Shown: piece after piece, positions 1 to 64,000 of the stretch | Layout: the number at the start of each line of letters is the position of its first letter | How positions within the stretch are numbered: position 1 is the stretch's first letter | Assembly (NCBI GenBank): GCA_964390005.1 | Contig: CAYMGM010000003.1 | Coordinates: forward strand, 81,758 to 145,757 | DNA: 64,000 nt | Source of the DNA: an uncultured Rhodospirillaceae bacterium | GTDB taxonomy: Bacteria > Pseudomonadota > Alphaproteobacteria > UBA9219 | Direction: 5' to 3' | The notes under the pieces: model-generated | What the model was told of the DNA's origin: nothing | The model's database searches: none | The model's input: only the letters and a program-made list of their open reading frames with translations | Program-made: the position numbers and the translations under genes

Positions 1-637
1 CAGCTTCGTCCAGCTCGGCTTCAAGGCGCCGGAAAAAGTTCATGTAATCGGCCCGATTGGCGGGGTGACTGCCGCCGACATGGATTTGCGTCGCGGGCGT
101 TTCGTCATGGGCTTGGAACCATTCATGCCCGATCAACAAAACCGTTTGCGCGAGATTCAGCGACATAAAATGGGGGTTCAGCGGAATGGTGATCTTCGCA
201 CCTGCCAACGCGATATATTCGTTGATCAGGCCTGTGCGTTCGGGGCCAAACATGACGCCGACCTTTTCGCCTGCCTGCGTGCGTTGAACCATATCGGGGA
301 TCGCACCGCGCGGCGTCATCACGCGCGTGACCATATCGTGACTGCGCGCCGTTGTGGCATAGACAAAGTTGAGGTCGGCGACGGCCTCTTCAACCGTGTC
401 GAAAAGTTTGGCTTGATGCAGAATATCATCCGCGCCGGAGGAAGCCGCTTCCATTCTCTTTTGATGAATTTCGCTCAAGGGCCATGGATCGCGCGGACGC
501 ACGATACGCAATTCGTTCAGGGCGCAATTGCCCATGGCGCGCGCGGTCATACCGATATTTTCAACCAGCTGCGGATGAACCAAAATGATGCAGGGTTGGT
601 TTTGCTGACGATCTGAAAGTTGTTTTTCCGTTTTCAT
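1..637 (-). CDS. trmJ: SpoU/TrmH-class RNA 2'-O-methyltransferase, TrmJ-like; 3' end lies outside the window
   Basis: Absent from the ORF track because it runs off the left edge. My translation of the minus strand from the ATG at 637..635 gives MKTEKQLSDRQQNQPCIILVHPQLVENIGMTARAMGNCALNELRIV...ATTARSHD...FGPERTGLINEYI...IPLNPHFMSLNLAQTV. This parallels E. coli TrmJ blocks (GTSARSR, FGRERVGLTNEEL, NP.YSSLNLA). The plus-strand ORF 65..616 is its antisense shadow. Confidence 0.8.
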   Translation of the reverse strand, partial: MKTEKQLSDRQQNQPCIILVHPQLVENIGMTARAMGNCALNELRIVRPRDPWPLSEIHQKRMEAASSGADDILHQAKLFDTVEEAVADLNFVYATTARSHDMVTRVMTPRGAIPDMVQRTQAGEKVGVMFGPERTGLINEYIALAGAKITIPLNPHFMSLNLAQTVLLIGHEWFQAHDETPATQIHVGGSHPANRADYMNFFRRLEAELDEA

Positions 638-655
638 AAAAACCAGTCTTGTCCT

Positions 656-2866
656 TTAAGATGTTGCCAATTCCTTAGGCGTCGCCAAAAGATTGGGATT
701 ATCGCTGTTGTGCAAGGCGACGTTGTACCCGTGTGCTTCGAAAAAAGCCAGTATGGCTTCTTGGTTCGAGTGAAACTCAAGGTAAACAAAGGGGCGAAGC
801 CGCGTGATAAGGTCTTGCGCGCCTTGTAAAACAAAGGGCTCCATTTTCTCGACATCGATTTTAATCAAGCGGCAAGCCGTAAGGTTAAGATCGTCTAATC
901 GAACCAAAGGCACTTTTTCGCCGTGATCGACGTCGCATTTGATTTGGGAATGTTGCGGTGAATCCGTCACAAGGGACAAAGCGCCAAAATTATTGCTTTG
1001 CGTATAATCAACGGTGGGCACAAGGATACTGCCCGTTTCGGCGCCGACGGCTTCAAGGTGAAGGCATACGTTTGTTAAAGCGTTTTCGGCGATGGTTTGC
1101 GTCAGAAGATCAAAAATGGCACGTTGCGGCTCGAACGTGTGAACGCGGCCCTGCGCGCCAACCCACGTCGCAAAAGCCAGCGTGTGCATGCCAATATTTG
1201 CCCCCACATCGATCAACGTGTCGCCGGGGCGGATCAAGGGGCGTAACAGCAGCAATTCATCTTCGGCCCATAAGCCTTTTTGATGAATCGCGGGGCCGAT
1301 GCAGGTGTCATGTCGGTTGACCATCATCGGGCCAAAAAACGACGAAACCCAAGCCGTGTGTTCTGTCATGGGGCGTTCGGCGCGGCGCGCGATATCTTTG
1401 ACTTGATCGGCAAAGGCGGTATGCAGCGTTTGATAGCGGGCGCAGCCTTCGGGCGTTTGTCCGGGCGCATTCAAAAGAATGGCTTGGCTGGCGTCGTTAT
1501 AAGGCGTTTCTATGCCCGTGAGGGATTCCAGGCGAAGGCGCGCGGCCAAAAAATCGGCGGCAAGGCTTAACCCAAGGCGCGCGCTGTGCCATGTCAGCGT
1601 CTTGGCCTGAAGGTTCTGCCCGATGAAGCGGCTTAGGGTTTCTAAGAAAAGAAGGCCGCCAGGGGAGGGGCGCGCGAAAATGCAAGGCGCCGCGCAATAG
1701 TCCCAAAGGGGCGCGTGCGCTTCAAGCGGAAGGGCAACATCGGCTGGGCCGTCAAAGAAAGACAGCGCTTCAGGCGTGCGCGCAAAAAGCGCGTCGGCAT
1801 CAAGCAGACAGGCCGAATGGTTGGTCCCTTCGATAAACTGAAAGAAGCGGATCAAGCGGACGCTGGCATGATAAAGGCCGATATTGCCTGCTTGAAAAGG
1901 ATCAAAACGCTCAGTCGTCCAGCTCAGAGAAAGCCCTGTTTTTTGCGCGAGGTCTTCGATCATCTGGGGCGTATCTCGGCGCGGGCTTGCGATATGCACA
2001 TGAAGATGGAAAGAAGGCGCGCCGCACGCGCCAAGCGAGGCAGCCAAGGGCAGCACGTTTTTGATCAGTTGATGGACGTCGGCATAAACAAAGAAAACTT
2101 TTTGCCCGGTCTTGAGGGAAGGCCAGGGCCGATCCAAAGGCGGCAAAAACGAAAAATCAGGTTTAGATTGGGTCAGGGAGGGATCAAAAGCGTCAAGGCT
2201 CCAAGGGCTTTCGTTTGGCAATTGTTGTCGCCAGCCAGAAGCCAGAAGGCAAAGATCAAGCACATAGTGTTGGGCGGGCGTCGCTTGGGCGCGCGCTTGA
2301 TCGATCAAAGGCCGCACAGCGCCCCAGTTTTGTTGCAACGTTTCAATGAGCGCCAGCGGAAAGGCTGCGGGCGCATAACCGGGGTCTATGGTCCGTGCCG
2401 CGCGGCACATCTTGGCGCAGGTTTTAGCGTCGCCGCTTGCAACAGCGAAAAGGCCACGTAAATGCAAGTAAGCGGCGCAAGCTGGCTGCAAGGCGATGGC
2501 TTGATCAAGCCAAAGGACGGCTTTGGCCGTTTGGCCTTCCATAAAGGCGGTGACGGCCTGCAAGGCACAAGAGATATCGCGCAGCGTCGGGTTTGCGCCG
2601 AGCAGCGATTGAATCAAAACGGCCTGCTGGGCTTGTTGGCGGCCTGCGCCCGCGAAGGTTGCGGCGACAAGGTTTGGGATCGCTTTTTGAAGCGCTTCGG
2701 TTGCTTCGGTAAGGCGGGCGGCGGGCGGTTCCCACGAGATAAGGCTGGCCAGTAAACCGGGCGTCACATGGGCAAAAAGGTTTGTTGGATCTGGGTTGTC
2801 GGCAGAAGGGGCGGCGGCAAAAGACATGGGCGGGACTTTTCGAACAAAGAGAAGACGCCCCAGCAT
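656..2866 (-). CDS. Multidomain protein: TPR-like N-terminus, GT-A-like central region, C-terminal FkbM-family SAM methyltransferase
   Basis: 736-aa ORF. The C-terminus DVGANIGMHTLAFA...RVHTFEP...RLIKIDVEKME is typical of FkbM methyltransferases. The centre has FFVYADV...LLDADALF (DxD-like). The N-terminus is Ala/Leu-rich and TPR-like. The stop is 19 nt upstream of the trmJ-like start. An alternative start is at 2827. Confidence 0.7.
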   Translation of the reverse strand: MLGRLLFVRKVPPMSFAAAPSADNPDPTNLFAHVTPGLLASLISWEPPAARLTEATEALQKAIPNLVAATFAGAGRQQAQQAVLIQSLLGANPTLRDISCALQAVTAFMEGQTAKAVLWLDQAIALQPACAAYLHLRGLFAVASGDAKTCAKMCRAARTIDPGYAPAAFPLALIETLQQNWGAVRPLIDQARAQATPAQHYVLDLCLLASGWRQQLPNESPWSLDAFDPSLTQSKPDFSFLPPLDRPWPSLKTGQKVFFVYADVHQLIKNVLPLAASLGACGAPSFHLHVHIASPRRDTPQMIEDLAQKTGLSLSWTTERFDPFQAGNIGLYHASVRLIRFFQFIEGTNHSACLLDADALFARTPEALSFFDGPADVALPLEAHAPLWDYCAAPCIFARPSPGGLLFLETLSRFIGQNLQAKTLTWHSARLGLSLAADFLAARLRLESLTGIETPYNDASQAILLNAPGQTPEGCARYQTLHTAFADQVKDIARRAERPMTEHTAWVSSFFGPMMVNRHDTCIGPAIHQKGLWAEDELLLLRPLIRPGDTLIDVGANIGMHTLAFATWVGAQGRVHTFEPQRAIFDLLTQTIAENALTNVCLHLEAVGAETGSILVPTVDYTQSNNFGALSLVTDSPQHSQIKCDVDHGEKVPLVRLDDLNLTACRLIKIDVEKMEPFVLQGAQDLITRLRPFVYLEFHSNQEAILAFFEAHGYNVALHNSDNPNLLATPKELATS

Positions 2867-2909
2867 AAACCGTTTTTGTACACGTCGTCATGCGTTTTTA
2901 AGCCAAGTT

Positions 2910-4058
2910 TTAGAGCCTTGCCGAAGGGACGGCAGGATGGACGCTGGACCCCGAAAGAGCCGTACGGTCGATGCTGTCGAGATATGAGGTTAAATATTGA
3001 ATAGCCGACCGTCGGCGGCGGTTTTTGATTGCAAGCTGAAGGGGTGAATGCTGATCGTCGTGCGCGGTCGCGACGGCAAGATGAAGCGGCGCAAGTTGGG
3101 CGCAAAGCGTTGGATCGCCCCACGATGGCCTGCCAAGGGCCGCGCGTTTGGCATCGATCGATTGAAGGATGGCCGTTGTCTGATCATGCTTTTGTGAGCA
3201 GATAAAAAACTTGGCAAGGCCCAGACGAGGATCTCCCCAGTGAATAATGCCGAAATCGATAATGCCCGACTGAATAGAGCGAACAGCACTTGTTTGCGGG
3301 TCGCGGTCGACGTCAAGAAGCATGTTATGAAGATGAAGATCGCCGTGCATAAAGGCGTGAGGCAAGGCTTGTTGCGCGCTAAGCTTTTGCATCAACATTT
3401 TGGCGCGTTCGATGTAAGGGGTAAAGTCGGGGGCGATGATTTGAAGGGCCTTTTCACCCCGCGCCAAAAGGTCGCGGTCGAGGCCCCACAAAAAGCCGTC
3501 CTTGGCCGCTTGGTCCTGTTTACGTTGGAAGTCGCGTGCATTCCAGACGATAAATTGTTCGAGATCGTCGTGCGGCGTGTCTTTGATCCTGTTCCACTCA
3601 TCGTTGATGACATCGTTAAAGCGCACAAAAAACGTCGCAATTTGATCGACGACGTCTGGATGACCTGCCCTAACGTTGCTTTGATCGCGCGGGCGGCCGG
3701 GCAAGCGGTCCATAACATAAAGAGAGAGATCTTGATGAAACGCGTTCGGCTCGACCAAAAGCGGCACATTTGTACCGAAAAAGTCGGCAGAACTTTGCTG
3801 CGCGGCCGTTAGCGCGCGCGTCAGGGTTCGTAAAACCCAAATCTCGGTAGCCAGAGAGCCCGCACTGTTTGACGGAGATAGCTGCGGAATCATTTTGATA
3901 ACGTGATCGCGCAGAAAAGCGACGGTCGCGCATTGACCTTGCGGTGGGTATTGAACGTCGTGCGCGCAGACCCTCCATGAGGGAAAGGTTGCGTGAAGGC
4001 GGTCGATCAAATGCCCCGTGACCGGATCGCTGCGTGTGTTGGCTGGCTTAGGCTCCAT
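2910..4058 (-). CDS. Phosphotransferase-family (APH/choline-kinase-like) small-molecule kinase
   Basis: 382-aa ORF with FMHGDLHLHNMLLD...SGIIDFGIIHWGDP, matching the HGDxxxxN catalytic loop plus (I/V)DFG motif of the APH kinase fold. Confidence 0.75.
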   Translation of the reverse strand: MEPKPANTRSDPVTGHLIDRLHATFPSWRVCAHDVQYPPQGQCATVAFLRDHVIKMIPQLSPSNSAGSLATEIWVLRTLTRALTAAQQSSADFFGTNVPLLVEPNAFHQDLSLYVMDRLPGRPRDQSNVRAGHPDVVDQIATFFVRFNDVINDEWNRIKDTPHDDLEQFIVWNARDFQRKQDQAAKDGFLWGLDRDLLARGEKALQIIAPDFTPYIERAKMLMQKLSAQQALPHAFMHGDLHLHNMLLDVDRDPQTSAVRSIQSGIIDFGIIHWGDPRLGLAKFFICSQKHDQTTAILQSIDAKRAALGRPSWGDPTLCAQLAPLHLAVATAHDDQHSPLQLAIKNRRRRSAIQYLTSYLDSIDRTALSGSSVHPAVPSARL

Positions 4059-4162
4059 GTTCGGACCCTTTAATTAGCAAACGACAAATTTCTTCTTATA
4101 TCTATTCTACTCAAAAAAGGGGGCTTGGTTCGAAGAAAAATAGTTTCAACAAGCGTTAGTCG

Positions 4163-4834
4163 TTAAAAAAGACCAATGGTTTTACGGCCAAAGCGCGGTT
4201 GTAAGGATTGGCTGTGCAAATCAAGCCCGTTTAATTTATCGCCGCAAAAAACGTGGCCATGAAAATAAGCGAAAACGAGGCCTGTCTGCCCGGCGGCGTC
4301 AAAGGCTTCCAACGCGCCAAACGTCCCGCCAACGTTAAAATCGGCATCTTGCGCTTCTTGGGAAAGGGGCAACATGCTCCCCGTCACGCCGATCAGTTTA
4401 TCGGATCGACCGTCGCCGAAATGATGATCGATGATTTGCGTGATCAGCGGCAGCATGTAGGTCCCGCAGGTCAGCATGATCTTTTTGTTCTTGATCCATT
4501 GAAGCGCGTGGATCAGCCGGATCATATCGCGGTCTGTGATATGACGGCTGTCTTTGGCTAAGAAAACCGTGCCCGTTATCTGCTGGGGCGCAAGATGAAA
4601 ATGCTCGTGCAGTTCGTTGATCCGCTCAAAGGACGGATTCATCATCACGGGTGCAATCGTTTCTTGATCGGGGATATAGGCCGATTGGATCGTTCCCCCA
4701 AAGGCGATTAGCGCCGTCATCTCTTCTTCGGACTGAAACGACGGTTTTTGCGCCTGAAACTGCGCCGAAAGATCGACTTCGTCTTCGGCGGTGAGAGGGG
4801 GAATCGTCAAAAGATTTTCTGGATGGATGTTCAT
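4163..4834 (-). CDS. Asparaginase-family domain protein (divergent)
   Basis: Start re-picked at MNIHPEN (ATG 4834, preceded by AGGAGG). Blocks LIAFGGTIQS (TGGTI-like), KDSRHITDRDM, LTCGTYML (HGTDTM-like with Asp replaced by Tyr), GVTGSMLPL and DADFNVGG follow the order of type I/II L-asparaginase N-domain motifs. Confidence 0.55.
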   Translation of the reverse strand: MNIHPENLLTIPPLTAEDEVDLSAQFQAQKPSFQSEEEMTALIAFGGTIQSAYIPDQETIAPVMMNPSFERINELHEHFHLAPQQITGTVFLAKDSRHITDRDMIRLIHALQWIKNKKIMLTCGTYMLPLITQIIDHHFGDGRSDKLIGVTGSMLPLSQEAQDADFNVGGTFGALEAFDAAGQTGLVFAYFHGHVFCGDKLNGLDLHSQSLQPRFGRKTIGLF

Positions 4835-4927
4835 CGGGCCTCCTTTAAGGCGCATCATCAAGATATCTTTAGCCGTCCAGGGGTTGGATCGGCTTTCAAA
4901 ACGGAAAGCCGATCCTTAAAGGCCCCT

Positions 4928-6292
4928 TTAGGCTTTTCGCCACGTTGTCCCGGACGGGCCGTCTTCCAAAATAATGCCTTGGGCCAACAAATCGGCACGG
5001 ATTTGATCGGCGCGGGCAAAGTCCTTGGCTTTCTTGGCGGCGATACGGTCCGCGATCGCTTGTGTGATCATCGCTTCATCGGCATCGCCTTTAAACCAAG
5101 CGTCGATGTCTTGGTATAAAAGCCCCAAAGCATGCCCCGCTGCCAAAAGATCGGCTTTCAGCGTTGTCCGCGTCGCGTCGTCTTTGGCGGCATAAAGCGC
5201 GCTGACGATTTCGTGGATCTCGGCAATCGCTTGGGGGATGTTGAGGTCGTCGCACAAAGCGGCTTCTACTTTTTCTGGAACCGTTTCCGTCTTCGGCGCG
5301 GGCAAAGCGTCGGCAAGGCGCAGCGCCCCATACCAGCGGTCTAGCGTCGCTTTGGCGTTTTGCAACGCCTCGCGCGTGAAGTTTACCGGCTGGCGATAGT
5401 GCGACGACAACAGAACCAGACGCAGCGCTTCGCCCGGCGCTTCGGCCAGCAATTCGCGGATCGTGAAAAAGTTGCCAAGCGATTTTGACATCTTTTCGCC
5501 GTTCACGATCAAAAAGCCGTTATGCATCCAATATTTTGCCAAAGGCACGTCGTTGGCGCATTCGCTTTGGGCAATTTCGTTTTCATGGTGCGGGAAAATC
5601 AAATCCAGCCCGCCGCCGTGAATATCAAAGGTCTTGCCTAAATGCTGCGCCGACATGACCGAGCACTCAATATGCCAGCCGGGGCGTCCGCGGCCCCACG
5701 GGCTTTCCCAGCCCACTTGATCGGGCGTGCTGGGTTTCCACAAAACGAAATCCGCCGGATCCTTTTTGTAAGGGGCGACTTCAACGCGCGCGCCCGCTAC
5801 CAGCTCGTCGCGCGAATGGCGCGAGAGTTTGCCATAATCTTTCATCGACGGAACATGGAACAAAACATGCCCCTGCGCCGCATAGGCAAAGCCTTTTTCG
5901 ATCAGTTTTTGCGACATGTCGATCATGCCGGCAATGTACTGGGTCGCGCGCGGCTCGATATCCGGCGGCAAGGCGTTCATGTGGGCGATGTCGTCATGAA
6001 ACGCTTGCGCCGTACGCGTGGTCAGCGCTTCAATGGTCTCGCCCGTTTCCTTGATGCGGTTCAGGATCTTGTCTTCGACGTCTGTGATGTTGCGGGCATA
6101 GGTCACTTGCGGATAGTGCCGTTTCAATAGGCGGTACAGCGTATCGAAAACAACCACGGGGCGTGCGTTGCCAAGGTGCGCAAAATCATACACCGTGGGG
6201 CCGCAGACATACATGGTCACATGTTGGGGGTCGTTCGGCTGAAAAGCCTCTTTTTGGCGCGAAAGTGTGTTGTAAACTTGGATCTCGGTCAT
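4928..6292 (-). CDS. cysS: Cysteine--tRNA ligase
   Basis: HLGNARP (HIGH-type) and KMSKSLGNF (KMSKS) motifs. Start re-picked at MTEIQVYNTLSRQKE (ATG 6292, GAGGAG RBS). The track ORF extends 21 codons further. Confidence 0.95.
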   Translation of the reverse strand: MTEIQVYNTLSRQKEAFQPNDPQHVTMYVCGPTVYDFAHLGNARPVVVFDTLYRLLKRHYPQVTYARNITDVEDKILNRIKETGETIEALTTRTAQAFHDDIAHMNALPPDIEPRATQYIAGMIDMSQKLIEKGFAYAAQGHVLFHVPSMKDYGKLSRHSRDELVAGARVEVAPYKKDPADFVLWKPSTPDQVGWESPWGRGRPGWHIECSVMSAQHLGKTFDIHGGGLDLIFPHHENEIAQSECANDVPLAKYWMHNGFLIVNGEKMSKSLGNFFTIRELLAEAPGEALRLVLLSSHYRQPVNFTREALQNAKATLDRWYGALRLADALPAPKTETVPEKVEAALCDDLNIPQAIAEIHEIVSALYAAKDDATRTTLKADLLAAGHALGLLYQDIDAWFKGDADEAMITQAIADRIAAKKAKDFARADQIRADLLAQGIILEDGPSGTTWRKA

Positions 6293-6396
6293 CAGGGATC
6301 TCCTCACAAAAGCATTCGGGTCGTTGTCGGCATGCGGATCTTCCGCCGGTGTCAACAGGCCCTACATCGTGCGTTTGCGAGGAAAAAGGACATCAT

Positions 6397-7743
6397 TTAA
6401 GCGCGCTCCCCCGCTAAGCGGGCGCGCGCCCGCGTTTGACCGATCAGCGGCAGGAAGCTTTTTAGCTCAGGCCCGTGGTCGGTCCCGGTCAAAGCTAGTC
6501 GTAAGGGCATGAAAAGCTCTTTACCCTTGCGACCCGTTTGTTTCTTGACCGCATTGGTCCACTGCCCCCAGGTTTCTTCGCCCCAATCGCCTTCCGGCAA
6601 AAGCAAAGCCGCTTGGTCGATAAAGGGCTTATCGGCGACAACGGGCTCAATCGGGTTGTTGGCAACCAGCCACCAATCGCGCACATCGGCGAGCTTCGTC
6701 AAGTTCGGGCGTACGGCATTCCAGAAAGTTTCTGTGACTTCGCCCAGACCCAGCGCGGCGAGGCGATCTTTGACATCGGCAAAATCGCTCATATGCAGGA
6801 TTTTGGCGCTGAGATGGGCCAATTCGGCCAAGTCGAACTTGGCGGTCGAGCGCGAAACCTTATCCAGCGAAAAACGGGCGGCCATTGGCTCGAACGACGT
6901 GAAAGGCTGAATGGGATCCGAAGTCCCCAGCGCTGCCATCAGCGAATTGATGGCCATGGCTTCCAATTGCAAATCGTCGCGCATGCTTGAGATGCTAAAG
7001 GTGCCAAGGCGTTTGCTCATTTCCGTGCCGTCGGCGCTGACGATCAAGGGGTAATGTGCAAAAAGAGGCACGGGTTTGTCGGTCAAAGCCTGCCAGATCT
7101 GGATCTGGACGGCGGTATTGGTCACGTGATCTTCGCCGCGGATGATGTGGGTGATGCCAAAATCGGCGTCGTCCACCATCGAGCAAAAGGTATAAAGCGG
7201 CACGCCATCGGCGCGGACCAGCACCGGATCCGACAGAGCCGACGCAGGCAGGCTTTTATGCCCCTGAATCATATCGTCCCAAATAACGTCGCGATGTTCC
7301 AGTTTAAAGCGCCAATAGGGCTTTTCGCCTGCGGCGATTTTGGCTTCAACCTCGGCGGGGGATAATTTCAGCGCTGTCCGGTCGTAAACGGGGGGGAGGC
7401 CGCGGCCAAGCTGCGTTTTGCGCTTCAGGTCAAGCTCGGCCTGCGATTCAAAGCAGGGATAGACCCGGCCCTTGGCTTTTAACCCTTCCAAAACCTCGGC
7501 ATAATGGCCTGTGCGATCCGTTTGGCGGGCAAAACGGTCCCAGGAAAAGCCCAGCCAGGTCAGATCGCGCAGCAGCGCGTCTTCCAGCTCTTTGGTCGAG
7601 CGCTCTTGGTCCGTATCATCCATGCGCAGCATGAAGCTGCCATTATTTTTCTTTGCAAACAAATAGTTATATAAGGCCGCGCGGATATTGCCGATATGCA
7701 AAAGACCGGTGGGCGAAGGGGCGAAACGGACAGCTACACTCAT
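6397..7743 (-). CDS. gltX: Glutamate--tRNA ligase
   Basis: MSVAVRFAPSPTGLLHIGNIRAAL (HIGH region) and EMSKRLG (KMSKS-like). Start re-picked at ATG 7743; the track ORF adds 22 unlikely N-terminal codons. Confidence 0.93.
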   Translation of the reverse strand: MSVAVRFAPSPTGLLHIGNIRAALYNYLFAKKNNGSFMLRMDDTDQERSTKELEDALLRDLTWLGFSWDRFARQTDRTGHYAEVLEGLKAKGRVYPCFESQAELDLKRKTQLGRGLPPVYDRTALKLSPAEVEAKIAAGEKPYWRFKLEHRDVIWDDMIQGHKSLPASALSDPVLVRADGVPLYTFCSMVDDADFGITHIIRGEDHVTNTAVQIQIWQALTDKPVPLFAHYPLIVSADGTEMSKRLGTFSISSMRDDLQLEAMAINSLMAALGTSDPIQPFTSFEPMAARFSLDKVSRSTAKFDLAELAHLSAKILHMSDFADVKDRLAALGLGEVTETFWNAVRPNLTKLADVRDWWLVANNPIEPVVADKPFIDQAALLLPEGDWGEETWGQWTNAVKKQTGRKGKELFMPLRLALTGTDHGPELKSFLPLIGQTRARARLAGERA

Positions 7744-7853
7744 TTTCTTAACATCTGACGAAACATTTGAAGAGAGGTGATTTTTGCGGTTATTCTGCTG
7801 CCTTGGCAAGTAAAATTATTGGCTGAAATAATTTCTAAGAAAAGGGCTGTTTC

Positions 7854-8372
7854 ATGAAACTGGTGCCGTGGTCCAAGCAGAAAGTTCTGATTGTCGAAAG
7901 TGACGATTTCCGAACGGCCTATTACACGATGTTTATGGAAATCTATCGGATTTCGTACGACATCGCGCGGACGTCTAGCCGTGCTATTGATAAATTAGAG
8001 AATGACCCCTCGATCGCTTTTGTTATTTTGGATGGGGCTCTTGAAAGAGCATCGCGTCGCGGAACCGTTGCCGATTACATTACAAGCGAACTTTGGCGCC
8101 CAAAGGAAGGAAAGACGTTTCCTCGCTTTGTGACGGCGTCAGACGATCCCTATCCGGTTTACGGGGCTTCGGCGGTGTTTGAGAAAAAAGCGTTTTTTGA
8201 TGTTTTGGACCTCCGCCTGGCGAAAAGAAAGATTCTGCGCCTTTTTGCTTTGCAACGGCATCAAAATGCACAAAGCCAAAAGAAAGAGAGAAAACCGCTT
8301 CGGCCATTGAAGCGGCCTTTGCCGTCTTGGCGCGCCATGCCTGCGCTTGTGAAAAAGGAGCCTGCGGCGTAA
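7854..8372 (+). CDS. Hypothetical protein, CheY-receiver-like N-terminal half with a basic C-terminal tail
   Basis: 172-aa ORF. KVLIVESDD ... FVILDG ... FVTASDD resembles the acidic pocket, phospho-acceptor Asp and T/S positions of a receiver domain. The tail is Lys/Arg/Pro-rich. The match is weak. Confidence 0.4.
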   Translation: MKLVPWSKQKVLIVESDDFRTAYYTMFMEIYRISYDIARTSSRAIDKLENDPSIAFVILDGALERASRRGTVADYITSELWRPKEGKTFPRFVTASDDPYPVYGASAVFEKKAFFDVLDLRLAKRKILRLFALQRHQNAQSQKKERKPLRPLKRPLPSWRAMPALVKKEPAA

Positions 8373-8399
8373 AGTTTGGACCTCTTGAACGGGGTTTTC

Positions 8400-10508
8400 A
8401 TGGTCTTTCCTATTTTTGCCGATGTGAAGCGGCCCTCTTTTCGTCCTGAAGCCGGGCGAAAGTTTAAGCTTGTCTCGCCTTTTGCGCCTGCAGGCGATCA
8501 ACCGGCGGCGATTGAAGCTTTATGCGCCGGGTTCGGCGCGGGCGAAAAAGACCAAGTTTTGTTGGGGGTAACGGGGTCCGGCAAGACCTTTACGATGGCC
8601 GAGACTATCGCGCGCTTGCAGCGCCCGGCGCTTGTTTTAGCGCCCAACAAAACGCTGGCCGCGCAGCTTTATGGCGAGATGAAAAGCTTTTTCCCGGACA
8701 ATGCCGTGGAATATTTTGTCAGCTATTACGACTATTACCAGCCCGAAGCCTATATTCCTAAAACCGATACGTTTATCGAAAAAGACGCCATGATCAACGA
8801 AGCGATCGACCGCATGCGCCATGGCGCGACGCGATCGCTTTTGGAACGTGATGACGTGATTTTAGTGGCGTCGGTTTCTTGTATCTATGGCATTGGCTCG
8901 GTCGAAACCTATCAGGAAATGGTGCTGACGGTCCGCAAGGGCGAGACGCTTGAGCGGTCCACGCTTCTTGGCGCGTTGGTCGAGCTGCAATATAAACGCA
9001 ACGACATCGGTTTTGGGCGCGGCGATTTTCGCGTGCGCGGCGACGTTATCGAAGTTTTTCCGGCGCACTTGGAAGACAAAGCGTGGCGTATTTCGCTGTT
9101 TGGCGACGAGGTCGAAGAGATTGTCGAAGTTGATCCCTTGACCGGCGAGAAAGGCGCGAAGCTAGAGGCCGCCAAGATTTACGCGAACAGCCACTATGTG
9201 ACGCCAAAGCCGACGCTGACGCAAGCGGTCGAAGCGATCAAGATTGAGCTGAAAGCGCGCTGCGAAGATCTTTTGGCGCAGAATAAGCTGATTGAAGAGC
9301 AGCGCCTGCGCGAGCGCGTGACCTTCGATATCGAGATGATCATGGCCACAGGGGCCTGTTCGGGGATTGAAAATTATTCGCGCTATTTGACGGGCCGCGC
9401 GCCCGGCGAGCCGCCGCCGACGCTTTTTGAATATTTGCCTGAAAACGCGATCTTGTTTGTGGACGAAAGCCACGTGATGGTGCCGCAGTTAAACGCTATG
9501 TATCGCGGCGATTATCAGCGTAAATCGACTTTGGCGACGTATGGGTTTCGTTTGCCTTCCTGTATCGACAACCGCCCGCTGAAGTTTGAGGAATGGGACA
9601 AGATGCGTCCGCAAACGGTCTTTATTTCGGCGACGCCGGGCCCGTGGGAGCTTGAGCAAACAAGCGGCGTTTTTGTCGAACAAGTTGTGCGGCCTACCGG
9701 TCTGACAGACCCCCCTGTGATCATTCGCCCCACCGAAAAACAGGTGGACGATCTGCTGGCCGAAGTGCGCCAAGTGACAGCCAAAGGACTTCGCACGTTG
9801 GTGACGACCCTGACCAAGAAAATGGCCGAAGCCTTGACCGATTACATGACCGAGGCGGGGATCAAGGTCCGCTATATCCATTCGGATGTCGATACGCTGG
9901 AGCGAATCGAGATTATCCGCGATTTGCGGCTGGGCACCTATGACGTTTTGGTCGGCATCAACCTGCTGCGCGAAGGGCTGGATATTCCCGAATGCGGGCT
10001 GGTTGCCATTTTGGATGCGGACAAAGAAGGGTATTTGCGTTCGCGTACCTCGCTGATCCAAACGATAGGCCGCGCGGCGCGCAATGTAGATGGTAAAGCG
10101 ATTTTATATGCCGACCGTATCACGGGCAGCATGCAGGCGGCGCTTGAGGAAACAAGCCGCCGCCGTGCCAAGCAAGAAGCCTATAATCTAGAGCATGGCA
10201 TTACGCCCGAAAGCGTGCGCAAACAGATTGGCGATGTTTTGTCGTCGGTTTATGATCGCGCCGACCATGTGACGGTCGATCTCAGTGATGCGCCTCATTT
10301 GGTTGGTAAAAATCTGCAAAATCACTTACGCGATCTCGAAAAACGGATGAAGGAAGCCGCCGCGGATCTGGATTTCGAAGAAGCCGCGCGCTTGCGCGAT
10401 GAGATCCGGCGACTTGAACGGGATGAATTGGAAATTACAAATAATTCAGATAGTTACGGAAAACCCTCCTCAGGGCGACGCCCGAAAACAAAGCGGCGGT
10501 CCAAATAA
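8400..10508 (+). CDS. uvrB: Excinuclease ABC subunit B
   Basis: [30 protein letters not shown] (Walker A), helicase motifs and a C-terminal UVR domain ([10 protein letters not shown]). ATG 8400 chosen; the TTG at 8376 is also possible. Confidence 0.95.
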
Positions 10509-10581
10509 TTTACGCGATTTAAAAGGTTAAGTGTCAGGATCTCCTTCATTCATTAAAGAAATTGAGCGTTTGGAGATCAAC

Positions 10582-11136
10582 ATGGAACCGTCTAGCAAAA
10601 AAGATCAAAACGATCGTTATGTTGTCGCGACACAAGCGATGCAAGACCATCCCAAAGCCCTTTGGGCCAGTCGTTCGGCCGCCGCTTTTGTTGGCGGGGC
10701 GATGGCTGTTGGTTGGGGCGCTTTGCTTTTTGAACCAGCCTTGGGGCTTGCAACCGCGGCGGGCGTCAGTGCGGGCGTGGGGGCCTTGGCTGGTTTTCTA
10801 ACCCATTGGTGTATTGAGAAAATTAATCCTGAGGGCGTGGCGGCCACCGTTTCCCGGTTCAGCAATGATCGCGCCTTTGCTGCCGAGCAGGAAGCGCGCG
10901 TGGTGCAAAAGGAACGGGCCCGTGCCAAAGCGGATCCTGGACGCGGCGCGCGTCTTTTTGAGACGGTCTCCTTTGCTGCTTTGGGGGCTATGGCGTCGGG
11001 TAACCTTTGGGGGGTCTTGGGGGGCGCTGCTGTTGGTTATACGCTGGCGCTTATGCGTGAAAAGGAGCCCGCCGCCCAGCGTCCGGCGCCTGCTGTGGCC
11101 GCAAAGGCGGATTCCCGCGATCCAGCCCCTCACTAA
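10582..11136 (+). CDS. Hypothetical membrane protein (Gly/Ala-rich transmembrane segments)
   Basis: ORF with a GGAG RBS before ATG 10582. Two Gly-zipper-like hydrophobic stretches (FVGGAMAVGWGALLF, GNLWGVLGGAAVGYTLAL). No family recognised. Confidence 0.45.
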   Translation: MEPSSKKDQNDRYVVATQAMQDHPKALWASRSAAAFVGGAMAVGWGALLFEPALGLATAAGVSAGVGALAGFLTHWCIEKINPEGVAATVSRFSNDRAFAAEQEARVVQKERARAKADPGRGARLFETVSFAALGAMASGNLWGVLGGAAVGYTLALMREKEPAAQRPAPAVAAKADSRDPAPH

Positions 11137-11453
11137 CAGGGGATTTTTATAAAGGATCAACGCAATCTTTAACGTTTAGACGGGGGGCTTGTCCGCGCTG
11201 AAGGCGCGTGGATAAGTTTAATTCATTGTTATATATCGCATATATTTCTTTATGAACGCCAAGGGTGCGAAAAGAGCACCTAAAGCCTGTCAATGCTTTC
11301 CGCTTGCATTTTGGAGTCTTTTGCCTCAAAAGAAGGCGACCCGACAGCGGGGAGCCCGATAAGGGGCAAGTCGCGCGTGCCGATAGGGCTCTTAAAAAAG
11401 CTTCGCATCGGGGACGCGCGTTATTTTTCGTTAGATAAGTATGTGAGTTTGCT

Positions 11454-11639
11454 ATGGCTGTTCCGAAAAGAAAAACGTCGAAATCCGTGCGCAACATGCG
11501 TCGTTCGCACCACGCTTTGCAGGGCACCAACACCGTTGAGTGCAAAAACTGCGGCGAACCCAAGCGTCAGCATCATGTTTGCGCCGCTTGCGGTCATTAT
11601 GATGGCCGTGCGGTCGTAAAAGACAAGTCTGCGTCGTAA
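11454..11639 (+). CDS. rpmF: 50S ribosomal protein L32
   Basis: [22 protein letters not shown]... with a CxxC...CxxC zinc ribbon; heads the conserved rpmF-plsX-fabH cluster. Confidence 0.95.
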
Positions 11640-11664
11640 TTAAGGCCTGCGAAGGGCCCGCCCG

Positions 11665-12744
11665 ATGACACAGCGCATTACCATCGCGCTCGATGCAATG
11701 GGCGGTGATAACGCCCCGGACATTGTTGTGTCCGGCGCGGCGATCGCCCGTGAGCGCTATCCCAATCTTTCCTTCCTGTTTTTTGGCGACGAGGCCAAAA
11801 TCGCGCCGCTTATGGCGCAGCATGCCGCGCTGGCCGGATGCAGCGAAATCCGGCACACGCCAGATGCTGTTGCGCCGAATGAAAAACCGTCGCACGCTTT
11901 GCGTCAGGGGCGGCATTCCAGCATGCGGCTTGCCATCAATGCCGTGGCCAAGGGCGAAGCGGCTAGTGTCGTTTCGGCAGGCAATACGGGCGCTTTGATG
12001 GCCATGGCCAAGTTCGTGCTGAAGACCATGCCAGGCATTGATCGCCCCGCTATCGCGACGCTTTTCCCGACAAAGACCAATGAATGCGTCATGCTCGATC
12101 TGGGCGCGAATCTGGAATGCGATGCCGAAAACTTGGTTCAATTTGCGCTGATGGGGGCGATCTTTTCGCATACCGTTTTAGGTATTCCAGCGCCCAGCAT
12201 CGGTCTTTTGAATATCGGCGTCGAAGAAATGAAGGGCCATGACGAAGTGCGTATGGCGGCTTCGATCTTGCGTGAGATGACGCTGCCCGGCGTTTTTAAG
12301 GGCTTTGTCGAAGGCACGGACATTATGGCCGGTACCATCGATGTCGTTGTGACGGACGGTTTTAGCGGCAATATCGCGTTGAAAACAGCCGAAGGCACGG
12401 CCCGGCTGGTTGGCCACTATTTACGCGAATCGTTCAAATCGTCGCTGCTGGCTAAAATCGGCTATCTCTTTGTCCGCGATGCGATGGCCAAACTGCGCAT
12501 GCGTCTGGATCCGCGCCGTCATAATGGGGCGATGTTCCTTGGGCTTCAGGGCGTTTGCGTGAAAAGCCACGGCGGCACCGACGGTTTAGGGTTTGCCAAC
12601 GCGATCGGCGTCGCGCATGATCTGGTTGCGCGTCGTTTCAATGAAAAAATCAAAGCCGAGCTTCTGCATCATTATGGAACGCAGGATGACGACGCTTTGG
12701 ATATGTCTGAAGATCTTGCTCCGGTCTCCAACGAAAAGGAATAA
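11665..12744 (+). CDS. plsX: Phosphate acyltransferase PlsX
   Basis: ITIALDAMGGDNAP..., SAGNTGALMA and DGFSGNIALKTAEG motifs, in conserved position after rpmF. Confidence 0.95.
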   Translation: MTQRITIALDAMGGDNAPDIVVSGAAIARERYPNLSFLFFGDEAKIAPLMAQHAALAGCSEIRHTPDAVAPNEKPSHALRQGRHSSMRLAINAVAKGEAASVVSAGNTGALMAMAKFVLKTMPGIDRPAIATLFPTKTNECVMLDLGANLECDAENLVQFALMGAIFSHTVLGIPAPSIGLLNIGVEEMKGHDEVRMAASILREMTLPGVFKGFVEGTDIMAGTIDVVVTDGFSGNIALKTAEGTARLVGHYLRESFKSSLLAKIGYLFVRDAMAKLRMRLDPRRHNGAMFLGLQGVCVKSHGGTDGLGFANAIGVAHDLVARRFNEKIKAELLHHYGTQDDDALDMSEDLAPVSNEKE

Positions 12745-12747
12745 CGT

Positions 12748-13722
12748 ATGGCCCTTCGTTCCGTGATTAAAGGATGTGGCGGCTATTTGCCTGCGCGCTG
12801 CGTGACGAATGCGGAACTGGCCGAAAAGGTCGAAACGTCGGACGAATGGATCGTTCAGCGCACGGGTATTCGTCAGCGCTATCTTGCCGCCGACGGCGAG
12901 ACAACGTCGGATCTTGCGACAAAAGCGGCGCGGGCCGCGCTTGATCACGCCGGGATTGCGGCCGATGCCGTTGATATGATCGTCGTGGCCACCACGACGC
13001 CCGAGCGCACGTTTCCCGCGACGGCAGCACGTGTGCAGGCCAATCTTGGTATGACGCGCGGGTTTGCTTTTGATGTGCAGGCCGTTTGCTCGGGCTTTAT
13101 CTATGCGCTGACCGTTGCCGATCAGTTTATTCGTAACGGATCTGTGCGCACGGCGCTGGTCATTGGCGCAGAAACGCTGTCGCATCTTTTGGATTGGAAA
13201 GATCGTACGACGTGCGTTTTGTTTGGCGATGGCGCGGGGGCTGTTGTTCTTCAAGCTGCCGAAAGCGCCGGAACGCTGGACGATCAAGGCGTTTTATCGA
13301 CGCATTTGCATTCTGACGGCACGTGTTTTGATTTGTTGACGACCAATGGCGGGCCGGGAAGCACCGGCACCGTGGGGCATATCCAAATGGAAGGGCGCGA
13401 AGTCTTCCGCCATGCCGTTTCGCGTCTTGCCGAAGTCGTCGATGAGGTTTTAGAAGCCAATCATCTGCCTGCCAGCGCGATCGACTGGTTGGTGCCGCAC
13501 CAAGCCAATCAACGTATCATCGACAGCACGGCCAAGAAGCTTGGTTTGCCCGATGACCGCGTCGTCAAAACGATGGACCGTCATGCCAATACGTCGGCGG
13601 CGTCCATTCCTTTGGCTTTGGCCGATGCCGTTCATGCGGGGCGCATTCAACGCGGGCAACTGCTGTTGCTGGAATCCATGGGCGGCGGCTTTACATGGGG
13701 GGCCGCGCTTGTGCGCTGGTAA
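12748..13722 (+). CDS. fabH: Beta-ketoacyl-ACP synthase III
   Basis: [29 protein letters not shown] (active-site Cys), [10 protein letters not shown] and GGGFTWGA. Confidence 0.95.
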
Positions 13723-13731
13723 GCGCTTTTG

Positions 13732-14427
13732 ATGTCTTTGCACGATCAAGAGCGGTTCTGGGACAGCGCAGGGACGATCGAATCTTGGATCTTCGATAAT
13801 GATGGCGTGACCTTTTCTGTAACGCCAGAAATCAACGACGATTGTACGCGCGCGACGGCCTTGGCTGCTTGCGATCTTATCCCTGGGCTGTCGTTCGATA
13901 CGGCGCAGGATCTTGCCCGCCAATCTTATCGTCAGCACCATTCTAGTCGCCATGTTTTTGTGACAGACTATGGCGTTTTGGCGCCGCAAATTCATGAAGC
14001 CTATCATCGCCGCTTAAATGTTGCGTTGATCGAGCCCGATTTAACATTGCCTGCTTTACTTGACGCGCTGCCTCAGCCCAAAGCCCTTTTAAGCGAAGGC
14101 AGTTTATTTTGGATGCGCCAAGTCTTGGATCATACGGGGCTGCGGCGTTTTTTTGACGCGCCATCTCTTTTTCCATTCGAGCGGACGGGGTATGTGAAAA
14201 AGGCCGATTCATCTCAGCCTTTCCGCTTTGTTTTGGACGCAATGGGCTTTGCAGCGGCGCGGACTGTTGCGCTTGAAGATTCGCCGCGCAATCTTCTTCA
14301 GGCCAAAGCCTTGGGGCTTACGACGGTTCTCATAACGCGCGGCCAAAAGGTGCCGCGCGAAAAATACCCTTATATTGATTTTTATTGGGATGATTTGTCG
14401 GCGCTGTCGCTTGCGACAAGGACTTGA
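13732..14427 (+). CDS. HAD-superfamily hydrolase (pyrimidine 5'-nucleotidase-like)
   Basis: WIFDNDGVTF (DxDx(T/V) motif I) and ALEDSPRNLLQAKALGLTTVLI (motif III/IV region). Confidence 0.65.
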   Translation: MSLHDQERFWDSAGTIESWIFDNDGVTFSVTPEINDDCTRATALAACDLIPGLSFDTAQDLARQSYRQHHSSRHVFVTDYGVLAPQIHEAYHRRLNVALIEPDLTLPALLDALPQPKALLSEGSLFWMRQVLDHTGLRRFFDAPSLFPFERTGYVKKADSSQPFRFVLDAMGFAAARTVALEDSPRNLLQAKALGLTTVLITRGQKVPREKYPYIDFYWDDLSALSLATRT

Positions 14428-15194
14428 TGCCGCCGAACGGCGCTCAGGCCAAAGACCGACCAGACGCCCCAAGCGATCAGCGAAACAGCGCCAGGCATTT
14501 GCAAAAGAGCGGTCAAGACCATGGCAGGGACCTTGGCGGCAGCGACAAGGCGCAGGGCCGCCGCAAAAGAAAGGCGCAGGAGCATCATGCGCGCGCCAAC
14601 CCAGAAAAGGCAGCCAGCCAGCAAAAAAGTCACCAGAAATTGAACCAGCGTGACGCAGCTAACAGCCGCGAGGACCAAGGGATAGGCCCATGCCACAAAA
14701 AGATGGCCATAGCGGTTCCAATCTTCCTGCGTAATTGTTTGCAGAACTTTTGAATCATAAAGATGGACGGTTGGTTCTTTATCGCTTTCAGCCATCAAAG
14801 CGACTTTGTCGCCCATCGCCCAAACCAAAATATGTCCCGATTTCATTTTGGCCGTTAAGACGCCGATATCGCTTTCTGTTTCTTGGGGGTCGATCAAAAC
14901 GCGGTCGTTGGGGGCAAGGCCGGGGGGCAGCGCTTTGTCAAAGGGGGCTTGGTCATTGGGAAGGCTCAAGCGGCCTTGCTCTAGCTTGACGGCGGGCAGG
15001 GCGTCAAAAAAGTTTAAAAGAGAAGCCTGAACGCCATGCCACGGTTGCCACAGCGGAACGGCGATCATCAAAAGGCCGATGAAGGCGCTTAAAAGAATAT
15101 AACGCAGGCCTATGCCGCGACCGCTTTCAACCCAGTCAGCATAAAAAGCGCGCGATCCAAACGTTTGAGGCAGGCTGCGAAGAAATGAGGTCAT
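14382..15194 (-). CDS. Polytopic membrane protein, possibly DUF1189 family
   Basis: 270-aa ORF with several hydrophobic helices. The N-terminus MTSFLRSLPQTFGSRAFYADWV...GLRYILLSAFIGLL resembles DUF1189 proteins as I remember them. The 3' end overlaps the convergent HAD gene by 46 nt. Confidence 0.55.
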   Translation of the reverse strand: MTSFLRSLPQTFGSRAFYADWVESGRGIGLRYILLSAFIGLLMIAVPLWQPWHGVQASLLNFFDALPAVKLEQGRLSLPNDQAPFDKALPPGLAPNDRVLIDPQETESDIGVLTAKMKSGHILVWAMGDKVALMAESDKEPTVHLYDSKVLQTITQEDWNRYGHLFVAWAYPLVLAAVSCVTLVQFLVTFLLAGCLFWVGARMMLLRLSFAAALRLVAAAKVPAMVLTALLQMPGAVSLIAWGVWSVFGLSAVRRHQVLVASDSADKSSQ

Positions 15195-15226
15195 AAAGGC
15201 ATCCTTAAAGTGAGCGGGGATCGTTA

Positions 15227-16012
15227 TCAGGCAACCTTCGCTGCCGCGGGTGTTGTTGTCAAAGCGGCGGCTTCTTGCGCCTGATAATAGTCAAGCAAGC
15301 GCTGCCGTGCCGGGGGAAAGGGGCTGACGCCCGGCGGTGGCGCGCCATGAAGCGGCGCAAGGACCGAGCGCAAAAGAAAATGCCCCATAAGATTCAAGCC
15401 GTCCAGAATGTCGGCATCTGTCCAATCGGGCGCGCCGCACAAAAAGCGCGGCAAGGGTAGAAGCTTGGCCGCATAGGGCGCGGCCGCACTTTGGCCGACG
15501 GCGCGGCCTGATTTGGGGCTGACATGGGTCAGCGTTTCATCCATGCGCCCCGTTGCGGCGCAGCAAGAAAGGTCAAGCCCATAGCCAACGGCTTTGAGAA
15601 GCTCCATTTCCCATTTGACATAAACGGGGCCGAAAAGGCGCGGGTCGGTCAGCGACAAAAAGGTCAAAAGGCCTGCAAAAGCGCCCGGCATGGGTTGGCG
15701 CTCGGGCAGGCATAAATCGGCCATCGCGGCGGCGCTGGCAATTAAAGCCAAAACCTCGGGCGAGTCCAAGTGGCGGGCCGCATAGCTTGTTTGCGTCTCA
15801 AGCGTAAAGGTTCCCAAATGATCTAAAAGGCGCGCGTGCCAATGGGCGGTGACGTGGGTGCCGGGTTGAAGGCCAGCTTTGTGGCGGGGCGTTTGGCCCC
15901 CGGGGACAAGGCCCGCATGACGGCCATGGGTCGCCGAAAGCAAAGACACGATCGCCGCCGCTTCGCCATGCGGTCGGGCTGAAAGAATAATCGCGTCGTC
16001 GGTCCACTCCAT
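15227..16012 (-). CDS. recO: DNA repair protein RecO
   Basis: MEWTDDAIILSARPHGEAAAIVSLLSATHGRHAGLVPGG closely follows the alphaproteobacterial RecO N-terminal OB-fold pattern. Confidence 0.85.
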   Translation of the reverse strand: MEWTDDAIILSARPHGEAAAIVSLLSATHGRHAGLVPGGQTPRHKAGLQPGTHVTAHWHARLLDHLGTFTLETQTSYAARHLDSPEVLALIASAAAMADLCLPERQPMPGAFAGLLTFLSLTDPRLFGPVYVKWEMELLKAVGYGLDLSCCAATGRMDETLTHVSPKSGRAVGQSAAAPYAAKLLPLPRFLCGAPDWTDADILDGLNLMGHFLLRSVLAPLHGAPPPGVSPFPPARQRLLDYYQAQEAAALTTTPAAAKVA

Positions 16013-16076
16013 GGCTTGGGACTATAGGCTATTTTAGGCGTTTGGGAAAGGATCGGAAACGGCTATAGTGCGGGGC

Positions 16077-17708
16077 ATGAAAATCGCGATTCACTGCAGC
16101 GGCGTTGGCAGCAAGCCCGCCAAAGGCCAGATTTTCGGCGTTCAAGTCGCCGTTGACGACTGGTTGCGCGCTTTTTTCCGCTATGCGGGGCAAGATCTTT
16201 TCCACTTTCTGGTCGGGGACGAGGCTGCGCGCGATCATGTGAAGGGCCTTGCCGCAGAATGTGACATTGATCCTGATCGCCTTCGGATGATCGACGCTCG
16301 GTTTGGGGCTCAGAATCTGGCGGCTTTTGACGTTGTTTTTCGGGTCGATTCCGACCCGCACGATTTTTTCTGGGAACGTGAGTGTTTGGGGCAGGGCGGG
16401 CCCGTTTTTTGCGGCCTTGTTCACGCCATCGGCGGGCGCGAAGGCGGCAATTTGTTGCGCCGCTATATGCTTGAGCCAACCCGGAAAGGCGATGCGCTTG
16501 TTTGTCCGTCAGAAGCCGTGCGTGGTGTCGTTCGGTCGTTTTGGGAGTCGTATGGCACTTATTTAAGCCAGCGTTTTGGCATGGCGGCGCCCGCCTGTCC
16601 TTTGACGCTGGCGCGCGTGCCGTTGGGCGTCGATACCGCCCGCATTCAAACGCACCACCGTGCCGCCTATCGCGCGACGTTGGGACTTGATGACGATACG
16701 ATCGTCGTTTTGTGGGTCGGGCGGCTTAGCTATGCAATCAAGGCGCATCCTTTGCCGATGTTTCAAGCCGTGTCTCAGGCCGCTGCCGCGACCGGGAAAA
16801 AGGTCGCGTTCGTGCTTCAGGGCTATTTTGTGCCCGAAGATACGGCAGGTGATTTTTTAGCGGCGGCAGAGGCTTTTGGTCCGGGCGTGCAGACGATCTT
16901 TGTCGCCAATGACGACCCGCATTTTCCCGATGGTCTTTGGGGCGTGGGCGATATCTTTTTGTCGCTGGTTGATAATCCGCAAGAAAGCTTTGGTTTGACC
17001 CCGATCGAGGCTATTGCCGCCGGGCTGCCGCGCGTTCTCAGCGACTGGGACGGTTATCGTGACAGCGTCACACAGGGCCAGGACGGTTTTCTCATTCGGA
17101 CGCGCCAACCGCCCGCAGGCATGGGGCAGGCTTTGTCCGCGCAGGTTTTGGATGGCCGCGAAACCTATGGCGGCGTCATGGCCAAGATTGCGCAATGCGT
17201 TGCCGTCGATATACCGATGGCAACGCAAGCTTTGACGGCTTTGATGCTCTCGCCCGATTTGCGCGCGCGCCTTGCCGATGCGGCGCGGCAAAGGCTTGCC
17301 GCCTATGATTGGCAAAATGTCATGAAAGGCTATTTAGCGTTATGGGAAAGCTTGCTTGCCGCACGCGATACGCAGGCGATGGCTTGCTTGACCGGCGCTA
17401 TGCCGCCCGAGGTTCCCGATCCTTTTGATATGTTCGCGTCTTATGCAACGCAACCCTTCGCTTTGTCGGATCGTGTGCAGATCTTGCAAAGCGGCGCGGC
17501 GATCAAAGAGCTTTGGCGTCATCCCATGAATGTGATGGCCGTCGATATCCTTTTGCCTGCCCAAGAAATCATGGCGTTGATCAACCGCATTGCCGCCGCC
17601 AAACTGATGACGATCGAAGAGATCCTGGCCCAAAGCCCTTGCGATGTGCCGCGTTTTTGGCGGACCATGGGGTGGTTGGCCAAACTTGGCGTTATCGGCG
17701 TTATTTAA
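16077..17708 (+). CDS. Glycosyltransferase, GT-B fold (group 1 / GT4-like)
   Basis: ESFGLTPIEAIAAGLPRVLSDWDGYRDSV is the classic EX7E region of group 1 glycosyltransferases. ATG 16077 preferred over GTG 16068. Confidence 0.8.
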   Translation: MKIAIHCSGVGSKPAKGQIFGVQVAVDDWLRAFFRYAGQDLFHFLVGDEAARDHVKGLAAECDIDPDRLRMIDARFGAQNLAAFDVVFRVDSDPHDFFWERECLGQGGPVFCGLVHAIGGREGGNLLRRYMLEPTRKGDALVCPSEAVRGVVRSFWESYGTYLSQRFGMAAPACPLTLARVPLGVDTARIQTHHRAAYRATLGLDDDTIVVLWVGRLSYAIKAHPLPMFQAVSQAAAATGKKVAFVLQGYFVPEDTAGDFLAAAEAFGPGVQTIFVANDDPHFPDGLWGVGDIFLSLVDNPQESFGLTPIEAIAAGLPRVLSDWDGYRDSVTQGQDGFLIRTRQPPAGMGQALSAQVLDGRETYGGVMAKIAQCVAVDIPMATQALTALMLSPDLRARLADAARQRLAAYDWQNVMKGYLALWESLLAARDTQAMACLTGAMPPEVPDPFDMFASYATQPFALSDRVQILQSGAAIKELWRHPMNVMAVDILLPAQEIMALINRIAAAKLMTIEEILAQSPCDVPRFWRTMGWLAKLGVIGVI

Positions 17709-19884
17709 CCGTATCTTCTTTAACTGAAGATGGAAACTCGATTGCCGGGCGGTCGTCGGCGATAACGCGCGATGGCGGGAAAGATACAGTGACGCTTGTA
17801 CCTTTGCCCAGTTCGCTGGCGATGGAAAGTTTGCCGCCGTGCAATTCGACCAAAGCTTGCGTCAACGGCAAGCCAAGCCCTGTTCCTTGATATTTGCGGC
17901 TCAGCGCGCTTTCGATTTGCCCAAAGGGCGTCAAGGCCACGGGGATATCTTCAGGGCGCATGCCAATGCCGGTATCAGAGACGGTCATAAGCATATTGCC
18001 TGATTTTTTATCCATGCTGGCGACAAGGCTGACTTTGCCGCCTTCGGGTGTGAACTTGATGGCGTTGGTAAAAAGGTTGGTCAAGATCTGTTTGATCGCG
18101 CGTTCTTCGGCGCGAAGCGACGGGAAACCGCGCGGGACGTCAATCGTCAAATGAACTTTGTTGGCTTTGGCGCGCACTGACACCAACCGCATGATCGACG
18201 AAACGGTTTCTTCGACATCCAAAACCGTTTCGGTAAGCGTGCGCTTCCCGGCTTCGATTTTGGACATATCTAAAATGTCATTGATCAAAGAAAGAAGAAG
18301 ATGACCGCTGTCGAAAATATCGCGCGCATAATCGACATACTGATCTTTGCCGACGGGGCCAAAAAGCTGGTCTTTGATGATTTCGGAAAAACCGATGATG
18401 GCGTTGAGCGGCGTGCGGAGTTCGTGGCTCATGTTAGCCAAAAACTCGGATTTGCTGCGGTTGGCAAAATCGGCTTGTTCTTTGGCGGCAATCAACGCGC
18501 GTTCGGCTTCGCGGCGCTGCGTCACGTCGTAAACCGTGCATTCAAAATGGATGATTTGGTTTTTGGCATTGCGGACGGCGCGACCACCGATGCTAACCCA
18601 AATCTCTTCGCGGTCTTTCGTATAGAAAGCGGCGTCGAGTTCGCGCTGCGCCTCTTTTTGCAATTTTTCGAAAACGCTTTTCCGAACGGCGGGATCGATG
18701 AACAGTTTGCCATGATGATCGGGCTGCGCCAGCAAAAGCTCTTCCGAGCTTGCATACCCAAGAATCTCGGCCATCGTGCGATTGGCATTGAGCCAAGATC
18801 CCGTTGGCGCGATCTGACAGATACCGATAACGGCGTTTTCGAAGATGGCGCGATAACGTTGTTCGTTTTCCTTTAACGCCTCGGCCATGCGCTTTTCAGC
18901 GGACATTTTCTGGCTGAGCTCATCATTGGCGCGCTGAAGGGAAAGCGCCAAGGCGGCGACGGTCCGGCTGCGCGAACGCAGCAGATGAAAATAAAGCATC
19001 AAGGCAAAGGTTAGAAAAAGACCGATCCCAAGCGTGGCAAAAGGAAGCGACGACAGCAGCGTCGTCCGCTCTTTCATTTCGCTGGTGAAGGAGATGTTCC
19101 AGATTTTGTCGTCGAGTTTGATCAAAAAGAAAGACTGCGGCAATTTGAAGAAAGTCGTCGTCTTCTCATAGCTTTCCAGCGATAAAAACGGCGCGGGTTG
19201 TTCGTCGCGCAGCAAGTTTTCACGCTGACTTGATTCGGCGATACGGATGCTTTTCAAGGTTCCTGAAATATAAAGATCGAAAATGCCTTCGAAAAGACGT
19301 GCCATCGGGATAAAGCCGACGATGACGCTGCGGACCATGTTTCTTTCTTGAACCGGGCGGCAAAGAACGATCCATTTGTTCTGATCGTTGAAACGGTCGG
19401 ATAAAACGGCGGAAACCGGCGCATTATGATTGATCGAATCCATGACGACATTCCTGAAATCGACCAGGTCGTCGGTATGAAAGTTGGCGCGTTCGTCTTT
19501 TTCCAGCGACAAAAGGCGCTCTTTGGTTAGGTCGCCCGTTGTTTGAAGGGTCGTCAGGTAGATATAGGATAAGGGGCTTTTTTCATGCGTCGCGATGGAT
19601 TGAAACTTGTCCAAGGCCTCGGGCGTTGTGCGGGCGACAACGGCATACCAACTGGCCATGGTGTCGAGCAGGTATTGGTCCTGCGTCAGATGTCGTTGAA
19701 GTTGAGAAAAACTTTGCGAGACCGTTTGATTGGCTTGATCGTTAAAAAACCGATCAACTTCGGTTCGCACCAGATAAAAGACGCCGCAGGTCAGCAGAAT
19801 CCCAAGAATCGCGACGACCCCAAGGAAGCTGCGCCAGGCACCGGAAAAGTGCGGTATAGGAAAGCTGTTCTGTTTATTTTCCAT
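17701..19884 (-). CDS. Sensor histidine kinase (2 TM plus periplasmic domain, PAS, HisKA, HATPase_c)
   Basis: SHELRTPLNAIIGFSE (H box), NAIKFT (N box), DTGIGM and GTGLGL (G boxes), a PAS-like region (YRAIFENAVIGICQ) and an N-terminal TM pair flanking about 250 aa. Confidence 0.9.
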   Translation of the reverse strand: MENKQNSFPIPHFSGAWRSFLGVVAILGILLTCGVFYLVRTEVDRFFNDQANQTVSQSFSQLQRHLTQDQYLLDTMASWYAVVARTTPEALDKFQSIATHEKSPLSYIYLTTLQTTGDLTKERLLSLEKDERANFHTDDLVDFRNVVMDSINHNAPVSAVLSDRFNDQNKWIVLCRPVQERNMVRSVIVGFIPMARLFEGIFDLYISGTLKSIRIAESSQRENLLRDEQPAPFLSLESYEKTTTFFKLPQSFFLIKLDDKIWNISFTSEMKERTTLLSSLPFATLGIGLFLTFALMLYFHLLRSRSRTVAALALSLQRANDELSQKMSAEKRMAEALKENEQRYRAIFENAVIGICQIAPTGSWLNANRTMAEILGYASSEELLLAQPDHHGKLFIDPAVRKSVFEKLQKEAQRELDAAFYTKDREEIWVSIGGRAVRNAKNQIIHFECTVYDVTQRREAERALIAAKEQADFANRSKSEFLANMSHELRTPLNAIIGFSEIIKDQLFGPVGKDQYVDYARDIFDSGHLLLSLINDILDMSKIEAGKRTLTETVLDVEETVSSIMRLVSVRAKANKVHLTIDVPRGFPSLRAEERAIKQILTNLFTNAIKFTPEGGKVSLVASMDKKSGNMLMTVSDTGIGMRPEDIPVALTPFGQIESALSRKYQGTGLGLPLTQALVELHGGKLSIASELGKGTSVTVSFPPSRVIADDRPAIEFPSSVKEDTVK

Positions 19885-20016
19885 CGGACCGCAGGGCGCG
19901 AGGGCCCTTTAAACCTCAATATGATGTTAAACCCCGACGAGTTTAAGGATTTGACCCCTAATATCGGGTTAACTTTCGGGGCGGCGACACATTAAAGAAG
20001 GGGGCGCGGCGAAACG

Positions 20017-20526
20017 TTAAAAGTCGTCCGAATCAGCCGGTACCGCAAACCGGACGGTATCGGACCAATAACGTTCAAGCTGCCGCAGGGTACGCCATGT
20101 CGTTTCGATATCGTCAGGACTTCCTTGCTTGAACAACGATTCGGCCCAGCGCTGTTGAAGCCCGGCCAGTTTGGCCAGAACGTCGCGGCCTTTGGCCGTC
20201 ACTTTCAGGCGTGCCGAGCGTCGGTCGCGTGTCGAGGCTTTACGATCGACATAGGCGCAATCAACCAGTTGCTTTAGGTTATAAGAAGCGTTCGAGCCAA
20301 GGTAATAACCGCGTTCGATCAAGTCGCGGACCGATATCTCCTCGGCGCCGATATTGCTCATCATCATGACTTGGACGGGGCTGATATCGGTGACGCCGAT
20401 GCGCTCCATCTCAAGGCGCAAAACGTCCAAAAAGCGCCGGTGCATACGCTCGATCAGGCGCGGGAGTTCTTGAAGCAGCTGATGCTTGTCTGCCGAGGTC
20501 GGCAGGGAAGATGTCTCGTTTATCAT
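20017..20526 (-). CDS. MarR-family transcriptional regulator
   Basis: 169 aa with a winged-helix region (ISVRDLIERGYYLGSNASYNLKQLVDCAYVDRKASTRDRRSARLKVTAKG), typical of MarR. Confidence 0.85.
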   Translation of the reverse strand: MINETSSLPTSADKHQLLQELPRLIERMHRRFLDVLRLEMERIGVTDISPVQVMMMSNIGAEEISVRDLIERGYYLGSNASYNLKQLVDCAYVDRKASTRDRRSARLKVTAKGRDVLAKLAGLQQRWAESLFKQGSPDDIETTWRTLRQLERYWSDTVRFAVPADSDDF

Positions 20527-20602
20527 CCGAAAACTTTACGGGGGATTAAATAATTTTTCGTTAAGCTGGCAGCGAATCACGGCCAGAGAGGAGCCCCTTT
20601 TC

Positions 20603-21616
20603 ATGTCTTTGTCGAAGAAATCCGCGCTTTTAGGCGCTGTTGTCAGTCTGCTTTGCCTTTCGGGTTGCGCGGGCGTGCATCACGTCGATCCGGCTTCGCC
20701 ATCGGCGGAAAAAACGCGAGCTGCCGAGCAAATTGCCGCGCGCGGCGATGCGGCGGGCGCGATGGCTTTTTATCGTCAGGCGCTTGAAGCGGATGGGCAG
20801 AACAGTCAGGCGCTGACGGGGCTTGCCGGGCTGGAAGAGAAAATGGGCGATCGGGAAGCCGCCGAAGGCCATGTTCGCGCGGCGCTTGAAGCCGATAAAC
20901 GCAGCGCCTCCGCGCGGCGAATGTTGGCGCGTTTGTTATTGGCAAAAGGCCAACCCGAGGAAGCAAAGGAACAGTATCTCAAGGTGTTAGATCGCGACGA
21001 AAAAGATCTAAAGGCCGTCAATGGTCTTGCCGTTTGTTTCGATCAGCTCGGCGATCGCGAGAAGGCCGAGAAATTGCTGCGCGAGACCTTGGAAAAAAAT
21101 CCGCAAGATCAGGCCACGGTGAACAATCTGGCCTTTTTGCTTCTGAATCATGGCCAAGCGCCGGAAACGATTGCTTTGTTGGATCCATGGCTTACCCGTA
21201 AAGAGACCGAACCCTCATTGCGGCAAAATCTTTCTTTGGCCTTGGCTATCACGGGGCAGACTCATCGGGCGGAAAGTATTGCGCGGCTTGATTTCCAAGG
21301 CACCGCCCTGCGCGCGCGTTTGATCTATCTTGAGAAAGCCTTACGTGATGGGAAGATCCCCGAGAACGCTGAAAAACTTGTCAAACCCGCCGCCTCGGTC
21401 TTAGAGATTGGGCCTTTTCCAACGCAAGCCATGGCCAATCAGGTGCTTTTGCGCTTAGCTGAGAAGACGGATCCGAAGCCGACGCTTGTCACGGTCTTGT
21501 CTCAGCCGGAAGGAACGCCGCGTTTTGTTGTGCGGGTCGAGGGGAAAGACACAGCGTCTTTAACGACAGTGTGCGCGCAAGCCGCCGTTCAAGACAATCA
21601 ATGCCGGTTCCGCTAA
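20603..21616 (+). CDS. TPR-repeat lipoprotein with a C-terminal SPOR-like domain
   Basis: Start re-picked at MSLSKKSALLGAVVSLLCLSGCAG (lipobox LSGC; GAGGAG RBS). Several TPR units (AMAFYRQALEADGQN...). The C-terminus VLEIGPFPTQAMANQVLLRL...RFVVRVEG resembles SPOR peptidoglycan-binding repeats. Confidence 0.7.
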   Translation: MSLSKKSALLGAVVSLLCLSGCAGVHHVDPASPSAEKTRAAEQIAARGDAAGAMAFYRQALEADGQNSQALTGLAGLEEKMGDREAAEGHVRAALEADKRSASARRMLARLLLAKGQPEEAKEQYLKVLDRDEKDLKAVNGLAVCFDQLGDREKAEKLLRETLEKNPQDQATVNNLAFLLLNHGQAPETIALLDPWLTRKETEPSLRQNLSLALAITGQTHRAESIARLDFQGTALRARLIYLEKALRDGKIPENAEKLVKPAASVLEIGPFPTQAMANQVLLRLAEKTDPKPTLVTVLSQPEGTPRFVVRVEGKDTASLTTVCAQAAVQDNQCRFR

Positions 21617-21830
21617 CAAATTGATTCTAAGCCTATTGTGTGTGGATGCTGTTTGCCCTTGCTCGGGAAAACGGCCATGACGCCTTGGGCCCGATTTCTT
21701 TTTTGTTGCATTGCTTTCAAGGCAAGCAAAGCGTATAAAATCCATAGATTTACTAACAATCTGTTAACCATAAGCAGGCGCAAGCCTAAGATTATTTATC
21801 AAGATTTATTGAACTTGTTCTTTTGATGCG

Positions 21831-22184
21831 ATGATTGGAAAAAAAATGAAGAACAAAACAGAATTGGATAAAGCCATAACCACTGCAGCACCGCCACGAA
21901 AAATGGCGGATGCGATTGCCGAGGCCCCGCTTTTCCGCGCCAGCGCACATGTGATCGATCGCCTTGCGCCGCCGTGGAGCCAAACAATCAACGAGCGCGA
22001 GCTTTTATCGATTTATGCGCTTTTGGCCTATGTTTCGCATAATCAGAACGTGCAACAAGAGCTGGTTCAGATGGTGGTCGAAGCCGAGTTTGGCGTTGAT
22101 AATGTTGCCAAAATCCGCTGCGAAGATTACGAACGCGCCATCGCCTTTCTCGTCGATCTCCGCCTTGACGAAATGGTCAACTAA
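21831..22184 (+). CDS. Hypothetical protein
   Basis: 117-aa ORF downstream of an AT-rich 214-bp gap. No recognisable motif. Confidence 0.4.
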   Translation: MIGKKMKNKTELDKAITTAAPPRKMADAIAEAPLFRASAHVIDRLAPPWSQTINERELLSIYALLAYVSHNQNVQQELVQMVVEAEFGVDNVAKIRCEDYERAIAFLVDLRLDEMVN

Positions 22185-22329
22185 CGGCGGCGTGGCGCCG
22201 CAGCCCTTTTGTTGAGGCTCAGCGGCTTCATCGGGGGATGCGGTTGTTTGCTTGCTTCAAAAAGCCATTCTTTCTACAGTCCATTCATTGATACAAACTT
22301 CCTTTCTTCTTTGAAAAAGATGTGAGGCC

Positions 22330-22950
22330 ATGTTTAAAAATCCTTTGGGCTGGAATAAAATTTTAAGTGGACGCCTTCCTGCGGATAAAGCCGACGATCT
22401 TGTGCTTGTCAGCTGTGGCCCCAATCCGCGCGCGTCAACCGATCTTGTTCTGGTACCTTGCGGCCAGGCGCGCGACTTTCTTGAGATTTTGGACTATTTC
22501 AGAGCTTGGCCCAAAGGGCGTTCTTGTAGTTTTTATGCGCAAGGCATGCCTTTGTGGGAAGACATCCGTCAGGATTTATGGGCGCGCTCTCTTGAAAAGG
22601 GACTTGCTTGCGAATGGACGGCTGGGCGTTTTTCTCTTGAGCGTCCTGTGGTCCAGATTTCGTCTTATGCGCATCACCCGGATTGCCAGCCGGAAAAATG
22701 GATCTTTACGACATTCAAAATATACGACGCGGAAAAGAGAGATTATCTTCATGTCCAGCATTCGCAGTGCGAAGGGCTCAACATGTGCAGTTTGCTGGAA
22801 TGTTATCATGCGTCGGATGACCAGCCGCGAAATGTTCGTTTTCCCTTTAATTTATTCACAAAACGTGCGGACGTTCCTCTGCGGGTTGATGCCTTTTTAA
22901 AGGGGCGGCGGCCAGAGGAATTTTCTGCAACAGGCGGCTTTACGCTGTAA
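22330..22950 (+). CDS. Hypothetical protein (Cys/His/Trp-rich)
   Basis: 206-aa ORF with no family recognised. The overlapping 177-aa ORF in another frame (22367..22900) is less coding-like. Confidence 0.45.
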   Translation: MFKNPLGWNKILSGRLPADKADDLVLVSCGPNPRASTDLVLVPCGQARDFLEILDYFRAWPKGRSCSFYAQGMPLWEDIRQDLWARSLEKGLACEWTAGRFSLERPVVQISSYAHHPDCQPEKWIFTTFKIYDAEKRDYLHVQHSQCEGLNMCSLLECYHASDDQPRNVRFPFNLFTKRADVPLRVDAFLKGRRPEEFSATGGFTL

Positions 22951-22984
22951 GCGGATTTACGTCCGGTGGCGGGAGCTGCGTTTT

Positions 22985-23506
22985 TTAAGCTAAGACCTCC
23001 ATGAGCGCGCCATTTTCTGTTGAAACCCCTACGGCATAACGACAAAAGAACGGCTCTGAAAAAATCCCTTGAACGGTAAGGGTGGGGCGGGGGTCTTGTA
23101 CGCGCGCCAAGGTTAGATGCGGCGCGTAGCTGGCGCTAGATGTCAACGAATGGCAGCCTTCCTTTTCGATGATAGAGACGGCTTTTTTCTGCGCCTCGAG
23201 CAGCTGGGGCGGGCGGTTTGTCAAATACTCGGCCCAATAAAAACCTTGGTGTGTTTTCGTGCCTTCCCGAAAATGAAACGCTGTCAAGGACAAGGGTAAG
23301 TCATCAAGGGGCTGTATCGCTTCGAACAAAGCGCACGCCATCGCGGGGCTTGGCGCATAAAATTGACAAAGAGTCACATGAGGAAGGGCCGCGACGCCTA
23401 ACAAATAGCCCTGTGCCACCGGGCCAAACAACGCTTGGGCTTGGCTGATCGCCTGCGCGGTAAAGTGTTCATCCTGTGGAACAAGAACCATATTATAGCG
23501 CTGCAT
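22985..23506 (-). CDS. 2H phosphoesterase superfamily protein (ThpR/LigT-like RNA 2',3'-cyclic phosphodiesterase)
   Basis: Two HxTx motifs with correct spacing: LPHVTLCQF and APHLTLARV. Start re-picked at MQRYNMVLVP (23506), because the longer ORF would run into the phaC terminator. Confidence 0.7.
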   Translation of the reverse strand: MQRYNMVLVPQDEHFTAQAISQAQALFGPVAQGYLLGVAALPHVTLCQFYAPSPAMACALFEAIQPLDDLPLSLTAFHFREGTKTHQGFYWAEYLTNRPPQLLEAQKKAVSIIEKEGCHSLTSSASYAPHLTLARVQDPRPTLTVQGIFSEPFFCRYAVGVSTENGALMEVLA

Positions 23507-23546
23507 TGTCCTGTCCTTTGAAGCGAAGGGGCTTGGCGCATCATAA

Positions 23547-23583
23547 AACAAAAGGGCGGCTCGGAAAGCCGCCCTTTTTTGAT
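23547..23583 (-). terminator. Intrinsic terminator downstream of phaC
   Basis: GGGCGGC / GCCGCCC 7-bp GC stem (23554..23560 and 23568..23574) with a 7-nt loop. On the minus strand it is followed by TTTTGTTTT; A- and T-tracts lie on both sides. Confidence 0.75.
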
Positions 23584-23599
23584 TTTTTAAGGGATTCTC

Positions 23600-25837
23600 T
23601 TACGACGATTTAACCCGGACATACGAACCGGGGGCGTCTTCGATCGCCCGGCCATTCGCTGATGGATCGCGCGCGGCGACCATTTCACCCGACAAGGGCT
23701 TAAGCCAGCGAATCCATTCCGGCCACCACGACCCGTCGGTTTGCGTCGCGCTGCCAAACCAGTCTTCGGGGTTCGGGGCGTTGTTGTCGTTGGTCCAATA
23801 GCAGTATTTCCGTTTTTCCGGCGGATTGACGACGCCAGCGATGTGGCCCGAGCCGGACAAGACATATTTGACCGGGCCTTTGAAAAGCTGGGTCACCGCA
23901 TAGGTCGAACGCCACGGCGTGATGTGATCTTCGCGTGTCCCCAGCGCAAACACGGGGATGTCGATTTGATGCACATCAAGCGGCGTATCTTTCAGCGTGA
24001 TGCCGTCAGATTCGACCAGCTTGTTTTCCAGATACATGTTCCGCAGATAAAAGCTTTGCATCGCGGCGGGAAGGTTCGTCGAATCCGCGTTCCAAGCCAA
24101 CAGATCGAACGGGAAGGGCTCACGTCCCAGCAGGTAATTGTTGACGACAAACGACCACACAAGATCGTTGGCGCGCATAAAGCTGAACGCCGTCGCCATC
24201 ATCGAGCCGCCCAAATAGCCTTGTTTGGCCATCAACGCTTCGATAAAGCCGACTTGGTCTTCGTCGATGAAAACGCCAATCTCGCCGGGCTCGGCAAAAT
24301 CGATCATCGTGACAAGATAGGTCGCGCTGTTGACGGCGGGGACTGGGCCTTCGGGCGGTTGCTTGCCGTTCAGCGCCTTGAGATAGGCCAGTGTACAGGT
24401 CAGCAACGTGCCGCCAATGCAATAGCCCAGCGCATTGACCTTTTTCTCGCCCGTGATGGTGCCAATCTCGCGCAAAGCCGCCAGCGGGCCCAAGGTCATA
24501 TAATCGTCAAAGCCCATATGAGCATGGCGTTCATCCGGATTGACCCATGAAATGCAGAAAACGGTAAAGCCTTGCTGCACCAAATAGCGGATCATCGAAT
24601 TATCGGCCCGCAGATCAAGGATGTAATATTTGTTGATCCATGGCGGCACGATCAAAAACGGCGTTTTATGAACCGTGTCGGTCAGCGGCGAGAACTGGAT
24701 TAACTGCATGAGATCGTTCTGATAAACGACTTTGCCTTTCGTTGTCGCGATGTTGTCGCCAAACTTAAAGGCGCTTTGATCGCTCATGCTGATGAGAAGC
24801 TGGCCGCGTCCGCGCTCTAAATCGCCCAGAAGATGTTCCAGGCCCTTGATCAGGTTTTCGCCGCCCGTTGCCAACGTTGTCCGCAGAACTTCCGGGTTCG
24901 TAATGATGAAGTTGCTGGGCGACATCGCATCGGTGAATTGGCGCGTATAGAAATCGACCTTGCGCAGAATGCGCGGATCGATCCCGTCAACCTGACGGAT
25001 CAGGCTTTGGATCCATTCCGAGGTCAGCAGATAGGTTTGTTTGATGTAATCGAACAACCAGACTTCTTGCCAGGCGACATCTTTGAAACGTTTATCTGAT
25101 TTTGCCGGAGATATAACCGGTTGAGCTTCTTTGCCGCTCATGCGCGCAATCGCCATTTGCATGACGCGGACATAGTCCTGCCACAGCGCCAGTTGAGACG
25201 TCACAAATTTCTCAGGCGTTTTGGACAGGCGCTCTGATAATTCCAAGAACGCTTCGCTAAGGTGCGCCGGGTCGTAAGACGTCACCTGCTCCATGAAGGT
25301 TTTGTTGCGTTCTGTGAACTCTTTCAAGATCTTATGGCTGCGTTCGGCCACGCGGAGCATAAAGCCCGTCCATTCAGCGGCATCGGGCCAGTGCGGCGTC
25401 GTATCGCCCATTGAAAGAGGCGGGGCCGCTGTTTTCGTGGGGGCTGGCTGAGGGGCGACAAAAGCCGATGCCGCCGTCGAAGCCGCGGAAAGGGCTGCCG
25501 ACAAGGCATCTGCCGGTGTTTCAGAGCCAGCGGCCATTTTTTCGGCCACGGCTTTCAATTTGATGACTGTATCGCGCAAAACAGGCATAGGGGCCAAGGC
25601 GGGCGCGGGTTTGGCGCTGGGTTTGGGCTCGGCTTTGGGGGCCACGGGGGCCGGGGTCGGCGGGACGGTTTCGCCCATCGAGGTGGCCAAGGCCGGTTTC
25701 GTTGCTTTATTTCTTGCCTTGGTTTTCTCGGCGGCCATCTGCGCCTTCATGGTGGCCTTCAGTTTGGCCAAGGCGTCGATCGAGGCGTTTTTCTTTTTTC
25801 TGGCTTTGGTCTTTTTATCGTTGGCTGCTATGGTCAT
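23600..25837 (-). CDS. phaC: Class I poly(3-hydroxyalkanoate) synthase with a roughly 140-aa Lys/Ala/Pro-rich N-terminal extension
   Basis: Lipase-box GYCIGGT with the active-site Cys, and conserved blocks WVNPDERH, DLLAWNADSTNLP and EDHITPW. The N-terminus is KKTKARKKKN...PKAEPKPSAKPAPALAP. Confidence 0.9.
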   Translation of the reverse strand: MTIAANDKKTKARKKKNASIDALAKLKATMKAQMAAEKTKARNKATKPALATSMGETVPPTPAPVAPKAEPKPSAKPAPALAPMPVLRDTVIKLKAVAEKMAAGSETPADALSAALSAASTAASAFVAPQPAPTKTAAPPLSMGDTTPHWPDAAEWTGFMLRVAERSHKILKEFTERNKTFMEQVTSYDPAHLSEAFLELSERLSKTPEKFVTSQLALWQDYVRVMQMAIARMSGKEAQPVISPAKSDKRFKDVAWQEVWLFDYIKQTYLLTSEWIQSLIRQVDGIDPRILRKVDFYTRQFTDAMSPSNFIITNPEVLRTTLATGGENLIKGLEHLLGDLERGRGQLLISMSDQSAFKFGDNIATTKGKVVYQNDLMQLIQFSPLTDTVHKTPFLIVPPWINKYYILDLRADNSMIRYLVQQGFTVFCISWVNPDERHAHMGFDDYMTLGPLAALREIGTITGEKKVNALGYCIGGTLLTCTLAYLKALNGKQPPEGPVPAVNSATYLVTMIDFAEPGEIGVFIDEDQVGFIEALMAKQGYLGGSMMATAFSFMRANDLVWSFVVNNYLLGREPFPFDLLAWNADSTNLPAAMQSFYLRNMYLENKLVESDGITLKDTPLDVHQIDIPVFALGTREDHITPWRSTYAVTQLFKGPVKYVLSGSGHIAGVVNPPEKRKYCYWTNDNNAPNPEDWFGSATQTDGSWWPEWIRWLKPLSGEMVAARDPSANGRAIEDAPGSYVRVKSS

Positions 25838-25921
25838 GATCTCTCACACGGAAAATGACAAAGGTGGGCGCAGATGTGGAATACAACGGCGGGTTCATTC
25901 GGAAAGGAGCTTTTTCATAAC

Positions 25922-26308
25922 ATGAAAACGGAATCAAAATCAGCCCTTTTTCGCATGATGGCTGTTTGTATGTTGTCTTTTTTTCTAACTGGTTGTGCGG
26001 ACACGCCTTGGCCGAACTGGCTTTCGGGCGAGCCCGATCAAAAAACGCTGTATGAAAACCGCACGATACCGGCCGCGCCGCAGACGTCTTCCGACACGCC
26101 TTGGCCGAACTTGGCCGATGTCCCGCCGCGGCGGACAGACTTTTCGCCAAGCGCCGAGCGTCAAGACGATGTGCATGTCATGACGCAAGATTTTGGCGAA
26201 GCGACGACGATCAAAAAAGAAGTCGATAGCGTGCCACCGCCAGATTTATTGCCCTTACCGCCGCCTTCGGTCATTGGCGCGCCAACCGCGCCAAAGGAGG
26301 GGAAATAA
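25922..26308 (+). CDS. Small lipoprotein, hypothetical
   Basis: MKTESKSALFRMMAVCMLSFFLTGC lipobox. The motif DTPWPN occurs twice; Pro-rich. The stop abuts the hom start. Confidence 0.55.
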   Translation: MKTESKSALFRMMAVCMLSFFLTGCADTPWPNWLSGEPDQKTLYENRTIPAAPQTSSDTPWPNLADVPPRRTDFSPSAERQDDVHVMTQDFGEATTIKKEVDSVPPPDLLPLPPPSVIGAPTAPKEGK

Positions 26309-26309
26309 G

Positions 26310-27599
26310 ATGAAGCCATTGCGTTTAGGTGTTGCAGGTTTAGGAACAGTTGGGGCGGGGACCGTACGGCTTCTTCAGAACAATGCGGCTTTCATTGCGC
26401 GGCGGGCGGGGCGACCTGTCGTCGTCAGCGCCATTTGCGCGCGCGATCAGGTTAAAGCGCGCGCGTGCGATACGGCGGCAGCGACGTGGTTTACCGATCC
26501 GTTGGAATTGGCCTCTTGTCCCGATGTCGATGTCGTTGTCGAATTGATGGGGGGCGCAGAAGGCGCCGCGCGCGCCTTGGTCGAAGCCGCACTGAGAGCG
26601 TCCAAACCTGTCGTGACAGCCAACAAGGCCCTTCTTGCGACGCATGGGACGGCCCTTGCCGCGCTTGCCGAAGAAAAAAACGTGGCGATCAAGTTTGAGG
26701 CGGCTGTCGCAGGCGGCATTCCGATTATCAAGACGCTGCAAGAATCTTTAGCTGGGAATCATGTGACGCGCGTTGTGGGGATTCTCAATGGGACCTGCAA
26801 TTTTATCCTGACGCGGATGGAAACGGAAAAAATGCCCTTTGCGGCGGCCTTGGCCGAAGCGCAAAAATTGGGTTATGCCGAAGCCGATCCGTCTGCCGAT
26901 ATCGATGGACATGACAGCGCACATAAATTGGCTTTGTTAGCGGCGTTGGCTTTTGGCGTTCAACCTGATTTGGCCGCGGTCAGCATCGAAGGCATCCGCG
27001 ATCTGGATGCCATCGATATGCAAATGGCCGAAAAGCTTGGCTATCGGATCAAGCTTTTGGGCGTTGCCGAAAAAAGCGAGGCCGGGATCGAACAGCGAGT
27101 CAGTCCCTGTTTGGTGCCGCTTGATGCGCCTTTGGCCGGGGTCGATGGCGTTTTAAATGCCGTGGCTGTGACGGGCGATGCCGTGGGGCCGTTAACCTTG
27201 ATCGGGCGCGGGGCAGGGGGCGACGCGACGGCCAGCGCCGTTGTTGGCGATCTTGTTGATCTGGCGCGCGGGGGTTCGGGGCCTGTTTTTGGCTCTTTGT
27301 CAGCCTTTTTAACGCTACCGCAGCCTGTACCGACCGCCGCAAGGCAAAGCAGACGTTATATTCGTCTGCCCGTGGCGGATCGGGCTGGCGTTTTGGCCGA
27401 ACTTGCGCTTATTCTCCGCGACGAAGGGGTGTCGGTCGAGTCGATTCTCCAGCATGGCCGTAGCGTCTCGCAGACTGTGCCGGTTATTTTGATCACCCAC
27501 ACCGCCAGCGACGAAGCTATCGGGCGCGTTTTGCAAAAGATTGCCGGGCTTTCTTGCTTAGGTGGTCGCCCCTGTTGTCTGCGGGTCCAAATGGATTGA
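26310..27599 (+). CDS. hom: Homoserine dehydrogenase
   Basis: MKPLRLGVAGLGTVGAGT (NAD-binding), ANKALLA, ILNGTCNFILT, EADPSADIDGHDSAHKL and a C-terminal ACT domain. AAGGAGG RBS before ATG 26310; the track ORF start at 26193 is an over-extension. Confidence 0.92.
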   Translation: MKPLRLGVAGLGTVGAGTVRLLQNNAAFIARRAGRPVVVSAICARDQVKARACDTAAATWFTDPLELASCPDVDVVVELMGGAEGAARALVEAALRASKPVVTANKALLATHGTALAALAEEKNVAIKFEAAVAGGIPIIKTLQESLAGNHVTRVVGILNGTCNFILTRMETEKMPFAAALAEAQKLGYAEADPSADIDGHDSAHKLALLAALAFGVQPDLAAVSIEGIRDLDAIDMQMAEKLGYRIKLLGVAEKSEAGIEQRVSPCLVPLDAPLAGVDGVLNAVAVTGDAVGPLTLIGRGAGGDATASAVVGDLVDLARGGSGPVFGSLSAFLTLPQPVPTAARQSRRYIRLPVADRAGVLAELALILRDEGVSVESILQHGRSVSQTVPVILITHTASDEAIGRVLQKIAGLSCLGGRPCCLRVQMD

Positions 27600-27632
27600 A
27601 CCTGCTTTGGGATTTTTAAAAGGAGTTTCCCT

Positions 27633-28622
27633 ATGCGTGTTGAAGAAGCCTATATGGACCGCAACCTAGCGCTTGAGCTGGTGCGCGTGAGCGAAGCGGC
27701 GGCTTTGTCGGCGTCTCTTTTGGTTGGGCGCGGCGATGAAAAAGCCGCCGATCAGGCCGCGGTGAACGCGATGCGTCGCGCGCTGAATGTGCTGGATATC
27801 GAAGGCACTGTGGTGATCGGTGAAGGCGAACGCGACGAAGCCCCGATGCTTTATATCGGCGAAAAGGTCGGGACCGGCAAAGGGCCCAAGATCGATATCG
27901 CGTTGGATCCGCTGGAAGGCACGACCATTTGTGCGACGGGCGGCCCCAACGCGCTGGCCGTGATTGCTATGGCGCAAGATGGTGGCTTTTTGCACGCGCC
28001 GGACGTTTACATGGATAAAATCGCCATTGGCGCCGGGCTACCACCGGGGCTCGTCGATTTGGATGCGCCCGTTGCCGAAAATCTGAAAAATCTCGCGCGC
28101 GCCAAAAATGCCGATTTGTCGGATTTGCTGGTTTGCATTTTGGACCGTCCCCGTCATCAGGAACTGATTGCCAAAACCCGCGAAACGGGCGCGCGCATCA
28201 TGTTGATTGGCGATGGTGACGTTTCGGGCATTATCTCGACCTCGACGCCTGACAGCGGCGTGGATATGTATGTCGGTATCGGCGGCGCGCCAGAAGGCGT
28301 TTTGTCGGCGGCTGCTTTGCAGTGCATTGGCGGGCAAATGCAGGGGCGTTTGTTGTTCCGCAACGATGACGAAAAAGCGCGTGCGGCCAAGGCCGGGATT
28401 ACGGACCTGAATAAAAAATATGAAATGAACGAGCTGGCGCACGGCGAAGTGATGTTTGCGGCGTCGGGCGTGACCAGCGGCACGATGTTGCGCGGCGTTC
28501 GCCGTTTTGCGGGTGGGGCGATCACGCATTCGATCGTTATGCGCTCGAAAAGCGGGACGACCCGTTATATCGAAGCGCATCATAACTTCCGCCGTAAGCC
28601 GTTTTTGATGCCGCAGGAATGA
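27633..28622 (+). CDS. glpX: Class II fructose-1,6-bisphosphatase
   Basis: LALELVRVSEAAAL, DIALDPLEGTT, GDGDV and GIGGAPEGVLSAAAL match GlpX blocks. Confidence 0.92.
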   Translation: MRVEEAYMDRNLALELVRVSEAAALSASLLVGRGDEKAADQAAVNAMRRALNVLDIEGTVVIGEGERDEAPMLYIGEKVGTGKGPKIDIALDPLEGTTICATGGPNALAVIAMAQDGGFLHAPDVYMDKIAIGAGLPPGLVDLDAPVAENLKNLARAKNADLSDLLVCILDRPRHQELIAKTRETGARIMLIGDGDVSGIISTSTPDSGVDMYVGIGGAPEGVLSAAALQCIGGQMQGRLLFRNDDEKARAAKAGITDLNKKYEMNELAHGEVMFAASGVTSGTMLRGVRRFAGGAITHSIVMRSKSGTTRYIEAHHNFRRKPFLMPQE

Positions 28623-30406
28623 CGGACGACACGGCCTTTTTAGGGGTCGAGGCGTCCTTTACCGGACGTCGCTGGGAAGCGCGAGCGTACGACGAAAGAA
28701 CGGCGCTGGCGCTTTCTCAGCGTTATGACATCCCCGATGTGATTGCCCGCGCGCTATCGGCGCGCGGCCTAGGCCTGGACGACGCAGGCGCTTTTCTTGT
28801 GCCGCGCTTGCGCGATTTAATGCCCGACCCCAGTTCCTTTCGCGCTATGGATCCAGCGGTCGATCGTTTTATCGCGGCGGTTCGGGCGGGCGAAACCATT
28901 GCCGTCTTTGGCGATTATGATGTCGATGGCGGGACATCGTCGGCGCTGATGCTGCGCCTTGGGCGGGCGCTTGGCGCGAAGATGCGCCTTTATGTGCCGG
29001 ACCGCCTCGCCGAAGGTTATGGCCCCAATCCCGCGGCGATGCGCCGGTTGCGCGAAGAAGGCGCGGGGCTTTGCGTTTGCGTCGATTGCGGGACAACGGC
29101 CTATGAGGCGCTCACGGCGGCGCAGGATGTTGGCTTGGACGTTCTTGTCATCGATCATCACGCGGCTGAGCCGTCTTTGCCGCCTGCCGTGGCTCTTATC
29201 AATCCCAATCGTTTGGATGATCCCAGCGCGGTGCCATTTGGCGCGCTGGCAGCCGTTGGTGTGACGTTTTTGTTTTGCGTGGCCGTTTGCCGGGCTTTGC
29301 GTGGGCAGAACTTTTTTTCGGATGCGCGGCCTGCGCCTGATTTGATGCGCTGGCTTGATTTGGTCGCGCTTGGGACTGTGTGCGATGTCGTGCGTCTGAC
29401 GGGGCTTAATCGCGCCTTTGTGACGCAAGGGCTGAAAGTTATGGAAAGCGCCCCGCAAACGGGCGTTCGGGCGCTGATGCGCGCGGCGGGAGCCAAAGGC
29501 CGCGTCGATACCTATACAGCTGGGTTTATTCTGGGCCCGCGCGTGAATGCGGGCGGACGCGTTGGAAAATCGGATCTCGGCGCGCGGCTTTTGGCGACGG
29601 ATGACGAAGCCGAAGCTGTGCAATTGGCGGATGCGCTTCATGCGTTGAACGCGCAGCGGCAAGAGGTCGAGGCGGGCGTCTTGGCCGAAGCCGAGCGGTT
29701 GATGGAAGAGGTGGATACGGAAGCGCCCCTGATTTTTGCGGCATCGGAAGGCTGGCATCCGGGCGTGATCGGCATTGTGGCCTCGCGCTTGAAAGAACGG
29801 TATCACCGTCCCGCGATTGTTGTCGCGCTGGAAGGCGCTGAAGGAAAAGGATCGGGCCGCTCGGTCACGGGCGTCGATTTAGGCGCGGCGGTTATTGCCG
29901 CGCGTCAAGCCGGGCTTCTTTTGGCTGGCGGCGGGCACAAAATGGCGGCGGGTTTGACCGTGGCGCGCGATCAGATCGCGGCGCTTCAGGCTTTTCTAAG
30001 CGCGCGTATCGGCAAGCAAATGGAAGCTGCGCCGCTTCGCCCCAGCCTGTCGATTGACGGGCTTTTGGGCGCTCAGGCGCTCGCGCCAGCGTTTTTAGAA
30101 AAATTAGCCGCGCTGGCGCCGTTTGGTACGGGCAATCCCGAGCCGCGTCTTGCCATCGCCGATTGTAAAATCATTCGCGCCGATGTCGTCGGCGAAAAGC
30201 ATGTGAGTTTAATCGCGATGCAAGGTGGCACGCGGCTGCGGGCGATTGCTTTTCGCGCGATGGAAAGCGATTTAGGCACGGCGCTGATCAGCAGTCGCGG
30301 GAAGACTTGTCATTTAGCTGGGTACTTGCGTGCCGACGATTTTCGCGGCGGCGATGCCATGCAATTGGTTGTGAACGATGCCGGTGGGGCCGCCGAAGGC
30401 CTTTAA
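28619..30406 (+). CDS. recJ: Single-stranded-DNA-specific exonuclease RecJ
   Basis: DHH motifs (FGDYDVDGGTS, VIDHHA) and DHHA1 GGGHKMAAG. The start overlaps the glpX stop (ATGA). Confidence 0.92.
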   Translation: MTDDTAFLGVEASFTGRRWEARAYDERTALALSQRYDIPDVIARALSARGLGLDDAGAFLVPRLRDLMPDPSSFRAMDPAVDRFIAAVRAGETIAVFGDYDVDGGTSSALMLRLGRALGAKMRLYVPDRLAEGYGPNPAAMRRLREEGAGLCVCVDCGTTAYEALTAAQDVGLDVLVIDHHAAEPSLPPAVALINPNRLDDPSAVPFGALAAVGVTFLFCVAVCRALRGQNFFSDARPAPDLMRWLDLVALGTVCDVVRLTGLNRAFVTQGLKVMESAPQTGVRALMRAAGAKGRVDTYTAGFILGPRVNAGGRVGKSDLGARLLATDDEAEAVQLADALHALNAQRQEVEAGVLAEAERLMEEVDTEAPLIFAASEGWHPGVIGIVASRLKERYHRPAIVVALEGAEGKGSGRSVTGVDLGAAVIAARQAGLLLAGGGHKMAAGLTVARDQIAALQAFLSARIGKQMEAAPLRPSLSIDGLLGAQALAPAFLEKLAALAPFGTGNPEPRLAIADCKIIRADVVGEKHVSLIAMQGGTRLRAIAFRAMESDLGTALISSRGKTCHLAGYLRADDFRGGDAMQLVVNDAGGAAEGL

Positions 30407-31260
30407 GGGCAGCTTAACGTAATGGTATCATACTGTCCTCCGGAGGCGCTCTTGGTAACGCCTGTAAAATTGGGTGTGCAATACCAATAAATGACGAAGG
30501 ATTTCACATAATTTAAGCAAGTGTCACCGTAAAGATTGTTGGGGCCCGAGATTGTGCAGGAACTTTTTCCGTTACAATAAGATTGACTTGAACCTGTAAC
30601 GTTTCCGTTGGCGTTGTTTCCGCATGCAGATGCGCCATAACTTGCCGATGTAACCTGGATGAAGGAATAATCCGACGTTGTAATAGGCGTTCCAAAGGAA
30701 CCCGCAAGAACGACGGGATAATTGATATAAGTCGCAACGGGAATTCGTATTTGTAACGTTTGCCCGCTGGATAATGATGATGAAGCCGCAACCCAACCAC
30801 CACTGTTGACGTTGACTTGCCCTGTTTGAGGAAAGATTTGGATCGGAACGGTGCCCGAAAAGCCACCCGTTACCGTCGGGATATTTGTATAGTTATAGCT
30901 ACCATCGTACGCCGTGAATTTTAAAGAAAAGGCGTCAGGCATGGTTGCCCCCGCCGTGCTGCCGATATTGCTCCAGTTCGTTCCGTCACAATATTTCAAT
31001 GCGCTTCCAGTCCATTGCACGATGCCGGCGTGTGCGGTATCGCATGTGTCAGTACTGGCGCCAAAAAAATATGGGGCCCGTTGCCAGATTCCGTTTTTGC
31101 ATTGGAAAAGCGTGTCCCAGTCCGCACCGTTTGTTTTGTCGGGCGTGCAGGCGCTTCCGAAATTGTGGGCTTCATTCCCGACCGTTGCCGCTTGGGCTGT
31201 GGCGATTAAACAAAGACACGCCGCTTGAATCCAGAATGGGGATGAGAAAAAACGAAACAT
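30403..31260 (-). CDS. Secreted Cys-rich protein with a C-terminal SUEL-type (galactose/rhamnose-binding) lectin-like domain
   Basis: Start re-picked at ATG 31260 (GGAGG RBS 8 nt upstream). Signal peptide MFRFFSSPFWIQAACLCLIATAQA. The C-terminus IQVTSASYGASACGNN...SQSYCNGKSSCTISGPNNLYGDTCLNYVKSFVIYWYC follows the Gal_Lectin pattern (SAxYG..C...CnGkxsC...GDpC.g..K.l.v.Y.C). Confidence 0.7.
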   Translation of the reverse strand: MFRFFSSPFWIQAACLCLIATAQAATVGNEAHNFGSACTPDKTNGADWDTLFQCKNGIWQRAPYFFGASTDTCDTAHAGIVQWTGSALKYCDGTNWSNIGSTAGATMPDAFSLKFTAYDGSYNYTNIPTVTGGFSGTVPIQIFPQTGQVNVNSGGWVAASSSLSSGQTLQIRIPVATYINYPVVLAGSFGTPITTSDYSFIQVTSASYGASACGNNANGNVTGSSQSYCNGKSSCTISGPNNLYGDTCLNYVKSFVIYWYCTPNFTGVTKSASGGQYDTITLSCP

Positions 31261-31296
31261 AAAAAGACCTCCGATCCTATTGCGTGAAAGGAATGT

Positions 31297-31650
31297 CACC
31301 AAGGCGCAAGTGCCTTGGTGACCGGAGGTTCAAAACCGTCTAGATAGAAACGGCGCGACGCTTTTTAGCTTAAACTCTGCTTTGCCGAAGCAAAGCAAGA
31401 GCGGCGCTTGGACATATAGCGCCGCCCTCCGGTCCTTTGAAAAGACCGAGGGGCGGCATCTCTGGTGACGAGACAACGTTTCTTGTCAAGACACGACACA
31501 ACAACCTTCTGCGCAAAGCACGCAAAGCGAGCATGATCTGATCTTTAAAAGAAAACGCAAATCTCTATCTCCTGACGACCAAGATGCCTTGGCCGCTATC
31601 TAGAAAGGGTTTGAAGCCCCGGAAAGTAGACGGACTACTTTCGAAGAGAA
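31297..31650. ncRNA. Candidate structured non-coding RNA or long structured leader; identity and strand unresolved
   Basis: Lies in the 410-bp ORF-poor gap between two minus-strand genes. A long-range helix pairs 31321..31347 with 31596..31622 (shared core TCTAGATAG / CTATCTAGA). Nested hairpins lie at 31297..31320, 31375..31401, 31401..31426, 31421..31457, 31472..31487, 31579..31592 and 31622..31642. See finding. Confidence 0.35.
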
Positions 31651-31713
31651 AGTGACAGAAACGAATGAACTTGGCAACAGCTTTGGTCTTTTATGTGTGT
31701 GTCCGGCTTTTTT

Positions 31714-32709
31714 TTACGTTGATTTTAATGAGGCTTCGACAGCGCGCCGCAGGCTTTGCACCACGCAGCCAAAGACGGTATCGGGCGACAGGATTTTTTC
31801 AATCACCAAGGTTGATCCAGCCGGATCGGGCGTGAAAGAGCTATGGCCTTGCGCAGGCCCTTGCGGCGTGACGGCGACAAAGCCGCGGCGGCCTGCATAA
31901 GCGTCAGGGATAAGGTGATAAAGGGACGTGTGAACATCGTGCATCACGGCGTCGATGCCGAACTTGCGCTGGTCCATCTCTTGCGGCGCGGCGATCAAAG
32001 CGGCGCAAAGCGCGGCGCGCGCAGGATCGGCAGCCAAGACCTGCAACAGCTTTTCTTTGCGGGCGGGGGTAAAGGTCAGCTGGTGCGTTAGGTTCATCGG
32101 GAACAAAACCAACGGCAAAGCGCTGGCCAGAACAGCGCGCGCATCTTGGGCGGCCATGTAAAAATTAAACTCGGCCTCTGGGGTAATGTTACCTTGGCGC
32201 GTTGCCATGTCGCGCGCAGGCATTGGCGCGGTGCAGCCGCCCATGATTAAAATCCGTTTGACGCGATGCATCGTCTCGGGATCTTTTCGCAGCGCTTCGG
32301 CAATATTCGTTAGGGGGCCTGTTGCCGTGACGATAACGCTTTGCGGCGGTTGGGCACGCAAGGTTTCAAGAAGAAAAGAAACGGCTTTTTGTGCCGAAGA
32401 TTTTGTCGATGCGTGCGGTAAAACTGTCCCGCCCAATCCATTTGCGCCATGCGCATCGTCGCCTTCAAGAGGCGGGCCACCGGAGGGACCTGCCGTGCCT
32501 TCGTAAACGGCAAGAGACGGCGCGTTTAAAAACGAAAGGATGTCTAAAGCGTTTTGGGTGACTTGTGGTAACGCGGTGTTGCCAAAAACGGCGCAAGCGC
32601 CAAGAATCTTGAACGATGCCGGATGCGCCAAGGCGACGGCGGCAAGCTGCATTTCATCGCCGCCCCAATCGCCGTCAATAATAAACGAAGTTGGCGCGGG
32701 CATGATCAA
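31714..32709 (-). CDS. Nucleoside hydrolase (IUNH family)
   Basis: FIIDGDWGGDEMQLAAV (DxDxxxD(D/E) metal/ribose motif), ATGPLTNIA and EAEFNFYMAAQDARAV (FNxxxDPxAA-like). The start overlaps the upstream stop (ATGA). Confidence 0.85.
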   Translation of the reverse strand: MIMPAPTSFIIDGDWGGDEMQLAAVALAHPASFKILGACAVFGNTALPQVTQNALDILSFLNAPSLAVYEGTAGPSGGPPLEGDDAHGANGLGGTVLPHASTKSSAQKAVSFLLETLRAQPPQSVIVTATGPLTNIAEALRKDPETMHRVKRILIMGGCTAPMPARDMATRQGNITPEAEFNFYMAAQDARAVLASALPLVLFPMNLTHQLTFTPARKEKLLQVLAADPARAALCAALIAAPQEMDQRKFGIDAVMHDVHTSLYHLIPDAYAGRRGFVAVTPQGPAQGHSSFTPDPAGSTLVIEKILSPDTVFGCVVQSLRRAVEASLKST

Positions 32710-33218
32710 GTGCCGCCGTTCTGATGGCGGACATATTCAAGCGCCGTGACATCGGCGACATGCGGCCCCCAAACGTCGCGGAGTTGGACTTGTCCTTCGC
32801 GCAAGGTCTTGAGGCGATTTTCCAAGCGGCCAATCGTATAGGCCGAAATAATCGGCGGGACGACAAAGATGATCAGCTGGCCAACAGCGGCAGCGCCGAA
32901 CATGACGATCCATGTCGTGGGGTTGTGGACGATGCGAACGGCGGTCTCCATGGATTGGCCCTTGCTCCACAGCTCGATCAGAAAGGGCGCAACGCCAGCG
33001 ACATTCATAAAACCGACAGCGGCTGTTGTTGATTTTTCAGGGTCCATATCGGTGAAAAGGGCGATGATGGTTGGGATTAGCCCTAAACAAATAAGAAGCG
33101 TCGGCAAGCCAAAAGGCACCAAAGCGCCGATAAGGGTCATCAAGATGATTAGGCCGATGCCTCCTTTGCCAAGGCGGTGCTTTTGACTGGGAAGAGGGGG
33201 CGGGCGGCGATGGATCAT
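32706..33218 (-). CDS. Small integral membrane protein (about 4 TM), hypothetical
   Basis: 170-aa ORF with hydrophobic helices GIGLIILMTLIGALVPFGL, LLICLGLIPTIIALF, VGFMNVAGVAPFLIEL and WIVMFGAAAVGQLIIFVVPPII. Translationally coupled to both neighbours. Confidence 0.6.
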   Translation of the reverse strand: MIHRRPPPLPSQKHRLGKGGIGLIILMTLIGALVPFGLPTLLICLGLIPTIIALFTDMDPEKSTTAAVGFMNVAGVAPFLIELWSKGQSMETAVRIVHNPTTWIVMFGAAAVGQLIIFVVPPIISAYTIGRLENRLKTLREGQVQLRDVWGPHVADVTALEYVRHQNGGT

Positions 33219-33232
33219 GCGGTCTTATCCTT

Positions 33233-35269
33233 TTAGCCGTTCAGGTTTTCAAAAAGCGCGCGCACAAGTGACAACGCAATGAGGACGATGGAAAGAAAAC
33301 TGGCAATGGTGGCGGCGACGGGGCGTCCCAGCGTTTGATTGACCTTGTCGCGGTTCTTTAGCATTTTGTCGATCTGCGTCATTTCGCGCGTGATGTCTTG
33401 GTACATCAGGCGCGCGCGCAGAAAATCCGTTTCATCGGCTTGAATGCGTTTCGGGTCGTCAACCGCGCGCAAGATCGCGCCAAGGTTACCGTTTGACGCC
33501 GCTTCTTTAACCTCGCGACGGATTTTTTCCTGCAAGGGCTTGCTGATAAAGTGCCGGATGTTCGGCTCGATCATCGGTAGAATCCAGGCGGCAAGGCCTG
33601 GCACCTTATCGGGGCCGTAGCGGTACTGTAGCTCGCTGAACAGGTTCAGCATCGCGATGCCGCGGCGCAAAGGCTGCTCGCCCGGGCTCATCGCGCCAAA
33701 AAGCGCTTCGCTTCGTTTATCGCGGATCAACAGATAGGCTGCTAAATGACGGTCCATCGGCTCGGCTGGGCGCGCGCCTTGGGTCGCCAGCGCTTCAAGC
33801 GACGCTAAAACATGGCGTGGCGATAGAATATAAAAAGACCGCAGCATGGGGCTGAGGCACGGCAAATATTGGTTTAGGTCGTAAAGCGCCCGCTCGATCC
33901 CGTTGCCGAACGTCGTGCGGTCGATGTGATTGCGCACGCGGTCGATTTGCTGAATCGTGGGCAGCATTTCCGTTTGCATCTCGCGCTGCATGCCCGCCCA
34001 AGCGCCGACAAGGCCAGTCGAGATCAACTCGCTAATCGTTTGGACATTGCCGTTCGTCAAAACGGAGTAAGCCAAAAAGCCCGCAACGCCAGACGGCATA
34101 ACCGAAATGCCGCGGTAGCGGATCGGGCCGTCGGGATCCAGCGCCATGCTGACGCGCGCGACAAGCTGATCTTGTTGATGTCCGCTTTTGCCGCGCTCTA
34201 AGATCTCTTCGGCGATCTCGCTGACTTTCTTCGATCGGTCTTCGTCGCCTAGCGATCGCATCAGCCATTTTTGAAGCTGACCTGTCTCGACCATCTTGAC
34301 GGCATCGGGCGGGTTGTTGACCAGCGCTGCCGCAAGCGGGCGCACATGCCAATATTCTTTTCCTGCGATGTCAAAATGGCGCGTGGCGCGCCGTCCCGCA
34401 TCCGAACTTTTGGGCGTCATGCGGCGGCCCGATTGCCATTGCTCAAGCTCGGCCGCGCTCCACCTTTGCGCCGGATCGTCGGCCAACAGACCGCGCAAAA
34501 GCTCGATATGCGACGAGGCAAGGCGTCGCGCGCCGATCAGCGTGCTGAACGTTCCTTTTTCCATTTTCATGGCTAAAAGCGTTTGATCGTCCATATCGGC
34601 CAAAGGATTCTGGCCCATGATGATCATGGCCATCGTGACACCAAAGGCATAGCAATCATCAACGTGAAGGCCAGGGCCGCGTCCCGCCGGTACGGCTTGA
34701 GAACGGTCAATTGGCTCGAACAAGGCCGGTTGATCAAAGCCGCAAGGAATGGTCAGGCAATCGCCAAACTGTGGCGGGGTCGAGCTGGCATGCCGCCAAA
34801 AAATGTTGGTCGGCCTGATCGCGCCATGAACAATGCCCGTGCGCTGAAAATCGAGCAAAGCGCGGATAAGCGGCGCGATAAAACTGTGTTTAAGCGAATC
34901 CTCGTTCATGACGGGATGAGGATCTTTTAAATTCTCCCAATAGCGCGGCGCGAGCGGCGTTTCAAAGGCAGCGGCAAAAAAAGATCCGCCGCGTTCAGGC
35001 CAATGAATAATGCCCGCTTCGCGCAAGCGCGGCACAGACGGATTGTCAAGCGAGCGCAGCGCCGAGACAAGCTCAAGTCGCGGCAGGGGGCTGTTGGTGC
35101 AGATCATCGCCATCAAATCCGACGATCCCATGCCGCGAAACTGCGCGGCAAAGGCCTCGCCGCCACTGCTGTTAAAGGCAGGCAGGGGCTGGTCCTGAAA
35201 AATCGCGACCCGCCCTTCAAGCAGAAGGGGCGCGACTTTGGATTCTGGTGCCGGGGCTTGAGGTGACAT
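33233..35269 (-). CDS. Membrane-anchored protein with an N-terminal Ser/Thr-kinase-like domain lacking catalytic residues (pseudokinase)
   Basis: GIVHGAIRPTNIFW aligns to the kinase catalytic loop HRDxKPxN with HRD replaced by HGA. No VAIK lysine is recognisable, and QFGD stands in place of DFG. DCYAFGVTMAMIIMGQNPL and LLADDPAQRWSAAEL match subdomains IX and XI. About 400 further aa are unassigned, followed by a C-terminal TM (VAATIASFLSIVLIALSLV). Confidence 0.75.
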   Translation of the reverse strand: MSPQAPAPESKVAPLLLEGRVAIFQDQPLPAFNSSGGEAFAAQFRGMGSSDLMAMICTNSPLPRLELVSALRSLDNPSVPRLREAGIIHWPERGGSFFAAAFETPLAPRYWENLKDPHPVMNEDSLKHSFIAPLIRALLDFQRTGIVHGAIRPTNIFWRHASSTPPQFGDCLTIPCGFDQPALFEPIDRSQAVPAGRGPGLHVDDCYAFGVTMAMIIMGQNPLADMDDQTLLAMKMEKGTFSTLIGARRLASSHIELLRGLLADDPAQRWSAAELEQWQSGRRMTPKSSDAGRRATRHFDIAGKEYWHVRPLAAALVNNPPDAVKMVETGQLQKWLMRSLGDEDRSKKVSEIAEEILERGKSGHQQDQLVARVSMALDPDGPIRYRGISVMPSGVAGFLAYSVLTNGNVQTISELISTGLVGAWAGMQREMQTEMLPTIQQIDRVRNHIDRTTFGNGIERALYDLNQYLPCLSPMLRSFYILSPRHVLASLEALATQGARPAEPMDRHLAAYLLIRDKRSEALFGAMSPGEQPLRRGIAMLNLFSELQYRYGPDKVPGLAAWILPMIEPNIRHFISKPLQEKIRREVKEAASNGNLGAILRAVDDPKRIQADETDFLRARLMYQDITREMTQIDKMLKNRDKVNQTLGRPVAATIASFLSIVLIALSLVRALFENLNG

Positions 35270-35386
35270 ACAAACAGCCGAAAAAGGAAAACAATCAGAA
35301 GAACCGAATCGGTGCCTTGAAGTTAACCAATAATCGCTGCGTGCGCCAGCTTTTGCACAGGTGGGGCGGGGCTTTAGGCTCGGGGC

Positions 35387-37246
35387 CTAGATCTGACGCA
35401 CGCCCCGCGTCTCTTTTCCGGGGCGGTCTGACCAGCTTTGAGCGACGCCAAGCCCAAGAAGAATTGCATAACTGGCGGCAATGGCTGGAATTTGCAGGCT
35501 AAAGTCTGCCAAAGCATGCAGCCCCACCAAAACACTGGCGGCCAAACCTAAGGTCGGCACATATTCCATGCGTCGTCGCTGCCGCACGCCTTGCGCACAA
35601 AGCGAAAGAAGGACCAAAAGCATGACGCCAAAAACAATGCAGGCTGGCAAGCCCCACTCGACGGCCAGCTCAAGATAATCGTTATGGGCGTGTTGAAAGC
35701 GCAAAGGCAGCGTATCGTTACGATAAAGGCGGAACGCGTTTTCAAAAGCGCCGAGCCCAAAGCCAAGCCACGGATTGTCCAAAATAGCATCGGCGGCCAG
35801 ATCATAGGCGCGCAGGCGCATTTCGGCGTCTTCGCCCAAAGTCGGCGAAACGCCTTCGCCGCGCGCGACAAGCAAATGTCCCGATGCGGCCAAAAGGCCG
35901 CCTAACAAGCCGATCAAGACAAGGCCGATGGCCAGGCCGCGCCAGCTTATGCCAAAACGGTTGATGATCAGACAAACGACAAAGACAAGCGCCCCCCCCG
36001 CCGTGCTGAAAAAGCCCGCGCGCGATCCCGATAAGACAAGAGCACAGAACAAAAGAACAGGCGGAAGAAAGACAAACAGGTCTTTGCGTTTCAGCCCCGT
36101 GCAAAAAGTCACGAAACGAATGCCCCACGAAAAATTCGTTCCGCCCATGCCAAAACGGTGTTTCATTTGCTGCCAAAGTAAGGCCAAACTTGCCAGAAAG
36201 GCTAAGCCCGTGTAGGTCGCAAAAGAGTTCTTGTTGATAAACGGCCCCGTGACAAAGCCTTCATACATCGTTTTGGGAAACCATAGAACGCGCTCTATCC
36301 CCAGCCAATGATCCAACAAGCCATATACGGCGTAAAAACAGGCCGTGCCGACAAAGACGCGCAACATAAGCTTGGCGCGCGCGCCGTCTCTTCCGGCAAA
36401 CAAGGCCAACAGGAAAAAAACGACATAGGACAAAACACGGGTCAATGATTCCTGTGCCGCGCTGGGGTCGATTGAAATCGCGCCATCTGACGGCGATTGG
36501 CCCGTAAGGGGGGCAGCCTCGATCCACAAGGGATGATGCCACGCGAGCGGCGTCCAGCTTACGACTTGAACCCAGCTCCAGCCAATCAGCGCTGTCATCA
36601 AGCCAACGGCAACAGCTAGCCTTTTATAAGGCGCGGCGCCCTCCCACTTTTCAGGCTTTTTGTAACGCGCATAAAGCGCGGCCATTAAAATCAACGCGCA
36701 AAAAACGCCCATAAGATCGCTGGACCAAGGGCGGTTGGCCCCAAAAGGAAGCGGTAAAAGCGCCCACAACCCCATAAAAGCTAAAAACCATCCCGGCTTG
36801 TCGGCAAACAGGGGGGCGGTTTGTTTGGTTGCGGCTTTCATCGCCTGCGCCCGACGCCGCGGTTGAGACTTTTCTTCTGCAACCATCGCGTCAAACGCCG
36901 CGCGGGAGGGAAACGGTTTTTGCGGCCTTGGCTGCGGCAGAACGGGGGCTTCAGGGGCTTCCGTGAGCGCCGGTTCTTGCGGTTGCTCATTCTCTGGCGC
37001 TGGCTCTTGTTGAGGCTCTGGTGCGGGTGGGGCAGGGGCTTCTTGAGGCGCGATAATCTCTTCGGCGACCTTGACCTCTTCTGTCGTTTTTTCTGCTGCG
37101 TTTTCTGGCGCGACGGGCGGCTCGGGCAAATCTAACGCCAGATTTTCTGGGGCGACAGCTGCCTGCGTTTCAGCCGTGGCGCGCTTTGATGTCGCGCCTT
37201 TCTTTTTGCGAGAGCCTGTCCGTGAAGCGTTCTTTTTCGTAGCCAT
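35387..37246 (-). CDS. O-antigen ligase / Wzy_C-family polytopic membrane protein with a Pro/Glu/Ala-rich N-terminal extension
   Basis: At least 10 predicted TM helices and the motif FQHAHNDYLELAVEWGL (H.HN.YL..l.e.G of the Wzy_C/RfaL/PglL families). Start re-picked at MATKKNASRTGSRKKKG (ATG 37246). Confidence 0.8.
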   Translation of the reverse strand: MATKKNASRTGSRKKKGATSKRATAETQAAVAPENLALDLPEPPVAPENAAEKTTEEVKVAEEIIAPQEAPAPPAPEPQQEPAPENEQPQEPALTEAPEAPVLPQPRPQKPFPSRAAFDAMVAEEKSQPRRRAQAMKAATKQTAPLFADKPGWFLAFMGLWALLPLPFGANRPWSSDLMGVFCALILMAALYARYKKPEKWEGAAPYKRLAVAVGLMTALIGWSWVQVVSWTPLAWHHPLWIEAAPLTGQSPSDGAISIDPSAAQESLTRVLSYVVFFLLALFAGRDGARAKLMLRVFVGTACFYAVYGLLDHWLGIERVLWFPKTMYEGFVTGPFINKNSFATYTGLAFLASLALLWQQMKHRFGMGGTNFSWGIRFVTFCTGLKRKDLFVFLPPVLLFCALVLSGSRAGFFSTAGGALVFVVCLIINRFGISWRGLAIGLVLIGLLGGLLAASGHLLVARGEGVSPTLGEDAEMRLRAYDLAADAILDNPWLGFGLGAFENAFRLYRNDTLPLRFQHAHNDYLELAVEWGLPACIVFGVMLLVLLSLCAQGVRQRRRMEYVPTLGLAASVLVGLHALADFSLQIPAIAASYAILLGLGVAQSWSDRPGKETRGVRQI

Positions 37247-37371
37247 GCCAAGACCAAGTAAAAACAAAAGGTTATAATGTATTTCCCCGTCCTTTATAAA
37301 GCATCTTGCCGCTAAAGGCAAAAAAGGGATGGGTGTGTCTAAGTAATTAAAAAATAAGTCTAATTTGGATG

Positions 37372-37405
37372 TGAAAGAAAAGGCGCGCCCTTTTCAGAGC
37401 GCGCC
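37372..37405 (-). terminator. Intrinsic terminator downstream of the alcohol dehydrogenase gene
   Basis: GGCGCGC / GCGCGCC stem (37382..37388 and 37399..37405), followed on the minus strand by TTTTCTTTC. Confidence 0.65.
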
Positions 37406-37431
37406 TTCATCTTAAGTAACAGCCTAAATGA

Positions 37432-38613
37432 TTAGAGGGCTGTCTTGTAGATCGCCGCGATTTCCGCATCTTTGGCGCGGCGCGGGTTGGTCAAGCCACA
37501 GACGTCTTTCTGCGCATTGGCCGTCATAGTGGGGATGTCGGCTTCTTTGACGTCTTTGCCGTACATCTTGCCCAAATCGACCAAGCCCGCGGGGATGCCG
37601 ACGTCAGCCGACAAACGCGCCATGGCTTCAACAGCCAATTCGGCGGCGTCGCGCTGCGACAAGCCTGTGATATCTTCGCCGAAGTGAACAGCCATTTCGG
37701 CGAACTTTTCGACGCGCGAGATCAAGTTGAAGCGTTGCACGTGCGGCAGCAAAACCGCGTTGCACATACCGTGCGGCAAATCATAGAAGCCGCCCAGCTG
37801 GTGCGCCATCGCGTGGACATAACCCAGGCTGGCGTTGTTGAAAGCCATACCAGCCAAATATTCGGCATGGGCCATCGCGTCGCGTGCTTCGATATCGGCG
37901 CCATTGGCCACGGCCTTGCGCAGATATTTGAAGATCAGCTTGAAGGTCATAATAGCAGCCGAATCTGTCATTGGCGTCGCGGCTGTCGAAACGAAAGCTT
38001 CAACGGCGTGCGTCAAAGCGTCCATACCGGTCGCAGCGGTCAAGGACGGCGGCATGCCGACCATCAACATCGGATCATTGATCGCAACGTTCGGCGTGAC
38101 GCGCCAATCGACGATCGCCATTTTCACATGACGGGCCGTATCGGTGATGATGGTGAAACGCGTCATTTCCGAAGCCGTGCCAGCCGTCGTGTTGACAGCG
38201 ACATAAGGCATCAAAGGCTGCGTCGATTTGTCGAGACCTTCATAATCTTGGATCTTGCCGCCATTTTTGACGACGAGGCCAATGGCCTTACCGCAGTCAT
38301 GGGGGCTGCCGCCGCCCAGCGTGATCAAGCTGTCGCAGCCGCTGCTTTTGTACAGATCGGCGCCAGCATGAACATTGCTGTCGGTGGGGTTGGGGACGGT
38401 TTCGTCGAAAATGGTATAGGACATGCCAGCGCCATCCAGAAGGTCGGTCACCGTTTTCAGGATGCCAGCGGCAGCGACGCCTTTATCCGTAACGATCAGC
38501 GGCTTTTGGCCGCCCAGCGCTTTAATTTTGGCGGGCAGGGTTTTCACAGCCCCAATGCCGATTTGCGTTTCGCTCGGCATAAAGAAGCCAAAAACCTGAT
38601 CTTGAACTGCCAT
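37432..38613 (-). CDS. Iron-containing (group III) alcohol dehydrogenase
   Basis: GGGSPHDCGKA and HAMAHQLGG metal-binding motifs. Start re-picked at MAVQDQVFGFFMP (ATG 38613, AAGGAG RBS). Confidence 0.9.
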   Translation of the reverse strand: MAVQDQVFGFFMPSETQIGIGAVKTLPAKIKALGGQKPLIVTDKGVAAAGILKTVTDLLDGAGMSYTIFDETVPNPTDSNVHAGADLYKSSGCDSLITLGGGSPHDCGKAIGLVVKNGGKIQDYEGLDKSTQPLMPYVAVNTTAGTASEMTRFTIITDTARHVKMAIVDWRVTPNVAINDPMLMVGMPPSLTAATGMDALTHAVEAFVSTAATPMTDSAAIMTFKLIFKYLRKAVANGADIEARDAMAHAEYLAGMAFNNASLGYVHAMAHQLGGFYDLPHGMCNAVLLPHVQRFNLISRVEKFAEMAVHFGEDITGLSQRDAAELAVEAMARLSADVGIPAGLVDLGKMYGKDVKEADIPTMTANAQKDVCGLTNPRRAKDAEIAAIYKTAL

Positions 38614-38990
38614 GGAAAAACTCCTTTGGTTAAGTTTAGGTGGTTTGAAGAAATCAGACAGATCCGGACGACCTGTCGTCGAGACCGAGGGGGATAAAAA
38701 CACAAGCCGACTAAAGCTTGGTTAACGGGAAGTGTGATCTAACTTTTTGTTTTGTCAACGCAATCTTAAAGAATTCAGTAAAATCCGCAGGATGCGGGGT
38801 TTGTACACAGATAGGCATGCCGTTTGTGCCCGAATAAAAAGTGTGATTCGTTTGGGAAGAGGCACAAGGGGGCGCGAAGAAAAAAAGAAGGGAAGGGGTT
38901 TTTCTTGTTGATTTACGGCTTCGGCTCGTTTAACAGTGCGCGGCGCCCGATGATGCAGCCTGAGGGGCTGTTGTTTTGTGCGCAAGAGAA

Positions 38991-39066
38991 GTCCCCTTCG
39001 TCTAGAGGCCTAGGACACCACCCTTTCACGGTGAAAACACGGGTTCGAATCCCGTAGGGGACGCCA
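38991..39066 (+). tRNA. tRNA-Glu (anticodon UUC), CCA encoded
   Basis: GTCCCCTTCGTCTAGAGGCCTAGGACACCACCCTTTCACGGTGAAAACACGGGTTCGAATCCCGTAGGGGACGCCA. It folds as a cloverleaf (acceptor GTCCCCT/AGGGGAC, T-arm ACGGG-TTCGAAT-CCCGT, anticodon loop CTTTCAC) and is near-identical in layout to E. coli tRNA-Glu. Confidence 0.95.
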
Positions 39067-39073
39067 ACAAAAG

Positions 39074-39098
39074 AGCCGCCATTTGGGCGGCTTTTTTG
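39074..39098 (+). terminator. Intrinsic terminator after tRNA-Glu
   Basis: AGCCGCC-ATTTG-GGCGGCT hairpin followed by TTTTTT. Confidence 0.8.
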
Positions 39099-39342
39099 TT
39101 GGCGTTTTCTTCCGTAGAAAGAACCCGTAGGGCCGGCGGGCCGCCGGGGGCCTTTGTTATTCTTTCCGCGTCATCTCAATGTTTGATGGCTGAAACGCCT
39201 GTGAAGCGGTGGGAGAACTTAACGGTATTGATTTAAGACTATTTTAAGCTTGCCTTGCTAGCGATAGTATTCACACTCGTCGTGAGAGGTGGGATTCGCG
39301 CCTCTGCACGTTTCTTTCTGCCTATCCACTTGGGTGATTTCC

Positions 39343-42300
39343 ATGTCCTCTTTCCCGCTCAGAACATTCCTTGCCGCGTTGCTGGCTTCAAGCTGCTTTG
39401 TGCCTGTGGCGCAGGCGGCGACGATCACATGGGACGGCGGGGCGGGAACATCAAGCTGGTTTGATGCTAACAATTGGAGTGGAAATGCCGTTCCGACGAG
39501 TAGTGATGAAGTGCGGTTGGATGCAATAGGCGTTGACGTTAACGGACTTGTGGAAAGCACTGCGACGCTAAGCGTTGGGCATACAGGAACTGCTTCTTTG
39601 GCAATTGAGAATGGCGGCGCTGTTACGTCGTCTTCAGGTAATCATATTTTTGTTGGAAATGCCTCTGGCAGCAATGGAACGATTACAGTTAATGGAACGA
39701 ACTCGACGTTAGAAAGCGGAAACCAGCTTATTGTCGGATATCATGGCACGGGACGTTTAACCATTTCAGATGGTGGAAATGCAACAGCAGATTCAAGTAT
39801 TTATGCTGGTTACCTAACGGATGGTGTCGGCACGATTGTCGTTACAGGCTCTGATTCGATGTTGGAGAGTGGAAAACATTTTTTCGTTGGCTATTCCGGT
39901 AGCGGCAGCCTAACGGTTTCTGATGGTGGTACCGTCAGCTCTGCATCAGGGTATAATATTTATGCAGGTACCTATACTGGAAGCACAGGAACAATCACAG
40001 TAACAGACATTGGATCGACGTTGGAGAGTGGAAATGCCGTCGTTATCGGCAATTATGGCACTGGCACGCTGACAATATCTGGCGGAGGCTATGTCGGCTC
40101 TACGGATGACAGCATTTATGTAGGTTACAACGCTGGTAGCACAGGAACAATCACAGTAACAGGTTCTGGATCAACGTTGGCGAGTGGCAGAAATGTTTAC
40201 ATAGGCCAATCAGGCACAGGTACGCTGGTCATCTCGGATGGTGGTATTGTGAGTGATGCCTATGGAGAAATAGGAACCGTAGCTAACTCTATCGGCACAG
40301 TAACTGTAGTCGGTACAGGATCAAGGTGGACAAACTCTGATATTCTGTATGTTGGGCGTTCCGGTTCCGGAACGATGTTGGTTTCTTCTGGAGGCACTGT
40401 TAGTAGTGGCACCTCTTATATCGGGGCATGGAGCAACTCCACGGGCGACGTCACAGTAACCGGCTTGGGATCAACGCTGGAAAGCGGGCAGAATATTTCC
40501 GTCGGAAATGCGGGTGACGGCACACTCACGGTATCAGACTCTGGCACCGTTTCCACGTCTGGCGTCCTCACCATCGCGGCGGACACCGTCTCCACCGGTA
40601 CGCTGAACATCGGTGCGGCGTCGGGCTCTTCTGCCGTGGCTCCCGGCACGGTTACAGCCTCGCGCGGCATCGTCTTCGGCGGCGGCACCGGTACGATCGT
40701 CTTCAACCATACATCGACCAACTATACCTTCGCGTCGTCGATCTCCGGCGTGGGCACTATCGAGAGCGTCACGGGTACGACCTATCTCACTGGCGATCTT
40801 TCCGGCTTTTCCGGCACGTTCGATCTCGAGGGCGGGACGTTGAGCGTCGTGACCTCCGGCGTGCAGACCCTTTCAAACAGCCTCTCGGGCTCGGGCACCA
40901 TGGCCTTCGCCTCCGGCACCACCTACCTGACTGGCGACAGCTCGTCTTTCACCGGCACGGCAGCCGTGTCCGGTTCGGGGATCCTGTCCGTGAACGGAAC
41001 ACTCGGGGGTACGGTGGACGTAGCTGACGGCGGCACCTTGAAGGGCTCGGGCACCGTCGGTGGGATTGATGCGGCTTCGGGCGGCACAGTCGCCCCTGGC
41101 AACTCCATCGGAACCCTTTCTGTCTCTGGCAATGTGAGCTTTGCTAGTGGTTCGACCTATGACGTTGAGGCCAATCTTACCAGCTCGGACAAAATCGTAG
41201 CCACAGGCGCGGCCACAATCACGGGCGGAGACGTATCGCTGATCGCCTATCAAGGGGCGCTGCTTCGCGCCGGGACCACCTACACCATCTTGACCGCCGA
41301 TGGCGGCGTCTCAGGCACGTTTGACAGCATTTCTTTTGCCGATCCTCTTCTCTTTTTGACCGCGACGCTGTCCTATGATGCGACGGATGTTTACGCCTCA
41401 GTGATCCGCAATGGGGTTAGCTTGGCCAGCGTGGCCGGATCGGGCAATCAGGCGAACGCCGCCGCCGCAATCGAAAGCCTTGGCGCCGGGAATGCCGTTT
41501 ACGATGCCGTGGCCATGCAAAGCGATGTCGGCACGACACGCCAAGCCTATCAGGCTCTGTCAGGCGAGATTCACGCGAACGTGAAGGCCACGCTTCTTGA
41601 AGATCAAGCCGCCTTCGGGCGCGTCTTGGCCGGACGTTTGGCGCAGGCCGAAGACAATCAAACAGGGTTTGCCGCGCCGGTGACGGCTCCGGCCCCTGTG
41701 GTCGCTTCTGCGCGCGGGCGGATCCTTTATGGCGACAAGATCGCGAATGATGCTGCTGTTGCAAATGCCAAGATTGCGCCGACCGTTTGGGCGCAGGGCT
41801 TTGGCGGCTGGGGCAGCCGCGACGGCGACGCGAACGCCAGAGATTTTAAGCATCAAGACAAAGGTCTGATGCTGGGCGTGGACGGGATGATGGGGGATAA
41901 CTGGCGTCTTGGCCTCGCCTTTGGCTATGACCATGCGGATTATAATCAAGAGGACGAGACAGGCGACAAGGGCACGTCAGAGCGTTACAGCGTCTCGGCC
42001 TATGGCGGGCGGAGCTGGGGCAAGCTGAGCCTGCGAACTGGCCTTACCTATGCCTATAGCGACATCGACACCAAGCGGGGCGTGAGCTTTCCTTATTACA
42101 GCGATTATCTGAAAGGCTCCTATAACGCCCACAGCGTGAGCGGCTTTGCAGAAACGGCCTATGGCTTTGGCGACAAGGAAAGCAAGATCGAGCCCTTCGC
42201 CAATCTGGCTTGGGGTTATGTGAATGTGCCCGGCTTTACCGAAAAAGGCGGCGCGGCGGCGCTGACCGCCGAAGACAGCGACGGAACGCTGGGCAGCACA

Positions 42301-42609
42301 ACGCTGGGCGCGCGGGTGCGGCAAGTCTTGCCCTTCCTGACATCGGCCAACAATCGGGCGGCGTTCCAAGCCTCGGCGGGGTGGATGCACGCGATTGGCG
42401 ACGCGAACCCCGAGACCAGCTTGCGCTTTGCGGGCTCTCGCGCCTTTGAAACCCAAGCGGCCCCGCTGGCCCGCGATGCCGCTGTTCTTGGCGCTGGCGT
42501 TGATTATCTGATCGGCCAGCAAACCACGCTTGGCCTTGCGTACACCGGCCAGATCGGCGCGCACGCCGACACCCAAGCCCTTCGCGGGAATCTGAGCTAT
42601 CGGTTCTAA
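39343..42609 (+). CDS. Classical (type Va) autotransporter with a repeat-rich passenger
   Basis: Signal peptide MSSFPLRTFLAALLASSCFVPVAQA. ITWDGGAGTSSWFDANNWSG opening. Seven roughly 58-aa tandem repeats (G(S/T)xGT(I/V)TVTG..STLESG...(L/V)T(I/V)SDGG), then PATR-like beta-strand repeats. C-terminal beta-barrel ending LRGNLSYRF. Confidence 0.9.
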   Translation: MSSFPLRTFLAALLASSCFVPVAQAATITWDGGAGTSSWFDANNWSGNAVPTSSDEVRLDAIGVDVNGLVESTATLSVGHTGTASLAIENGGAVTSSSGNHIFVGNASGSNGTITVNGTNSTLESGNQLIVGYHGTGRLTISDGGNATADSSIYAGYLTDGVGTIVVTGSDSMLESGKHFFVGYSGSGSLTVSDGGTVSSASGYNIYAGTYTGSTGTITVTDIGSTLESGNAVVIGNYGTGTLTISGGGYVGSTDDSIYVGYNAGSTGTITVTGSGSTLASGRNVYIGQSGTGTLVISDGGIVSDAYGEIGTVANSIGTVTVVGTGSRWTNSDILYVGRSGSGTMLVSSGGTVSSGTSYIGAWSNSTGDVTVTGLGSTLESGQNISVGNAGDGTLTVSDSGTVSTSGVLTIAADTVSTGTLNIGAASGSSAVAPGTVTASRGIVFGGGTGTIVFNHTSTNYTFASSISGVGTIESVTGTTYLTGDLSGFSGTFDLEGGTLSVVTSGVQTLSNSLSGSGTMAFASGTTYLTGDSSSFTGTAAVSGSGILSVNGTLGGTVDVADGGTLKGSGTVGGIDAASGGTVAPGNSIGTLSVSGNVSFASGSTYDVEANLTSSDKIVATGAATITGGDVSLIAYQGALLRAGTTYTILTADGGVSGTFDSISFADPLLFLTATLSYDATDVYASVIRNGVSLASVAGSGNQANAAAAIESLGAGNAVYDAVAMQSDVGTTRQAYQALSGEIHANVKATLLEDQAAFGRVLAGRLAQAEDNQTGFAAPVTAPAPVVASARGRILYGDKIANDAAVANAKIAPTVWAQGFGGWGSRDGDANARDFKHQDKGLMLGVDGMMGDNWRLGLAFGYDHADYNQEDETGDKGTSERYSVSAYGGRSWGKLSLRTGLTYAYSDIDTKRGVSFPYYSDYLKGSYNAHSVSGFAETAYGFGDKESKIEPFANLAWGYVNVPGFTEKGGAAALTAEDSDGTLGSTTLGARVRQVLPFLTSANNRAAFQASAGWMHAIGDANPETSLRFAGSRAFETQAAPLARDAAVLGAGVDYLIGQQTTLGLAYTGQIGAHADTQALRGNLSYRF

Positions 42610-42637
42610 GAAAGAGCCCCTTAGCGCAGTGGAGGAT

Positions 42638-42664
42638 CAAAAGGTGAGCTGAGCTCACCTTTTG
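42638..42664 (+). terminator. Strong hairpin after the autotransporter gene (probable terminator)
   Basis: 12-bp perfect stem CAAAAGGTGAGC / GCTCACCTTTTG with a 3-nt loop. The A/T tracts are inside the stem ends, so it could act in both directions. Confidence 0.5.
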
Positions 42665-42666
42665 AC

Positions 42667-42679
42667 AATCCCGTAGGGG
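42667..42679 (+). repeat. Direct repeat of the tRNA-Glu 3' end (AATCCCGTAGGGG)
   Basis: Exact 13-nt copy of 39048..39060 (T-arm 3' strand plus acceptor 3' strand), 16 of 20 identical when extended. A shorter copy CCCGTAGGG lies at 39124..39132. Confidence 0.6.
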
Positions 42680-42948
42680 GCAACAATTAGACTATTCATA
42701 CTTGATCTTTCCCACTCTAAAACCCGCGCAGATTAGTCCGCGAGAAGCATGACGAAGTCTGAAGGGCTTGATGGGGCACCGTGCTGCCCCCGGCCCAGTA
42801 CCGTGAAAAAAGCGTCATGGCTTGCCTCTTTGGGGACTGATCCTGCCTATAATGGGTACTTTAACCTTTCAGTGACTTTGATTCCATTCAAGAAAGCATT
42901 TTCTGTTTGGTAAAATGACTTTGTATTTATTTGATATTGGGGATGTTT

Positions 42949-43494
42949 ATGGAACAGGATGCCGAAATGCTGGGCCAAGGTGATACCGACGTTTCTCAAA
43001 ATCCGTATCAAGACCTGACCGAAGCGGCGTTAGCCGATTACATAGCCCGCCATAAAAGGGAACTTGCGTCCCTTGAAAACGATGCTTTTAAAAAAGCGGC
43101 CCAGCAGATTACGACTCGTGACGACGCATTTCTCAGAAGCGCCTGTGACGTTCGTAATGGCCTCTTCACGATTCAACGCAGAATTGGGCAAATATCCGAA
43201 GTCCTGCAAGACCGCCTTGACGCTGCAGGGGAGACAAAAAACAATCTGGTCAACGAATGGAAACAGATGCGTGTAACATGCTCCCGGATTAGCAAAAAGT
43301 CTGTTTGTCCACTTGGGCAGATTTCTCACACAATTGATGATTATCGCCATGCCTTTCCCAACGAGAAATCGACATTCCTAAAAAAGCTGGGACAAGTCAG
43401 CGTTGTTGCATCGATTGTTGCCGTCATTTCCGGCTATTTCTTCGGAGACAGCCTTAAGGCAAAGGCTCTAGTACGGGTGGTGGCCTCGTTATAG
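42949..43494 (+). CDS. Hypothetical protein with a C-terminal hydrophobic segment
   Basis: ORF in an AT-rich stretch with no recognisable motif. C-terminal VSVVASIVAVISGYFF. Start uncertain (42931, 42943 or 42949). Confidence 0.4.
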   Translation: MEQDAEMLGQGDTDVSQNPYQDLTEAALADYIARHKRELASLENDAFKKAAQQITTRDDAFLRSACDVRNGLFTIQRRIGQISEVLQDRLDAAGETKNNLVNEWKQMRVTCSRISKKSVCPLGQISHTIDDYRHAFPNEKSTFLKKLGQVSVVASIVAVISGYFFGDSLKAKALVRVVASL

Positions 43495-43596
43495 GGACTG
43501 TAATAGCGAACATGGGGCAAGTAAAAACGAAAACCGTGCCTAAAAGGCCCCTTGAAGCGGCAGAAATTCGGCAAGTGTACGCTTACCTCTCTTAGC

Positions 43597-43860
43597 TTAA
43601 GGGCCAGAGGGGGCTCCTACAGAGCTATCCGAAACTTGTGGCTGTGAGACGGGACTGTGGTTTTTCTTGGGGGGTAAAAGGACACGATCAAGGCGATTTG
43701 CCCAATAATTCGACTGGGCTGTCTTATCATTCTTGCCAAGCGTTTGCATCTCTTCGGCAGCGCTTTTGAAGCTAGCTCGAATCTTTTTAATCCCTCGCCA
43801 AAGCCCATAGCTAAAAGCTATTGAGCCAAGACTGATAAAAAATAGATCGGAATAAGCCAT
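43597..43860 (-). CDS. Hypothetical small membrane protein
   Basis: 87-aa version starting MAYSDLFFISLGSIAFSYGLW (GGAG RBS). AT-rich context; weak call. Confidence 0.3.
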   Translation of the reverse strand: MAYSDLFFISLGSIAFSYGLWRGIKKIRASFKSAAEEMQTLGKNDKTAQSNYWANRLDRVLLPPKKNHSPVSQPQVSDSSVGAPSGP

Positions 43861-44303
43861 CCTACGTCTCCGATTGAAGCCTTGTGGCAGTTTCCCACTT
43901 CCTGCCCTTAGCAACAAGTTTTTAATGCGTTGTTAATGACTTCATTTCTCGTTAACTTATGAACCAAAGGAAAAAAGATAGCATTGAAAAATAACGCGTA
44001 GTTCTTTTTATTTAAAAGAGGTCTTTTGGTTCTTCCCGATTTTTCTTATCATTACATTTGGGGCATTTAATCGATAGTGCCGCCGAAAGAGTATCTCCAT
44101 CGTTTTGTTTTACAAACAGAACGAACTATTCAATAGCGCCCGCATTTTAAGAAATATAACAACGAAGAAATATAAAGCATCTCCCCGTGTGTATTTCATT
44201 GTGACTTTAATTCTAGATTAATTCTTCTCCTGAAAAGTGGCAGGCAGCGAAGGGTGGGCCTTCTGTTTTTTGAAGTGTAGCTTAGCTATATAGGTGGGGA
44301 ATA

Positions 44304-46289
44304 ATGCGGTTTTTGCGTGTCGGCGGGCTTTGTGTGCGCGCTCCTATCCGGCGTCTTGGTCTTTGCTTGTTGGCTGGGGCGATGTGTTTTTCTGTGACGC
44401 CTGCTTTGGCGTTGGAAGAGATCAACACTTATATTTTACCCTCGACGCCGAATTTCAGGGATCTTGCGGGCATTTCAGCGAGTAATGGCGGCACGGGGTT
44501 TGTCAATCCCACCAGCAATGGCGGCGCGATGCGGACGGGCGTCATTTATCGCTCGGATTATTTGTCTTTAAGCAACGAAGATTGGCAAAAGATCTCGACC
44601 TTGAATATTGGCCGCGATATCGATTTGCGGACCGATTCAGAAATCGCGTCTAATCCCGATCTTGTCCCGGCGGGGGCTGTCCATACGCAAATCAATATTT
44701 ATGGCACACCTGCACCAACCCCCAGTCCGTTTTGGGGCACGCCCGCAGAAGCGGTTGCGTTTATGGAAAGCGGATACCGCGATTTCGTTCGAGACCCGCC
44801 CACGCAACGGGATGGGTTTTATAATGTTTTGATGACCATCGCGCATGACGACTTTCCCGTGTTGTATCATTGCTCGGGGGGCAAGGATCGCACGGGATGG
44901 ACATCGGTCCTTCTTCAAACCATCGCGGGCGTGTCGCAAGACACGATTATGCAAGATTATCTTGCGACGAACAGTTATACCGCCGCGTTGATGGCCAGCA
45001 CGAAAGCCAACCTTTTATTGACGTATCCAACATGGGATCCCGCGACCATTGACGCGCTTTTGGGGGTGCAAGCCAGCTATCTTCAAGCGGCCTTTGATCA
45101 GGTGGCGATTTCCTATGGATCTATGGATGCCTATTTGAAAGAGGGGCTTGGGCTGACGCAGGCCGATATCTATGTCTTGCGCGCCAAGATGGTCTACTAC
45201 GCCTCACTGCCCGGTCAAAGCGGGATGGTCGGCAACGCCGCCGCAGGCGCTTCTTTGTTGAACGCACTGCAAAACACGCCGCTATCGGGGCATTACACGG
45301 CCTATAACTATTACCTGCAGTCGGCGATCGAGGCGGGGACGCTTGGCGGGGTCGAAACGCAAGTCGGCGGGCAGGTTCATGCCGATGCGGCTTCGTTCCT
45401 TTTACGTCAGCCTCAATGGATCGAGACGACGTCTCAACCCTATACCGCGCCGGAAAAAAGCGAACGTCCTTATCTTTGGATGGTTGGCTTGGGCGGCCAT
45501 TTTGAATCGAACGGCGGCAGCGGCATCGAAAGCAGCCGCGAAAACAGTGGCGGCACGCTTATGGGGGCGACCTATCGCCTTGACGACCAGATCAGCGCGA
45601 CCTTTGGCTATGGCTATCAGTGGGGCTCGGTCGGGAGCGCTGGCGGCGATGCAACGCTGAATACCTATTTGGCGATGGCGAGCGGGCGCTATGCGTTTTC
45701 TTCGCTTGAGGCCGGGCCTTATGTAACCGCGCAAGCCCATGCGGGTTATGTGGACTATGAAAGCAAACGGCATCTTGGCGGCGGCTTAGGGGCGGCAAGT
45801 GGTGATAGCGATGGCGCTCTTGTCAGCAGCTTTGTTGGGATTGGCGACCGGATCCGCGTGCCGTCTTTGACGCTGACACCGCAAACGGGCGTGCGCGTTA
45901 CACATCTTTTCCTTGGCGGCTTTCAAGAAACCGGTAGCGATCTTGCCTTGAAGGTGAAGTCGATGAACCCGATGACATCAAGCGGCGCCGCGCGGTTCGA
46001 GGCGCGTATGGATCCTCAATCCGTTGGCGCGTGGACATTTGCGCCTGCTGTGGCGGTTGGTTATGAACGTGCGTTTAACGATCCGCAAAGCGAGACCACA
46101 GGATCGCTTTATAATTTGCAAGTCAGTCAAAAGTCGGCTTTTGACAGCCGAAATCTTGCCAATTTAGATTTGGATGTGACGGCGCGTTATGAATCGCTTG
46201 TTGTGAAGGCGGGGCTTTCCGGTCTGATTGGCGATGCTGCCAAAAGCAGCGGTGTCAATGGGCGCTTGTCGGTGAGTTACAATTTCTAG
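44304..46289 (+). CDS. Autotransporter with a protein-tyrosine/dual-specificity phosphatase-like (CX5R) passenger
   Basis: Signal peptide (...CLLAGAMCFSVTPALA). NFRDLAG and IYRSDYL, then the P-loop LYHCSGGKDRTGW (HCxxGxxR(S/T)) at about 44868..44897, typical of the Y_phosphatase3-type family. The C-terminal roughly 280 aa are beta-barrel-like, ending GRLSVSYNF. Confidence 0.8.
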   Translation: MRFLRVGGLCVRAPIRRLGLCLLAGAMCFSVTPALALEEINTYILPSTPNFRDLAGISASNGGTGFVNPTSNGGAMRTGVIYRSDYLSLSNEDWQKISTLNIGRDIDLRTDSEIASNPDLVPAGAVHTQINIYGTPAPTPSPFWGTPAEAVAFMESGYRDFVRDPPTQRDGFYNVLMTIAHDDFPVLYHCSGGKDRTGWTSVLLQTIAGVSQDTIMQDYLATNSYTAALMASTKANLLLTYPTWDPATIDALLGVQASYLQAAFDQVAISYGSMDAYLKEGLGLTQADIYVLRAKMVYYASLPGQSGMVGNAAAGASLLNALQNTPLSGHYTAYNYYLQSAIEAGTLGGVETQVGGQVHADAASFLLRQPQWIETTSQPYTAPEKSERPYLWMVGLGGHFESNGGSGIESSRENSGGTLMGATYRLDDQISATFGYGYQWGSVGSAGGDATLNTYLAMASGRYAFSSLEAGPYVTAQAHAGYVDYESKRHLGGGLGAASGDSDGALVSSFVGIGDRIRVPSLTLTPQTGVRVTHLFLGGFQETGSDLALKVKSMNPMTSSGAARFEARMDPQSVGAWTFAPAVAVGYERAFNDPQSETTGSLYNLQVSQKSAFDSRNLANLDLDVTARYESLVVKAGLSGLIGDAAKSSGVNGRLSVSYNF

Positions 46290-46455
46290 CGTTCGTCGTC
46301 TGCTTTGAGGCTTCTATCGTTCTATGTGATAGAAATTGTCGCTTGCGGAAACGAATCCTGTTGTTAAACTCTAGGACCGTAGAGATCCCTTCGTCTTGTT
46401 CAGATTCTTATCTGCTCTTGGCGCCGTCATTCTTTAGCAAAAGGAGAGGCTTTCC

Positions 46456-46971
46456 ATGATTGAGCGTAAAAACATCGTCACTTTTCTAGGAAATCCGCTG
46501 ACCCTGTTGGGTGAGGCCGTCTCTATTGGACAAAAGGCGCCGCCGTTTCAGGTTTTGGATAACGGGTTGCAGGAAAAAACAGGAGATGATTTTGCTGGCG
46601 ATGTTTGCATCGTCGCTGCTGTGCCGTCGCTTGATACGCCCGTGTGCGACACCGAAGCGCGCCGCTTTAATGCCGCGGCTGCGAAGCTGGGCGCAGGCGT
46701 GAAGGTTTTGACGATCAGCATGGATCTGCCCTTTGCGCAAAAGCGTTGGTGCGCGGGCGAAGGACTGGCCAATGTCATCACCCTGTCGGATCATCGTCTG
46801 GCCAGCTTTGGCGAAAACTGGGGCGTTTTGATCAAAGAGTTACGGCTTTTGGCGCGCGCTGTTTTTGTCGTCGATCGCGGTGGCTTTGTCCGGTATGTCG
46901 AAATCGTTCCCGAAGCCTCGCATGAGCCCAATTACGAAGCGGCGCTGGCGGCAGCATCGGCGTTGCTTTAG
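46456..46971 (+). CDS. tpx: Thiol peroxidase (atypical 2-Cys peroxiredoxin)
   Basis: VPSLDTPVCDTEARRFN (peroxidatic Cys) and FAQKRWCAGEG (resolving Cys). Confidence 0.92.
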   Translation: MIERKNIVTFLGNPLTLLGEAVSIGQKAPPFQVLDNGLQEKTGDDFAGDVCIVAAVPSLDTPVCDTEARRFNAAAAKLGAGVKVLTISMDLPFAQKRWCAGEGLANVITLSDHRLASFGENWGVLIKELRLLARAVFVVDRGGFVRYVEIVPEASHEPNYEAALAAASALL

Positions 46972-47016
46972 TTGTCGATCCTGACGATTTGACGTAGGGC
47001 TGGGGTTCGGCTCCCT

Positions 47017-47619
47017 TCATTCATGGGGCGTTGAAAGCGTTTCGATCGCGCGTCCGTAGGCGTCGACCTCAAGGTCTTTGATGCGTTGTTCTAAGCTTTC
47101 GACGGTTTCATCTTTCGCCAGTGTTATCTTCAACTGTGTGACGATGGGGCCCGTATCGTATTCGGCGTCGGCAAGGTGAATGGTCACGCCGGATTCTTTT
47201 TCTCCGGCAGCGATGACGGCTTCATGAACAAAGCGCCCATACATCCCTTTGCCGCCAAACTTTGGTAGAAGGGCTGGATGTGAATTGAGAATGCGGCCAG
47301 AAAAAGCGTGCAAGGTCAGAGGGCCTATCTTTTTCATATATCCGGCAAGGATCACCCAATCGACTTGATATTCTTGCAGGCGGCTGCAAATGGCGCTGTC
47401 GATGTTATCTTCGCCGACCGTCGTTTTGTTGATGACAAAAGAGGGGACGTTGAATCGCGCCGCGACATCACGGCACGCCGCGCCGGAATTGTTCGTGATA
47501 AGAACCACAGGGACAAGAGGCTTTGAAGATTGTGTCTTTTGTTCAAGCATCAGCCGAAAGGATGTCCCATTGTGCGACGCCAGAAAGCCAACGCGAAGCG
47601 GCGGAAGCGGTGACTTCAT
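47017..47619 (-). CDS. purN: Phosphoribosylglycinamide formyltransferase
   Basis: VGFLASHNGTS, ILAGYMKKIG, NSHPALLPKFGG (HPSLLP motif) and TIHLADAEYDTGPI. Confidence 0.88.
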   Translation of the reverse strand: MKSPLPPLRVGFLASHNGTSFRLMLEQKTQSSKPLVPVVLITNNSGAACRDVAARFNVPSFVINKTTVGEDNIDSAICSRLQEYQVDWVILAGYMKKIGPLTLHAFSGRILNSHPALLPKFGGKGMYGRFVHEAVIAAGEKESGVTIHLADAEYDTGPIVTQLKITLAKDETVESLEQRIKDLEVDAYGRAIETLSTPHE

Positions 47620-47768
47620 TCTATTTTCTCCTTTTCAAACGGCGCTTGGGCAATGGGGTTCAGGTTAAGGCTTTGCCTTCACTTGTCGAAGGTTTGGACA
47701 ATAACGTCTTTTCCCTTTAAAAGGAATGTCTCGCCCTTATTCCTTTCAGCCTGAAAAGGAGGTTGCTT

Positions 47769-48518
47769 ATGCCTATCGCTCTTATTACTGGTGGCAGTCG
47801 TGGCCTGGGAAAAAGTATGTGCTTACATGTGGCCGCTGCAGGCTGCGATGTGATTTTGACCTACAAAACGAAAAAAGACGAAGCCGATGCCGTCGTCCGC
47901 GAAATCGAAAGCAAAGGCGTACGAGCCGCTGCTTTATCTCTTGATATGGCCGATAGCGCTGGTTTTGCCTTATTTGCTACGTCTGTGCGCGACGTTCTTG
48001 AAAAAATGGGGGCCGCTTCTTTTGATTATTTGGTCAACAATGCTGGGATTGGCCTTTATGCGCCTTTTGCCGAAACATCGCCCGCGCAGCTTGACCTCAT
48101 GTTTGCGCTGCACCTTAAGGGGCCTTTCTTTTTAACGCAGGCTTTGTTGCCACTCATCAAAGATGGGGGACGAATCCTGAATGTGTCGAGCGGTCTGGCT
48201 CGTTTCTCGCGGCCCGGCATGTCGGCCTATGCTTGCATGAAAGGCGCTGTCGAGGTCTTAACGCGCTATTTAGCCTTAGAGCTAGGAGCGCGTCGCATTG
48301 CCGTGAACACCGTTGCGCCCGGCGCCATCGAAACGGATTTTGGCGGCGGTCTTGTTCGCGATAATAAAGAAGTGAATCGCGAGATTGCCGCGGGTACGGC
48401 ATTAGGCCGGGTTGGTCTTCCCGACGATATCGGTGGGGTCGTGGCGAGCCTTCTCAATCCGGCTATGGAGTGGGTTAACGGCCAACGCCTTGAAGTGTCA
48501 GGCGGGGTCTTTCTGTAA
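47769..48518 (+). CDS. SDR-family oxidoreductase
   Basis: ITGGSRGLGKS (TGxxxGxG), VNNAGIG and S...YACMKGAV (YxxxK). AAGGAGG RBS before ATG 47769. Confidence 0.88.
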   Translation: MPIALITGGSRGLGKSMCLHVAAAGCDVILTYKTKKDEADAVVREIESKGVRAAALSLDMADSAGFALFATSVRDVLEKMGAASFDYLVNNAGIGLYAPFAETSPAQLDLMFALHLKGPFFLTQALLPLIKDGGRILNVSSGLARFSRPGMSAYACMKGAVEVLTRYLALELGARRIAVNTVAPGAIETDFGGGLVRDNKEVNREIAAGTALGRVGLPDDIGGVVASLLNPAMEWVNGQRLEVSGGVFL

Positions 48519-48568
48519 TATCCGTTTTGAGGCTTGACCCAAGGCAGTCTTTCCGTAACGATCCTGTT

Positions 48569-48949
48569 ATGGACAAGGATTTGACGGAGCAACAGCGCCT
48601 TTTGGCGCGGACGTTGGCGGATCGCTATGGGCTTTCATTCCCTGGCGGCGTTCTAGATGACCCTTCTTTTGGAAAAAAGTTTTTGGACCTGTTCGCTTGG
48701 GATCCGGATTCGGACCAGACGACGGGGTTTCGGCGCGTTTCAGTGATTGAGAGCTATCTTTATTATGATAAGGATATTGGGCACCTGCAAAACAAGCTTG
48801 AGCTCAGTCGCGCTGACGTCGCCTTTATGATCAAGGTGTTGGCCGAATATAAATATGGCGGCGAAATCCCGCGCGAACGCGACGAACCCGATCGCGATCC
48901 CGAGGATATCTATTATGAAAAGCTTGATACGGTCGCCGTCGAATCTTAG
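48569..48949 (+). CDS. Hypothetical protein
   Basis: 126 aa from MDKDLTEQQRLL (the track ORF begins at 48527). Acidic C-terminus; no family recognised. Confidence 0.45.
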   Translation: MDKDLTEQQRLLARTLADRYGLSFPGGVLDDPSFGKKFLDLFAWDPDSDQTTGFRRVSVIESYLYYDKDIGHLQNKLELSRADVAFMIKVLAEYKYGGEIPRERDEPDRDPEDIYYEKLDTVAVES

Positions 48950-49518
48950 GCCGGGACGGCTTCGGTGTCGTAGGTGACAAGGCTGGAGACAGGCAGGTCC
49001 ATGCTTTCTAGCTTTTGGCGGCCGGGCAAGAAGGTCAGCTCGACAACAAAAGCCGCGCGCGTCACGACGGCCCCCATTTGACGGGCCAAAGATGTTGCGG
49101 CGCTTGCGGTGCCACCGGTCGCCAGTAAATCGTCGATAAGGACGGCCCGTTGGCCTTTTTGCAGAATACCTTCTTGAATCTCGATGGTGTCCGAACCGTA
49201 TTCAAGGTCATAAGTATAAGAGGCCGTTTGACCCGGCAGCTTGCCTTTTTTGCGGACCATGACAAAGCCGATGCCTAAAAGAGCCGCAACAGGCGCGCCC
49301 ATCAGAAAACCGCGCGATTCGATCCCCAGCAAGACATCGGGCTTTTCGGCGCGCACCACGTTGGCCAAGCGCCCAACGGTGGCCTCCCACGCGGGGCCAT
49401 GCGCTAAAAGTGTTCCAATATCGTAGAAAAGGATGCCGGGTTTGGGAAAGTTAGGAATTCCGCGAATATGCTTTTTAAGATCCAGCGTTGTTGAATCAAG
49501 GGCGTCAAGCGAAGACAC
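48946..49518 (-). CDS. apt: Adenine phosphoribosyltransferase
   Basis: IPNFPKPGILFYDI and the PRPP-binding VLIDDLLATGGTA. Confidence 0.92.
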   Translation of the reverse strand: MSSLDALDSTTLDLKKHIRGIPNFPKPGILFYDIGTLLAHGPAWEATVGRLANVVRAEKPDVLLGIESRGFLMGAPVAALLGIGFVMVRKKGKLPGQTASYTYDLEYGSDTIEIQEGILQKGQRAVLIDDLLATGGTASAATSLARQMGAVVTRAAFVVELTFLPGRQKLESMDLPVSSLVTYDTEAVPA

Positions 49519-49762
49519 GGCAGCTCCTATGTTCTTGCGAGGAAAAGAAAAACGAAGACCCTTAGGAGAATTAACCGGATTCTAACGAAAGGTGAAGGAA
49601 AAAGAAAAGAGAAGTTAAAAAAGAAGGCAAGTTGTTGATGTCATACCGCTGCATATAAAAACAGTATATGACGACAAGATGGCTTGTATCGTGCGGACGA
49701 GACGGTATAGTTAAATCGTCTCTATTCGTAAAATCCTTAGGCTTGTTATCCGAGGTTCCTCT

Positions 49763-50881
49763 ATGGCCGCTTATCTTTCGCAAGCAGACGTCGAAAAATT
49801 GATGAAAGAGCCTTCGCCGCTTGCGCGGGCCGAGGTTGCGGCCAAATTAGGTCAGGAAATCGACAATCCTCAGCTTTCGGCCAGCGAAGTCGCGATGGCG
49901 CACGATATCGTTCGCCTTATGGCCCGCGATGTCGAAATGTCTGTGCGCGCATCGTTGGCGCAGAATTTGCGCCGTGCCGTGCGCCTCCCCCATGACGTCG
50001 CTTTGCAGTTGGCACGCGATGTCGAAGCGGTCGCTTTGCCGATCCTGCAAGAATCAACCGTTCTGACAGACCATGATCTGATTTCGATCATTCAAGCCGA
50101 TTCGCCCCAAAAGCATGAAGCGATCGCAAGCCGCGAAAATGTTTCGGCTGAGGTCTCGGAAGCCATTATTACCAATGCCGGTGAAGGCGCTGTCGCCAAG
50201 CTGATGCAAAATAACACCGCGCAAATCTCGGAAAACAGCTTTAACAAGGCGATCGATCGCTTCCAAGCCTCTGACAATGTGAAAGAAGCTATTGTTAAAC
50301 GCGAAGCCCTCCCTGTTACGGTGGCCGAGCGTTTGACGTTCATCGTTTCTTCGCAATTGCAGGATTATCTCGTTTCGCATCACGAACTTTCTCCGGCTGT
50401 TGCCGCCGATCTTGTGCTGCAAAGCCGTGAGCGGACGATTGTCAACCTTTCGCGCGGGGGCGAAGAGGAAGATATTGAGCAACTGGTTCAACAAATGTTT
50501 CAAAACAACCGGTTAACCTCTTCGATCGTTCTGCGGGCTTTGTGCGTCGGCGATTTGCCCTTTTTTGAGGCCGCTATTGCCATTCGGGGTAATATTCCGC
50601 TGACCAATGCGCGAATCCTGATTCATGATGCGGGACATTTAGGGTTAAAGACCCTTTATGAAAAGGCTGGTATGCCCCCGAATTTACTGCCAATTGTGCG
50701 GGCCGCTTTGGACGTTTTACATAATACCGAGATGTCGGATGAAGGCAAAGATGCTGTAAGCCTTTATCGCGCCTGTGTTTTAGAGAGAATTCTGACCCAA
50801 TTTGAGCATTTGGCGTCGGATGATATCGATTATCTTGTGGCGAAGCTTGGCGACATTTTAACCCCAGCTTCTGCGGCCTAA
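49763..50881 (+). CDS. DUF2336-like helical-repeat protein
   Basis: 372 aa of HEAT-like helical repeats (...RAEVAAKLGQEI...VRASLAQNLRRAVRLPHDVALQLARDVEAVALPILQESTVLTDHDLISII), matching my recollection of alphaproteobacterial DUF2336 proteins. Confidence 0.65.
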   Translation: MAAYLSQADVEKLMKEPSPLARAEVAAKLGQEIDNPQLSASEVAMAHDIVRLMARDVEMSVRASLAQNLRRAVRLPHDVALQLARDVEAVALPILQESTVLTDHDLISIIQADSPQKHEAIASRENVSAEVSEAIITNAGEGAVAKLMQNNTAQISENSFNKAIDRFQASDNVKEAIVKREALPVTVAERLTFIVSSQLQDYLVSHHELSPAVAADLVLQSRERTIVNLSRGGEEEDIEQLVQQMFQNNRLTSSIVLRALCVGDLPFFEAAIAIRGNIPLTNARILIHDAGHLGLKTLYEKAGMPPNLLPIVRAALDVLHNTEMSDEGKDAVSLYRACVLERILTQFEHLASDDIDYLVAKLGDILTPASAA

Positions 50882-51146
50882 GTTCCGAAAGGAACGAAAT
50901 ATTAACAATTTGGGTGCAAATTTGAAGAGAGCTTGAGGCAGGTGCGTCTCAAGCAAGGTTTCGTGTGCGCCCTTTGATTTGAAACGATGTGTTGATCGGG
51001 CGCGCCTTCTTGAACAATTGAGCGTTGAGCATAGCGCGAGGATGTTTAATGGCGACAAGGAATACGATAAAAATCAGTCGATTTTTAAAGACGTTTCCAT
51101 GGCGCCAAACGTCTTGCAAAGGATCATTTTTATGTGGGGGCGTGTC

Positions 51147-54100
51147 ATGACACACAGCCGGATTTTTTGTGCATCCGAACGATCGGACTTGCCCTCTTCA
51201 AAACGACGCGGCTTTGCTATCGCACCAATCCTGTATTTGCTGATGATGATCGGCGTTGCCGCCGGTATGCTGTTCAGCAGCTTTAGTCAGGTTCTTCATA
51301 GCAACATCAATACAACAAATATGTTGACGGCGAAGAACGATATCAATGCCATCGCGACAGCTTTATCGGCGTCGAGCGGTGTCTCGGAAGGGTTGGTTTG
51401 TACGCCGCCGTCAAGTGCTGCGGCTGCCACGGGGGCATGCGCAACGGCGACAATCCGAAATCTTCTTGTTCCTCTGGCTTCTGCCGATGCGGCGCATCTA
51501 CCGAAAAATAAGGAAGCTCTTGCTGGATCGGGGGGGAATCCTCCGGCAGAATATGGCGTTCTTTCCGCCGATGCGGGGGTTAAACAACTCGACCCCTGGG
51601 GCCATTATTATATCTATTGTCGTTGGAACACCGCGGTTCTCAATGACATGAACAAGCAAGTCATCAAGATTATTACGGCGGGACCGTCTGGCACATTGCA
51701 ATCAACTTGCGATGATGGCGGCAACAACGCCAACGCCGTCGGAGACAACCAGGTCATTTCTTTGACCGGGAATATGATCAAACAACGTGCCTCGGTGTGG
51801 GTCAATCAGGGGCAAAATGCAACCTACGGCACGACAGACGCGCAGGTTCTTGTGACGGCGACCGGCGGTATGGAAGCCATAAAGGCAAGCGTCGCGGGCC
51901 TTGTCGCGCAGACGGCGACGATTGGTTCTTTTCATGGTCAAAATGGGCACTTTGACTCTTTGACCTTGGGCACGCCTTTGGATATCGCCTATGGCGGTAC
52001 AGGGGCTTCCGATTCGCTTCATGCACGCAATAACTTGGGGTCTGGGGCTATTGGCGACAGCCTTTTTGTTTCTACAACGGCGACAGACGCGCGCGCGACC
52101 TTAGAGGCGGGCGCGATCGGCGGGTCGTTGTTTGTGGCCGGAACGGCGACCGAAGCGCGGAGCGTTCTTGAAGCTGGCGCTGTTGGTGGGTCTGTTTTTG
52201 TCGCGGCAACGACAACAAGCGCGCGCGATGCTTTAGGGGCAGGCGCGATTGGTCATCAGCTTTTCACCTCAACAAGCCAGTCCGGTGCGCGAAGCGATCT
52301 TGGGGCTGGGACAACGGGCGATTCTTTGTTCCAAGCCTCGGATCCTCATGCGGGAAGATCCGTTCTCGGCGCTGGGACAGTTGGAGAAGGCGTTTTTCAA
52401 TCGATGACTTATGCTGCAGCGTGGGCCGCTTTGGGGCTGACGGGCGGGTCAGGAACGTTGCAAGTGAATGTGACAGGCCAAGCCGGGACCGTTCCCGCTA
52501 CGGGGATTGTCGGTATCGTTTCAATTTCGCAAGGCGGTACGGGGGCTTCAAGCGCGGCATCGGCGCGTACGAATCTGGGCGCAGATAACGCTAGTAATTT
52601 GACAACAGGGACGCTGTCTGTGTCGCGCCTTGCCGACAACTCGATTACCAGCGCAAAACTGACCACAACAGGCGTGACCGCGCAGACTTATAATTGGGGT
52701 ACAGTCGATGCGGCAGGTCGTGTGACAGAGGCAAACGACGTTGTTTTAGGAAATCTTACGGATGGAAGTGGCGACGGTATCGCTGCCTCGACTTCCGGTG
52801 GCGGTTCTTTGACGTTTATGACCGCCAGCACCGTTTGGATGACGTTAGACTCGAATGGGTATTTAGGGCTCAATGTCGCCAATCCGGGCGAACGTTTGCA
52901 TGTGAACGTTGGCAATATCCGCGTGTCGGGACCTGCCGCCACGGCGCGTGATTTGCAGTTTACGACAAGTACGTCTAGCTTGCGTTGGGTTTTGGGGACC
53001 GACAGCACGGCGGAAAGCGGTAGCAACGCGGGCTCGAACTTTTTCCTGAACCGTTATAGCGATGCGGGCGGTGCGCTTGGTACAGTGCTTGCGATTACGC
53101 GTTCGACAGGGGCCGCATCTTTTTCAGGCACCGTCGCTTCAACAGGCGGTTTCAATGGCAATTTGACAGGCAATGTGACGGGGCAAATCTCGCTTCCCGA
53201 TGGGACTGTCGGCGCGCCTTCGATGAACTTTCAGAACAATGCCAACATGGGGCTTTACCGTCCCGGCGCCAGCGCGATGGCGTTTGTGACTGGCGGGGCC
53301 GAGCGTTTGCGTTTGTCCGCGACCGCAGGGATCGGTATTGGGACGACCGCGCCGCGTGTGGCGTTGGATATCGGGTCTTTAACTGACGCGATGGTTCTTC
53401 CTGTCGGAACGACGGCACAGCGTCCGGGGTCAAACTTTGCTGGCGCGGTGCGCTATAACACGACGATCCCGTCGCTTGAAGTCAACAACGGGAGCGGGTG
53501 GAGTTCACTTATTACCAGCACATCGTCAATGTCGAGTGGCGTCATTTTAGGGGCCTCGGCGGCGGCGACAAACCCCCAGCGTTCGGGCGATGCGACGACG
53601 GGCCTGTTCAGCGCGGCGGCGGGGACGGTCAGCGTGGCGTCGTCGAGCGCGGAAGTTGCACGTTTCAGCGCGACAGGGCTTAATTTGCCAGGCTTGACGA
53701 CGGCCTATTCGATTGCGGGCAGCAAGGTCGCTGCGCTGCCGGGTAGCGATACGACCAGTCTGGCTTTGGGGCCGAATGCCTTGGCCGCGCAAAATACCAC
53801 AAGCTTGAACAACGTCGCGGTAGGCTCGCAGGCAGCGACAAGCCTGTTATCCGGTCATGAAAACGTCGCCGTGGGCGTTCAAGCCCTTTACACGACGACG
53901 ACCGGTTATCAGAACGTCGCGGTGGGTACGCATGCCCTTTATACCGATTCATCCGGCGCGCAAAACTTGGCGGCTGGCTATGAAGCCCTGTACAAAAACA
54001 CGACCGGGTCGGACAACGTCGCCAGTGGTGCGCGAGCTCTTTATAGCAACCAAGGCGGCAACAATAACGCGACGCTTGGCTATGAAGCGATGTACTATAA

Positions 54101-57100
54101 TTCATCGGGCAGTGAAAACACCGCGGCCGGTTTCATGGGGATGGCGTCGAATACGACCGGCAACAACAACACGGCGCTGGGTGCTTATGCGTTGTACAAT
54201 TCGGCGACGCGGACGACTGGGAATAACAACACGGCCATCGGATATCAGGTCGGCTCGAAAACGCTTGTTTCGGGGTCGGGTAATATCTTGATCGGCACGT
54301 CAAGCTTGACCGATGTGCCATCGGCGACCACCAACAATTGGATGAACATCGGCAACACGCTTTATGCCGATCTGTCGGCGGGCAATGTCGGCTTTGGCAA
54401 CGCTACGATCCATACGGGTGTGTCGGTCGATATGGGGTCGCGCGTGGATAGCTTGCTTTTGCCGACAGGTACGACGGGGCAACGTCCGGGCTCGGGCGTG
54501 CAGGGGATGATGCGCTATAACAGCTCGATCGGCCAGTTAGAGGCTTATACGGCGTCGGGTTGGGCGACAATTTTGTCGAACACATCAACGAGCACGGCGG
54601 ATGTCTTTTTAGGCAGTACGGCGGCTTTAACCAACCCGCATCGTAATGGCGATGCGACGACGGGTCTGTTCAGTCCTGTGGCGGGAACGGTGGCCATTTC
54701 AACCGCCGGTACGGAAGCGCTGCGCGTGAGCGCAACAGGATCCGTGGGGATTGGGACGACGGCGCCTAGCGCGTCGCTGGATGTCCGTGGTGGGGCGTTC
54801 ATTTCTTCTGCAAATGACGGTATCGTCAGAATAGGTTCGGATTCAAACGGTGAGATTGAGATTGGAAATATTGGGCGTTCAACGTCAGGACAGCCTTATA
54901 TCGATTTCCATAGCTCGGTGAACTCGCCGGATTATGACGTGCGTTTGCAGGCCTCGGGCGGGACAACAACCAGCGGGATGGCTGATTTTCTGATTTTGGC
55001 GCAGCGCGTCACGGTCGGGTCGGGAGCCCCTACCGCGGGTGCTGGCCTTGATCTTAGCAGCCGGACGGGGACGGCTTATAGCTCGATGATTGTGCCAAAA
55101 GACACGACGGCGAACCGGCCTTCAGCCGGTGTTGCAGGTATGCTGCGTTACAACACGACGCTTGGCATGTTCGAAGCCTATACGGCCTCGGGTTGGTCGA
55201 CCATCTTGGCGAACACGGCCACGAACTCGCCCGACATCTATTTGGGGCCGGGCGCGACGCAAACAAATCCGCATGTCAGCGGGGATATCACAACGGGTCT
55301 TTTCAGTGGCGCGGCCAGTACGGTTGGCATCGCAACCGCGGGCGTTGAGCGCTTGCGCGTGACCGCGACGGGAAGCGTCGGGATTGGGACGACGGCACCG
55401 TTAGAACGGCTTCATGTTGCATATGCTGGAAACACAACAGCTTTAATTGATTCAATGGCGACCTCTCGCATATCTCAAGTGGCCTTTATCCGCGGATCTG
55501 GTAATGCGACATATATTGGGCCTACAGCATCAAACACAATGGACTTCTGGTCTTATGAGACTATTCCATTCCGCTTTGCTATTAATAATGCTGAGGTCAT
55601 GCGTATTACCACGACGGGAAGCGTTGGGATTGGAACGACAACACCGGCCTATCCACTCGATGTAAATGGGTCGGCACGAGTTACCGGCAATATCTTTGGG
55701 ATCCAAAACGGATATGGGATTTATTCAGATACGGCTTATTCAACTGGGGCGGGGATTCAGGTTTTAGGAACAACAGCCTCAACCCCCAATACCTTGTCTT
55801 TTTGGACAGGAGCTGCCGCACTCGCGGAGCGTATGCGTATCACAGCGACCGGCAGTGTCGGTATCGGAACGGCGTCGCCGCTTTATATGCTGGATGTCGC
55901 GGGCGGTATCCGGTCAAGCGGCGAAATCATTTCCACGAGCGCCAATCAATTCCGCATGGTCTATGGAAGCTATGGTGCGTTTTGGCGCAATGATGGATCG
56001 AATACGTATCTGTTGTTGACGGCTTCAGGGGATCAATACGGGACTTGGAATACGTTGCGTCCGTTCCAAGTTAACAACGTGACGGGGAATGTGACCGTCG
56101 GAACGAACGCCTATTTTGGTTCTAATCTTGGGATCGGGACGGCGACGACGAGTGCAGGAGCCTCTTTGGATATGGGCTCTAAAACGGATAGCATCTTGAT
56201 GCCCAAAGGTACGACGGCTCAACGTCCGGCGACCGGGCTTGCGGGTATGGCACGTTACAACAGCTCAATCGGGCAGTTGGAGGCTTATACAGCGTCAGGG
56301 TGGGTCACGATTTTGGCGAATACGGCAACCAGCTCGCCGGATGTGTATTTGGGTAGCGCAACAAGCGCGACGAATCCGCATGTGAATGGCGACGTGACAA
56401 CAGGATTGTTTTCGCCTGCGGCAAGTAACGTCGCTATTGCAACGGCGGGGACAGAGCGGTTGCGTGTGACCGCGACGGGGAGCGTTGGGGTTGGAACGAC
56501 AGCCCCCGCCTATACTTTTGACGTTACAGGCCAAGGTCGGTTTTTATCTTCTGTTGGAGTCGGTGGTGCGCCGCTCGGCTATTCGGCATTTAGTGTCGCC
56601 GGCGAAAGTACAATGAACAGCCAGGATGGGAATGGTCTTTTCAACATTGTTGCTGGTGGGTATCAAGCCGTAGCGGGAAGCACATATGTTTATACCAATA
56701 CACGTGGCGCTTCGCGGTTGCTATTGGCTGATGCTAACATTGGTTTGTTCGCTGGTGGTGCAAACGGTACGGGGTCTGCAGGAACGACCATCTCATGGAC
56801 GCAGCTTGCTGATATGACCGGGTCTGATCATATTTGGTTAAGCCCGCGCGGGACCTCGACCGATTTCTATATGACCTCTACTGGGGGTATTGGTATTGGG
56901 ACGGCGACGCCACTTGCAACGTTGAATATTAAATCATCTTACAGCTGTTGCGGTGCGGCGGGAAGTTCGGGTACGTCGGCTCTTGCCATCGATGGAGCGG
57001 TCAATGACTTGGCTCTTCGGCTTTATAACTCAGCGACTGGTGGTCGTGATTGGCGTTTGCTGTCTTCAGGCGGTGGTACAGGCGTTGGGGTTGGTAACTT

Positions 57101-58607
57101 TAACATTTATGACGTTTCCGCAGGAGCGACGCGCTTGAGTATCTCAGCAACAGGATACGTGGGTATTGGAATGACGGCGCCGAAAGCCTATCTTGATATT
57201 GGTACATTGTATTCCTGTTGTGCGACGCAGACGCCGACGCTTGGGATTTCTGAGAACTCGACTTCAAATAGTCGAATGCCGTGGATCCAGTTCCATGCAG
57301 CGGGTAAAGCAGAGGCCTTCTTGCGATTGCAGACGGCGAATCGTACCCTTGAAATTGGTGATAACCAAGCAGTCGGTGCGGGGCTTGCAATTATGAAACC
57401 TGACTTGTCTGGACGAAATGTATACTTATCATCGGGTGACTCAAGTTACATCTTAGGAACATTAGGTGTTGGAACCTCGTCTCCAGGGGTTAACTTTGAT
57501 CTTCAATCAAATAATCCGTATACAGCCATGAGAATTGGCGCTGCATCGACACCAACGATTCAGTTCCTATCTTCTTGGGGCGGCACAGATGTTAAGTATT
57601 GGGATATGTATGCAAACTCGTTTAATTTTATATTCCGTGCTGTCAGTGATGATTTTATGAACAACACAACGTGGCTTCAAGTTAATCGAGGTGGAACGTA
57701 CGGGTATAGCGTTAGCTCGATTTCATTTCCAAGTGCAGCTCCCGTCGGTATTGGGACATCTAGCCCGACGCATAAGTTGCATGTTTATAACCCAGCGGGA
57801 GGCGCTCGGACGGGGTACCATCAAGGGATGGGTGGCGTTGGTGATGTTTATATCACCGACAACAACGCTATCCTTTCCTCAAACGTTTACTACAATGGGG
57901 CATGGTATAATACGGCGGCTGGAATGGGAACCATTATAGATTTCTCGAATGGTACCCTAAACATTCAAACGACAGCATCGGCAGCGGCTGGGGCAACCCC
58001 GACAACCACATCGCGACTCTATATGACCAATGCAGGGTTCTTGGGCCTTAATGCGGGCGTGCCAACCTATCCCGTCCAAGTCGGGACCACGACATCGAAC
58101 GGGAACGGCGCTTTCCTTGATCCTGCCGGTGTTTGGACCAACGCATCTGATGCGCGCAGCAAAGAGAACGTGCATGAAGTGCCCTATGGTCTTGAGACGC
58201 TGATGAAGTTGAAACCCGTTGCCTATGAAATGAAAGGCACGCATCAAAAGCAGATCGGCTTTATCGCGCAGGAAGTCGCCAAAGTGGTGCCAGAAGTCAC
58301 GTCGGTCAGCGATAAGGGCTGGTACGGGTTGAGTTACGGCAACATGACGGCGATTACCGTGAAGGCTATTCAGGAAATGAAGGTCGAAAACGACAGGCTG
58401 GCTGCCGAAGTCGCGCGGTTGAAAGACCAAGGTCAAGACGTGCGGGCAGGTCGCGATGGCGGACGGACCGATGCGTTGACCGCTGAAGTTGCCGAGCTGC
58501 ACCGGACCGTCACGCTGCTGATCTGGGGGCTTGGCGAGCTGGCCATTATCGCTTTGGGCGGCGTGGGCGCGGCGATCTTCTTTGCCGCGCGACGGCGAAG
58601 GCGGTAA
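51147..58607 (+). CDS. Giant (about 2,486 aa) fibre protein: prepilin/pseudopilin-like N-terminus, tail-fibre-type repeats, C-terminal S74 intramolecular-chaperone domain and TM anchor
   Basis: Single ORF; the track starts it at 50979, and I prefer ATG 51147 or 51132. N-terminus KRRG-FAIAPILYLLMMIGVAAGM, then LDPWGHYYIY...IITAGPSGT. YGGTGAS...ARNNLG plus six ARxxLGAGxxGxxLF repeats. N(T/V)AxGxxAL repeats. Four modules with GT(T)xQRP...G(M)xRYN....LEAYTASGW. C-terminus ASDARSKENV...IGFIAQEVAKVVPEV...AITVKAIQEM (Peptidase_S74-like). Final LLIWGLGELAIIALGGVGAAIFFAARRRRR. Confidence 0.85.
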   Translation: MTHSRIFCASERSDLPSSKRRGFAIAPILYLLMMIGVAAGMLFSSFSQVLHSNINTTNMLTAKNDINAIATALSASSGVSEGLVCTPPSSAAAATGACATATIRNLLVPLASADAAHLPKNKEALAGSGGNPPAEYGVLSADAGVKQLDPWGHYYIYCRWNTAVLNDMNKQVIKIITAGPSGTLQSTCDDGGNNANAVGDNQVISLTGNMIKQRASVWVNQGQNATYGTTDAQVLVTATGGMEAIKASVAGLVAQTATIGSFHGQNGHFDSLTLGTPLDIAYGGTGASDSLHARNNLGSGAIGDSLFVSTTATDARATLEAGAIGGSLFVAGTATEARSVLEAGAVGGSVFVAATTTSARDALGAGAIGHQLFTSTSQSGARSDLGAGTTGDSLFQASDPHAGRSVLGAGTVGEGVFQSMTYAAAWAALGLTGGSGTLQVNVTGQAGTVPATGIVGIVSISQGGTGASSAASARTNLGADNASNLTTGTLSVSRLADNSITSAKLTTTGVTAQTYNWGTVDAAGRVTEANDVVLGNLTDGSGDGIAASTSGGGSLTFMTASTVWMTLDSNGYLGLNVANPGERLHVNVGNIRVSGPAATARDLQFTTSTSSLRWVLGTDSTAESGSNAGSNFFLNRYSDAGGALGTVLAITRSTGAASFSGTVASTGGFNGNLTGNVTGQISLPDGTVGAPSMNFQNNANMGLYRPGASAMAFVTGGAERLRLSATAGIGIGTTAPRVALDIGSLTDAMVLPVGTTAQRPGSNFAGAVRYNTTIPSLEVNNGSGWSSLITSTSSMSSGVILGASAAATNPQRSGDATTGLFSAAAGTVSVASSSAEVARFSATGLNLPGLTTAYSIAGSKVAALPGSDTTSLALGPNALAAQNTTSLNNVAVGSQAATSLLSGHENVAVGVQALYTTTTGYQNVAVGTHALYTDSSGAQNLAAGYEALYKNTTGSDNVASGARALYSNQGGNNNATLGYEAMYYNSSGSENTAAGFMGMASNTTGNNNTALGAYALYNSATRTTGNNNTAIGYQVGSKTLVSGSGNILIGTSSLTDVPSATTNNWMNIGNTLYADLSAGNVGFGNATIHTGVSVDMGSRVDSLLLPTGTTGQRPGSGVQGMMRYNSSIGQLEAYTASGWATILSNTSTSTADVFLGSTAALTNPHRNGDATTGLFSPVAGTVAISTAGTEALRVSATGSVGIGTTAPSASLDVRGGAFISSANDGIVRIGSDSNGEIEIGNIGRSTSGQPYIDFHSSVNSPDYDVRLQASGGTTTSGMADFLILAQRVTVGSGAPTAGAGLDLSSRTGTAYSSMIVPKDTTANRPSAGVAGMLRYNTTLGMFEAYTASGWSTILANTATNSPDIYLGPGATQTNPHVSGDITTGLFSGAASTVGIATAGVERLRVTATGSVGIGTTAPLERLHVAYAGNTTALIDSMATSRISQVAFIRGSGNATYIGPTASNTMDFWSYETIPFRFAINNAEVMRITTTGSVGIGTTTPAYPLDVNGSARVTGNIFGIQNGYGIYSDTAYSTGAGIQVLGTTASTPNTLSFWTGAAALAERMRITATGSVGIGTASPLYMLDVAGGIRSSGEIISTSANQFRMVYGSYGAFWRNDGSNTYLLLTASGDQYGTWNTLRPFQVNNVTGNVTVGTNAYFGSNLGIGTATTSAGASLDMGSKTDSILMPKGTTAQRPATGLAGMARYNSSIGQLEAYTASGWVTILANTATSSPDVYLGSATSATNPHVNGDVTTGLFSPAASNVAIATAGTERLRVTATGSVGVGTTAPAYTFDVTGQGRFLSSVGVGGAPLGYSAFSVAGESTMNSQDGNGLFNIVAGGYQAVAGSTYVYTNTRGASRLLLADANIGLFAGGANGTGSAGTTISWTQLADMTGSDHIWLSPRGTSTDFYMTSTGGIGIGTATPLATLNIKSSYSCCGAAGSSGTSALAIDGAVNDLALRLYNSATGGRDWRLLSSGGGTGVGVGNFNIYDVSAGATRLSISATGYVGIGMTAPKAYLDIGTLYSCCATQTPTLGISENSTSNSRMPWIQFHAAGKAEAFLRLQTANRTLEIGDNQAVGAGLAIMKPDLSGRNVYLSSGDSSYILGTLGVGTSSPGVNFDLQSNNPYTAMRIGAASTPTIQFLSSWGGTDVKYWDMYANSFNFIFRAVSDDFMNNTTWLQVNRGGTYGYSVSSISFPSAAPVGIGTSSPTHKLHVYNPAGGARTGYHQGMGGVGDVYITDNNAILSSNVYYNGAWYNTAAGMGTIIDFSNGTLNIQTTASAAAGATPTTTSRLYMTNAGFLGLNAGVPTYPVQVGTTTSNGNGAFLDPAGVWTNASDARSKENVHEVPYGLETLMKLKPVAYEMKGTHQKQIGFIAQEVAKVVPEVTSVSDKGWYGLSYGNMTAITVKAIQEMKVENDRLAAEVARLKDQGQDVRAGRDGGRTDALTAEVAELHRTVTLLIWGLGELAIIALGGVGAAIFFAARRRRR

Positions 58608-58645
58608 GAGGGGATTCAGCATCTAGCATGCAGCATTCGGGAAGG

Positions 58646-58672
58646 GGGGCGCGTGAGCGCCCCTTTTCTTTT
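58646..58672 (+). terminator. Intrinsic terminator after the giant ORF
   Basis: GGGGCGC-GTGA-GCGCCCC hairpin followed by TTTTCTTTT. Confidence 0.8.
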
Positions 58673-58729
58673 GGTTTGGGGGATGGTATTTCTGGACTGG
58701 GGGTGTCAGGGTTCCCGGATAGGCCCTCT

Positions 58730-58754
58730 GGATCCCCGCCTCCGCGGGGATGAC
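58730..58754. repeat. REP-like GC-rich palindromic element (single copy in the window)
   Basis: GGATCCCCGCCTCCGCGGGGATGAC with the hairpin TCCCCGC-CTCC-GCGGGGA. Its reverse complement would read VIPAEAGI, resembling the palindromic intergenic elements that produce spurious (V/W)IPAxAG(I/M) ORFs in various proteobacteria. Confidence 0.35.
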
Positions 58755-58853
58755 ATAATTTTTCTGGGGCGGGCTTTTTGTTTCGAAGCTTGCCTTTCTT
58801 CCTCCCTGAATGCAGGACCTGTCCTGCGAAGCTTTAGCGTAGCAGGATGCTCA

Positions 58854-59570
58854 ATGCCGCATGCTTCTTCCCCCTCCCTTGTCGTTTTAACCGGCGCCGG
58901 TATTTCCGCCGAATCTGGCGTGCCGACGTTTCGGGGGCCTGATGGTTTGTGGTGCGGCGCGCGCGTTGAAGATGTCGCGACGGCTCAAGCCGTTCGGTTC
59001 AATCGGCCTTACGTCAATCAGTTTTTTAACAAGCTGCGCGTCGAGGCCGATAAGGTTCAACCTAATCCGGCGCATGTGGCTTTGGCCGATCTCGAGGCGC
59101 GGTGGCCGGGGCCGTTTTTATTAGTCACGCAAAATATCGATCCCTTGCACCAAAAAGCGGGCAGTCGAAACGTGATCGCGATGCATGGCTCGCTTTATCG
59201 CGTGGCTTGCGATGCGTGTGGGGCGGTCATGGATTGGCAGACCGATCTGTTTGTCGAAACGCCTTGCCCCGCGTGCGGTAAGACGGGCGGTTTACGGCCC
59301 GATATCACGCTGTTTGGCGAAATGCCAAAAGAGATGGACCGGATCAGCGAGGCGTTGCTTTCCTGCGCTATTTTTATCGCAATCGGGACGTCAGGCGTTG
59401 TTTATCCGGCGGCGGGGTTTGTCGATTTGGCGCTGCATGCCGGGGCGCGGACGATTGAGGTCAATTTGGCTGAGACCGAGCGATCGCTCGCCTTTGCCGA
59501 GAGGCTGACAGGCCCCGCGGGACAGGTTGTGCCTAAGCTGGCCGCGCAGCTTTTGGCGACGGTGCGTTGA
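58854..59570 (+). CDS. cobB: NAD-dependent protein deacylase (Sir2/CobB family)
   Basis: Start re-picked at MPHASSPSLVVLTGAGISAESGVPTFRG. QNIDPLHQKAG, HGS and zinc ribbon CDACG...CPACG. Short single-domain form. Confidence 0.9.
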   Translation: MPHASSPSLVVLTGAGISAESGVPTFRGPDGLWCGARVEDVATAQAVRFNRPYVNQFFNKLRVEADKVQPNPAHVALADLEARWPGPFLLVTQNIDPLHQKAGSRNVIAMHGSLYRVACDACGAVMDWQTDLFVETPCPACGKTGGLRPDITLFGEMPKEMDRISEALLSCAIFIAIGTSGVVYPAAGFVDLALHAGARTIEVNLAETERSLAFAERLTGPAGQVVPKLAAQLLATVR

Positions 59571-59671
59571 AAAAGTCGTAAGCCCTTGTCCTTTCGGGTG
59601 AAAAGGGCTTGTTGCGCGGGGCGTTGTGTGTCAGGAATGAAAACGGTTCTTTGCACGTGGATGAGCTTCAC

Positions 59672-60619
59672 ATGACCTTTGCCGACAATGATAACACATC
59701 GGATCTGCCGCCATCTTTGGACCGGCATCGCATTGTTATGCTTTCTGGCATGTCGGGCGCCGGGATTTCGACGGCGCTGAAGACCTTTGAAGATCTGGGG
59801 TACGAGGCTGTCGACAATCTGCGTTTGAGCCTTATTCCCGCTTTGCTGGAAGAGCATCTGGAATCGGAAGCCCCCGCGCTGGCCGTTGCGATCGACACGC
59901 GCGTGGCGGCTTTTTCGGCCTCTGATTTTCTTGAAATGGTCGAGATGCTGCGTGAACGCGACGATTTGGATGTGCGCTTTCTTTTCTTGGATTGCGCCGA
60001 TGACAAATTGCAACGCCGTTTTACCGAAACGCGGCGGCGACATCCGCTGGCGATTGATCGCCCCGTGACCGATGGGATCGACAAAGAACGCATCATTTTG
60101 TCGCCGCTTCATGACGTCGCCGACCACGTCATCGATACGTCTCTTTTAACGCTTCATGATCTGCGCCGCTTGATTGTCGGCGCGTATAAGCTTGAGACGG
60201 TGCCTGTTTTATCGCTTTTTGTGACGTCTTTTTCGTATCGCCAAGGCTTGCCGCGCGAAGCCGATTTGGTCTTTGATGCGCGCTTTTTGGCCAATCCCTA
60301 TTGGGATCCCAAATTGCGGGCTTTGTCGGGGCTGGATCAGCCCGTGGCCGATTATGTGCGCGCCGATCCCGATTATCAGGCTTTTTTTGAGCGCGTGACG
60401 GGGCTGCTTTTGCCGCTTTTGCCGCGGTTTTTGCAAGAGGGCAAAAGCTATTTGACCATTGCTGTCGGATGTACGGGCGGACGGCATCGTTCCGTATTCG
60501 TTGCAGAAGAGTTGGCAAATTTTCTTGCGCTTCACGACTATGTTGTGGGGGTTGGACACCGCGATCTTGAAAGAAGTGCAAGCCGTCAAGCGCCGCCGCC
60601 GCCCAGTGAATCTAATTGA
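59672..60619 (+). CDS. rapZ: RNase adapter protein RapZ (YhbJ-type P-loop NTPase)
   Basis: IVMLSGMSGAGISTALKTFEDLGYEAVDNL (Walker A) and AVGCTGGRHRSV in the C-terminal domain. Confidence 0.9.
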   Translation: MTFADNDNTSDLPPSLDRHRIVMLSGMSGAGISTALKTFEDLGYEAVDNLRLSLIPALLEEHLESEAPALAVAIDTRVAAFSASDFLEMVEMLRERDDLDVRFLFLDCADDKLQRRFTETRRRHPLAIDRPVTDGIDKERIILSPLHDVADHVIDTSLLTLHDLRRLIVGAYKLETVPVLSLFVTSFSYRQGLPREADLVFDARFLANPYWDPKLRALSGLDQPVADYVRADPDYQAFFERVTGLLLPLLPRFLQEGKSYLTIAVGCTGGRHRSVFVAEELANFLALHDYVVGVGHRDLERSASRQAPPPPSESN

Positions 60620-60683
60620 ATCTTATGCTGAAATGGGCGTCTTCGTGCTTCCCTCGGGGCGCTAACTGCTTTAAAACACTTCC

Positions 60684-61631
60684 ATGAATCAGCACGAAGC
60701 GGATCCTGTAGATCTTAAGGGCGGCGTTTTGGCCCTTGGCAATTTCGATGGCGTTCATCGAGGCCACCAAGCCTTGATCAAAGCCGCGCTGGATAGTGCG
60801 CGCCGTCGCGAAATGCGCGTGCGTGTTCTGACGTTCGAGCCTCATCCCCGTAGTGTTTTTGCGCCAGAAAATCCGCCGTTTCGTTTGACGCCCGCCAAAG
60901 AGAAAAACAGGCTTTTGATGGCTCAGGGGATCGATGGGGTCGAAACCTTGCCTTTTTCTTTGGCGTTTTCGGAAATGCCTGCCTCTGTTTTTGTCGAAAC
61001 GATTTTGCTGCAGCGCTTTGGGGCCGAGCATCTTGTCGCTGGGTTTGATTTTACTTTTGGCCACCGCCGCAGCGGCGATATGGCCTCGCTACGGGTCGCG
61101 TTGGCGCCGCATAAAATTGAGGTCACAGAAATCGCGCCGCTTCGCGATCAAAGCGGAACAATCATTTCGTCGTCGCGAATTCGGAACCTTTTGCAAAAAG
61201 GCGACGTGCAGGCTGTTCAGCCTCTTTTGGGGCGGCCTTGGGCCATTGCTGGGCGTGTTATTCAAGGGGCTCAGCGCGGGCGGACGTTGGACTTTCCAAC
61301 CGCGAACGTCGAACTGGGCGACTATCTGCGGCCTCATTACGGCGCTTATGCTGTTTTGGCGCGGCGGCGGGGCGATACGACCTTTTTGCCCGGGATTGCC
61401 AATATTGGCGTGCGTCCGACGGTGGAAGAGGGGCATGAGATCCTTGAATTCCATCTTTTTAACATTCATGCCGATCTCTATGGGCAAGAGTGGGAAGTCG
61501 AATTGCATCATTTTCTGCGGCCAGAGCGCGTTTTTTCCAGCCTTTCGGCCCTGCGTGAGCAGATTGTGGCCGATGTTCTGCGGGCGCGGGCGCTGCTGTC
61601 TTGCCCGCCAGGGCCCAGTATCGGCCTTTGA
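60684..61631 (+). CDS. ribF: Bifunctional riboflavin kinase / FMN adenylyltransferase
   Basis: LALGNFDGVHRGHQALI, and the riboflavin kinase part GRVIQGAQRGRTLDFPTAN...GVRPT. Confidence 0.93.
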   Translation: MNQHEADPVDLKGGVLALGNFDGVHRGHQALIKAALDSARRREMRVRVLTFEPHPRSVFAPENPPFRLTPAKEKNRLLMAQGIDGVETLPFSLAFSEMPASVFVETILLQRFGAEHLVAGFDFTFGHRRSGDMASLRVALAPHKIEVTEIAPLRDQSGTIISSSRIRNLLQKGDVQAVQPLLGRPWAIAGRVIQGAQRGRTLDFPTANVELGDYLRPHYGAYAVLARRRGDTTFLPGIANIGVRPTVEEGHEILEFHLFNIHADLYGQEWEVELHHFLRPERVFSSLSALREQIVADVLRARALLSCPPGPSIGL

Positions 61632-61706
61632 TTTTTGACAAACAATTGATTTGTCTGGCCTTTCTTTCCTTTGAAAGTTTTGCGCTTTCCGCCGTGGGCT
61701 GTTTTG

Positions 61707-63095
61707 ATGGGGCGCCCGGAAAAAGATAAAGCCTTTGAAGCGGATAAGATGAAAAACAGGGAACTGATTTATCAAAGCGCCTGTATGCAGGCTTGTGCTG
61801 AAGATGCCAAATTAATGGCGGCGACGGCGCTCAATATTTTACTGATCGGCGAAACAGGGGTCGGCAAAGAGCTTTTTGCGCGTCTGATCCATGACAACAG
61901 TCCACGCAAAAATGGGCCCTTTATTGCCGTTTGCGCGTCGTCTTTAGTTCAAAGCCTTGCGGCTTCTGAATTGTTCGGCCATGAAAAAGGAGCTTTTACC
62001 GGCGCTCTTCGGCAGCACAAAGGCCTTTTTGAAAGGGCAGAAGGCGGGACGCTGTTTATTGATGAAATCCCTGAAACGGGGCTTGAGATTCAAGCGATGC
62101 TTTTGCGCGTTTTGGCCGAATTGGAAGTTCAGCGCGTCGGTGGCAAAGAGCCTAAAATGGTGGATGTGCGTATTGTCTCGGCGACAAACCGGCCCATTGC
62201 CGAGGCCATTGAACAAGGCAAGCTTCGGCAAGATTTGTATTACAGGCTTCAAGGCGCGGAAATCGAGATCCCACCACTTCGGGAGCGCGATGGCGATATT
62301 CCTCTTTTGGTCGCTCATTATTTGGCCGAGATCTGGCCGGAAGAAAGTTGGCCGTCGGCTGAGCTGCCCGTGACGGATGAAGCCATGGCGGCTTTGGAAG
62401 CCTATCCGTGGCCCGGCAATATACGCGAATTGCAAAATATGGTGATGGCTGGCGCGGCGCGTGCCAAGCCTTTTGGGAAGCCGTTGTCTTTGGCGCATTT
62501 ACCCGCCAAAATCGTTATGCCGGTGGCGGGCGATGATCTGACTTTTTGCCCTTCTTCCGCGCGTCGGGCGCGTCCTCGCATGCTGGCGCGTCCGGTCTCG
62601 CAGCGGGGCCGTTTTTTGTCGGGCAAAGCGCTTAAATGGGGCCAGTCCGCTTTGCCGTCGGATCGCGCGCTGGGGTCAGAGGCGCCGTTTGACAATGACC
62701 AAATCAAAATAAATCGCCTTATCGATGATCTTGAAAAGGCTTTACGTGCGCAAAAGCCAACCACGGCCTTTCTGCGTCAGACGATGAATAATATTTTGGC
62801 CACCTTCTTTTTAAAAGACCGTTCGCGGCAACAAGTGGCCAATGAGATTGTTACGACCATTAAAGAAATGCATGTCGCGTGTGTGAAGGCTCCAAGCGCG
62901 GATAGCGTACGTGTAGCCTTTTCATCGACGAAAAGACTTAACGGAAAGCTTTTTTCGTATCTGGCCTTCCACCTGAAGCACTGCCAAGGGGCTCCGCCTG
63001 AGAGGTTGCAGCAATTTAGCCGCGTTTGGGGCCTTTACCAGACGCTTCATGGGCGCTTTCTGGGGCAAAACAAGGCGGCTGGCCCTGCACCTTAA
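61707..63095 (+). CDS. Sigma-54-dependent AAA+ activator core without a recognisable receiver or Fis-type HTH
   Basis: GETGVGKE (Walker A), GAFTGA intact, GTLFIDEI (Walker B), VSATNR and WPGNIRELQN. Only about 25-45 aa precede the AAA+ core. The C-terminal roughly 190 aa are unassigned. Start uncertain (61671 TTG, 61707 or 61749). Confidence 0.8.
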   Translation: MGRPEKDKAFEADKMKNRELIYQSACMQACAEDAKLMAATALNILLIGETGVGKELFARLIHDNSPRKNGPFIAVCASSLVQSLAASELFGHEKGAFTGALRQHKGLFERAEGGTLFIDEIPETGLEIQAMLLRVLAELEVQRVGGKEPKMVDVRIVSATNRPIAEAIEQGKLRQDLYYRLQGAEIEIPPLRERDGDIPLLVAHYLAEIWPEESWPSAELPVTDEAMAALEAYPWPGNIRELQNMVMAGAARAKPFGKPLSLAHLPAKIVMPVAGDDLTFCPSSARRARPRMLARPVSQRGRFLSGKALKWGQSALPSDRALGSEAPFDNDQIKINRLIDDLEKALRAQKPTTAFLRQTMNNILATFFLKDRSRQQVANEIVTTIKEMHVACVKAPSADSVRVAFSSTKRLNGKLFSYLAFHLKHCQGAPPERLQQFSRVWGLYQTLHGRFLGQNKAAGPAP

Positions 63096-63147
63096 AATTG
63101 GCCTTGGGGGCGCTTGCCAGCTCTTTGCAGCGCCCTTTTTGTCTGCT

Positions 63148-64000
63148 ATGCCTTTACCCATGCGTTTGTTTACCCTTCTTATGCTGGGATCCGTTCTTGC
63201 GATGCCGATGGCCGCGAACGCTCAGCGCCTTAGCGCGGATTCCGCGCCGTCGTCTTTCCTTGGCGAAAGCGCCCCGGCGCCGATGGCCGCGCCGCGCACC
63301 TCTGTTGCGACTGGCGTCTCCGAAGGCATTGTCGCTGTCGTCAACGACAGCGTGATCACAACCGCTGACTTGCGTGGGCGTATGGCGCTGGCGCTTCTCA
63401 GCGCTGGCATGCCCGATAGTGCCGAAATTCGGCAGCGTCTTTTCCCGCAAGTTTTGCGCACTTTGATTGACGAGCAACTGCAGCAGCAAGAAGGTAAAAA
63501 GTTGGATGTGTCGGTCTCGGATGCTGAAATCAACGATGCGCTGAAACGTATTGCCGACGACAATCACATTCCGGGCGGGGATATGGTCGCTTTTGTGACG
63601 GCTCATGGCGTCTCGGCCACGGCTTTGAAGGCGCAGGTTCGCGCCGGTCTGACGTGGGCCAAGGTGGTTCAACGCGAGCTTCGCCCCAAAATTGATATTG
63701 GCGACGATGAAGTTGACGCCATTCTGCAACGTCAGCAGGCCAATGCAGGCAAAGACGAATATCTGCTCAACGAAATCTTTTTGCCGGTCGAAAATGCGCG
63801 CGATGAAGAGCAAGTCAAAACCTTTGCCGACAATTTGGTCAAGCAGATCAAAGAAGGCGCTGTTTTTGCCGCCGTCGCGCGTCAGTTTTCTCAAGGGGCC
63901 AGCGCGGCCTCGGGCGGCGATATGGGCTGGATCCAAGAAGGCCAGTTGGGACCGGAAATCGATCAGGCTTTGCACAATATGCAGCCAAATGAAGTTAAAG
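63148..64000 (+). CDS. surA: SurA-like periplasmic chaperone / peptidyl-prolyl isomerase, N-terminal part (runs off the right edge)
   Basis: Absent from the track because it has no stop in the window. My translation from ATG 63148 gives MPLPMRLFTLLMLGSVLAMPMAANA (signal peptide) ...IVAVVNDSVITTADL...IDEQLQQQEGKKL...GGDMGWIQEGQLGPEIDQAL, matching the SurA N-domain and the start of a parvulin domain. The minus ORF 63154..63975 is its shadow. Confidence 0.8.
   Translation, partial: MPLPMRLFTLLMLGSVLAMPMAANAQRLSADSAPSSFLGESAPAPMAAPRTSVATGVSEGIVAVVNDSVITTADLRGRMALALLSAGMPDSAEIRQRLFPQVLRTLIDEQLQQQEGKKLDVSVSDAEINDALKRIADDNHIPGGDMVAFVTAHGVSATALKAQVRAGLTWAKVVQRELRPKIDIGDDEVDAILQRQQANAGKDEYLLNEIFLPVENARDEEQVKTFADNLVKQIKEGAVFAAVARQFSQGASAASGGDMGWIQEGQLGPEIDQALHNMQPNEVK

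Follow-up and report, generated by a model that had tools for sequence, protein, structure and literature searches.

A single gene in the window, by which we mean the whole 64,000-nucleotide stretch of DNA analysed here, joins a conserved N-terminal head of ~230 aa to a body of phage tail-fibre modules and a C-terminal S74 chaperone with a transmembrane (TM) segment, and it does so in a non-phage, chromosomal setting, as the first-pass annotation had proposed. The head is a new, previously undescribed part of this protein. From the sequence, we class the gene product as a fibre adhesin like the "mosaic adhesive trimeric" (MAT) fibres of Bdellovibrio bacteriovorus, with a new anchor. Our full account is that it is a very long homotrimeric surface fibre adhesin of the MAT kind with a different, lineage-specific attachment module, for which display at a pilin-type tip is proposed, and we judge this account, taken whole, to be evenly balanced between right and wrong. 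Its parts differ in strength. It is highly probable that the protein is a trimeric surface fibre matured by its S74 domain, and likely that the head is what attaches the fibre to the cell; attachment by pilin-type assembly is rather doubtful, and display of the fibre in that manner is plausible but unproven. The features are collected in Table 1.

Table 1. Positions in the window of the fibre gene, its encoded parts and its flanking features.
Feature	Position	Strand	Evidence or remark
DUF2336 gene, conserved upstream neighbour	49763..50881	+	Pfam 1.5e-68; soluble, helical
Whole fibre gene	51147..58607	+	2,486 codons plus stop, uninterrupted ORF
Basic hydrophilic leader, aa 1-22, ending ...KRRG	51147..51212	+	read from sequence
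21-residue hydrophobic tract FAIAPILYLLMMIGVAAGMLF, aa 23-43	51213..51275	+	hydropathy and conservation
Conserved head domain, aa 23 to ~250	51213..51896	+	alignments, AlphaFold, 219 cluster representatives
Six 22-aa ARxxLGAGxxGxxLFxxxTxxx repeats, aa 293-424	52023..52418	+	preceded by GGTGASDSLH
Trimeric beta-helix module, aa 549-676	52791..53174	+	PDB 8ojn (Bd3182 tip region), E 1.6e-6
~115-aa fibre module copy 1, aa 728-844	53328..53678	+	self-comparison; PHROG 25721, 1325, 2803
Eight to nine 17-aa NVAVGxxALYxxTTG repeats, aa 889-1044	53811..54278	+	beta-helix-type stalk
~115-aa fibre module copy 2, aa 1082-1200	54390..54746	+	self-comparison
~115-aa fibre module copy 3, aa 1290-1411	55014..55379	+	self-comparison; short Bd2133 match
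T4 gp34-type trimerisation domain, aa 1576-1685	55872..56201	+	Pfam Gp34_trimer 2.3e-26
~115-aa fibre module copy 4, aa 1662-1778	56130..56480	+	self-comparison
C-terminal intramolecular chaperone fragment, aa 2334-2486	58146..58604	+	S74 domain, coiled coil, TM anchor
C-terminal transmembrane segment, aa ~2454-2483	58506..58595	+	hydropathy; RRRRR after
Terminator-like hairpin	58639..58670	+	14-bp stem, 8 G-C pairs, T-rich tail

The ORF listing and the translation agree on a single open frame from 50979 to 58607 (+), and translation from the ATG at 51147 runs for 2,486 aa without meeting a stop, which bears out the single unbroken ORF first described. The start codon is uncertain, with alternative in-frame starts upstream, up to 50979. 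All five features assigned to this ORF by the first-pass annotation (the N-terminal signal layout, two arrays of short repeats, four larger modules, and the C-terminal chaperone with its anchor) were found in the translated protein, some of them with corrections that are given below. The terminator-like hairpin begins 32 nt past the stop codon.

The fibre body is, as judged by sequence comparison, trimeric and of the phage tail-fibre type. Both Gp34_trimer and Peptidase_S74 are above their Pfam cutoffs, 18 PHROG families match the protein (nine of them in the tail category), and 1,061 phage records match the body, where the matches listed start at about aa 729. The gp34-type domain aligns with PDB 5nxh, 4uxe and 5yvq, the last being tail-fibre protein S, at ~1e-16 and ~50% local identity. 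The four modules, first put at ~100 aa each, are indeed four copies of ~115 aa with pairwise identities of 43-72% and E values down to 1e-44, and copy 1 has the pattern LPxGTTAQRP...RYN...W...GIGTTAP. The 17-aa repeats, which can also be written N(V/T)AxG..ALY..(T/S)(T/S)G, match pelagiphage and roseophage tail-fibre proteins and the PHROG 4636 tail spike; this array had been recognised earlier with units of ~15 aa, but the period is 17 aa and there are eight to nine units. Six ARxxLGAG repeats of ~20 aa had likewise been described, in the style of phage tail fibres. Six units are present behind GGTGASDSLHARNNLG, each of 22 aa, starting at aa 293, 315, 337, 359, 381 and 403, but the comparison with phage gained no support, as aa 301-560 had no match in 50,697 phage records.

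The closest known system is the set of MAT fibres, whose S74 subgroup includes Bd3182 (Caulton et al. 2024, PMC10769870). Like these, the present fibre is chromosomal and non-phage, is trimeric and built of phage tail-fibre-like modules, ends in an S74 chaperone with an SDxxxK motif, and has a constant cell-proximal N-terminal domain and a variable distal end. The likeness extends to direct sequence homology, both to the Bd3182 beta-helix (PDB 8OJN, residues 632-922 of that protein, E 1.6e-6) and to Bd2133 (PDB 8OND, matched by aa 1388-1430, E 3.6e-4), so that the similarity to fibre adhesins of predatory bacteria suggested at first reading is borne out for the body. The differences lie at the ends, in the size and in the host. 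In all 21 MATs, a signal peptide precedes a conserved beta-rich N-terminal domain of ~130 aa (PMC10769870), and, compared by description, the fibre here has instead a class-III-like hydrophobic helix and an alpha/beta head that measures ~230 aa and contains four Cys. It also has a TM anchor after the chaperone, and it is 2,486 aa long in a family that reaches 5,301 aa, whereas the Bdellovibrio constructs indicate 922 to 1,151 aa (PMC10769870). Finally, the host belongs to the uncultured Alphaproteobacteria and not to Bdellovibrionota sensu stricto. NCBI often files the metagenome-assembled genomes (MAGs) of this uncultured alphaproteobacterial lineage with Micavibrio-type predators.

At the C-terminus, Peptidase_S74 (PF13884) scores 47.1 bits over aa 2334-2384 against a cutoff of 22, and the catalytic motif is present as S2334-D-A-R-S-K2339 (SDxxxK). 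By analogy, self-cleavage is predicted between A2333 and S2334; Bd3182, which has the SDxxxK motif, is cleaved between A781 and S782 (PMC10769870). The catalytic Ser-Lys pair is shared with the S74 domains of K1F endosialidase and T5 pb1. Only two hydrophobic segments occur in the whole protein, aa 23-43 with a KRR flank and aa ~2454-2483 with an RRRRR flank. The S74-type chaperone and TM anchor noted earlier are confirmed by Pfam score and hydropathy. Among the 219 representatives of the head family described below, 31 end in S74, and about 11 of these 31 have the C-terminal TM feature. A trimeric autotransporter adhesin was considered and rejected, since Pfam reports neither YadA_anchor nor Hep_Hag and the C-terminus is an S74 domain followed by an alpha-helical TM segment.

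The N-terminus consists of the leader MTHSRIFCASERSDLPSSKRRG followed by the tract FAIAPILYLLMMIGVAAGMLF, exactly 21 residues from F23 to F43, which we read from sequence as a class-III-like alpha1-N or transmembrane segment. The basic leader ending in Gly, the following Phe and hydrophobic helix, and the DPWG and GxDG motifs are all present as first described. Within the tract, F+1, P+5, L+7, Y+8, G+14 and F+21 are invariant. In 20 homologues, G22, F23, P27, L29, Y30, G36, the DPWG..Y.YCRW block and the four Cys are invariant or nearly so (Cys 85, 158 and 188 invariant, Cys 98 nearly), and because these homologues share only ~40% identity, the N-terminal features are not a matter of chance. 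The leader Gly is invariant in both head alignments. In 83 family members, G-F-[AG]-[IVL]-[AG]-P-[IV]-L-Y is kept, with the conserved Gly 5-50 residues after the called start. The remainder of the head carries the DPWGHYYIYCRW block, IISAGxxGxLxTxCG and GDD, with LDPWGHYYIYCRW at aa 148-160 and VIKIITAGPSGT at aa 171-182. Two AlphaFold models of the head (pLDDT 78 and 85) predict a helix of 52 residues (pLDDT ~90) and then beta strands, that is, a long helix with a beta-rich globule containing the four Cys.

The head family comprises 219 clusters at 50% identity (representatives, E < 1e-3). In every case the head lies at the N-terminus, the proteins range from 0.5 to 5.3 kaa, and the carriers are only uncultured Alphaproteobacteria. 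Several carriers are labelled "Bdellovibrionales", NCBI's filing place for Micavibrio. One sub-branch of the family has a conserved 140-195-aa extension containing a helix-turn-helix (HTH), in frame and upstream of Gly-Phe; in the member P0167, HTH_23 scores 2.5e-10 in this extension.

A class III signal consists of a leader ending in Gly (or Ala), 21 hydrophobic residues and a ~50-residue helix (PMC8179133). The head resembles this in its hydrophilic leader ending ...KRRG22, in its 21-residue tract and, in the models, in its helix, and Gly+14 is invariant in the head alignments. Glu at +5 is near-universal in pilins, and tip subunits such as GspK lack it. The Pro that the first-pass annotation had noticed at this position holds throughout, in 20 of 20 aligned heads and in 83 of 83 motif-bearing members.

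Profile comparisons point towards pilins without reaching them. None of the pilin and pseudopilin HMMs scores above its curated threshold with the head: TIGR01710 (GspG), with a cutoff of 88.85 bits, gives a weak 15.9 bits over aa 21-74, T2SSG ranks first among Pfam families in 4 of the 20 heads with a sub-threshold best E of 0.018, there is no IPR012902/N_methyl or pilin-domain HMM match for the head, and a Pfam scan of the protein reports no N_methyl even at E <= 1. With hhalign, the head and GspG match locally over DPWG..GxDG at P = 3.6e-4 but with a probability of only 37%, and the DPWGxxYxY...(S/T)xGxDG motif aligns with GspG profile positions 67-99. Against the PDB, the N-terminal profile finds two sequences only, both N-termini of Geobacter type IV pilins, aligned in register with the hydrophobic tract at a non-significant E of ~1. 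Foldseek with the head models finds no match in PDB or BFVD, and with both models there is no pilin among the PDB matches listed (best E 0.2-0.3, TM ~0.1). Thus, of the pilin-like head first proposed, the class III layout and a local GspG-like motif stand; the HMM scores, the Pro at +5 and the predicted fold do not support it. The first-pass annotation had said that its reading would fail if the N-terminus gave no significant pilin-like hit or fold and were only a generic signal anchor. Formally the first part is what we find, with HMMs sub-threshold and no pilin from Foldseek, and the second is contradicted, since the segment is conserved to an extreme degree.

Pilins that carry additional modules offer a second comparison. 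CofB and TcpB, which are type IVb minor pilins, combine a pilin-type N-terminal module with a trimerising C-terminal extension at the filament tip, CofB being a homotrimer there (PMC6048534), and in modular pilins such as Streptococcus sanguinis PilB a functional module is grafted onto a pilin (PMC8179133). The head is like these in its leader Gly, 21-residue hydrophobic tract and long helix. CofB and TcpB keep Glu5, in place of which the head has its invariant Pro, and the head differs further in matching no pilin HMM or fold, in carrying a phage-type extension of >2,000 aa with an S74 chaperone, and in being encoded outside any pilus operon. The largest modular pilin in an InterPro survey has 860 aa (PMC8179133), and a trimer of >2,000 aa at a pilus tip would be ~3 times that size. 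The head resembles GspG in its DPWG...GxDG motif and the weak TIGR01710 match over the N-terminal helix, and GspK, which together with GspI and GspJ occupies the tip of the pseudopilus (PMC8179133), in the missing Glu5. Unlike in GspG and GspK, all scores of the head are below family thresholds, its modelled globule has no Foldseek similarity to the solved structures, it has two putative disulfides, and it is fused to a giant fibre with no gsp operon nearby.

In the mechanism that we propose, the two terminal hydrophobic segments would insert the precursor into the inner membrane with its basic ends in the cytoplasm and ~2,400 residues between them outside it, a topology that we infer from the positive-inside rule and the four conserved Cys of the head. 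The membrane-tethered S74 chaperone would then register three chains, nucleate trimer folding from the C-terminus and cut itself off after A2333, exposing the distal binding tip; its domain and Ser-Lys motif are seen in the sequence, and its activity is assumed from K1F, T5 and Bd3182. The mature fibre, with a length of the order of 100 nm, would be kept attached by the head, with its layout of a Glu5-less type IV pilin or pseudopilin. A homotrimer of heads could serve as the tip or initiator complex of a type IV filament, by analogy with CofB and TcpB, and the filament would so carry the fibre through the outer membrane. By analogy with phage receptor-binding proteins and with the MAT fibres, the distal modules would recognise a surface structure, either on a substrate or on another cell. 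In its most specific form, in which the head is a new Glu5-less type IV filament subunit whose homotrimer caps or initiates a pilus or pseudopilus and displays a >2,000-aa fibre matured by a membrane-tethered S74 chaperone, we regard this proposal as possible but unlikely. In that form, cleavage between Gly and Phe could also free a DNA-binding domain into the cytoplasm in members of the HTH-bearing sub-branch.

The same fibre could instead be held by an N-terminal segment that is never cleaved and stays in the membrane as a bitopic anchor, joined to a novel docking domain in the periplasm that is not a pilin. It would then reach or span the envelope by a route other than a pilus, or, in the HTH members, couple external contact to the cytoplasm in a ToxR-like manner. 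We know of no prepilin with an HTH-type leader of 140-195 aa, and the conserved, in-frame and presumably cytoplasmic extensions before the segment suggest a stable membrane anchor rather than a prepilin leader. The sub-threshold HMM signals, the absence of a pilin fold from the Foldseek results and Pro at +5 argue in the same direction, as does the linkage to pilus genes, which is not conserved. On the side of the pilin reading, L011 has a canonical prepilin gene (SRRG/FTLTE) 2.5 kb from the fibre gene and L033 a Bundlin/PilS-like gene two genes downstream. These are the only 2 of 34 loci with a pilin gene nearby; none was seen in the other ~30, many of them truncated. For the Bdellovibrio MATs, too, PMC10769870 leaves open what the N-terminal domain attaches to. 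Against such an anchor, a generic segment would not explain the near-invariant Gly(-1), Phe(+1) and Gly(+14) and the exact 21-residue tract at ~40% identity, a fibre of ~2,000 aa tethered in the inner membrane has no evident path across a diderm outer membrane, and the only PDB sequences found by the N-terminal profile are pilins, in register. We take this to be a serious explanation, though a somewhat improbable one.

The gene neighbourhood bears on two further explanations. DUF2336 lies upstream of the fibre gene in 18 of 34 loci, the window included (L031 and L033 among them), with a gap that varies between loci; the kept order is phasin - S11 peptidase - PRTase - DUF2336 - fibre. In the window, Sir2/CobB, RapZ and RibF lie downstream. 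The first-pass annotation had noted DUF2336-like and cobB neighbours and no phage or pilus genes; across the whole 64 kb, no phage, pilus, T2SS or prepilin-peptidase genes occur. The fibre might be the cell-contact device of a mobile element, a mating-pair or recipient-recognition adhesin for which the PilV tip adhesins of R64 are an analogue, with the copy in the window domesticated or ancestral. Some family members do lie beside genes of this kind (a relaxase adjoining L002, integrases and a resolvase at L001, an integrase and RelE at L027, Toprim/LPD7 at L026, MPTase-PolyVal and Peptidase_S26 at L028), and phage-type receptor-binding modules fit the recognition of other bacteria. The copy in the window and at least 17 others, in contrast, sit in conserved housekeeping synteny without mobility genes, and the head has no homologue in 72,556 PLSDB plasmids. 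We therefore think a mobile-element device improbable; it is an idea about what the fibre targets, and it could hold together with the MAT-like explanation.

A body of phage tail-fibre modules with gp34 and S74 domains would also be expected if the gene, though chromosomal, encoded the tail fibre of a prophage, a tailocin, a gene transfer agent or an extracellular contractile injection system. The trimerisation domain is like that of T4 gp34 (~50% local identity), and the polarity, with the N-terminus attached and the C-terminus distal, is that of phage tail fibres and tailspikes. In contrast to these, the gene is not phage-encoded, genes for phage structure, lysis or integration are absent from the 64 kb, the housekeeping neighbours keep their order across loci, and the head is absent from IMG/VR viral contigs and GenBank phages and has no relationship to virion adaptors, whether in BFVD or in phage records. 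A protein with a TM segment at each end could not be built into a virion that assembles in the cytoplasm, and the hairpin after the stop is consistent with transcription ending there. We consider such an origin very improbable. Weakest of all, and hardly credible, is an assembly artefact or pseudogene: the contig is metagenome-derived, short-read assemblies made independently from this population are interrupted within the gene or close to it, and frameshifts split some homologues in other assemblies. But DNA repeats within the gene are <=78% identical over <90 nt, which makes assembly collapse unlikely, homologous giant ORFs occur at 24 MAG loci, many independent MAGs encode this head in unbroken ORFs of 1,200 to >3,600 aa, and full-length relatives of 2,519 and 4,282 aa are built in the same way from start to end.

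Fibre adhesins built of phage modules have only lately been recognised, in a bacterial predator, and the head family may reveal the way in which fibres of this type are held on the bacterial cell. How MAT fibres are attached is explicitly left unresolved (PMC10769870), and a MAT-like fibre with a different, strongly conserved anchor of pilin layout makes that question testable. The membrane-tethered S74 chaperone suggests how a trimeric phage-type fibre could fold outside the cytoplasm. If the pilin reading is wrong, the modelled head is nonetheless a novel fold, unmatched in PDB and among viral structures, and it defines ~200 clusters of giant envelope proteins. If it is right, the size and type of cargo of type IV filaments would be greatly extended, and with a Glu5-less filament subunit at their base, these would be by far the largest pilin-anchored adhesins known and would give the first concrete answer on how MAT-like fibres are fixed to the surface.

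The frame of the fibre gene is open from 50979 to 58607, and with the ATG at 51147 as start it codes for 2,486 aa without a stop (ORF listing and translation), which agrees with the single uninterrupted ORF described in the first-pass annotation. The N-terminus reads MTHSRIFCASERSDLPSSKRRG-FAIAPILYLLMMIGVAAGMLF, LDPWGHYYIYCRW lies at aa 148–160 and VIKIITAGPSGT at aa 171–182, so that the prepilin-like N-terminal layout and the DPWG motif claimed earlier can both be read in the translation. The expected six ARxxLGAGxxGxxLF repeats and four repeated modules are also present, the modules as ~115-aa rather than ~100-aa units. The N(T/V)AxGxxALxxNTTG repeats exist as well, but their period measures 17 aa and not ~15 aa. 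At the C-terminus, Pfam and hydropathy bear out an S74-type (Peptidase_S74, intramolecular) chaperone and a TM anchor, and the anchor is the sole hydrophobic segment of the protein besides the N-terminal tract. Beyond the leader and head, cysteine is confined to two Cys-Cys doublets 90 residues apart in the distal fibre region. A hairpin overlaps the GTG at 58653 that is listed as the start of the Sir2/CobB ORF, and the true cobB start is probably further downstream.

Coordinates of features in the fibre protein (aa), the window, related loci (L-numbers) and family proteins (P-numbers)
Feature	Location	Strand	Remarks
Six ARxxLGAGxxGxxLF units	aa 293–424		22-aa unit; self-comparison
Eight to nine NVAVGxxALYxxTTG units	aa 889–1044		17-aa period
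Four ~115-aa modules	aa 728–844, 1082–1200, 1290–1411, 1662–1778		43–72% identity
Peptidase_S74	aa 2334–2384		Pfam; then coiled coil, hydrophobic segment aa ~2454–2483, RRRRR
Cys-Cys doublet SYSCCGAAG	window 56946–56951		aa 1934–1935
Cys-Cys doublet LYSCCATQT	window 57216–57221		aa 2024–2025
Strong terminator-like hairpin	window 58639–58670	+	14-bp stem; 3′ of fibre stop codon
Autotransporter, no recognised passenger domain	window 39289–42609	+	1,106 aa
Autotransporter, Y_phosphatase3 passenger	window 44304–46289	+	tyrosine phosphatase
Wzy_C membrane protein	window 35387–37321	-	644 aa; O-antigen ligase domain
Otherwise unannotated ORF	window 30403–31302	-	sub-threshold SUEL-type lectin, 4e-5
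Otherwise unannotated ORF	window 33233–35269	-	sub-threshold protein kinase, 3e-4
Canonical type IV prepilin	L011:6746–7390	-	2.5 kb from fibre gene
Bundlin/PilS-like gene	L033:19424–19993	+	two genes downstream of 4,282-aa family member
HTH sub-branch of head family	P0003, P0051, P0052, P0053, P0167; L002:969–2108, L023:9509–13180		
Downstream fibre-like/S74 genes	L002:2256–7589, L002:7620–9212; L018:16787–19234		
Peptidase_S26 (signal peptidase/TraF-type) gene	L028:15809–16630		overlaps fibre gene end
AMP-binding (acyl-CoA synthetase-like) gene	L031:9514–11211, L033:17682–19421		directly after fibre gene

The fibre body contains a T4 gp34 trimerisation domain (Pfam, 2e-26) and matches 18 PHROGs families, of which nine belong to the tail category. 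In a PDB sequence search, T4 gp34 and tail-fibre protein S (5yvq) match the body at ~1e-16, 8OJN, the beta-helix tip of Bd3182, matches aa 549–676 at 1.6e-6, and 8OND (Bd2133) is matched as well. By tblastn, 1,061 phage records match the fibre; among the matches listed, similarity starts at ~aa 729 and the targets in T4-like phages, cyanophages, pelagiphages and roseophages are structural or tail-fibre genes. The S74 motif reads S2334-D-A-R-S-K2339, and Bd3182 is cut between A781 and S782 by the same SDxxxK motif (PMC10769870). From the Pfam, PHROGs, PDB and phage matches together with this motif, the body would thus be a trimeric, S74-matured fibre of the kind found in MAT ("mosaic adhesive trimeric") fibres of Bdellovibrio and phage receptor-binding proteins. 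The 22-aa repeats had been likened to those of phage tail fibres, a label that we dropped because aa 301–560, which include them, match no phage record. A trimeric autotransporter was ruled out for the 17-aa repeats, since Pfam finds no beta-barrel anchor.

The heads are ~40% identical overall, yet the alignment contains strikingly conserved motifs. The N-terminal pattern is [R/A]-G-F-[A/G]-[I/V/L]-[A/G]-P-[I/V]-L-Y-x-L-x-L-x-G-[V/I]-x-x-G-x-L-F; the tract is followed by C-P-P...C, L-P, P-x-E-x-G-V and K-x-L-D-P-W-G-H-Y-Y-I-Y-C-R-W-E, and lastly by I-I-S-A-G-x-x-G-x-L-x-T-x-C-G and G-D-D. The four conserved cysteines argue that the head would fold outside the cytoplasm. In a class III signal, a hydrophilic leader with Gly as its last residue precedes 21 mostly hydrophobic residues, with which a ~50-residue helix begins (PMC8179133). 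The head has exactly this arrangement, with a 21-residue tract (F23–F43), and two AlphaFold head models (pLDDT 78 and 85) have a 52-residue helix followed by beta strands. Counting from Phe23, Gly+14 is invariant and aligns with the Gly at the same position of Geobacter PilA-N and PulG. A 75-aa N-terminal profile searched against 177,635 PDB sequences gave only two matches at E ≤ 10, both of them to type IV pilins (Geobacter PilA-N) and, with E ~1, not significant; the PilA-N alignment is in register (G-F with G-F, P+5 with E5, G+14 with G14). The DPWG...(S)xGxDG motif aligns locally to four solved GspG sequences (hhalign P = 3.6e-4, probability 37%); a global alignment of the head with these sequences is not significant (probability 2.5%), and it is the motif alone that aligns. 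Of the Pfam families matched by the heads, T2SSG occurs most often (4/20, best E 0.018, profile positions 67–99), and the TIGR01710 GspG model weakly matches aa 21–74. None of these pilin-type signals attains curated thresholds, and Glu5 of pilins is an invariant Pro in the head family. The whole-head profile, from an alignment of head homologues, matched no PDB sequence at E ≤ 10, and Foldseek searches of both models against PDB and BFVD returned nothing better than E ~0.1 and TM ~0.15, with neither a pilin nor any other fold found. Thus, of the features of a type IV pilin, the head proposed to be pilin-like has the three structural ones (leader Gly, 21-residue tract and long helix) but lacks Glu5, HMM scores above threshold and fold similarity, and because of these three failures it should be classed as pilin-like, and not as a pilin.

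Searched against a word index of 5.8 billion proteins, the first 335 aa returned only six homologues. Scanning 185,579 species genomes with the head pattern gave 24 loci, every one of them in an uncultured alphaproteobacterial MAG; the head opens a giant ORF of 800 to >3,600 aa at each locus, and most of these ORFs run off the contig. When 1.84 billion cluster representatives were searched exhaustively by HMM, 219 head proteins emerged (152 below 1e-30), all with the head N-terminal, from the smallest complete members of ~520 aa that consist of head, short stalk and S74 to one of 5,301 aa. S74 terminates 31 members, ~11 of which also have a C-terminal TM segment and basic tail. A second fibre-like or S74 gene lies directly downstream of the head-bearing gene in some loci, with a third in L002; the downstream ORFs of L002 and L018 showed no head motif, and such genes suggest fibre cassettes that can be exchanged or stacked.

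Synteny was counted by clustering every ORF of the loci, to which L031 and L033 were added afterwards, giving 34 in total. Counting the window, 16 of the clustered loci have DUF2336 next to the fibre gene, and it lies directly upstream in L031 and L033 too (18/34). A phosphoribosyltransferase gene adjoins the fibre gene in 13, and the loci often also contain genes for a D-Ala-D-Ala carboxypeptidase (S11 + SPOR) and a phasin. Because this neighbourhood recurs, the fibre gene is for the most part chromosomal and inherited vertically, and a minority of the copies belong to mobile elements. DUF2336 was not upheld as a functional partner: it is soluble, we found no literature on it, its gap to the fibre gene varies and its orientation differs in three loci, and we regard it as marking synteny without being a demonstrated partner. 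Peptidase_S26 and AMP-binding genes adjoin some family members (table); neither is present in the window.

No pilus gene is conserved near family members in the clustered loci. A canonical prepilin, SRRG/FTLTEMAIVVGIIG, is encoded in L011, and the L033 gene is 34% identical to it, with a precomputed Pfam assignment to Bundlin/PilS and Leu instead of Gly at −1. By regex and tblastn over these loci and the window, only the L011 prepilin and this divergent L033 homologue were found. These two loci lend mild support to a link between the fibre family and type IV pili.

The fibre protein combines two terminal hydrophobic segments with basic flanks, a head of extracytoplasmic type, trimerisation and S74 domains with the catalytic motif, and the polarity of phage fibres. 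We propose a mechanism of display whose chances, taken overall, we judge to be even. The precursor would be held in the inner membrane by both ends, and the tethered S74 chaperone would align three C-termini in two dimensions and nucleate folding. S74 would then cleave at the predicted site between A2333 and S2334, freeing the distal tip, with the fibre staying attached via its three heads. Bd3182, ~780 aa when mature, is 55 nm long (PMC10769870), and on this scale ~2,080 fibre residues would span roughly 150 nm. On a pilin-type route, three Glu5-less helices would form a tip or initiator bundle, like CofB (PMC6048534), and a type IV filament would then push the fibre out across the outer membrane. 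This route would be the most economical one across the outer membrane; we advance this last step tentatively, at somewhat below an even chance.

The main rival, in which the head is a bitopic anchor that stays in place permanently and has a novel docking domain, seems to us rather unlikely; it draws on the negative fold search of the head and on an HTH sub-branch of the family. Members of this sub-branch have a conserved 140–195-aa extension in frame before the Gly-Phe (R-G-F-A-I-A-P motif), with HTH motifs (HTH_23 at 2.5e-10 in P0167, weak HTH_50 in P0051), and we know of no prepilin with such a leader. Relaxase or integrase genes adjoin sub-branch members, the L002 copy lying beside a relaxase gene. 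These proteins could be membrane-tethered regulators with a giant ectodomain, or could carry a releasable DNA-binding leader. Both anchor models would allow the mobile copies a role in mating or cell contact.

The window is housekeeping DNA over all its 64 kb (CysS, GltX, UvrB, PlsX, FabH, RecO, PhaC, homoserine dehydrogenase, GlpX, RecJ, PurN, RapZ, RibF and a sigma-54 activator), and a Wzy_C protein and two autotransporters are encoded there as well. Genes of phages, pili or a T2SS were not found in it, which extends to all 64 kb the earlier remark that no phage or pilus genes lie beside the fibre gene. A phage or known-plasmid origin of the head was rejected because the head was not found in IMG/VR, GenBank phages or PLSDB plasmids. 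We reject a prophage or GTA origin of the fibre gene as highly improbable, and an assembly artefact as barely credible, mis-assembly being unlikely since the intragenic DNA repeats are short and ≤78% identical.

Both autotransporter genes are situated upstream of the fibre gene, at a distance of a few kb. The Wzy_C domain also occurs in PglL/PilO-type O-oligosaccharyltransferases, which glycosylate pilins. Two further ORFs have only weak Pfam matches (table). The closest UvrB relatives (75–82% identity), among which we saw no cultured one, all come from uncultured MAGs labelled Alphaproteobacteria, Rhodospirillaceae or "Bdellovibrionales". The lineage was read from these labels and those of the related loci. 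Because NCBI taxonomy places Micavibrio, a predatory alphaproteobacterium, in Bdellovibrionales, the labels of that name probably mark Micavibrio-like alphaproteobacteria. The presence of PhaC and phasin genes may point to a host with a free-living metabolism.

The suggested likeness to fibre adhesins of predatory bacteria is sustained by modules common to the fibre and MAT fibres (8OJN, 8OND), and the fibre would work like these. MAT fibres, however, have a signal peptide and a 130-aa beta-rich N-domain (PMC10769870), and the fibre here, without that architecture, is set apart by description. The literature searched holds no pilin-type head fused to an S74 fibre, and the claim that the combination of features is undescribed stands there. 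We rate the protein as a chromosomal fibre adhesin of MAT-like type whose pilin-like anchor is new and conserved and whose chaperone is tethered to the membrane. How MAT-like fibres attach to the cell thereby gets a testable answer. The head matches nothing in PDB or the viral structure library, yet ~200 clusters of giant proteins from an uncultured lineage are defined by it.

Follow-up and report, generated by a model that had tools for sequence, protein, structure and literature searches.

Intramolecular chaperones (ICA) of the S74 type are familiar from phage fibres, where they occur as soluble modules, and the joining of such a domain to a transmembrane (TM) helix has so far been discussed as a phage-to-eukaryote repurposing. 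The Ser-Lys dyad of S74 domains has been defined in two studies (PMC8326128, PMC10769870). The cut falls N-terminal to the catalytic serine, between P586 and S587 in MyRF, whose S587 and K592 are the counterparts of S911 and K916 of endoNF (PMC8326128). In MYRF, self-cleavage depends on trimerisation and releases the N-terminal part of the protein from its membrane anchor (PMC3742443, PMC8326128). Among bacteria, 13 of the 21 mosaic adhesive trimer (MAT) fibres of Bdellovibrio bacteriovorus end in a self-cleaving S74 domain (PMC10769870). These fibres are Sec-exported and surface-exposed (PMC10769870; PMC12428579), and the word 'transmembrane' is absent from the main text of the paper on MAT fibres (PMC10769870). 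Finally, an architecture combining a pilin start with S74 (IPR012902-IPR030392) was catalogued among modular pilins in a study that interpreted S74 as a peptidase and that cites an 860-residue graft as an 'extreme case' (PMC8179133).

Here, we describe a giant gene carried by a window of 64,000 nucleotides from an uncultured Micavibrio-related alphaproteobacterium. Our judgement leans slightly towards this gene encoding a homotrimeric, tail-fibre-like surface fibre of the cell, made as a self-cleaving precursor that is tethered at both ends. Its features, in window coordinates, are as follows.

51147-58607 (+): giant fibre gene (2486-2542 aa, depending on the start)
51147-51212 (+): basic leader of variable sequence, whose last residue is the invariant Gly78 in ORF numbering (...SSKRRG, then F)
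51213-51275 (+): N-terminal hydrophobic helix FAIAPILYLLMMIGVAAGMLF, from the hydropathy scan and the alignment
51213-51830 (+): conserved N-terminal module, with a long helix, then a beta-sheet, four conserved Cys and a GspG-like hairpin
51591-51626 (+): GspG-like hairpin DPWGHYYIYCRW, within the N-terminal module
52023-52310 (+): five repeats of 22 residues each, with the pattern AR..LGAG...G..F
52311-58145 (+): fibre shaft, rich in Gly, Ala, Thr and Ser, with matches to phage tail-fibre PHROGs
58146-58430 (+): S74 intramolecular chaperone domain, of which the Pfam match covers 58146-58298
58146-58148 and 58161-58163 (+): catalytic Ser2390 and Lys2395, respectively
ending at 58430 (+): C-terminal helix of S74, ITVKAIQEMKVENDRLAAEVARLKDQ
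58431-58514 (+): 28 residues in all, a linker (GQDVRAGRDGGRTD) and then a short helix ALTAEVAELHRTVT leading into the membrane
58515-58589 (+): predicted C-terminal transmembrane helix LLIWGLGELAIIALGGVGAAIFFAA, 25 residues, Gly-rich as in relatives
58590-58607 (+): RRRRR tail, predicted to be cytoplasmic, and stop codon
58639-58670 (+): terminator-like hairpin 32 nt 3' of the stop codon, with 14 pairs (8 of them G-C) and a T-rich tail behind it

The peptide on which the initial annotation was built is the exact translation of 58140-58607 (+), ending in ...LLIWGLGELAIIALGGVGAAIFFAARRRRR and the stop codon, and forms the C-terminal end of a single ORF (50979-58607). This frame is open from a TTG at 50979 (2542 aa); the NCBI start call is the ATG at 51042 (2521 aa), and a further ATG at 51147, with a GGGGG run 6 nt upstream, gives 2486 aa and a 22-residue leader. 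The shaft is tail-fibre-like and about 2300 aa long. It carries GIGTxxP and LPxGTxxxRP...RYN motifs and a Pfam Gp34_trimer match at 55872-56069. Upstream of S74, the sequence matches both tail-fibre PHROGs and Gp34_trimer, which puts the chaperone at the C-terminal end of a predicted trimeric fibre.

The S74-type chaperone that the initial annotation had recognised was confirmed by the Pfam profile. Indeed, Peptidase_S74 (PF13884) matches ORF residues 2390-2440 over profile positions 1-56 of 58, with an E-value of 3e-12 and 47 bits for the whole protein and an E-value of 3.6e-13 for the last 355 aa; the scores of 47-50 bits compare with a curated cut-off of 22 bits. The S-D-x-R-x-K motif also stood: its S, D, R and K do not vary when the protein is aligned with six relatives, and it contains a Ser-x4-Lys dyad (S2390-D-A-R-S-K2395). 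In contrast, the proposed cleavage at the Ser-Asp bond has to be moved: since S74/ICA domains cleave N-terminal to the serine, as in MyRF, the predicted scissile bond is Ala2389-Ser2390. Judged by its sequence, the C-terminal domain is a genuine S74 chaperone in which both residues of the Ser/Lys dyad are in place. It shares with the phage S74 domains of endoNF, tail fibres and spikes the same HMM domain, the dyad, the GFIAQE and AIQE blocks, the C-terminal helix and a terminal location on a trimeric shaft of the tail-fibre type. While the phage domains are soluble and cytoplasmic, this one runs on into a predicted membrane helix and a basic tail at the C-terminus of a presumably exported cellular protein, whose gene is chromosomal and syntenic.

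A 19-residue Kyte-Doolittle scan of the 2542 aa gave just two segments above 1.6, at residues 81-99 (2.27) and 2518-2536 (2.03). Each has a basic cluster between it and the nearer terminus: KRR precedes the first and RRRRR follows the second. Among 2000 composition-preserving shuffles of the protein, a window of at least 2.0 occurred in the last 35 residues in 6 and anywhere in the protein in 791; taken alone, the C-terminal hydrophobic stretch is only moderately unusual. It is more than a chance feature because it is conserved in relatives, in which the helix and tail region is poorly conserved in sequence but stays hydrophobic and basic. The membrane helix at the C-terminus and its positive-inside tail, already proposed from the letters, are thus supported by the scan and by their recurrence, and the double anchoring of the precursor holds at the sequence level, with the N-terminal hydrophobic segment as the other anchor. 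With basic clusters at both ends, the positive-inside rule predicts that both termini are cytoplasmic and that the fibre lies outside the cytoplasm.

This arrangement is not confined to the window. A membrane helix and a basic cluster follow S74 in 23 of the 145 S74-bearing relatives fetched, and also in P0052 (at least 24 in all). The chaperone tails of proteins with the helix measure 140-195 aa, versus 88-140 aa in most relatives that do not have it, and the complete giants with S74, membrane helix and basic tail span 1091-5301 aa. The N-terminal motif, S74 and the membrane helix occur together in nine complete proteins: P0024 (the window protein), P0034, P0037, P0042, P0043, P0045, P0047, P0052 and P0053. 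Most related loci end before the 3' end of the giant gene, and the complete architectures come from a search of protein representatives. The two ends are not strictly coupled, because the close relatives P0004, P0005, P0007 and P0010 have S74 without a membrane helix and P0041 has S74 and the helix but a classical signal peptide in place of the pilin-like start. At its tips, the family is mosaic (S74 plus TM, S74 alone, or Cys-rich). At the sequence level, the whole architecture, from the prepilin-like N-terminal module through the tail-fibre-like shaft to S74, the membrane helix and the basic tail, is conserved and defines a family of giant chromosomal proteins.

The order of an S74/ICA domain and then a transmembrane helix is that of MYRF/MrfA, to which the family would offer a bacterial parallel. 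The cargo differs: it is a DNA-binding domain at the cytosolic face of the ER in MYRF and a predicted extracytoplasmic fibre with a second, N-terminal anchor here. Moreover, the window protein has no Ndt80-type domain, its Pfam matches being only Gp34_trimer and S74, and the PDB search revealed no specific affinity to MyRF, the sole match being a phage tail fibre (E 0.0018). The MAT fibres come from a predatory bacterium. By their description, they too are cellular, multi-copy, tail-fibre-like trimers with a conserved N-terminal module and mosaic C-terminal ends; the same description sets them apart by their size of about 1000 aa, their ordinary signal peptide and their beta-rich 130-aa domain, whereas the window family has 1.1-5.3 kaa, a prepilin-like helix at the start and a membrane-anchored chaperone.

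At its N-terminus, the protein resembles a prepilin, and in particular the type II secretion protein GspG. The features of a class III signal are found: a basic leader ends in Gly (...SSKRRG) and is followed by FAIAPILYLLMMIGVAAGMLF. Across 28 N-terminal sequences, the Gly-Phe junction, Pro at +5, Gly at +14, the four Cys and DPWGxxYIxCRW are invariant or conserved, while the sequence upstream of the invariant Gly is variable, conservation starting exactly at Gly-Phe. Conservation of Phe+1 and Gly+14 is shared with type IV pilins and GspG, and position +24 is aromatic, again as in pilins. Position +5 is Pro (rarely Ala) and not Glu; some minor pilins of filament tips, such as GspK, also do not have Glu5. 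The module found GspG gene L033 by tblastn, which was confirmed as GspG against the PDB (E 1.7e-14), and its hhalign comparison with the GspG profile gave a probability of 93.6% (E 2e-7) over 31 columns only. T2SSG is the commonest weak Pfam match of the module, seen in three of its 28 members. With GspG it shares the basic leader, the Gly-Phe junction, Gly14, a long helix (here predicted) at the N-terminus and the hairpin DPWGxxYxY ... SxGxDG. It differs by the absence of Glu5 and of the C-terminal DIGNW, which is invariant in the GspG alignment A3, by its four Cys, by the more than 2000 further residues behind the module, and by the local nature of the profile match. An AF2 model from a 16-sequence alignment (pLDDT 77.1, pTM 0.68) predicts a helix of 51 residues (12-62) and then beta strands; an earlier model from nine sequences was poor (pLDDT 43), and its Foldseek matches were meaningless. 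Among the species representatives searched, the closest N-terminal module is 44% identical. Two other export signals were considered and rejected: the window protein reads KRRGF, yet the RR pair of a Tat (twin-arginine) signal is not conserved in relatives, and there is no lipobox of a lipoprotein signal.

What we infer of the self-cleavage, topology, trimerisation, export, function and fragment fate of the fibre protein can be set out as a series of events. The precursor would be inserted via the Sec translocon, with both termini cytoplasmic and the whole fibre periplasmic. The membrane-tethered S74 domains of three chains would come together within the membrane plane and form a trimer via their helices, and the S74 trimer would nucleate folding of the fibre from the C-terminus towards the N-terminus. 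Only in the trimer would S74 cut Ala2389-Ser2390, freeing the fibre tip and leaving a 153-residue chaperone-plus-anchor fragment in the inner membrane. The cut would thus serve as a checkpoint, with the same logic as in eukaryotic MYRF. S74 chaperones being otherwise known as soluble modules, a membrane-anchored form suggests how a trimeric fibre of more than 2000 residues could be assembled outside the cytoplasm: the anchor would hold the three C-termini close to one another within two dimensions and let go of the fibre only after correct folding. In the most speculative step, the mature trimer, still held by three pilin-like helices, would be processed after Gly78 and passed through a secretin, forming the tip of a type IV pilus or a type II secretion pseudopilus. 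A missing Glu5 is typical of tip subunits, and CofB is a trimeric tip pilin. Like modular type IV pilins such as PilB of S. sanguinis, the protein has a pilin-type start and a large grafted functional module, expected at the filament tip; it differs from them in having no match to the N-methylation motif and a graft far larger than 860 residues.

Such a fibre is probably an adhesin. It could take part in prey recognition, the predatory lifestyle being indicated by MAG labels only. How Micavibrio-like epibiotic predators attach to their prey is unknown (PMC12428579), and the family is a concrete candidate; M. aeruginosavorus is culturable. Should the pilin-like start work as such, the protein would unite two major adhesion devices, one bacterial and one from phages. 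More tentatively, type 4 filament tips of this kind, in which three pilin-like helices carry a tail-fibre-type fibre whose export is licensed by S74 cleavage, may form a mosaic prey- or surface-recognition apparatus with exchangeable tips in Micavibrio-like predators, and may even be a bacterial source of the ICA-TM module of MYRF.

The same membrane-tethered S74 logic could operate with an N-terminus that is only a Sec signal-anchor, the fibre then staying in the inner membrane or taking another way to the surface or to vesicles, such as that proposed for MAT fibres. We regard this as rather unlikely, although it is the likeliest of the alternatives. The window protein has no Pfam N_methyl or T2SSG match, and none to N_methyl even at E-values up to 10. 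Profile searches of the PDB with the module were empty, sequence searches with the N-terminal 118-318 aa against Pfam, NCBIfam and the PDB gave nothing useful, and Foldseek against the PDB with the better model returned no match with an E-value below 0.8. Glu5 is missing, and the window has no gene for a prepilin peptidase, a secretin or a pilus near the fibre gene. Pilus or secretion genes are likewise absent beside P0042 and P0053; among the family loci examined, only L007 has one canonical prepilin gene close by. P0041 joins S74 and a membrane helix to its classical signal peptide, and MAT fibres use ordinary signal peptides (PMC10769870). Against these points stand the onset of conservation exactly at Gly-Phe behind a variable basic leader, the pilin-like Gly+14 and aromatic +24, the match of the DPWG hairpin to GspG and the predicted 51-residue helix; a plain anchor is disfavoured because it would not need such conservation.

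At the other end, the helix and basic tail could be a C-terminal sorting signal of the PEP-CTERM, GlyGly-CTERM or MYXO-CTERM type, removed by a dedicated sorting enzyme, rather than a passive anchor for the chaperone. Such signals do generally consist of a helix and then a basic cluster right at the C-terminus, and P0099 has a weakly PEP/GlyGly-like tail. However, no NCBIfam sorting-domain model came near its cut-off for ten family tails (nine scored at most 13.9 bits against cut-offs of 16-35, and P0099 reached 14.2 bits on MprA_tail, with a cut-off of 19.7), so that the known sorting signals were rejected. No conserved signature motif precedes the helix, and a sorting signal would be redundant on a fragment discarded by S74 cleavage. 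Altogether, this makes a sorting signal improbable.

It is more improbable still that S74 has lost its cleavage activity and that the C-terminal helix serves permanently as the second anchor of a fibre that is periplasmic or spans the envelope. Cleavage of this protein is a prediction, and in P0052 the dyad lies in an S-S-x-x-x-K context that replaces S-D-x-x-x-K; nevertheless, the dyad Ser and Lys and their flanking motifs are invariant in close relatives, and every studied S74 domain with such a dyad cleaves (PMC8326128, PMC10769870).

The fibre gene lies among housekeeping genes in the window, as do the other family members in their own loci, and it follows SpbR in a phosphoribosyltransferase-SpbR-fibre order kept in at least 14 related MAG loci. 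From this housekeeping context and conserved synteny, on which a prophage origin was rejected, we conclude that the gene is cellular and syntenic, and not phage. A remnant prophage or tailocin tail-fibre gene with an incidental terminal helix is thus extremely unlikely: the PHROG tail-fibre and Gp34_trimer matches, and the PGAP-type names of relatives ('tail fiber domain-containing protein'), would suit it, but the 64 kb around the gene contain no other phage genes, the syntenic orthologues are only 55-72% identical, the GC content is not anomalous, and an exported product is indicated by the membrane segments at the N-terminus and the conserved pairs of Cys. The highest UvrB identity to any of the species representatives searched is 82%.

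We found that 58140-58607 (+) is the C-terminus of one very long ORF, 50979-58607, and that its translation is exactly the peptide described in the initial annotation, ending at the stop codon. When the whole protein is scanned against Pfam, Peptidase_S74 (PF13884) matches ORF residues 2390-2440 over profile positions 1-56 of 58 (E-value 3e-12), with 47 bits for a curated cut-off of 22 bits; the E-value is 3.6e-13 when the last 355 aa are scanned alone. The match begins at Ser2390 within N-A-S-D-A-R-S-K, so that the intact Ser-x4-Lys dyad is formed by Ser2390 and Lys2395. Given the HMM match, the dyad and the C-terminal position, this domain is a Peptidase_S74 member, in line with the S74-type chaperone initially described. 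The features of this region, the last four read from the translated sequence, are as follows.

58146-58148 (+), catalytic Ser2390 of the Ser-x4-Lys dyad
58161-58163 (+), catalytic Lys2395 of the Ser-x4-Lys dyad
after the S74 domain (+), helix ITVKAIQEMKVENDRLAAEVARLKDQ
between helix ITVKAIQEMKVENDRLAAEVARLKDQ and the hydrophobic stretch (+), 28-residue linker
58515-58589 (+), hydrophobic stretch LLIWGLGELAIIALGGVGAAIFFAA
after LLIWGLGELAIIALGGVGAAIFFAA (+), RRRRR, then the stop codon

The scissile bond had been placed between Ser and Asp; since S74/ICA domains cut N-terminal to the Ser, we place the predicted bond at Ala2389|Ser2390 instead (PMC8326128). MyRF is cleaved at P586|S587, with S587 and K592 corresponding to S911 and K916 of endoNF (PMC8326128), and the self-cleavage of Bd3182 occurs at S782 (PMC10769870).

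A 19-residue Kyte-Doolittle scan of the 2542 residues revealed two segments only above 1.6, residues 81-99 (2.27) and 2518-2536 (2.03), both flanked by basic residues on the terminal side. The second, followed by RRRRR, recurs in S74 relatives and agrees with the terminal transmembrane helix and poly-Arg tail first noticed. The chance origin of a hydrophobic stretch is not negligible: among 2000 composition-preserving shuffles of this protein, which is rich in Ala, Gly, Leu and Val, a segment with a hydropathy of at least 2.0 appeared anywhere in 791 and within the last 35 residues in only six. It is the conservation in relatives that settles the matter, at the level of sequence comparison, in favour of a genuine C-terminal helix.

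With the last 263 aa as query, a word-indexed search returned only 23 relatives, six of which end with a hydrophobic helix and a basic cluster (P0001, P0002, P0003, P0006, P0008 and P0009), while four close relatives do not (P0004, P0005, P0007 and P0010). S74 domains as such are very frequent: searched exhaustively with a profile, 1.84 billion protein representatives yielded 124,137 proteins with the domain at E-values up to 0.001. In a sample of 145 S74-bearing proteins, mostly the best matches of these 124,137, only 23 have a helix with a hydropathy of at least 1.6 after the S74 domain; the related protein P0052, with an S-S-x-x-x-K motif, is a further case. Chaperone tails with a helix measure 140-195 aa, and most of those without it 88-140 aa. 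A subset of the proteins combining S74 and helix consists of eight complete giants of 1091-5301 aa that share the N-terminal motif of the window protein (P0034, P0037, P0042, P0043, P0045, P0047, P0052 and P0053).

The fibre family is a mosaic. P0041 combines a classical signal peptide with S74 and helix, and one related protein and two related loci (P0089, L016 and L023) carry the N-terminal motif, yet have non-S74 tips. Locus L014 has a G-F-G-V-A variant of the motif and a non-S74 tip, and L030, whose N-terminus is cut off, likewise ends without S74. On ten family tails, none of the NCBIfam sorting-signal models (PEP-CTERM, GlyGly-CTERM, MYXO-CTERM and others) came near its cut-off, and no signature motif precedes the C-terminal helix.

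Several family members showed particularities of their own. The largest, P0052 (5301 aa), has S-S-R-R-Y-K at the predicted cleavage site where the window protein has S-D-x-R-x-K, and keeps the helix and basic tail. Many S74-less members end with a small Cys-rich tip motif (such as ...C.GAIALTH...C.C......W or ...MEICQ), noted on P0048, P0035, P0079, P0089 and L023; in P0048 (662 aa) it is placed after the S74 domain. Members with a classical signal peptide (P0041, P0046 and P0079) start with a related C..P.G..GDQIY...YN.MQ.CNG..W. Finally, the P0009 locus (L001:1798-10615) consists of a series of short ORFs with matches to PTL_trimer (PF26696), and ends in a 204-aa S74 and transmembrane ORF. 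The locus adjoins IS-type transposase genes and has the look of a fibre gene that is fragmented or contains assembly errors.

The initial interpretation was correct for the most part; the scissile bond was wrong, and the cellular and pilin-like context of the protein had been missed. Sequence searches of Pfam and PDB gave no match for the first ~220 residues. In an alignment of 28 sequences, this N-terminal module is well conserved; the leader is variable and mostly basic, and conservation sets in abruptly behind it, at an invariant Gly-Phe. Its consensus, (K/R)xxG|F-A-I-A-P-I-L-Y-L-L-x-L-x-G..., has invariant Pro+5 and Gly+14, and most members have an aromatic residue at +24; the module also contains four conserved Cys and a DPWGxxYIxCRW ... 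SAGxxGxLxTxCG block. Gly-1, Phe+1 and Gly+14 are hallmark positions of type IV pilins and GspG, whereas the canonical Glu+5 of these proteins is absent. A genome scan seeded with the module also found a Verrucomicrobial gene (L033) that is a bona fide GspG (E-value 1.7e-14 to XcpT/PulG/EpsG structures). In profile-profile comparison with six GspG globular domains, the module reached a probability of 93.6% and an E-value of 2e-7 over 31 columns only, which correspond to the DPWG hairpin; T2SSG is the commonest Pfam match among family members, albeit weak and in 3 of 28. An AlphaFold2 model built on a 16-sequence alignment (pLDDT 77, pTM 0.68) predicts an N-terminal helix of 51 residues and, after it, beta strands, the general pilin layout; Foldseek returned no significant PDB match for it. 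Altogether, the module is prepilin/GspG-like and probably homologous, and is not a demonstrated pilin. A Tat signal at the N-terminus is unlikely because the RR pair is not kept in relatives.

The central part of the protein has a very high content of Gly, Ala, Thr and Ser and contains repeated fibre motifs; its matches are to phage tail-fibre PHROGs and to the Gp34 trimerisation domain. The reading frame is open from TTG 50979 onwards. In the public record (P0024, 203-kb contig) the start is ATG 51042, which gives 2521 aa, and ATG 51147, with a GGGGG run 6 nt upstream, would leave a leader of 22 residues. A strong terminator-like hairpin (58639-58670) follows the stop codon. The fibre gene lies among ordinary chromosomal genes: on its upstream side, two autotransporters, a peroxiredoxin, PurN, a short-chain dehydrogenase, a phosphoribosyltransferase (PRT) and an SpbR/DUF2336 protein (an NCBIfam equivalog match); downstream, Sir2, RapZ and RibF; and further away CysS, GltX, UvrB, PlsX, FabH, RecO, PhaC, RecJ and others. 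The 64-kb window contains no phage genes and no pilus or secretion genes, and the GC content over the fibre gene is unremarkable.

The mechanically listed start of the Sir2 ORF (GTG 58653; region 58628-58900) falls within the hairpin and its Pfam SIR2 match starts only at residue 81; the true start probably sits further downstream. The autotransporters lie at 39289-42609 (+) and 44304-46289 (+), the second having a Y_phosphatase3 (tyrosine phosphatase family) passenger fused to the beta-barrel (E-values 7e-58 and 4e-32), and between them (42500-44500) GC falls to 45-49% compared with ~55% elsewhere. A 644-aa Wzy_C protein (O-antigen ligase/O-oligosaccharyltransferase type; 35387-37321 (-)) adjoins a 678-aa protein with no Pfam match. 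Some members of the Wzy_C domain family glycosylate pilins.

Besides L033, the 31st match, the module occurs in 30 related loci (L003-L032), all from MAGs labelled Alphaproteobacteria, Rhodospirillaceae, Micavibrio aeruginosavorus (L008) or Bdellovibrionales, the latter because NCBI taxonomy places Micavibrio there. The closest relatives of the window UvrB (82% identity or less) bear the same labels and none is cultured. From MAG labels only, we infer that the source organism may be predatory. As in the window, the giant gene of at least 14 loci is near the PRT-SpbR pair; in ten of them SpbR immediately precedes it on the same strand. This synteny, together with PRT/SpbR orthologues that are 55-72% identical versus ~40% for the fibre N-terminal module, shows that the locus is inherited vertically while its product evolves fast. 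Different housekeeping contexts surround other members, and one MAG (Lab288P3bin233) has three separate module-bearing genes (L027, L029 and L031, with a G-F-G-V-(T/A)-P variant), indicating a multi-gene family per genome, as with Bdellovibrio MATs.

The order phosphoribosyltransferase, SpbR/DUF2336, giant fibre gene is seen at 48946-50881 of the window and in loci among L003-L028. SpbR-family proteins are a polarity-related family in Caulobacter, and could conceivably be linked in function to a polar fibre. In L007, the stretch between SpbR and the giant fibre gene contains a canonical prepilin gene (6743-7378 (-), leader ...SRRG|FTLTEMAIVV), with the sole classical pilin motif in the ~450 kb of sequence examined.

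Following the positive-inside rule at both ends, both termini are predicted to be cytoplasmic and the ~2400-residue body exported, so that each end of the precursor would be anchored in the inner membrane. S74/ICA domains form trimers, act as chaperones in fibre folding and cleave only in the trimeric state (PMC8326128). The membrane tether could concentrate and align three C-termini leaving the translocon, and after cleavage at the predicted bond a chaperone-plus-anchor fragment of 153 residues would stay in the membrane. By holding back unassembled chains, the tether would make cleavage a release checkpoint, a logic known for MYRF (PMC3742443). The mature trimer would still be held by three pilin-like helices, and the simplest way to the surface would be its extraction as a tip complex by a type 4 filament machine. 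Filament tips are where modular pilins are expected, and a pilin and S74 architecture (IPR012902-IPR030392) has already been catalogued, S74 being read as a peptidase (PMC8179133). In the M. aeruginosavorus genome, pil genes are reported to be dispersed, and no GspC, G, H or K was annotated in the type II system (PMC3189940); this is a lead, not evidence, for filament-type export. We have moderate confidence in the membrane-tethered chaperone mechanism and less in pilus-type export, the export step being the weakest part of the model.

Our literature search, in an incomplete library, turned up neither a bacterial S74 domain described with a membrane anchor nor a report of such fibres from Micavibrio-like bacteria. 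MYRF has the same order, an ICA domain then a transmembrane helix, but differs in cargo, orientation and second anchor, and we saw no special sequence affinity of the window S74 domain to it. Judged from its sequences, the family would unite parts of known kinds: an anchor that is pilin-like but divergent, a giant shaft of tail-fibre type and a self-cleaving chaperone tethered to the membrane. Among cellular proteins, the closest analogues are the Bdellovibrio MAT fibres (reviewed in PMC12428579), which are ~1000 aa long with a signal peptide and a beta-rich N-terminal domain, and have S74 in 13 of 21; unlike the window protein, they have no reported membrane anchor (PMC10769870).
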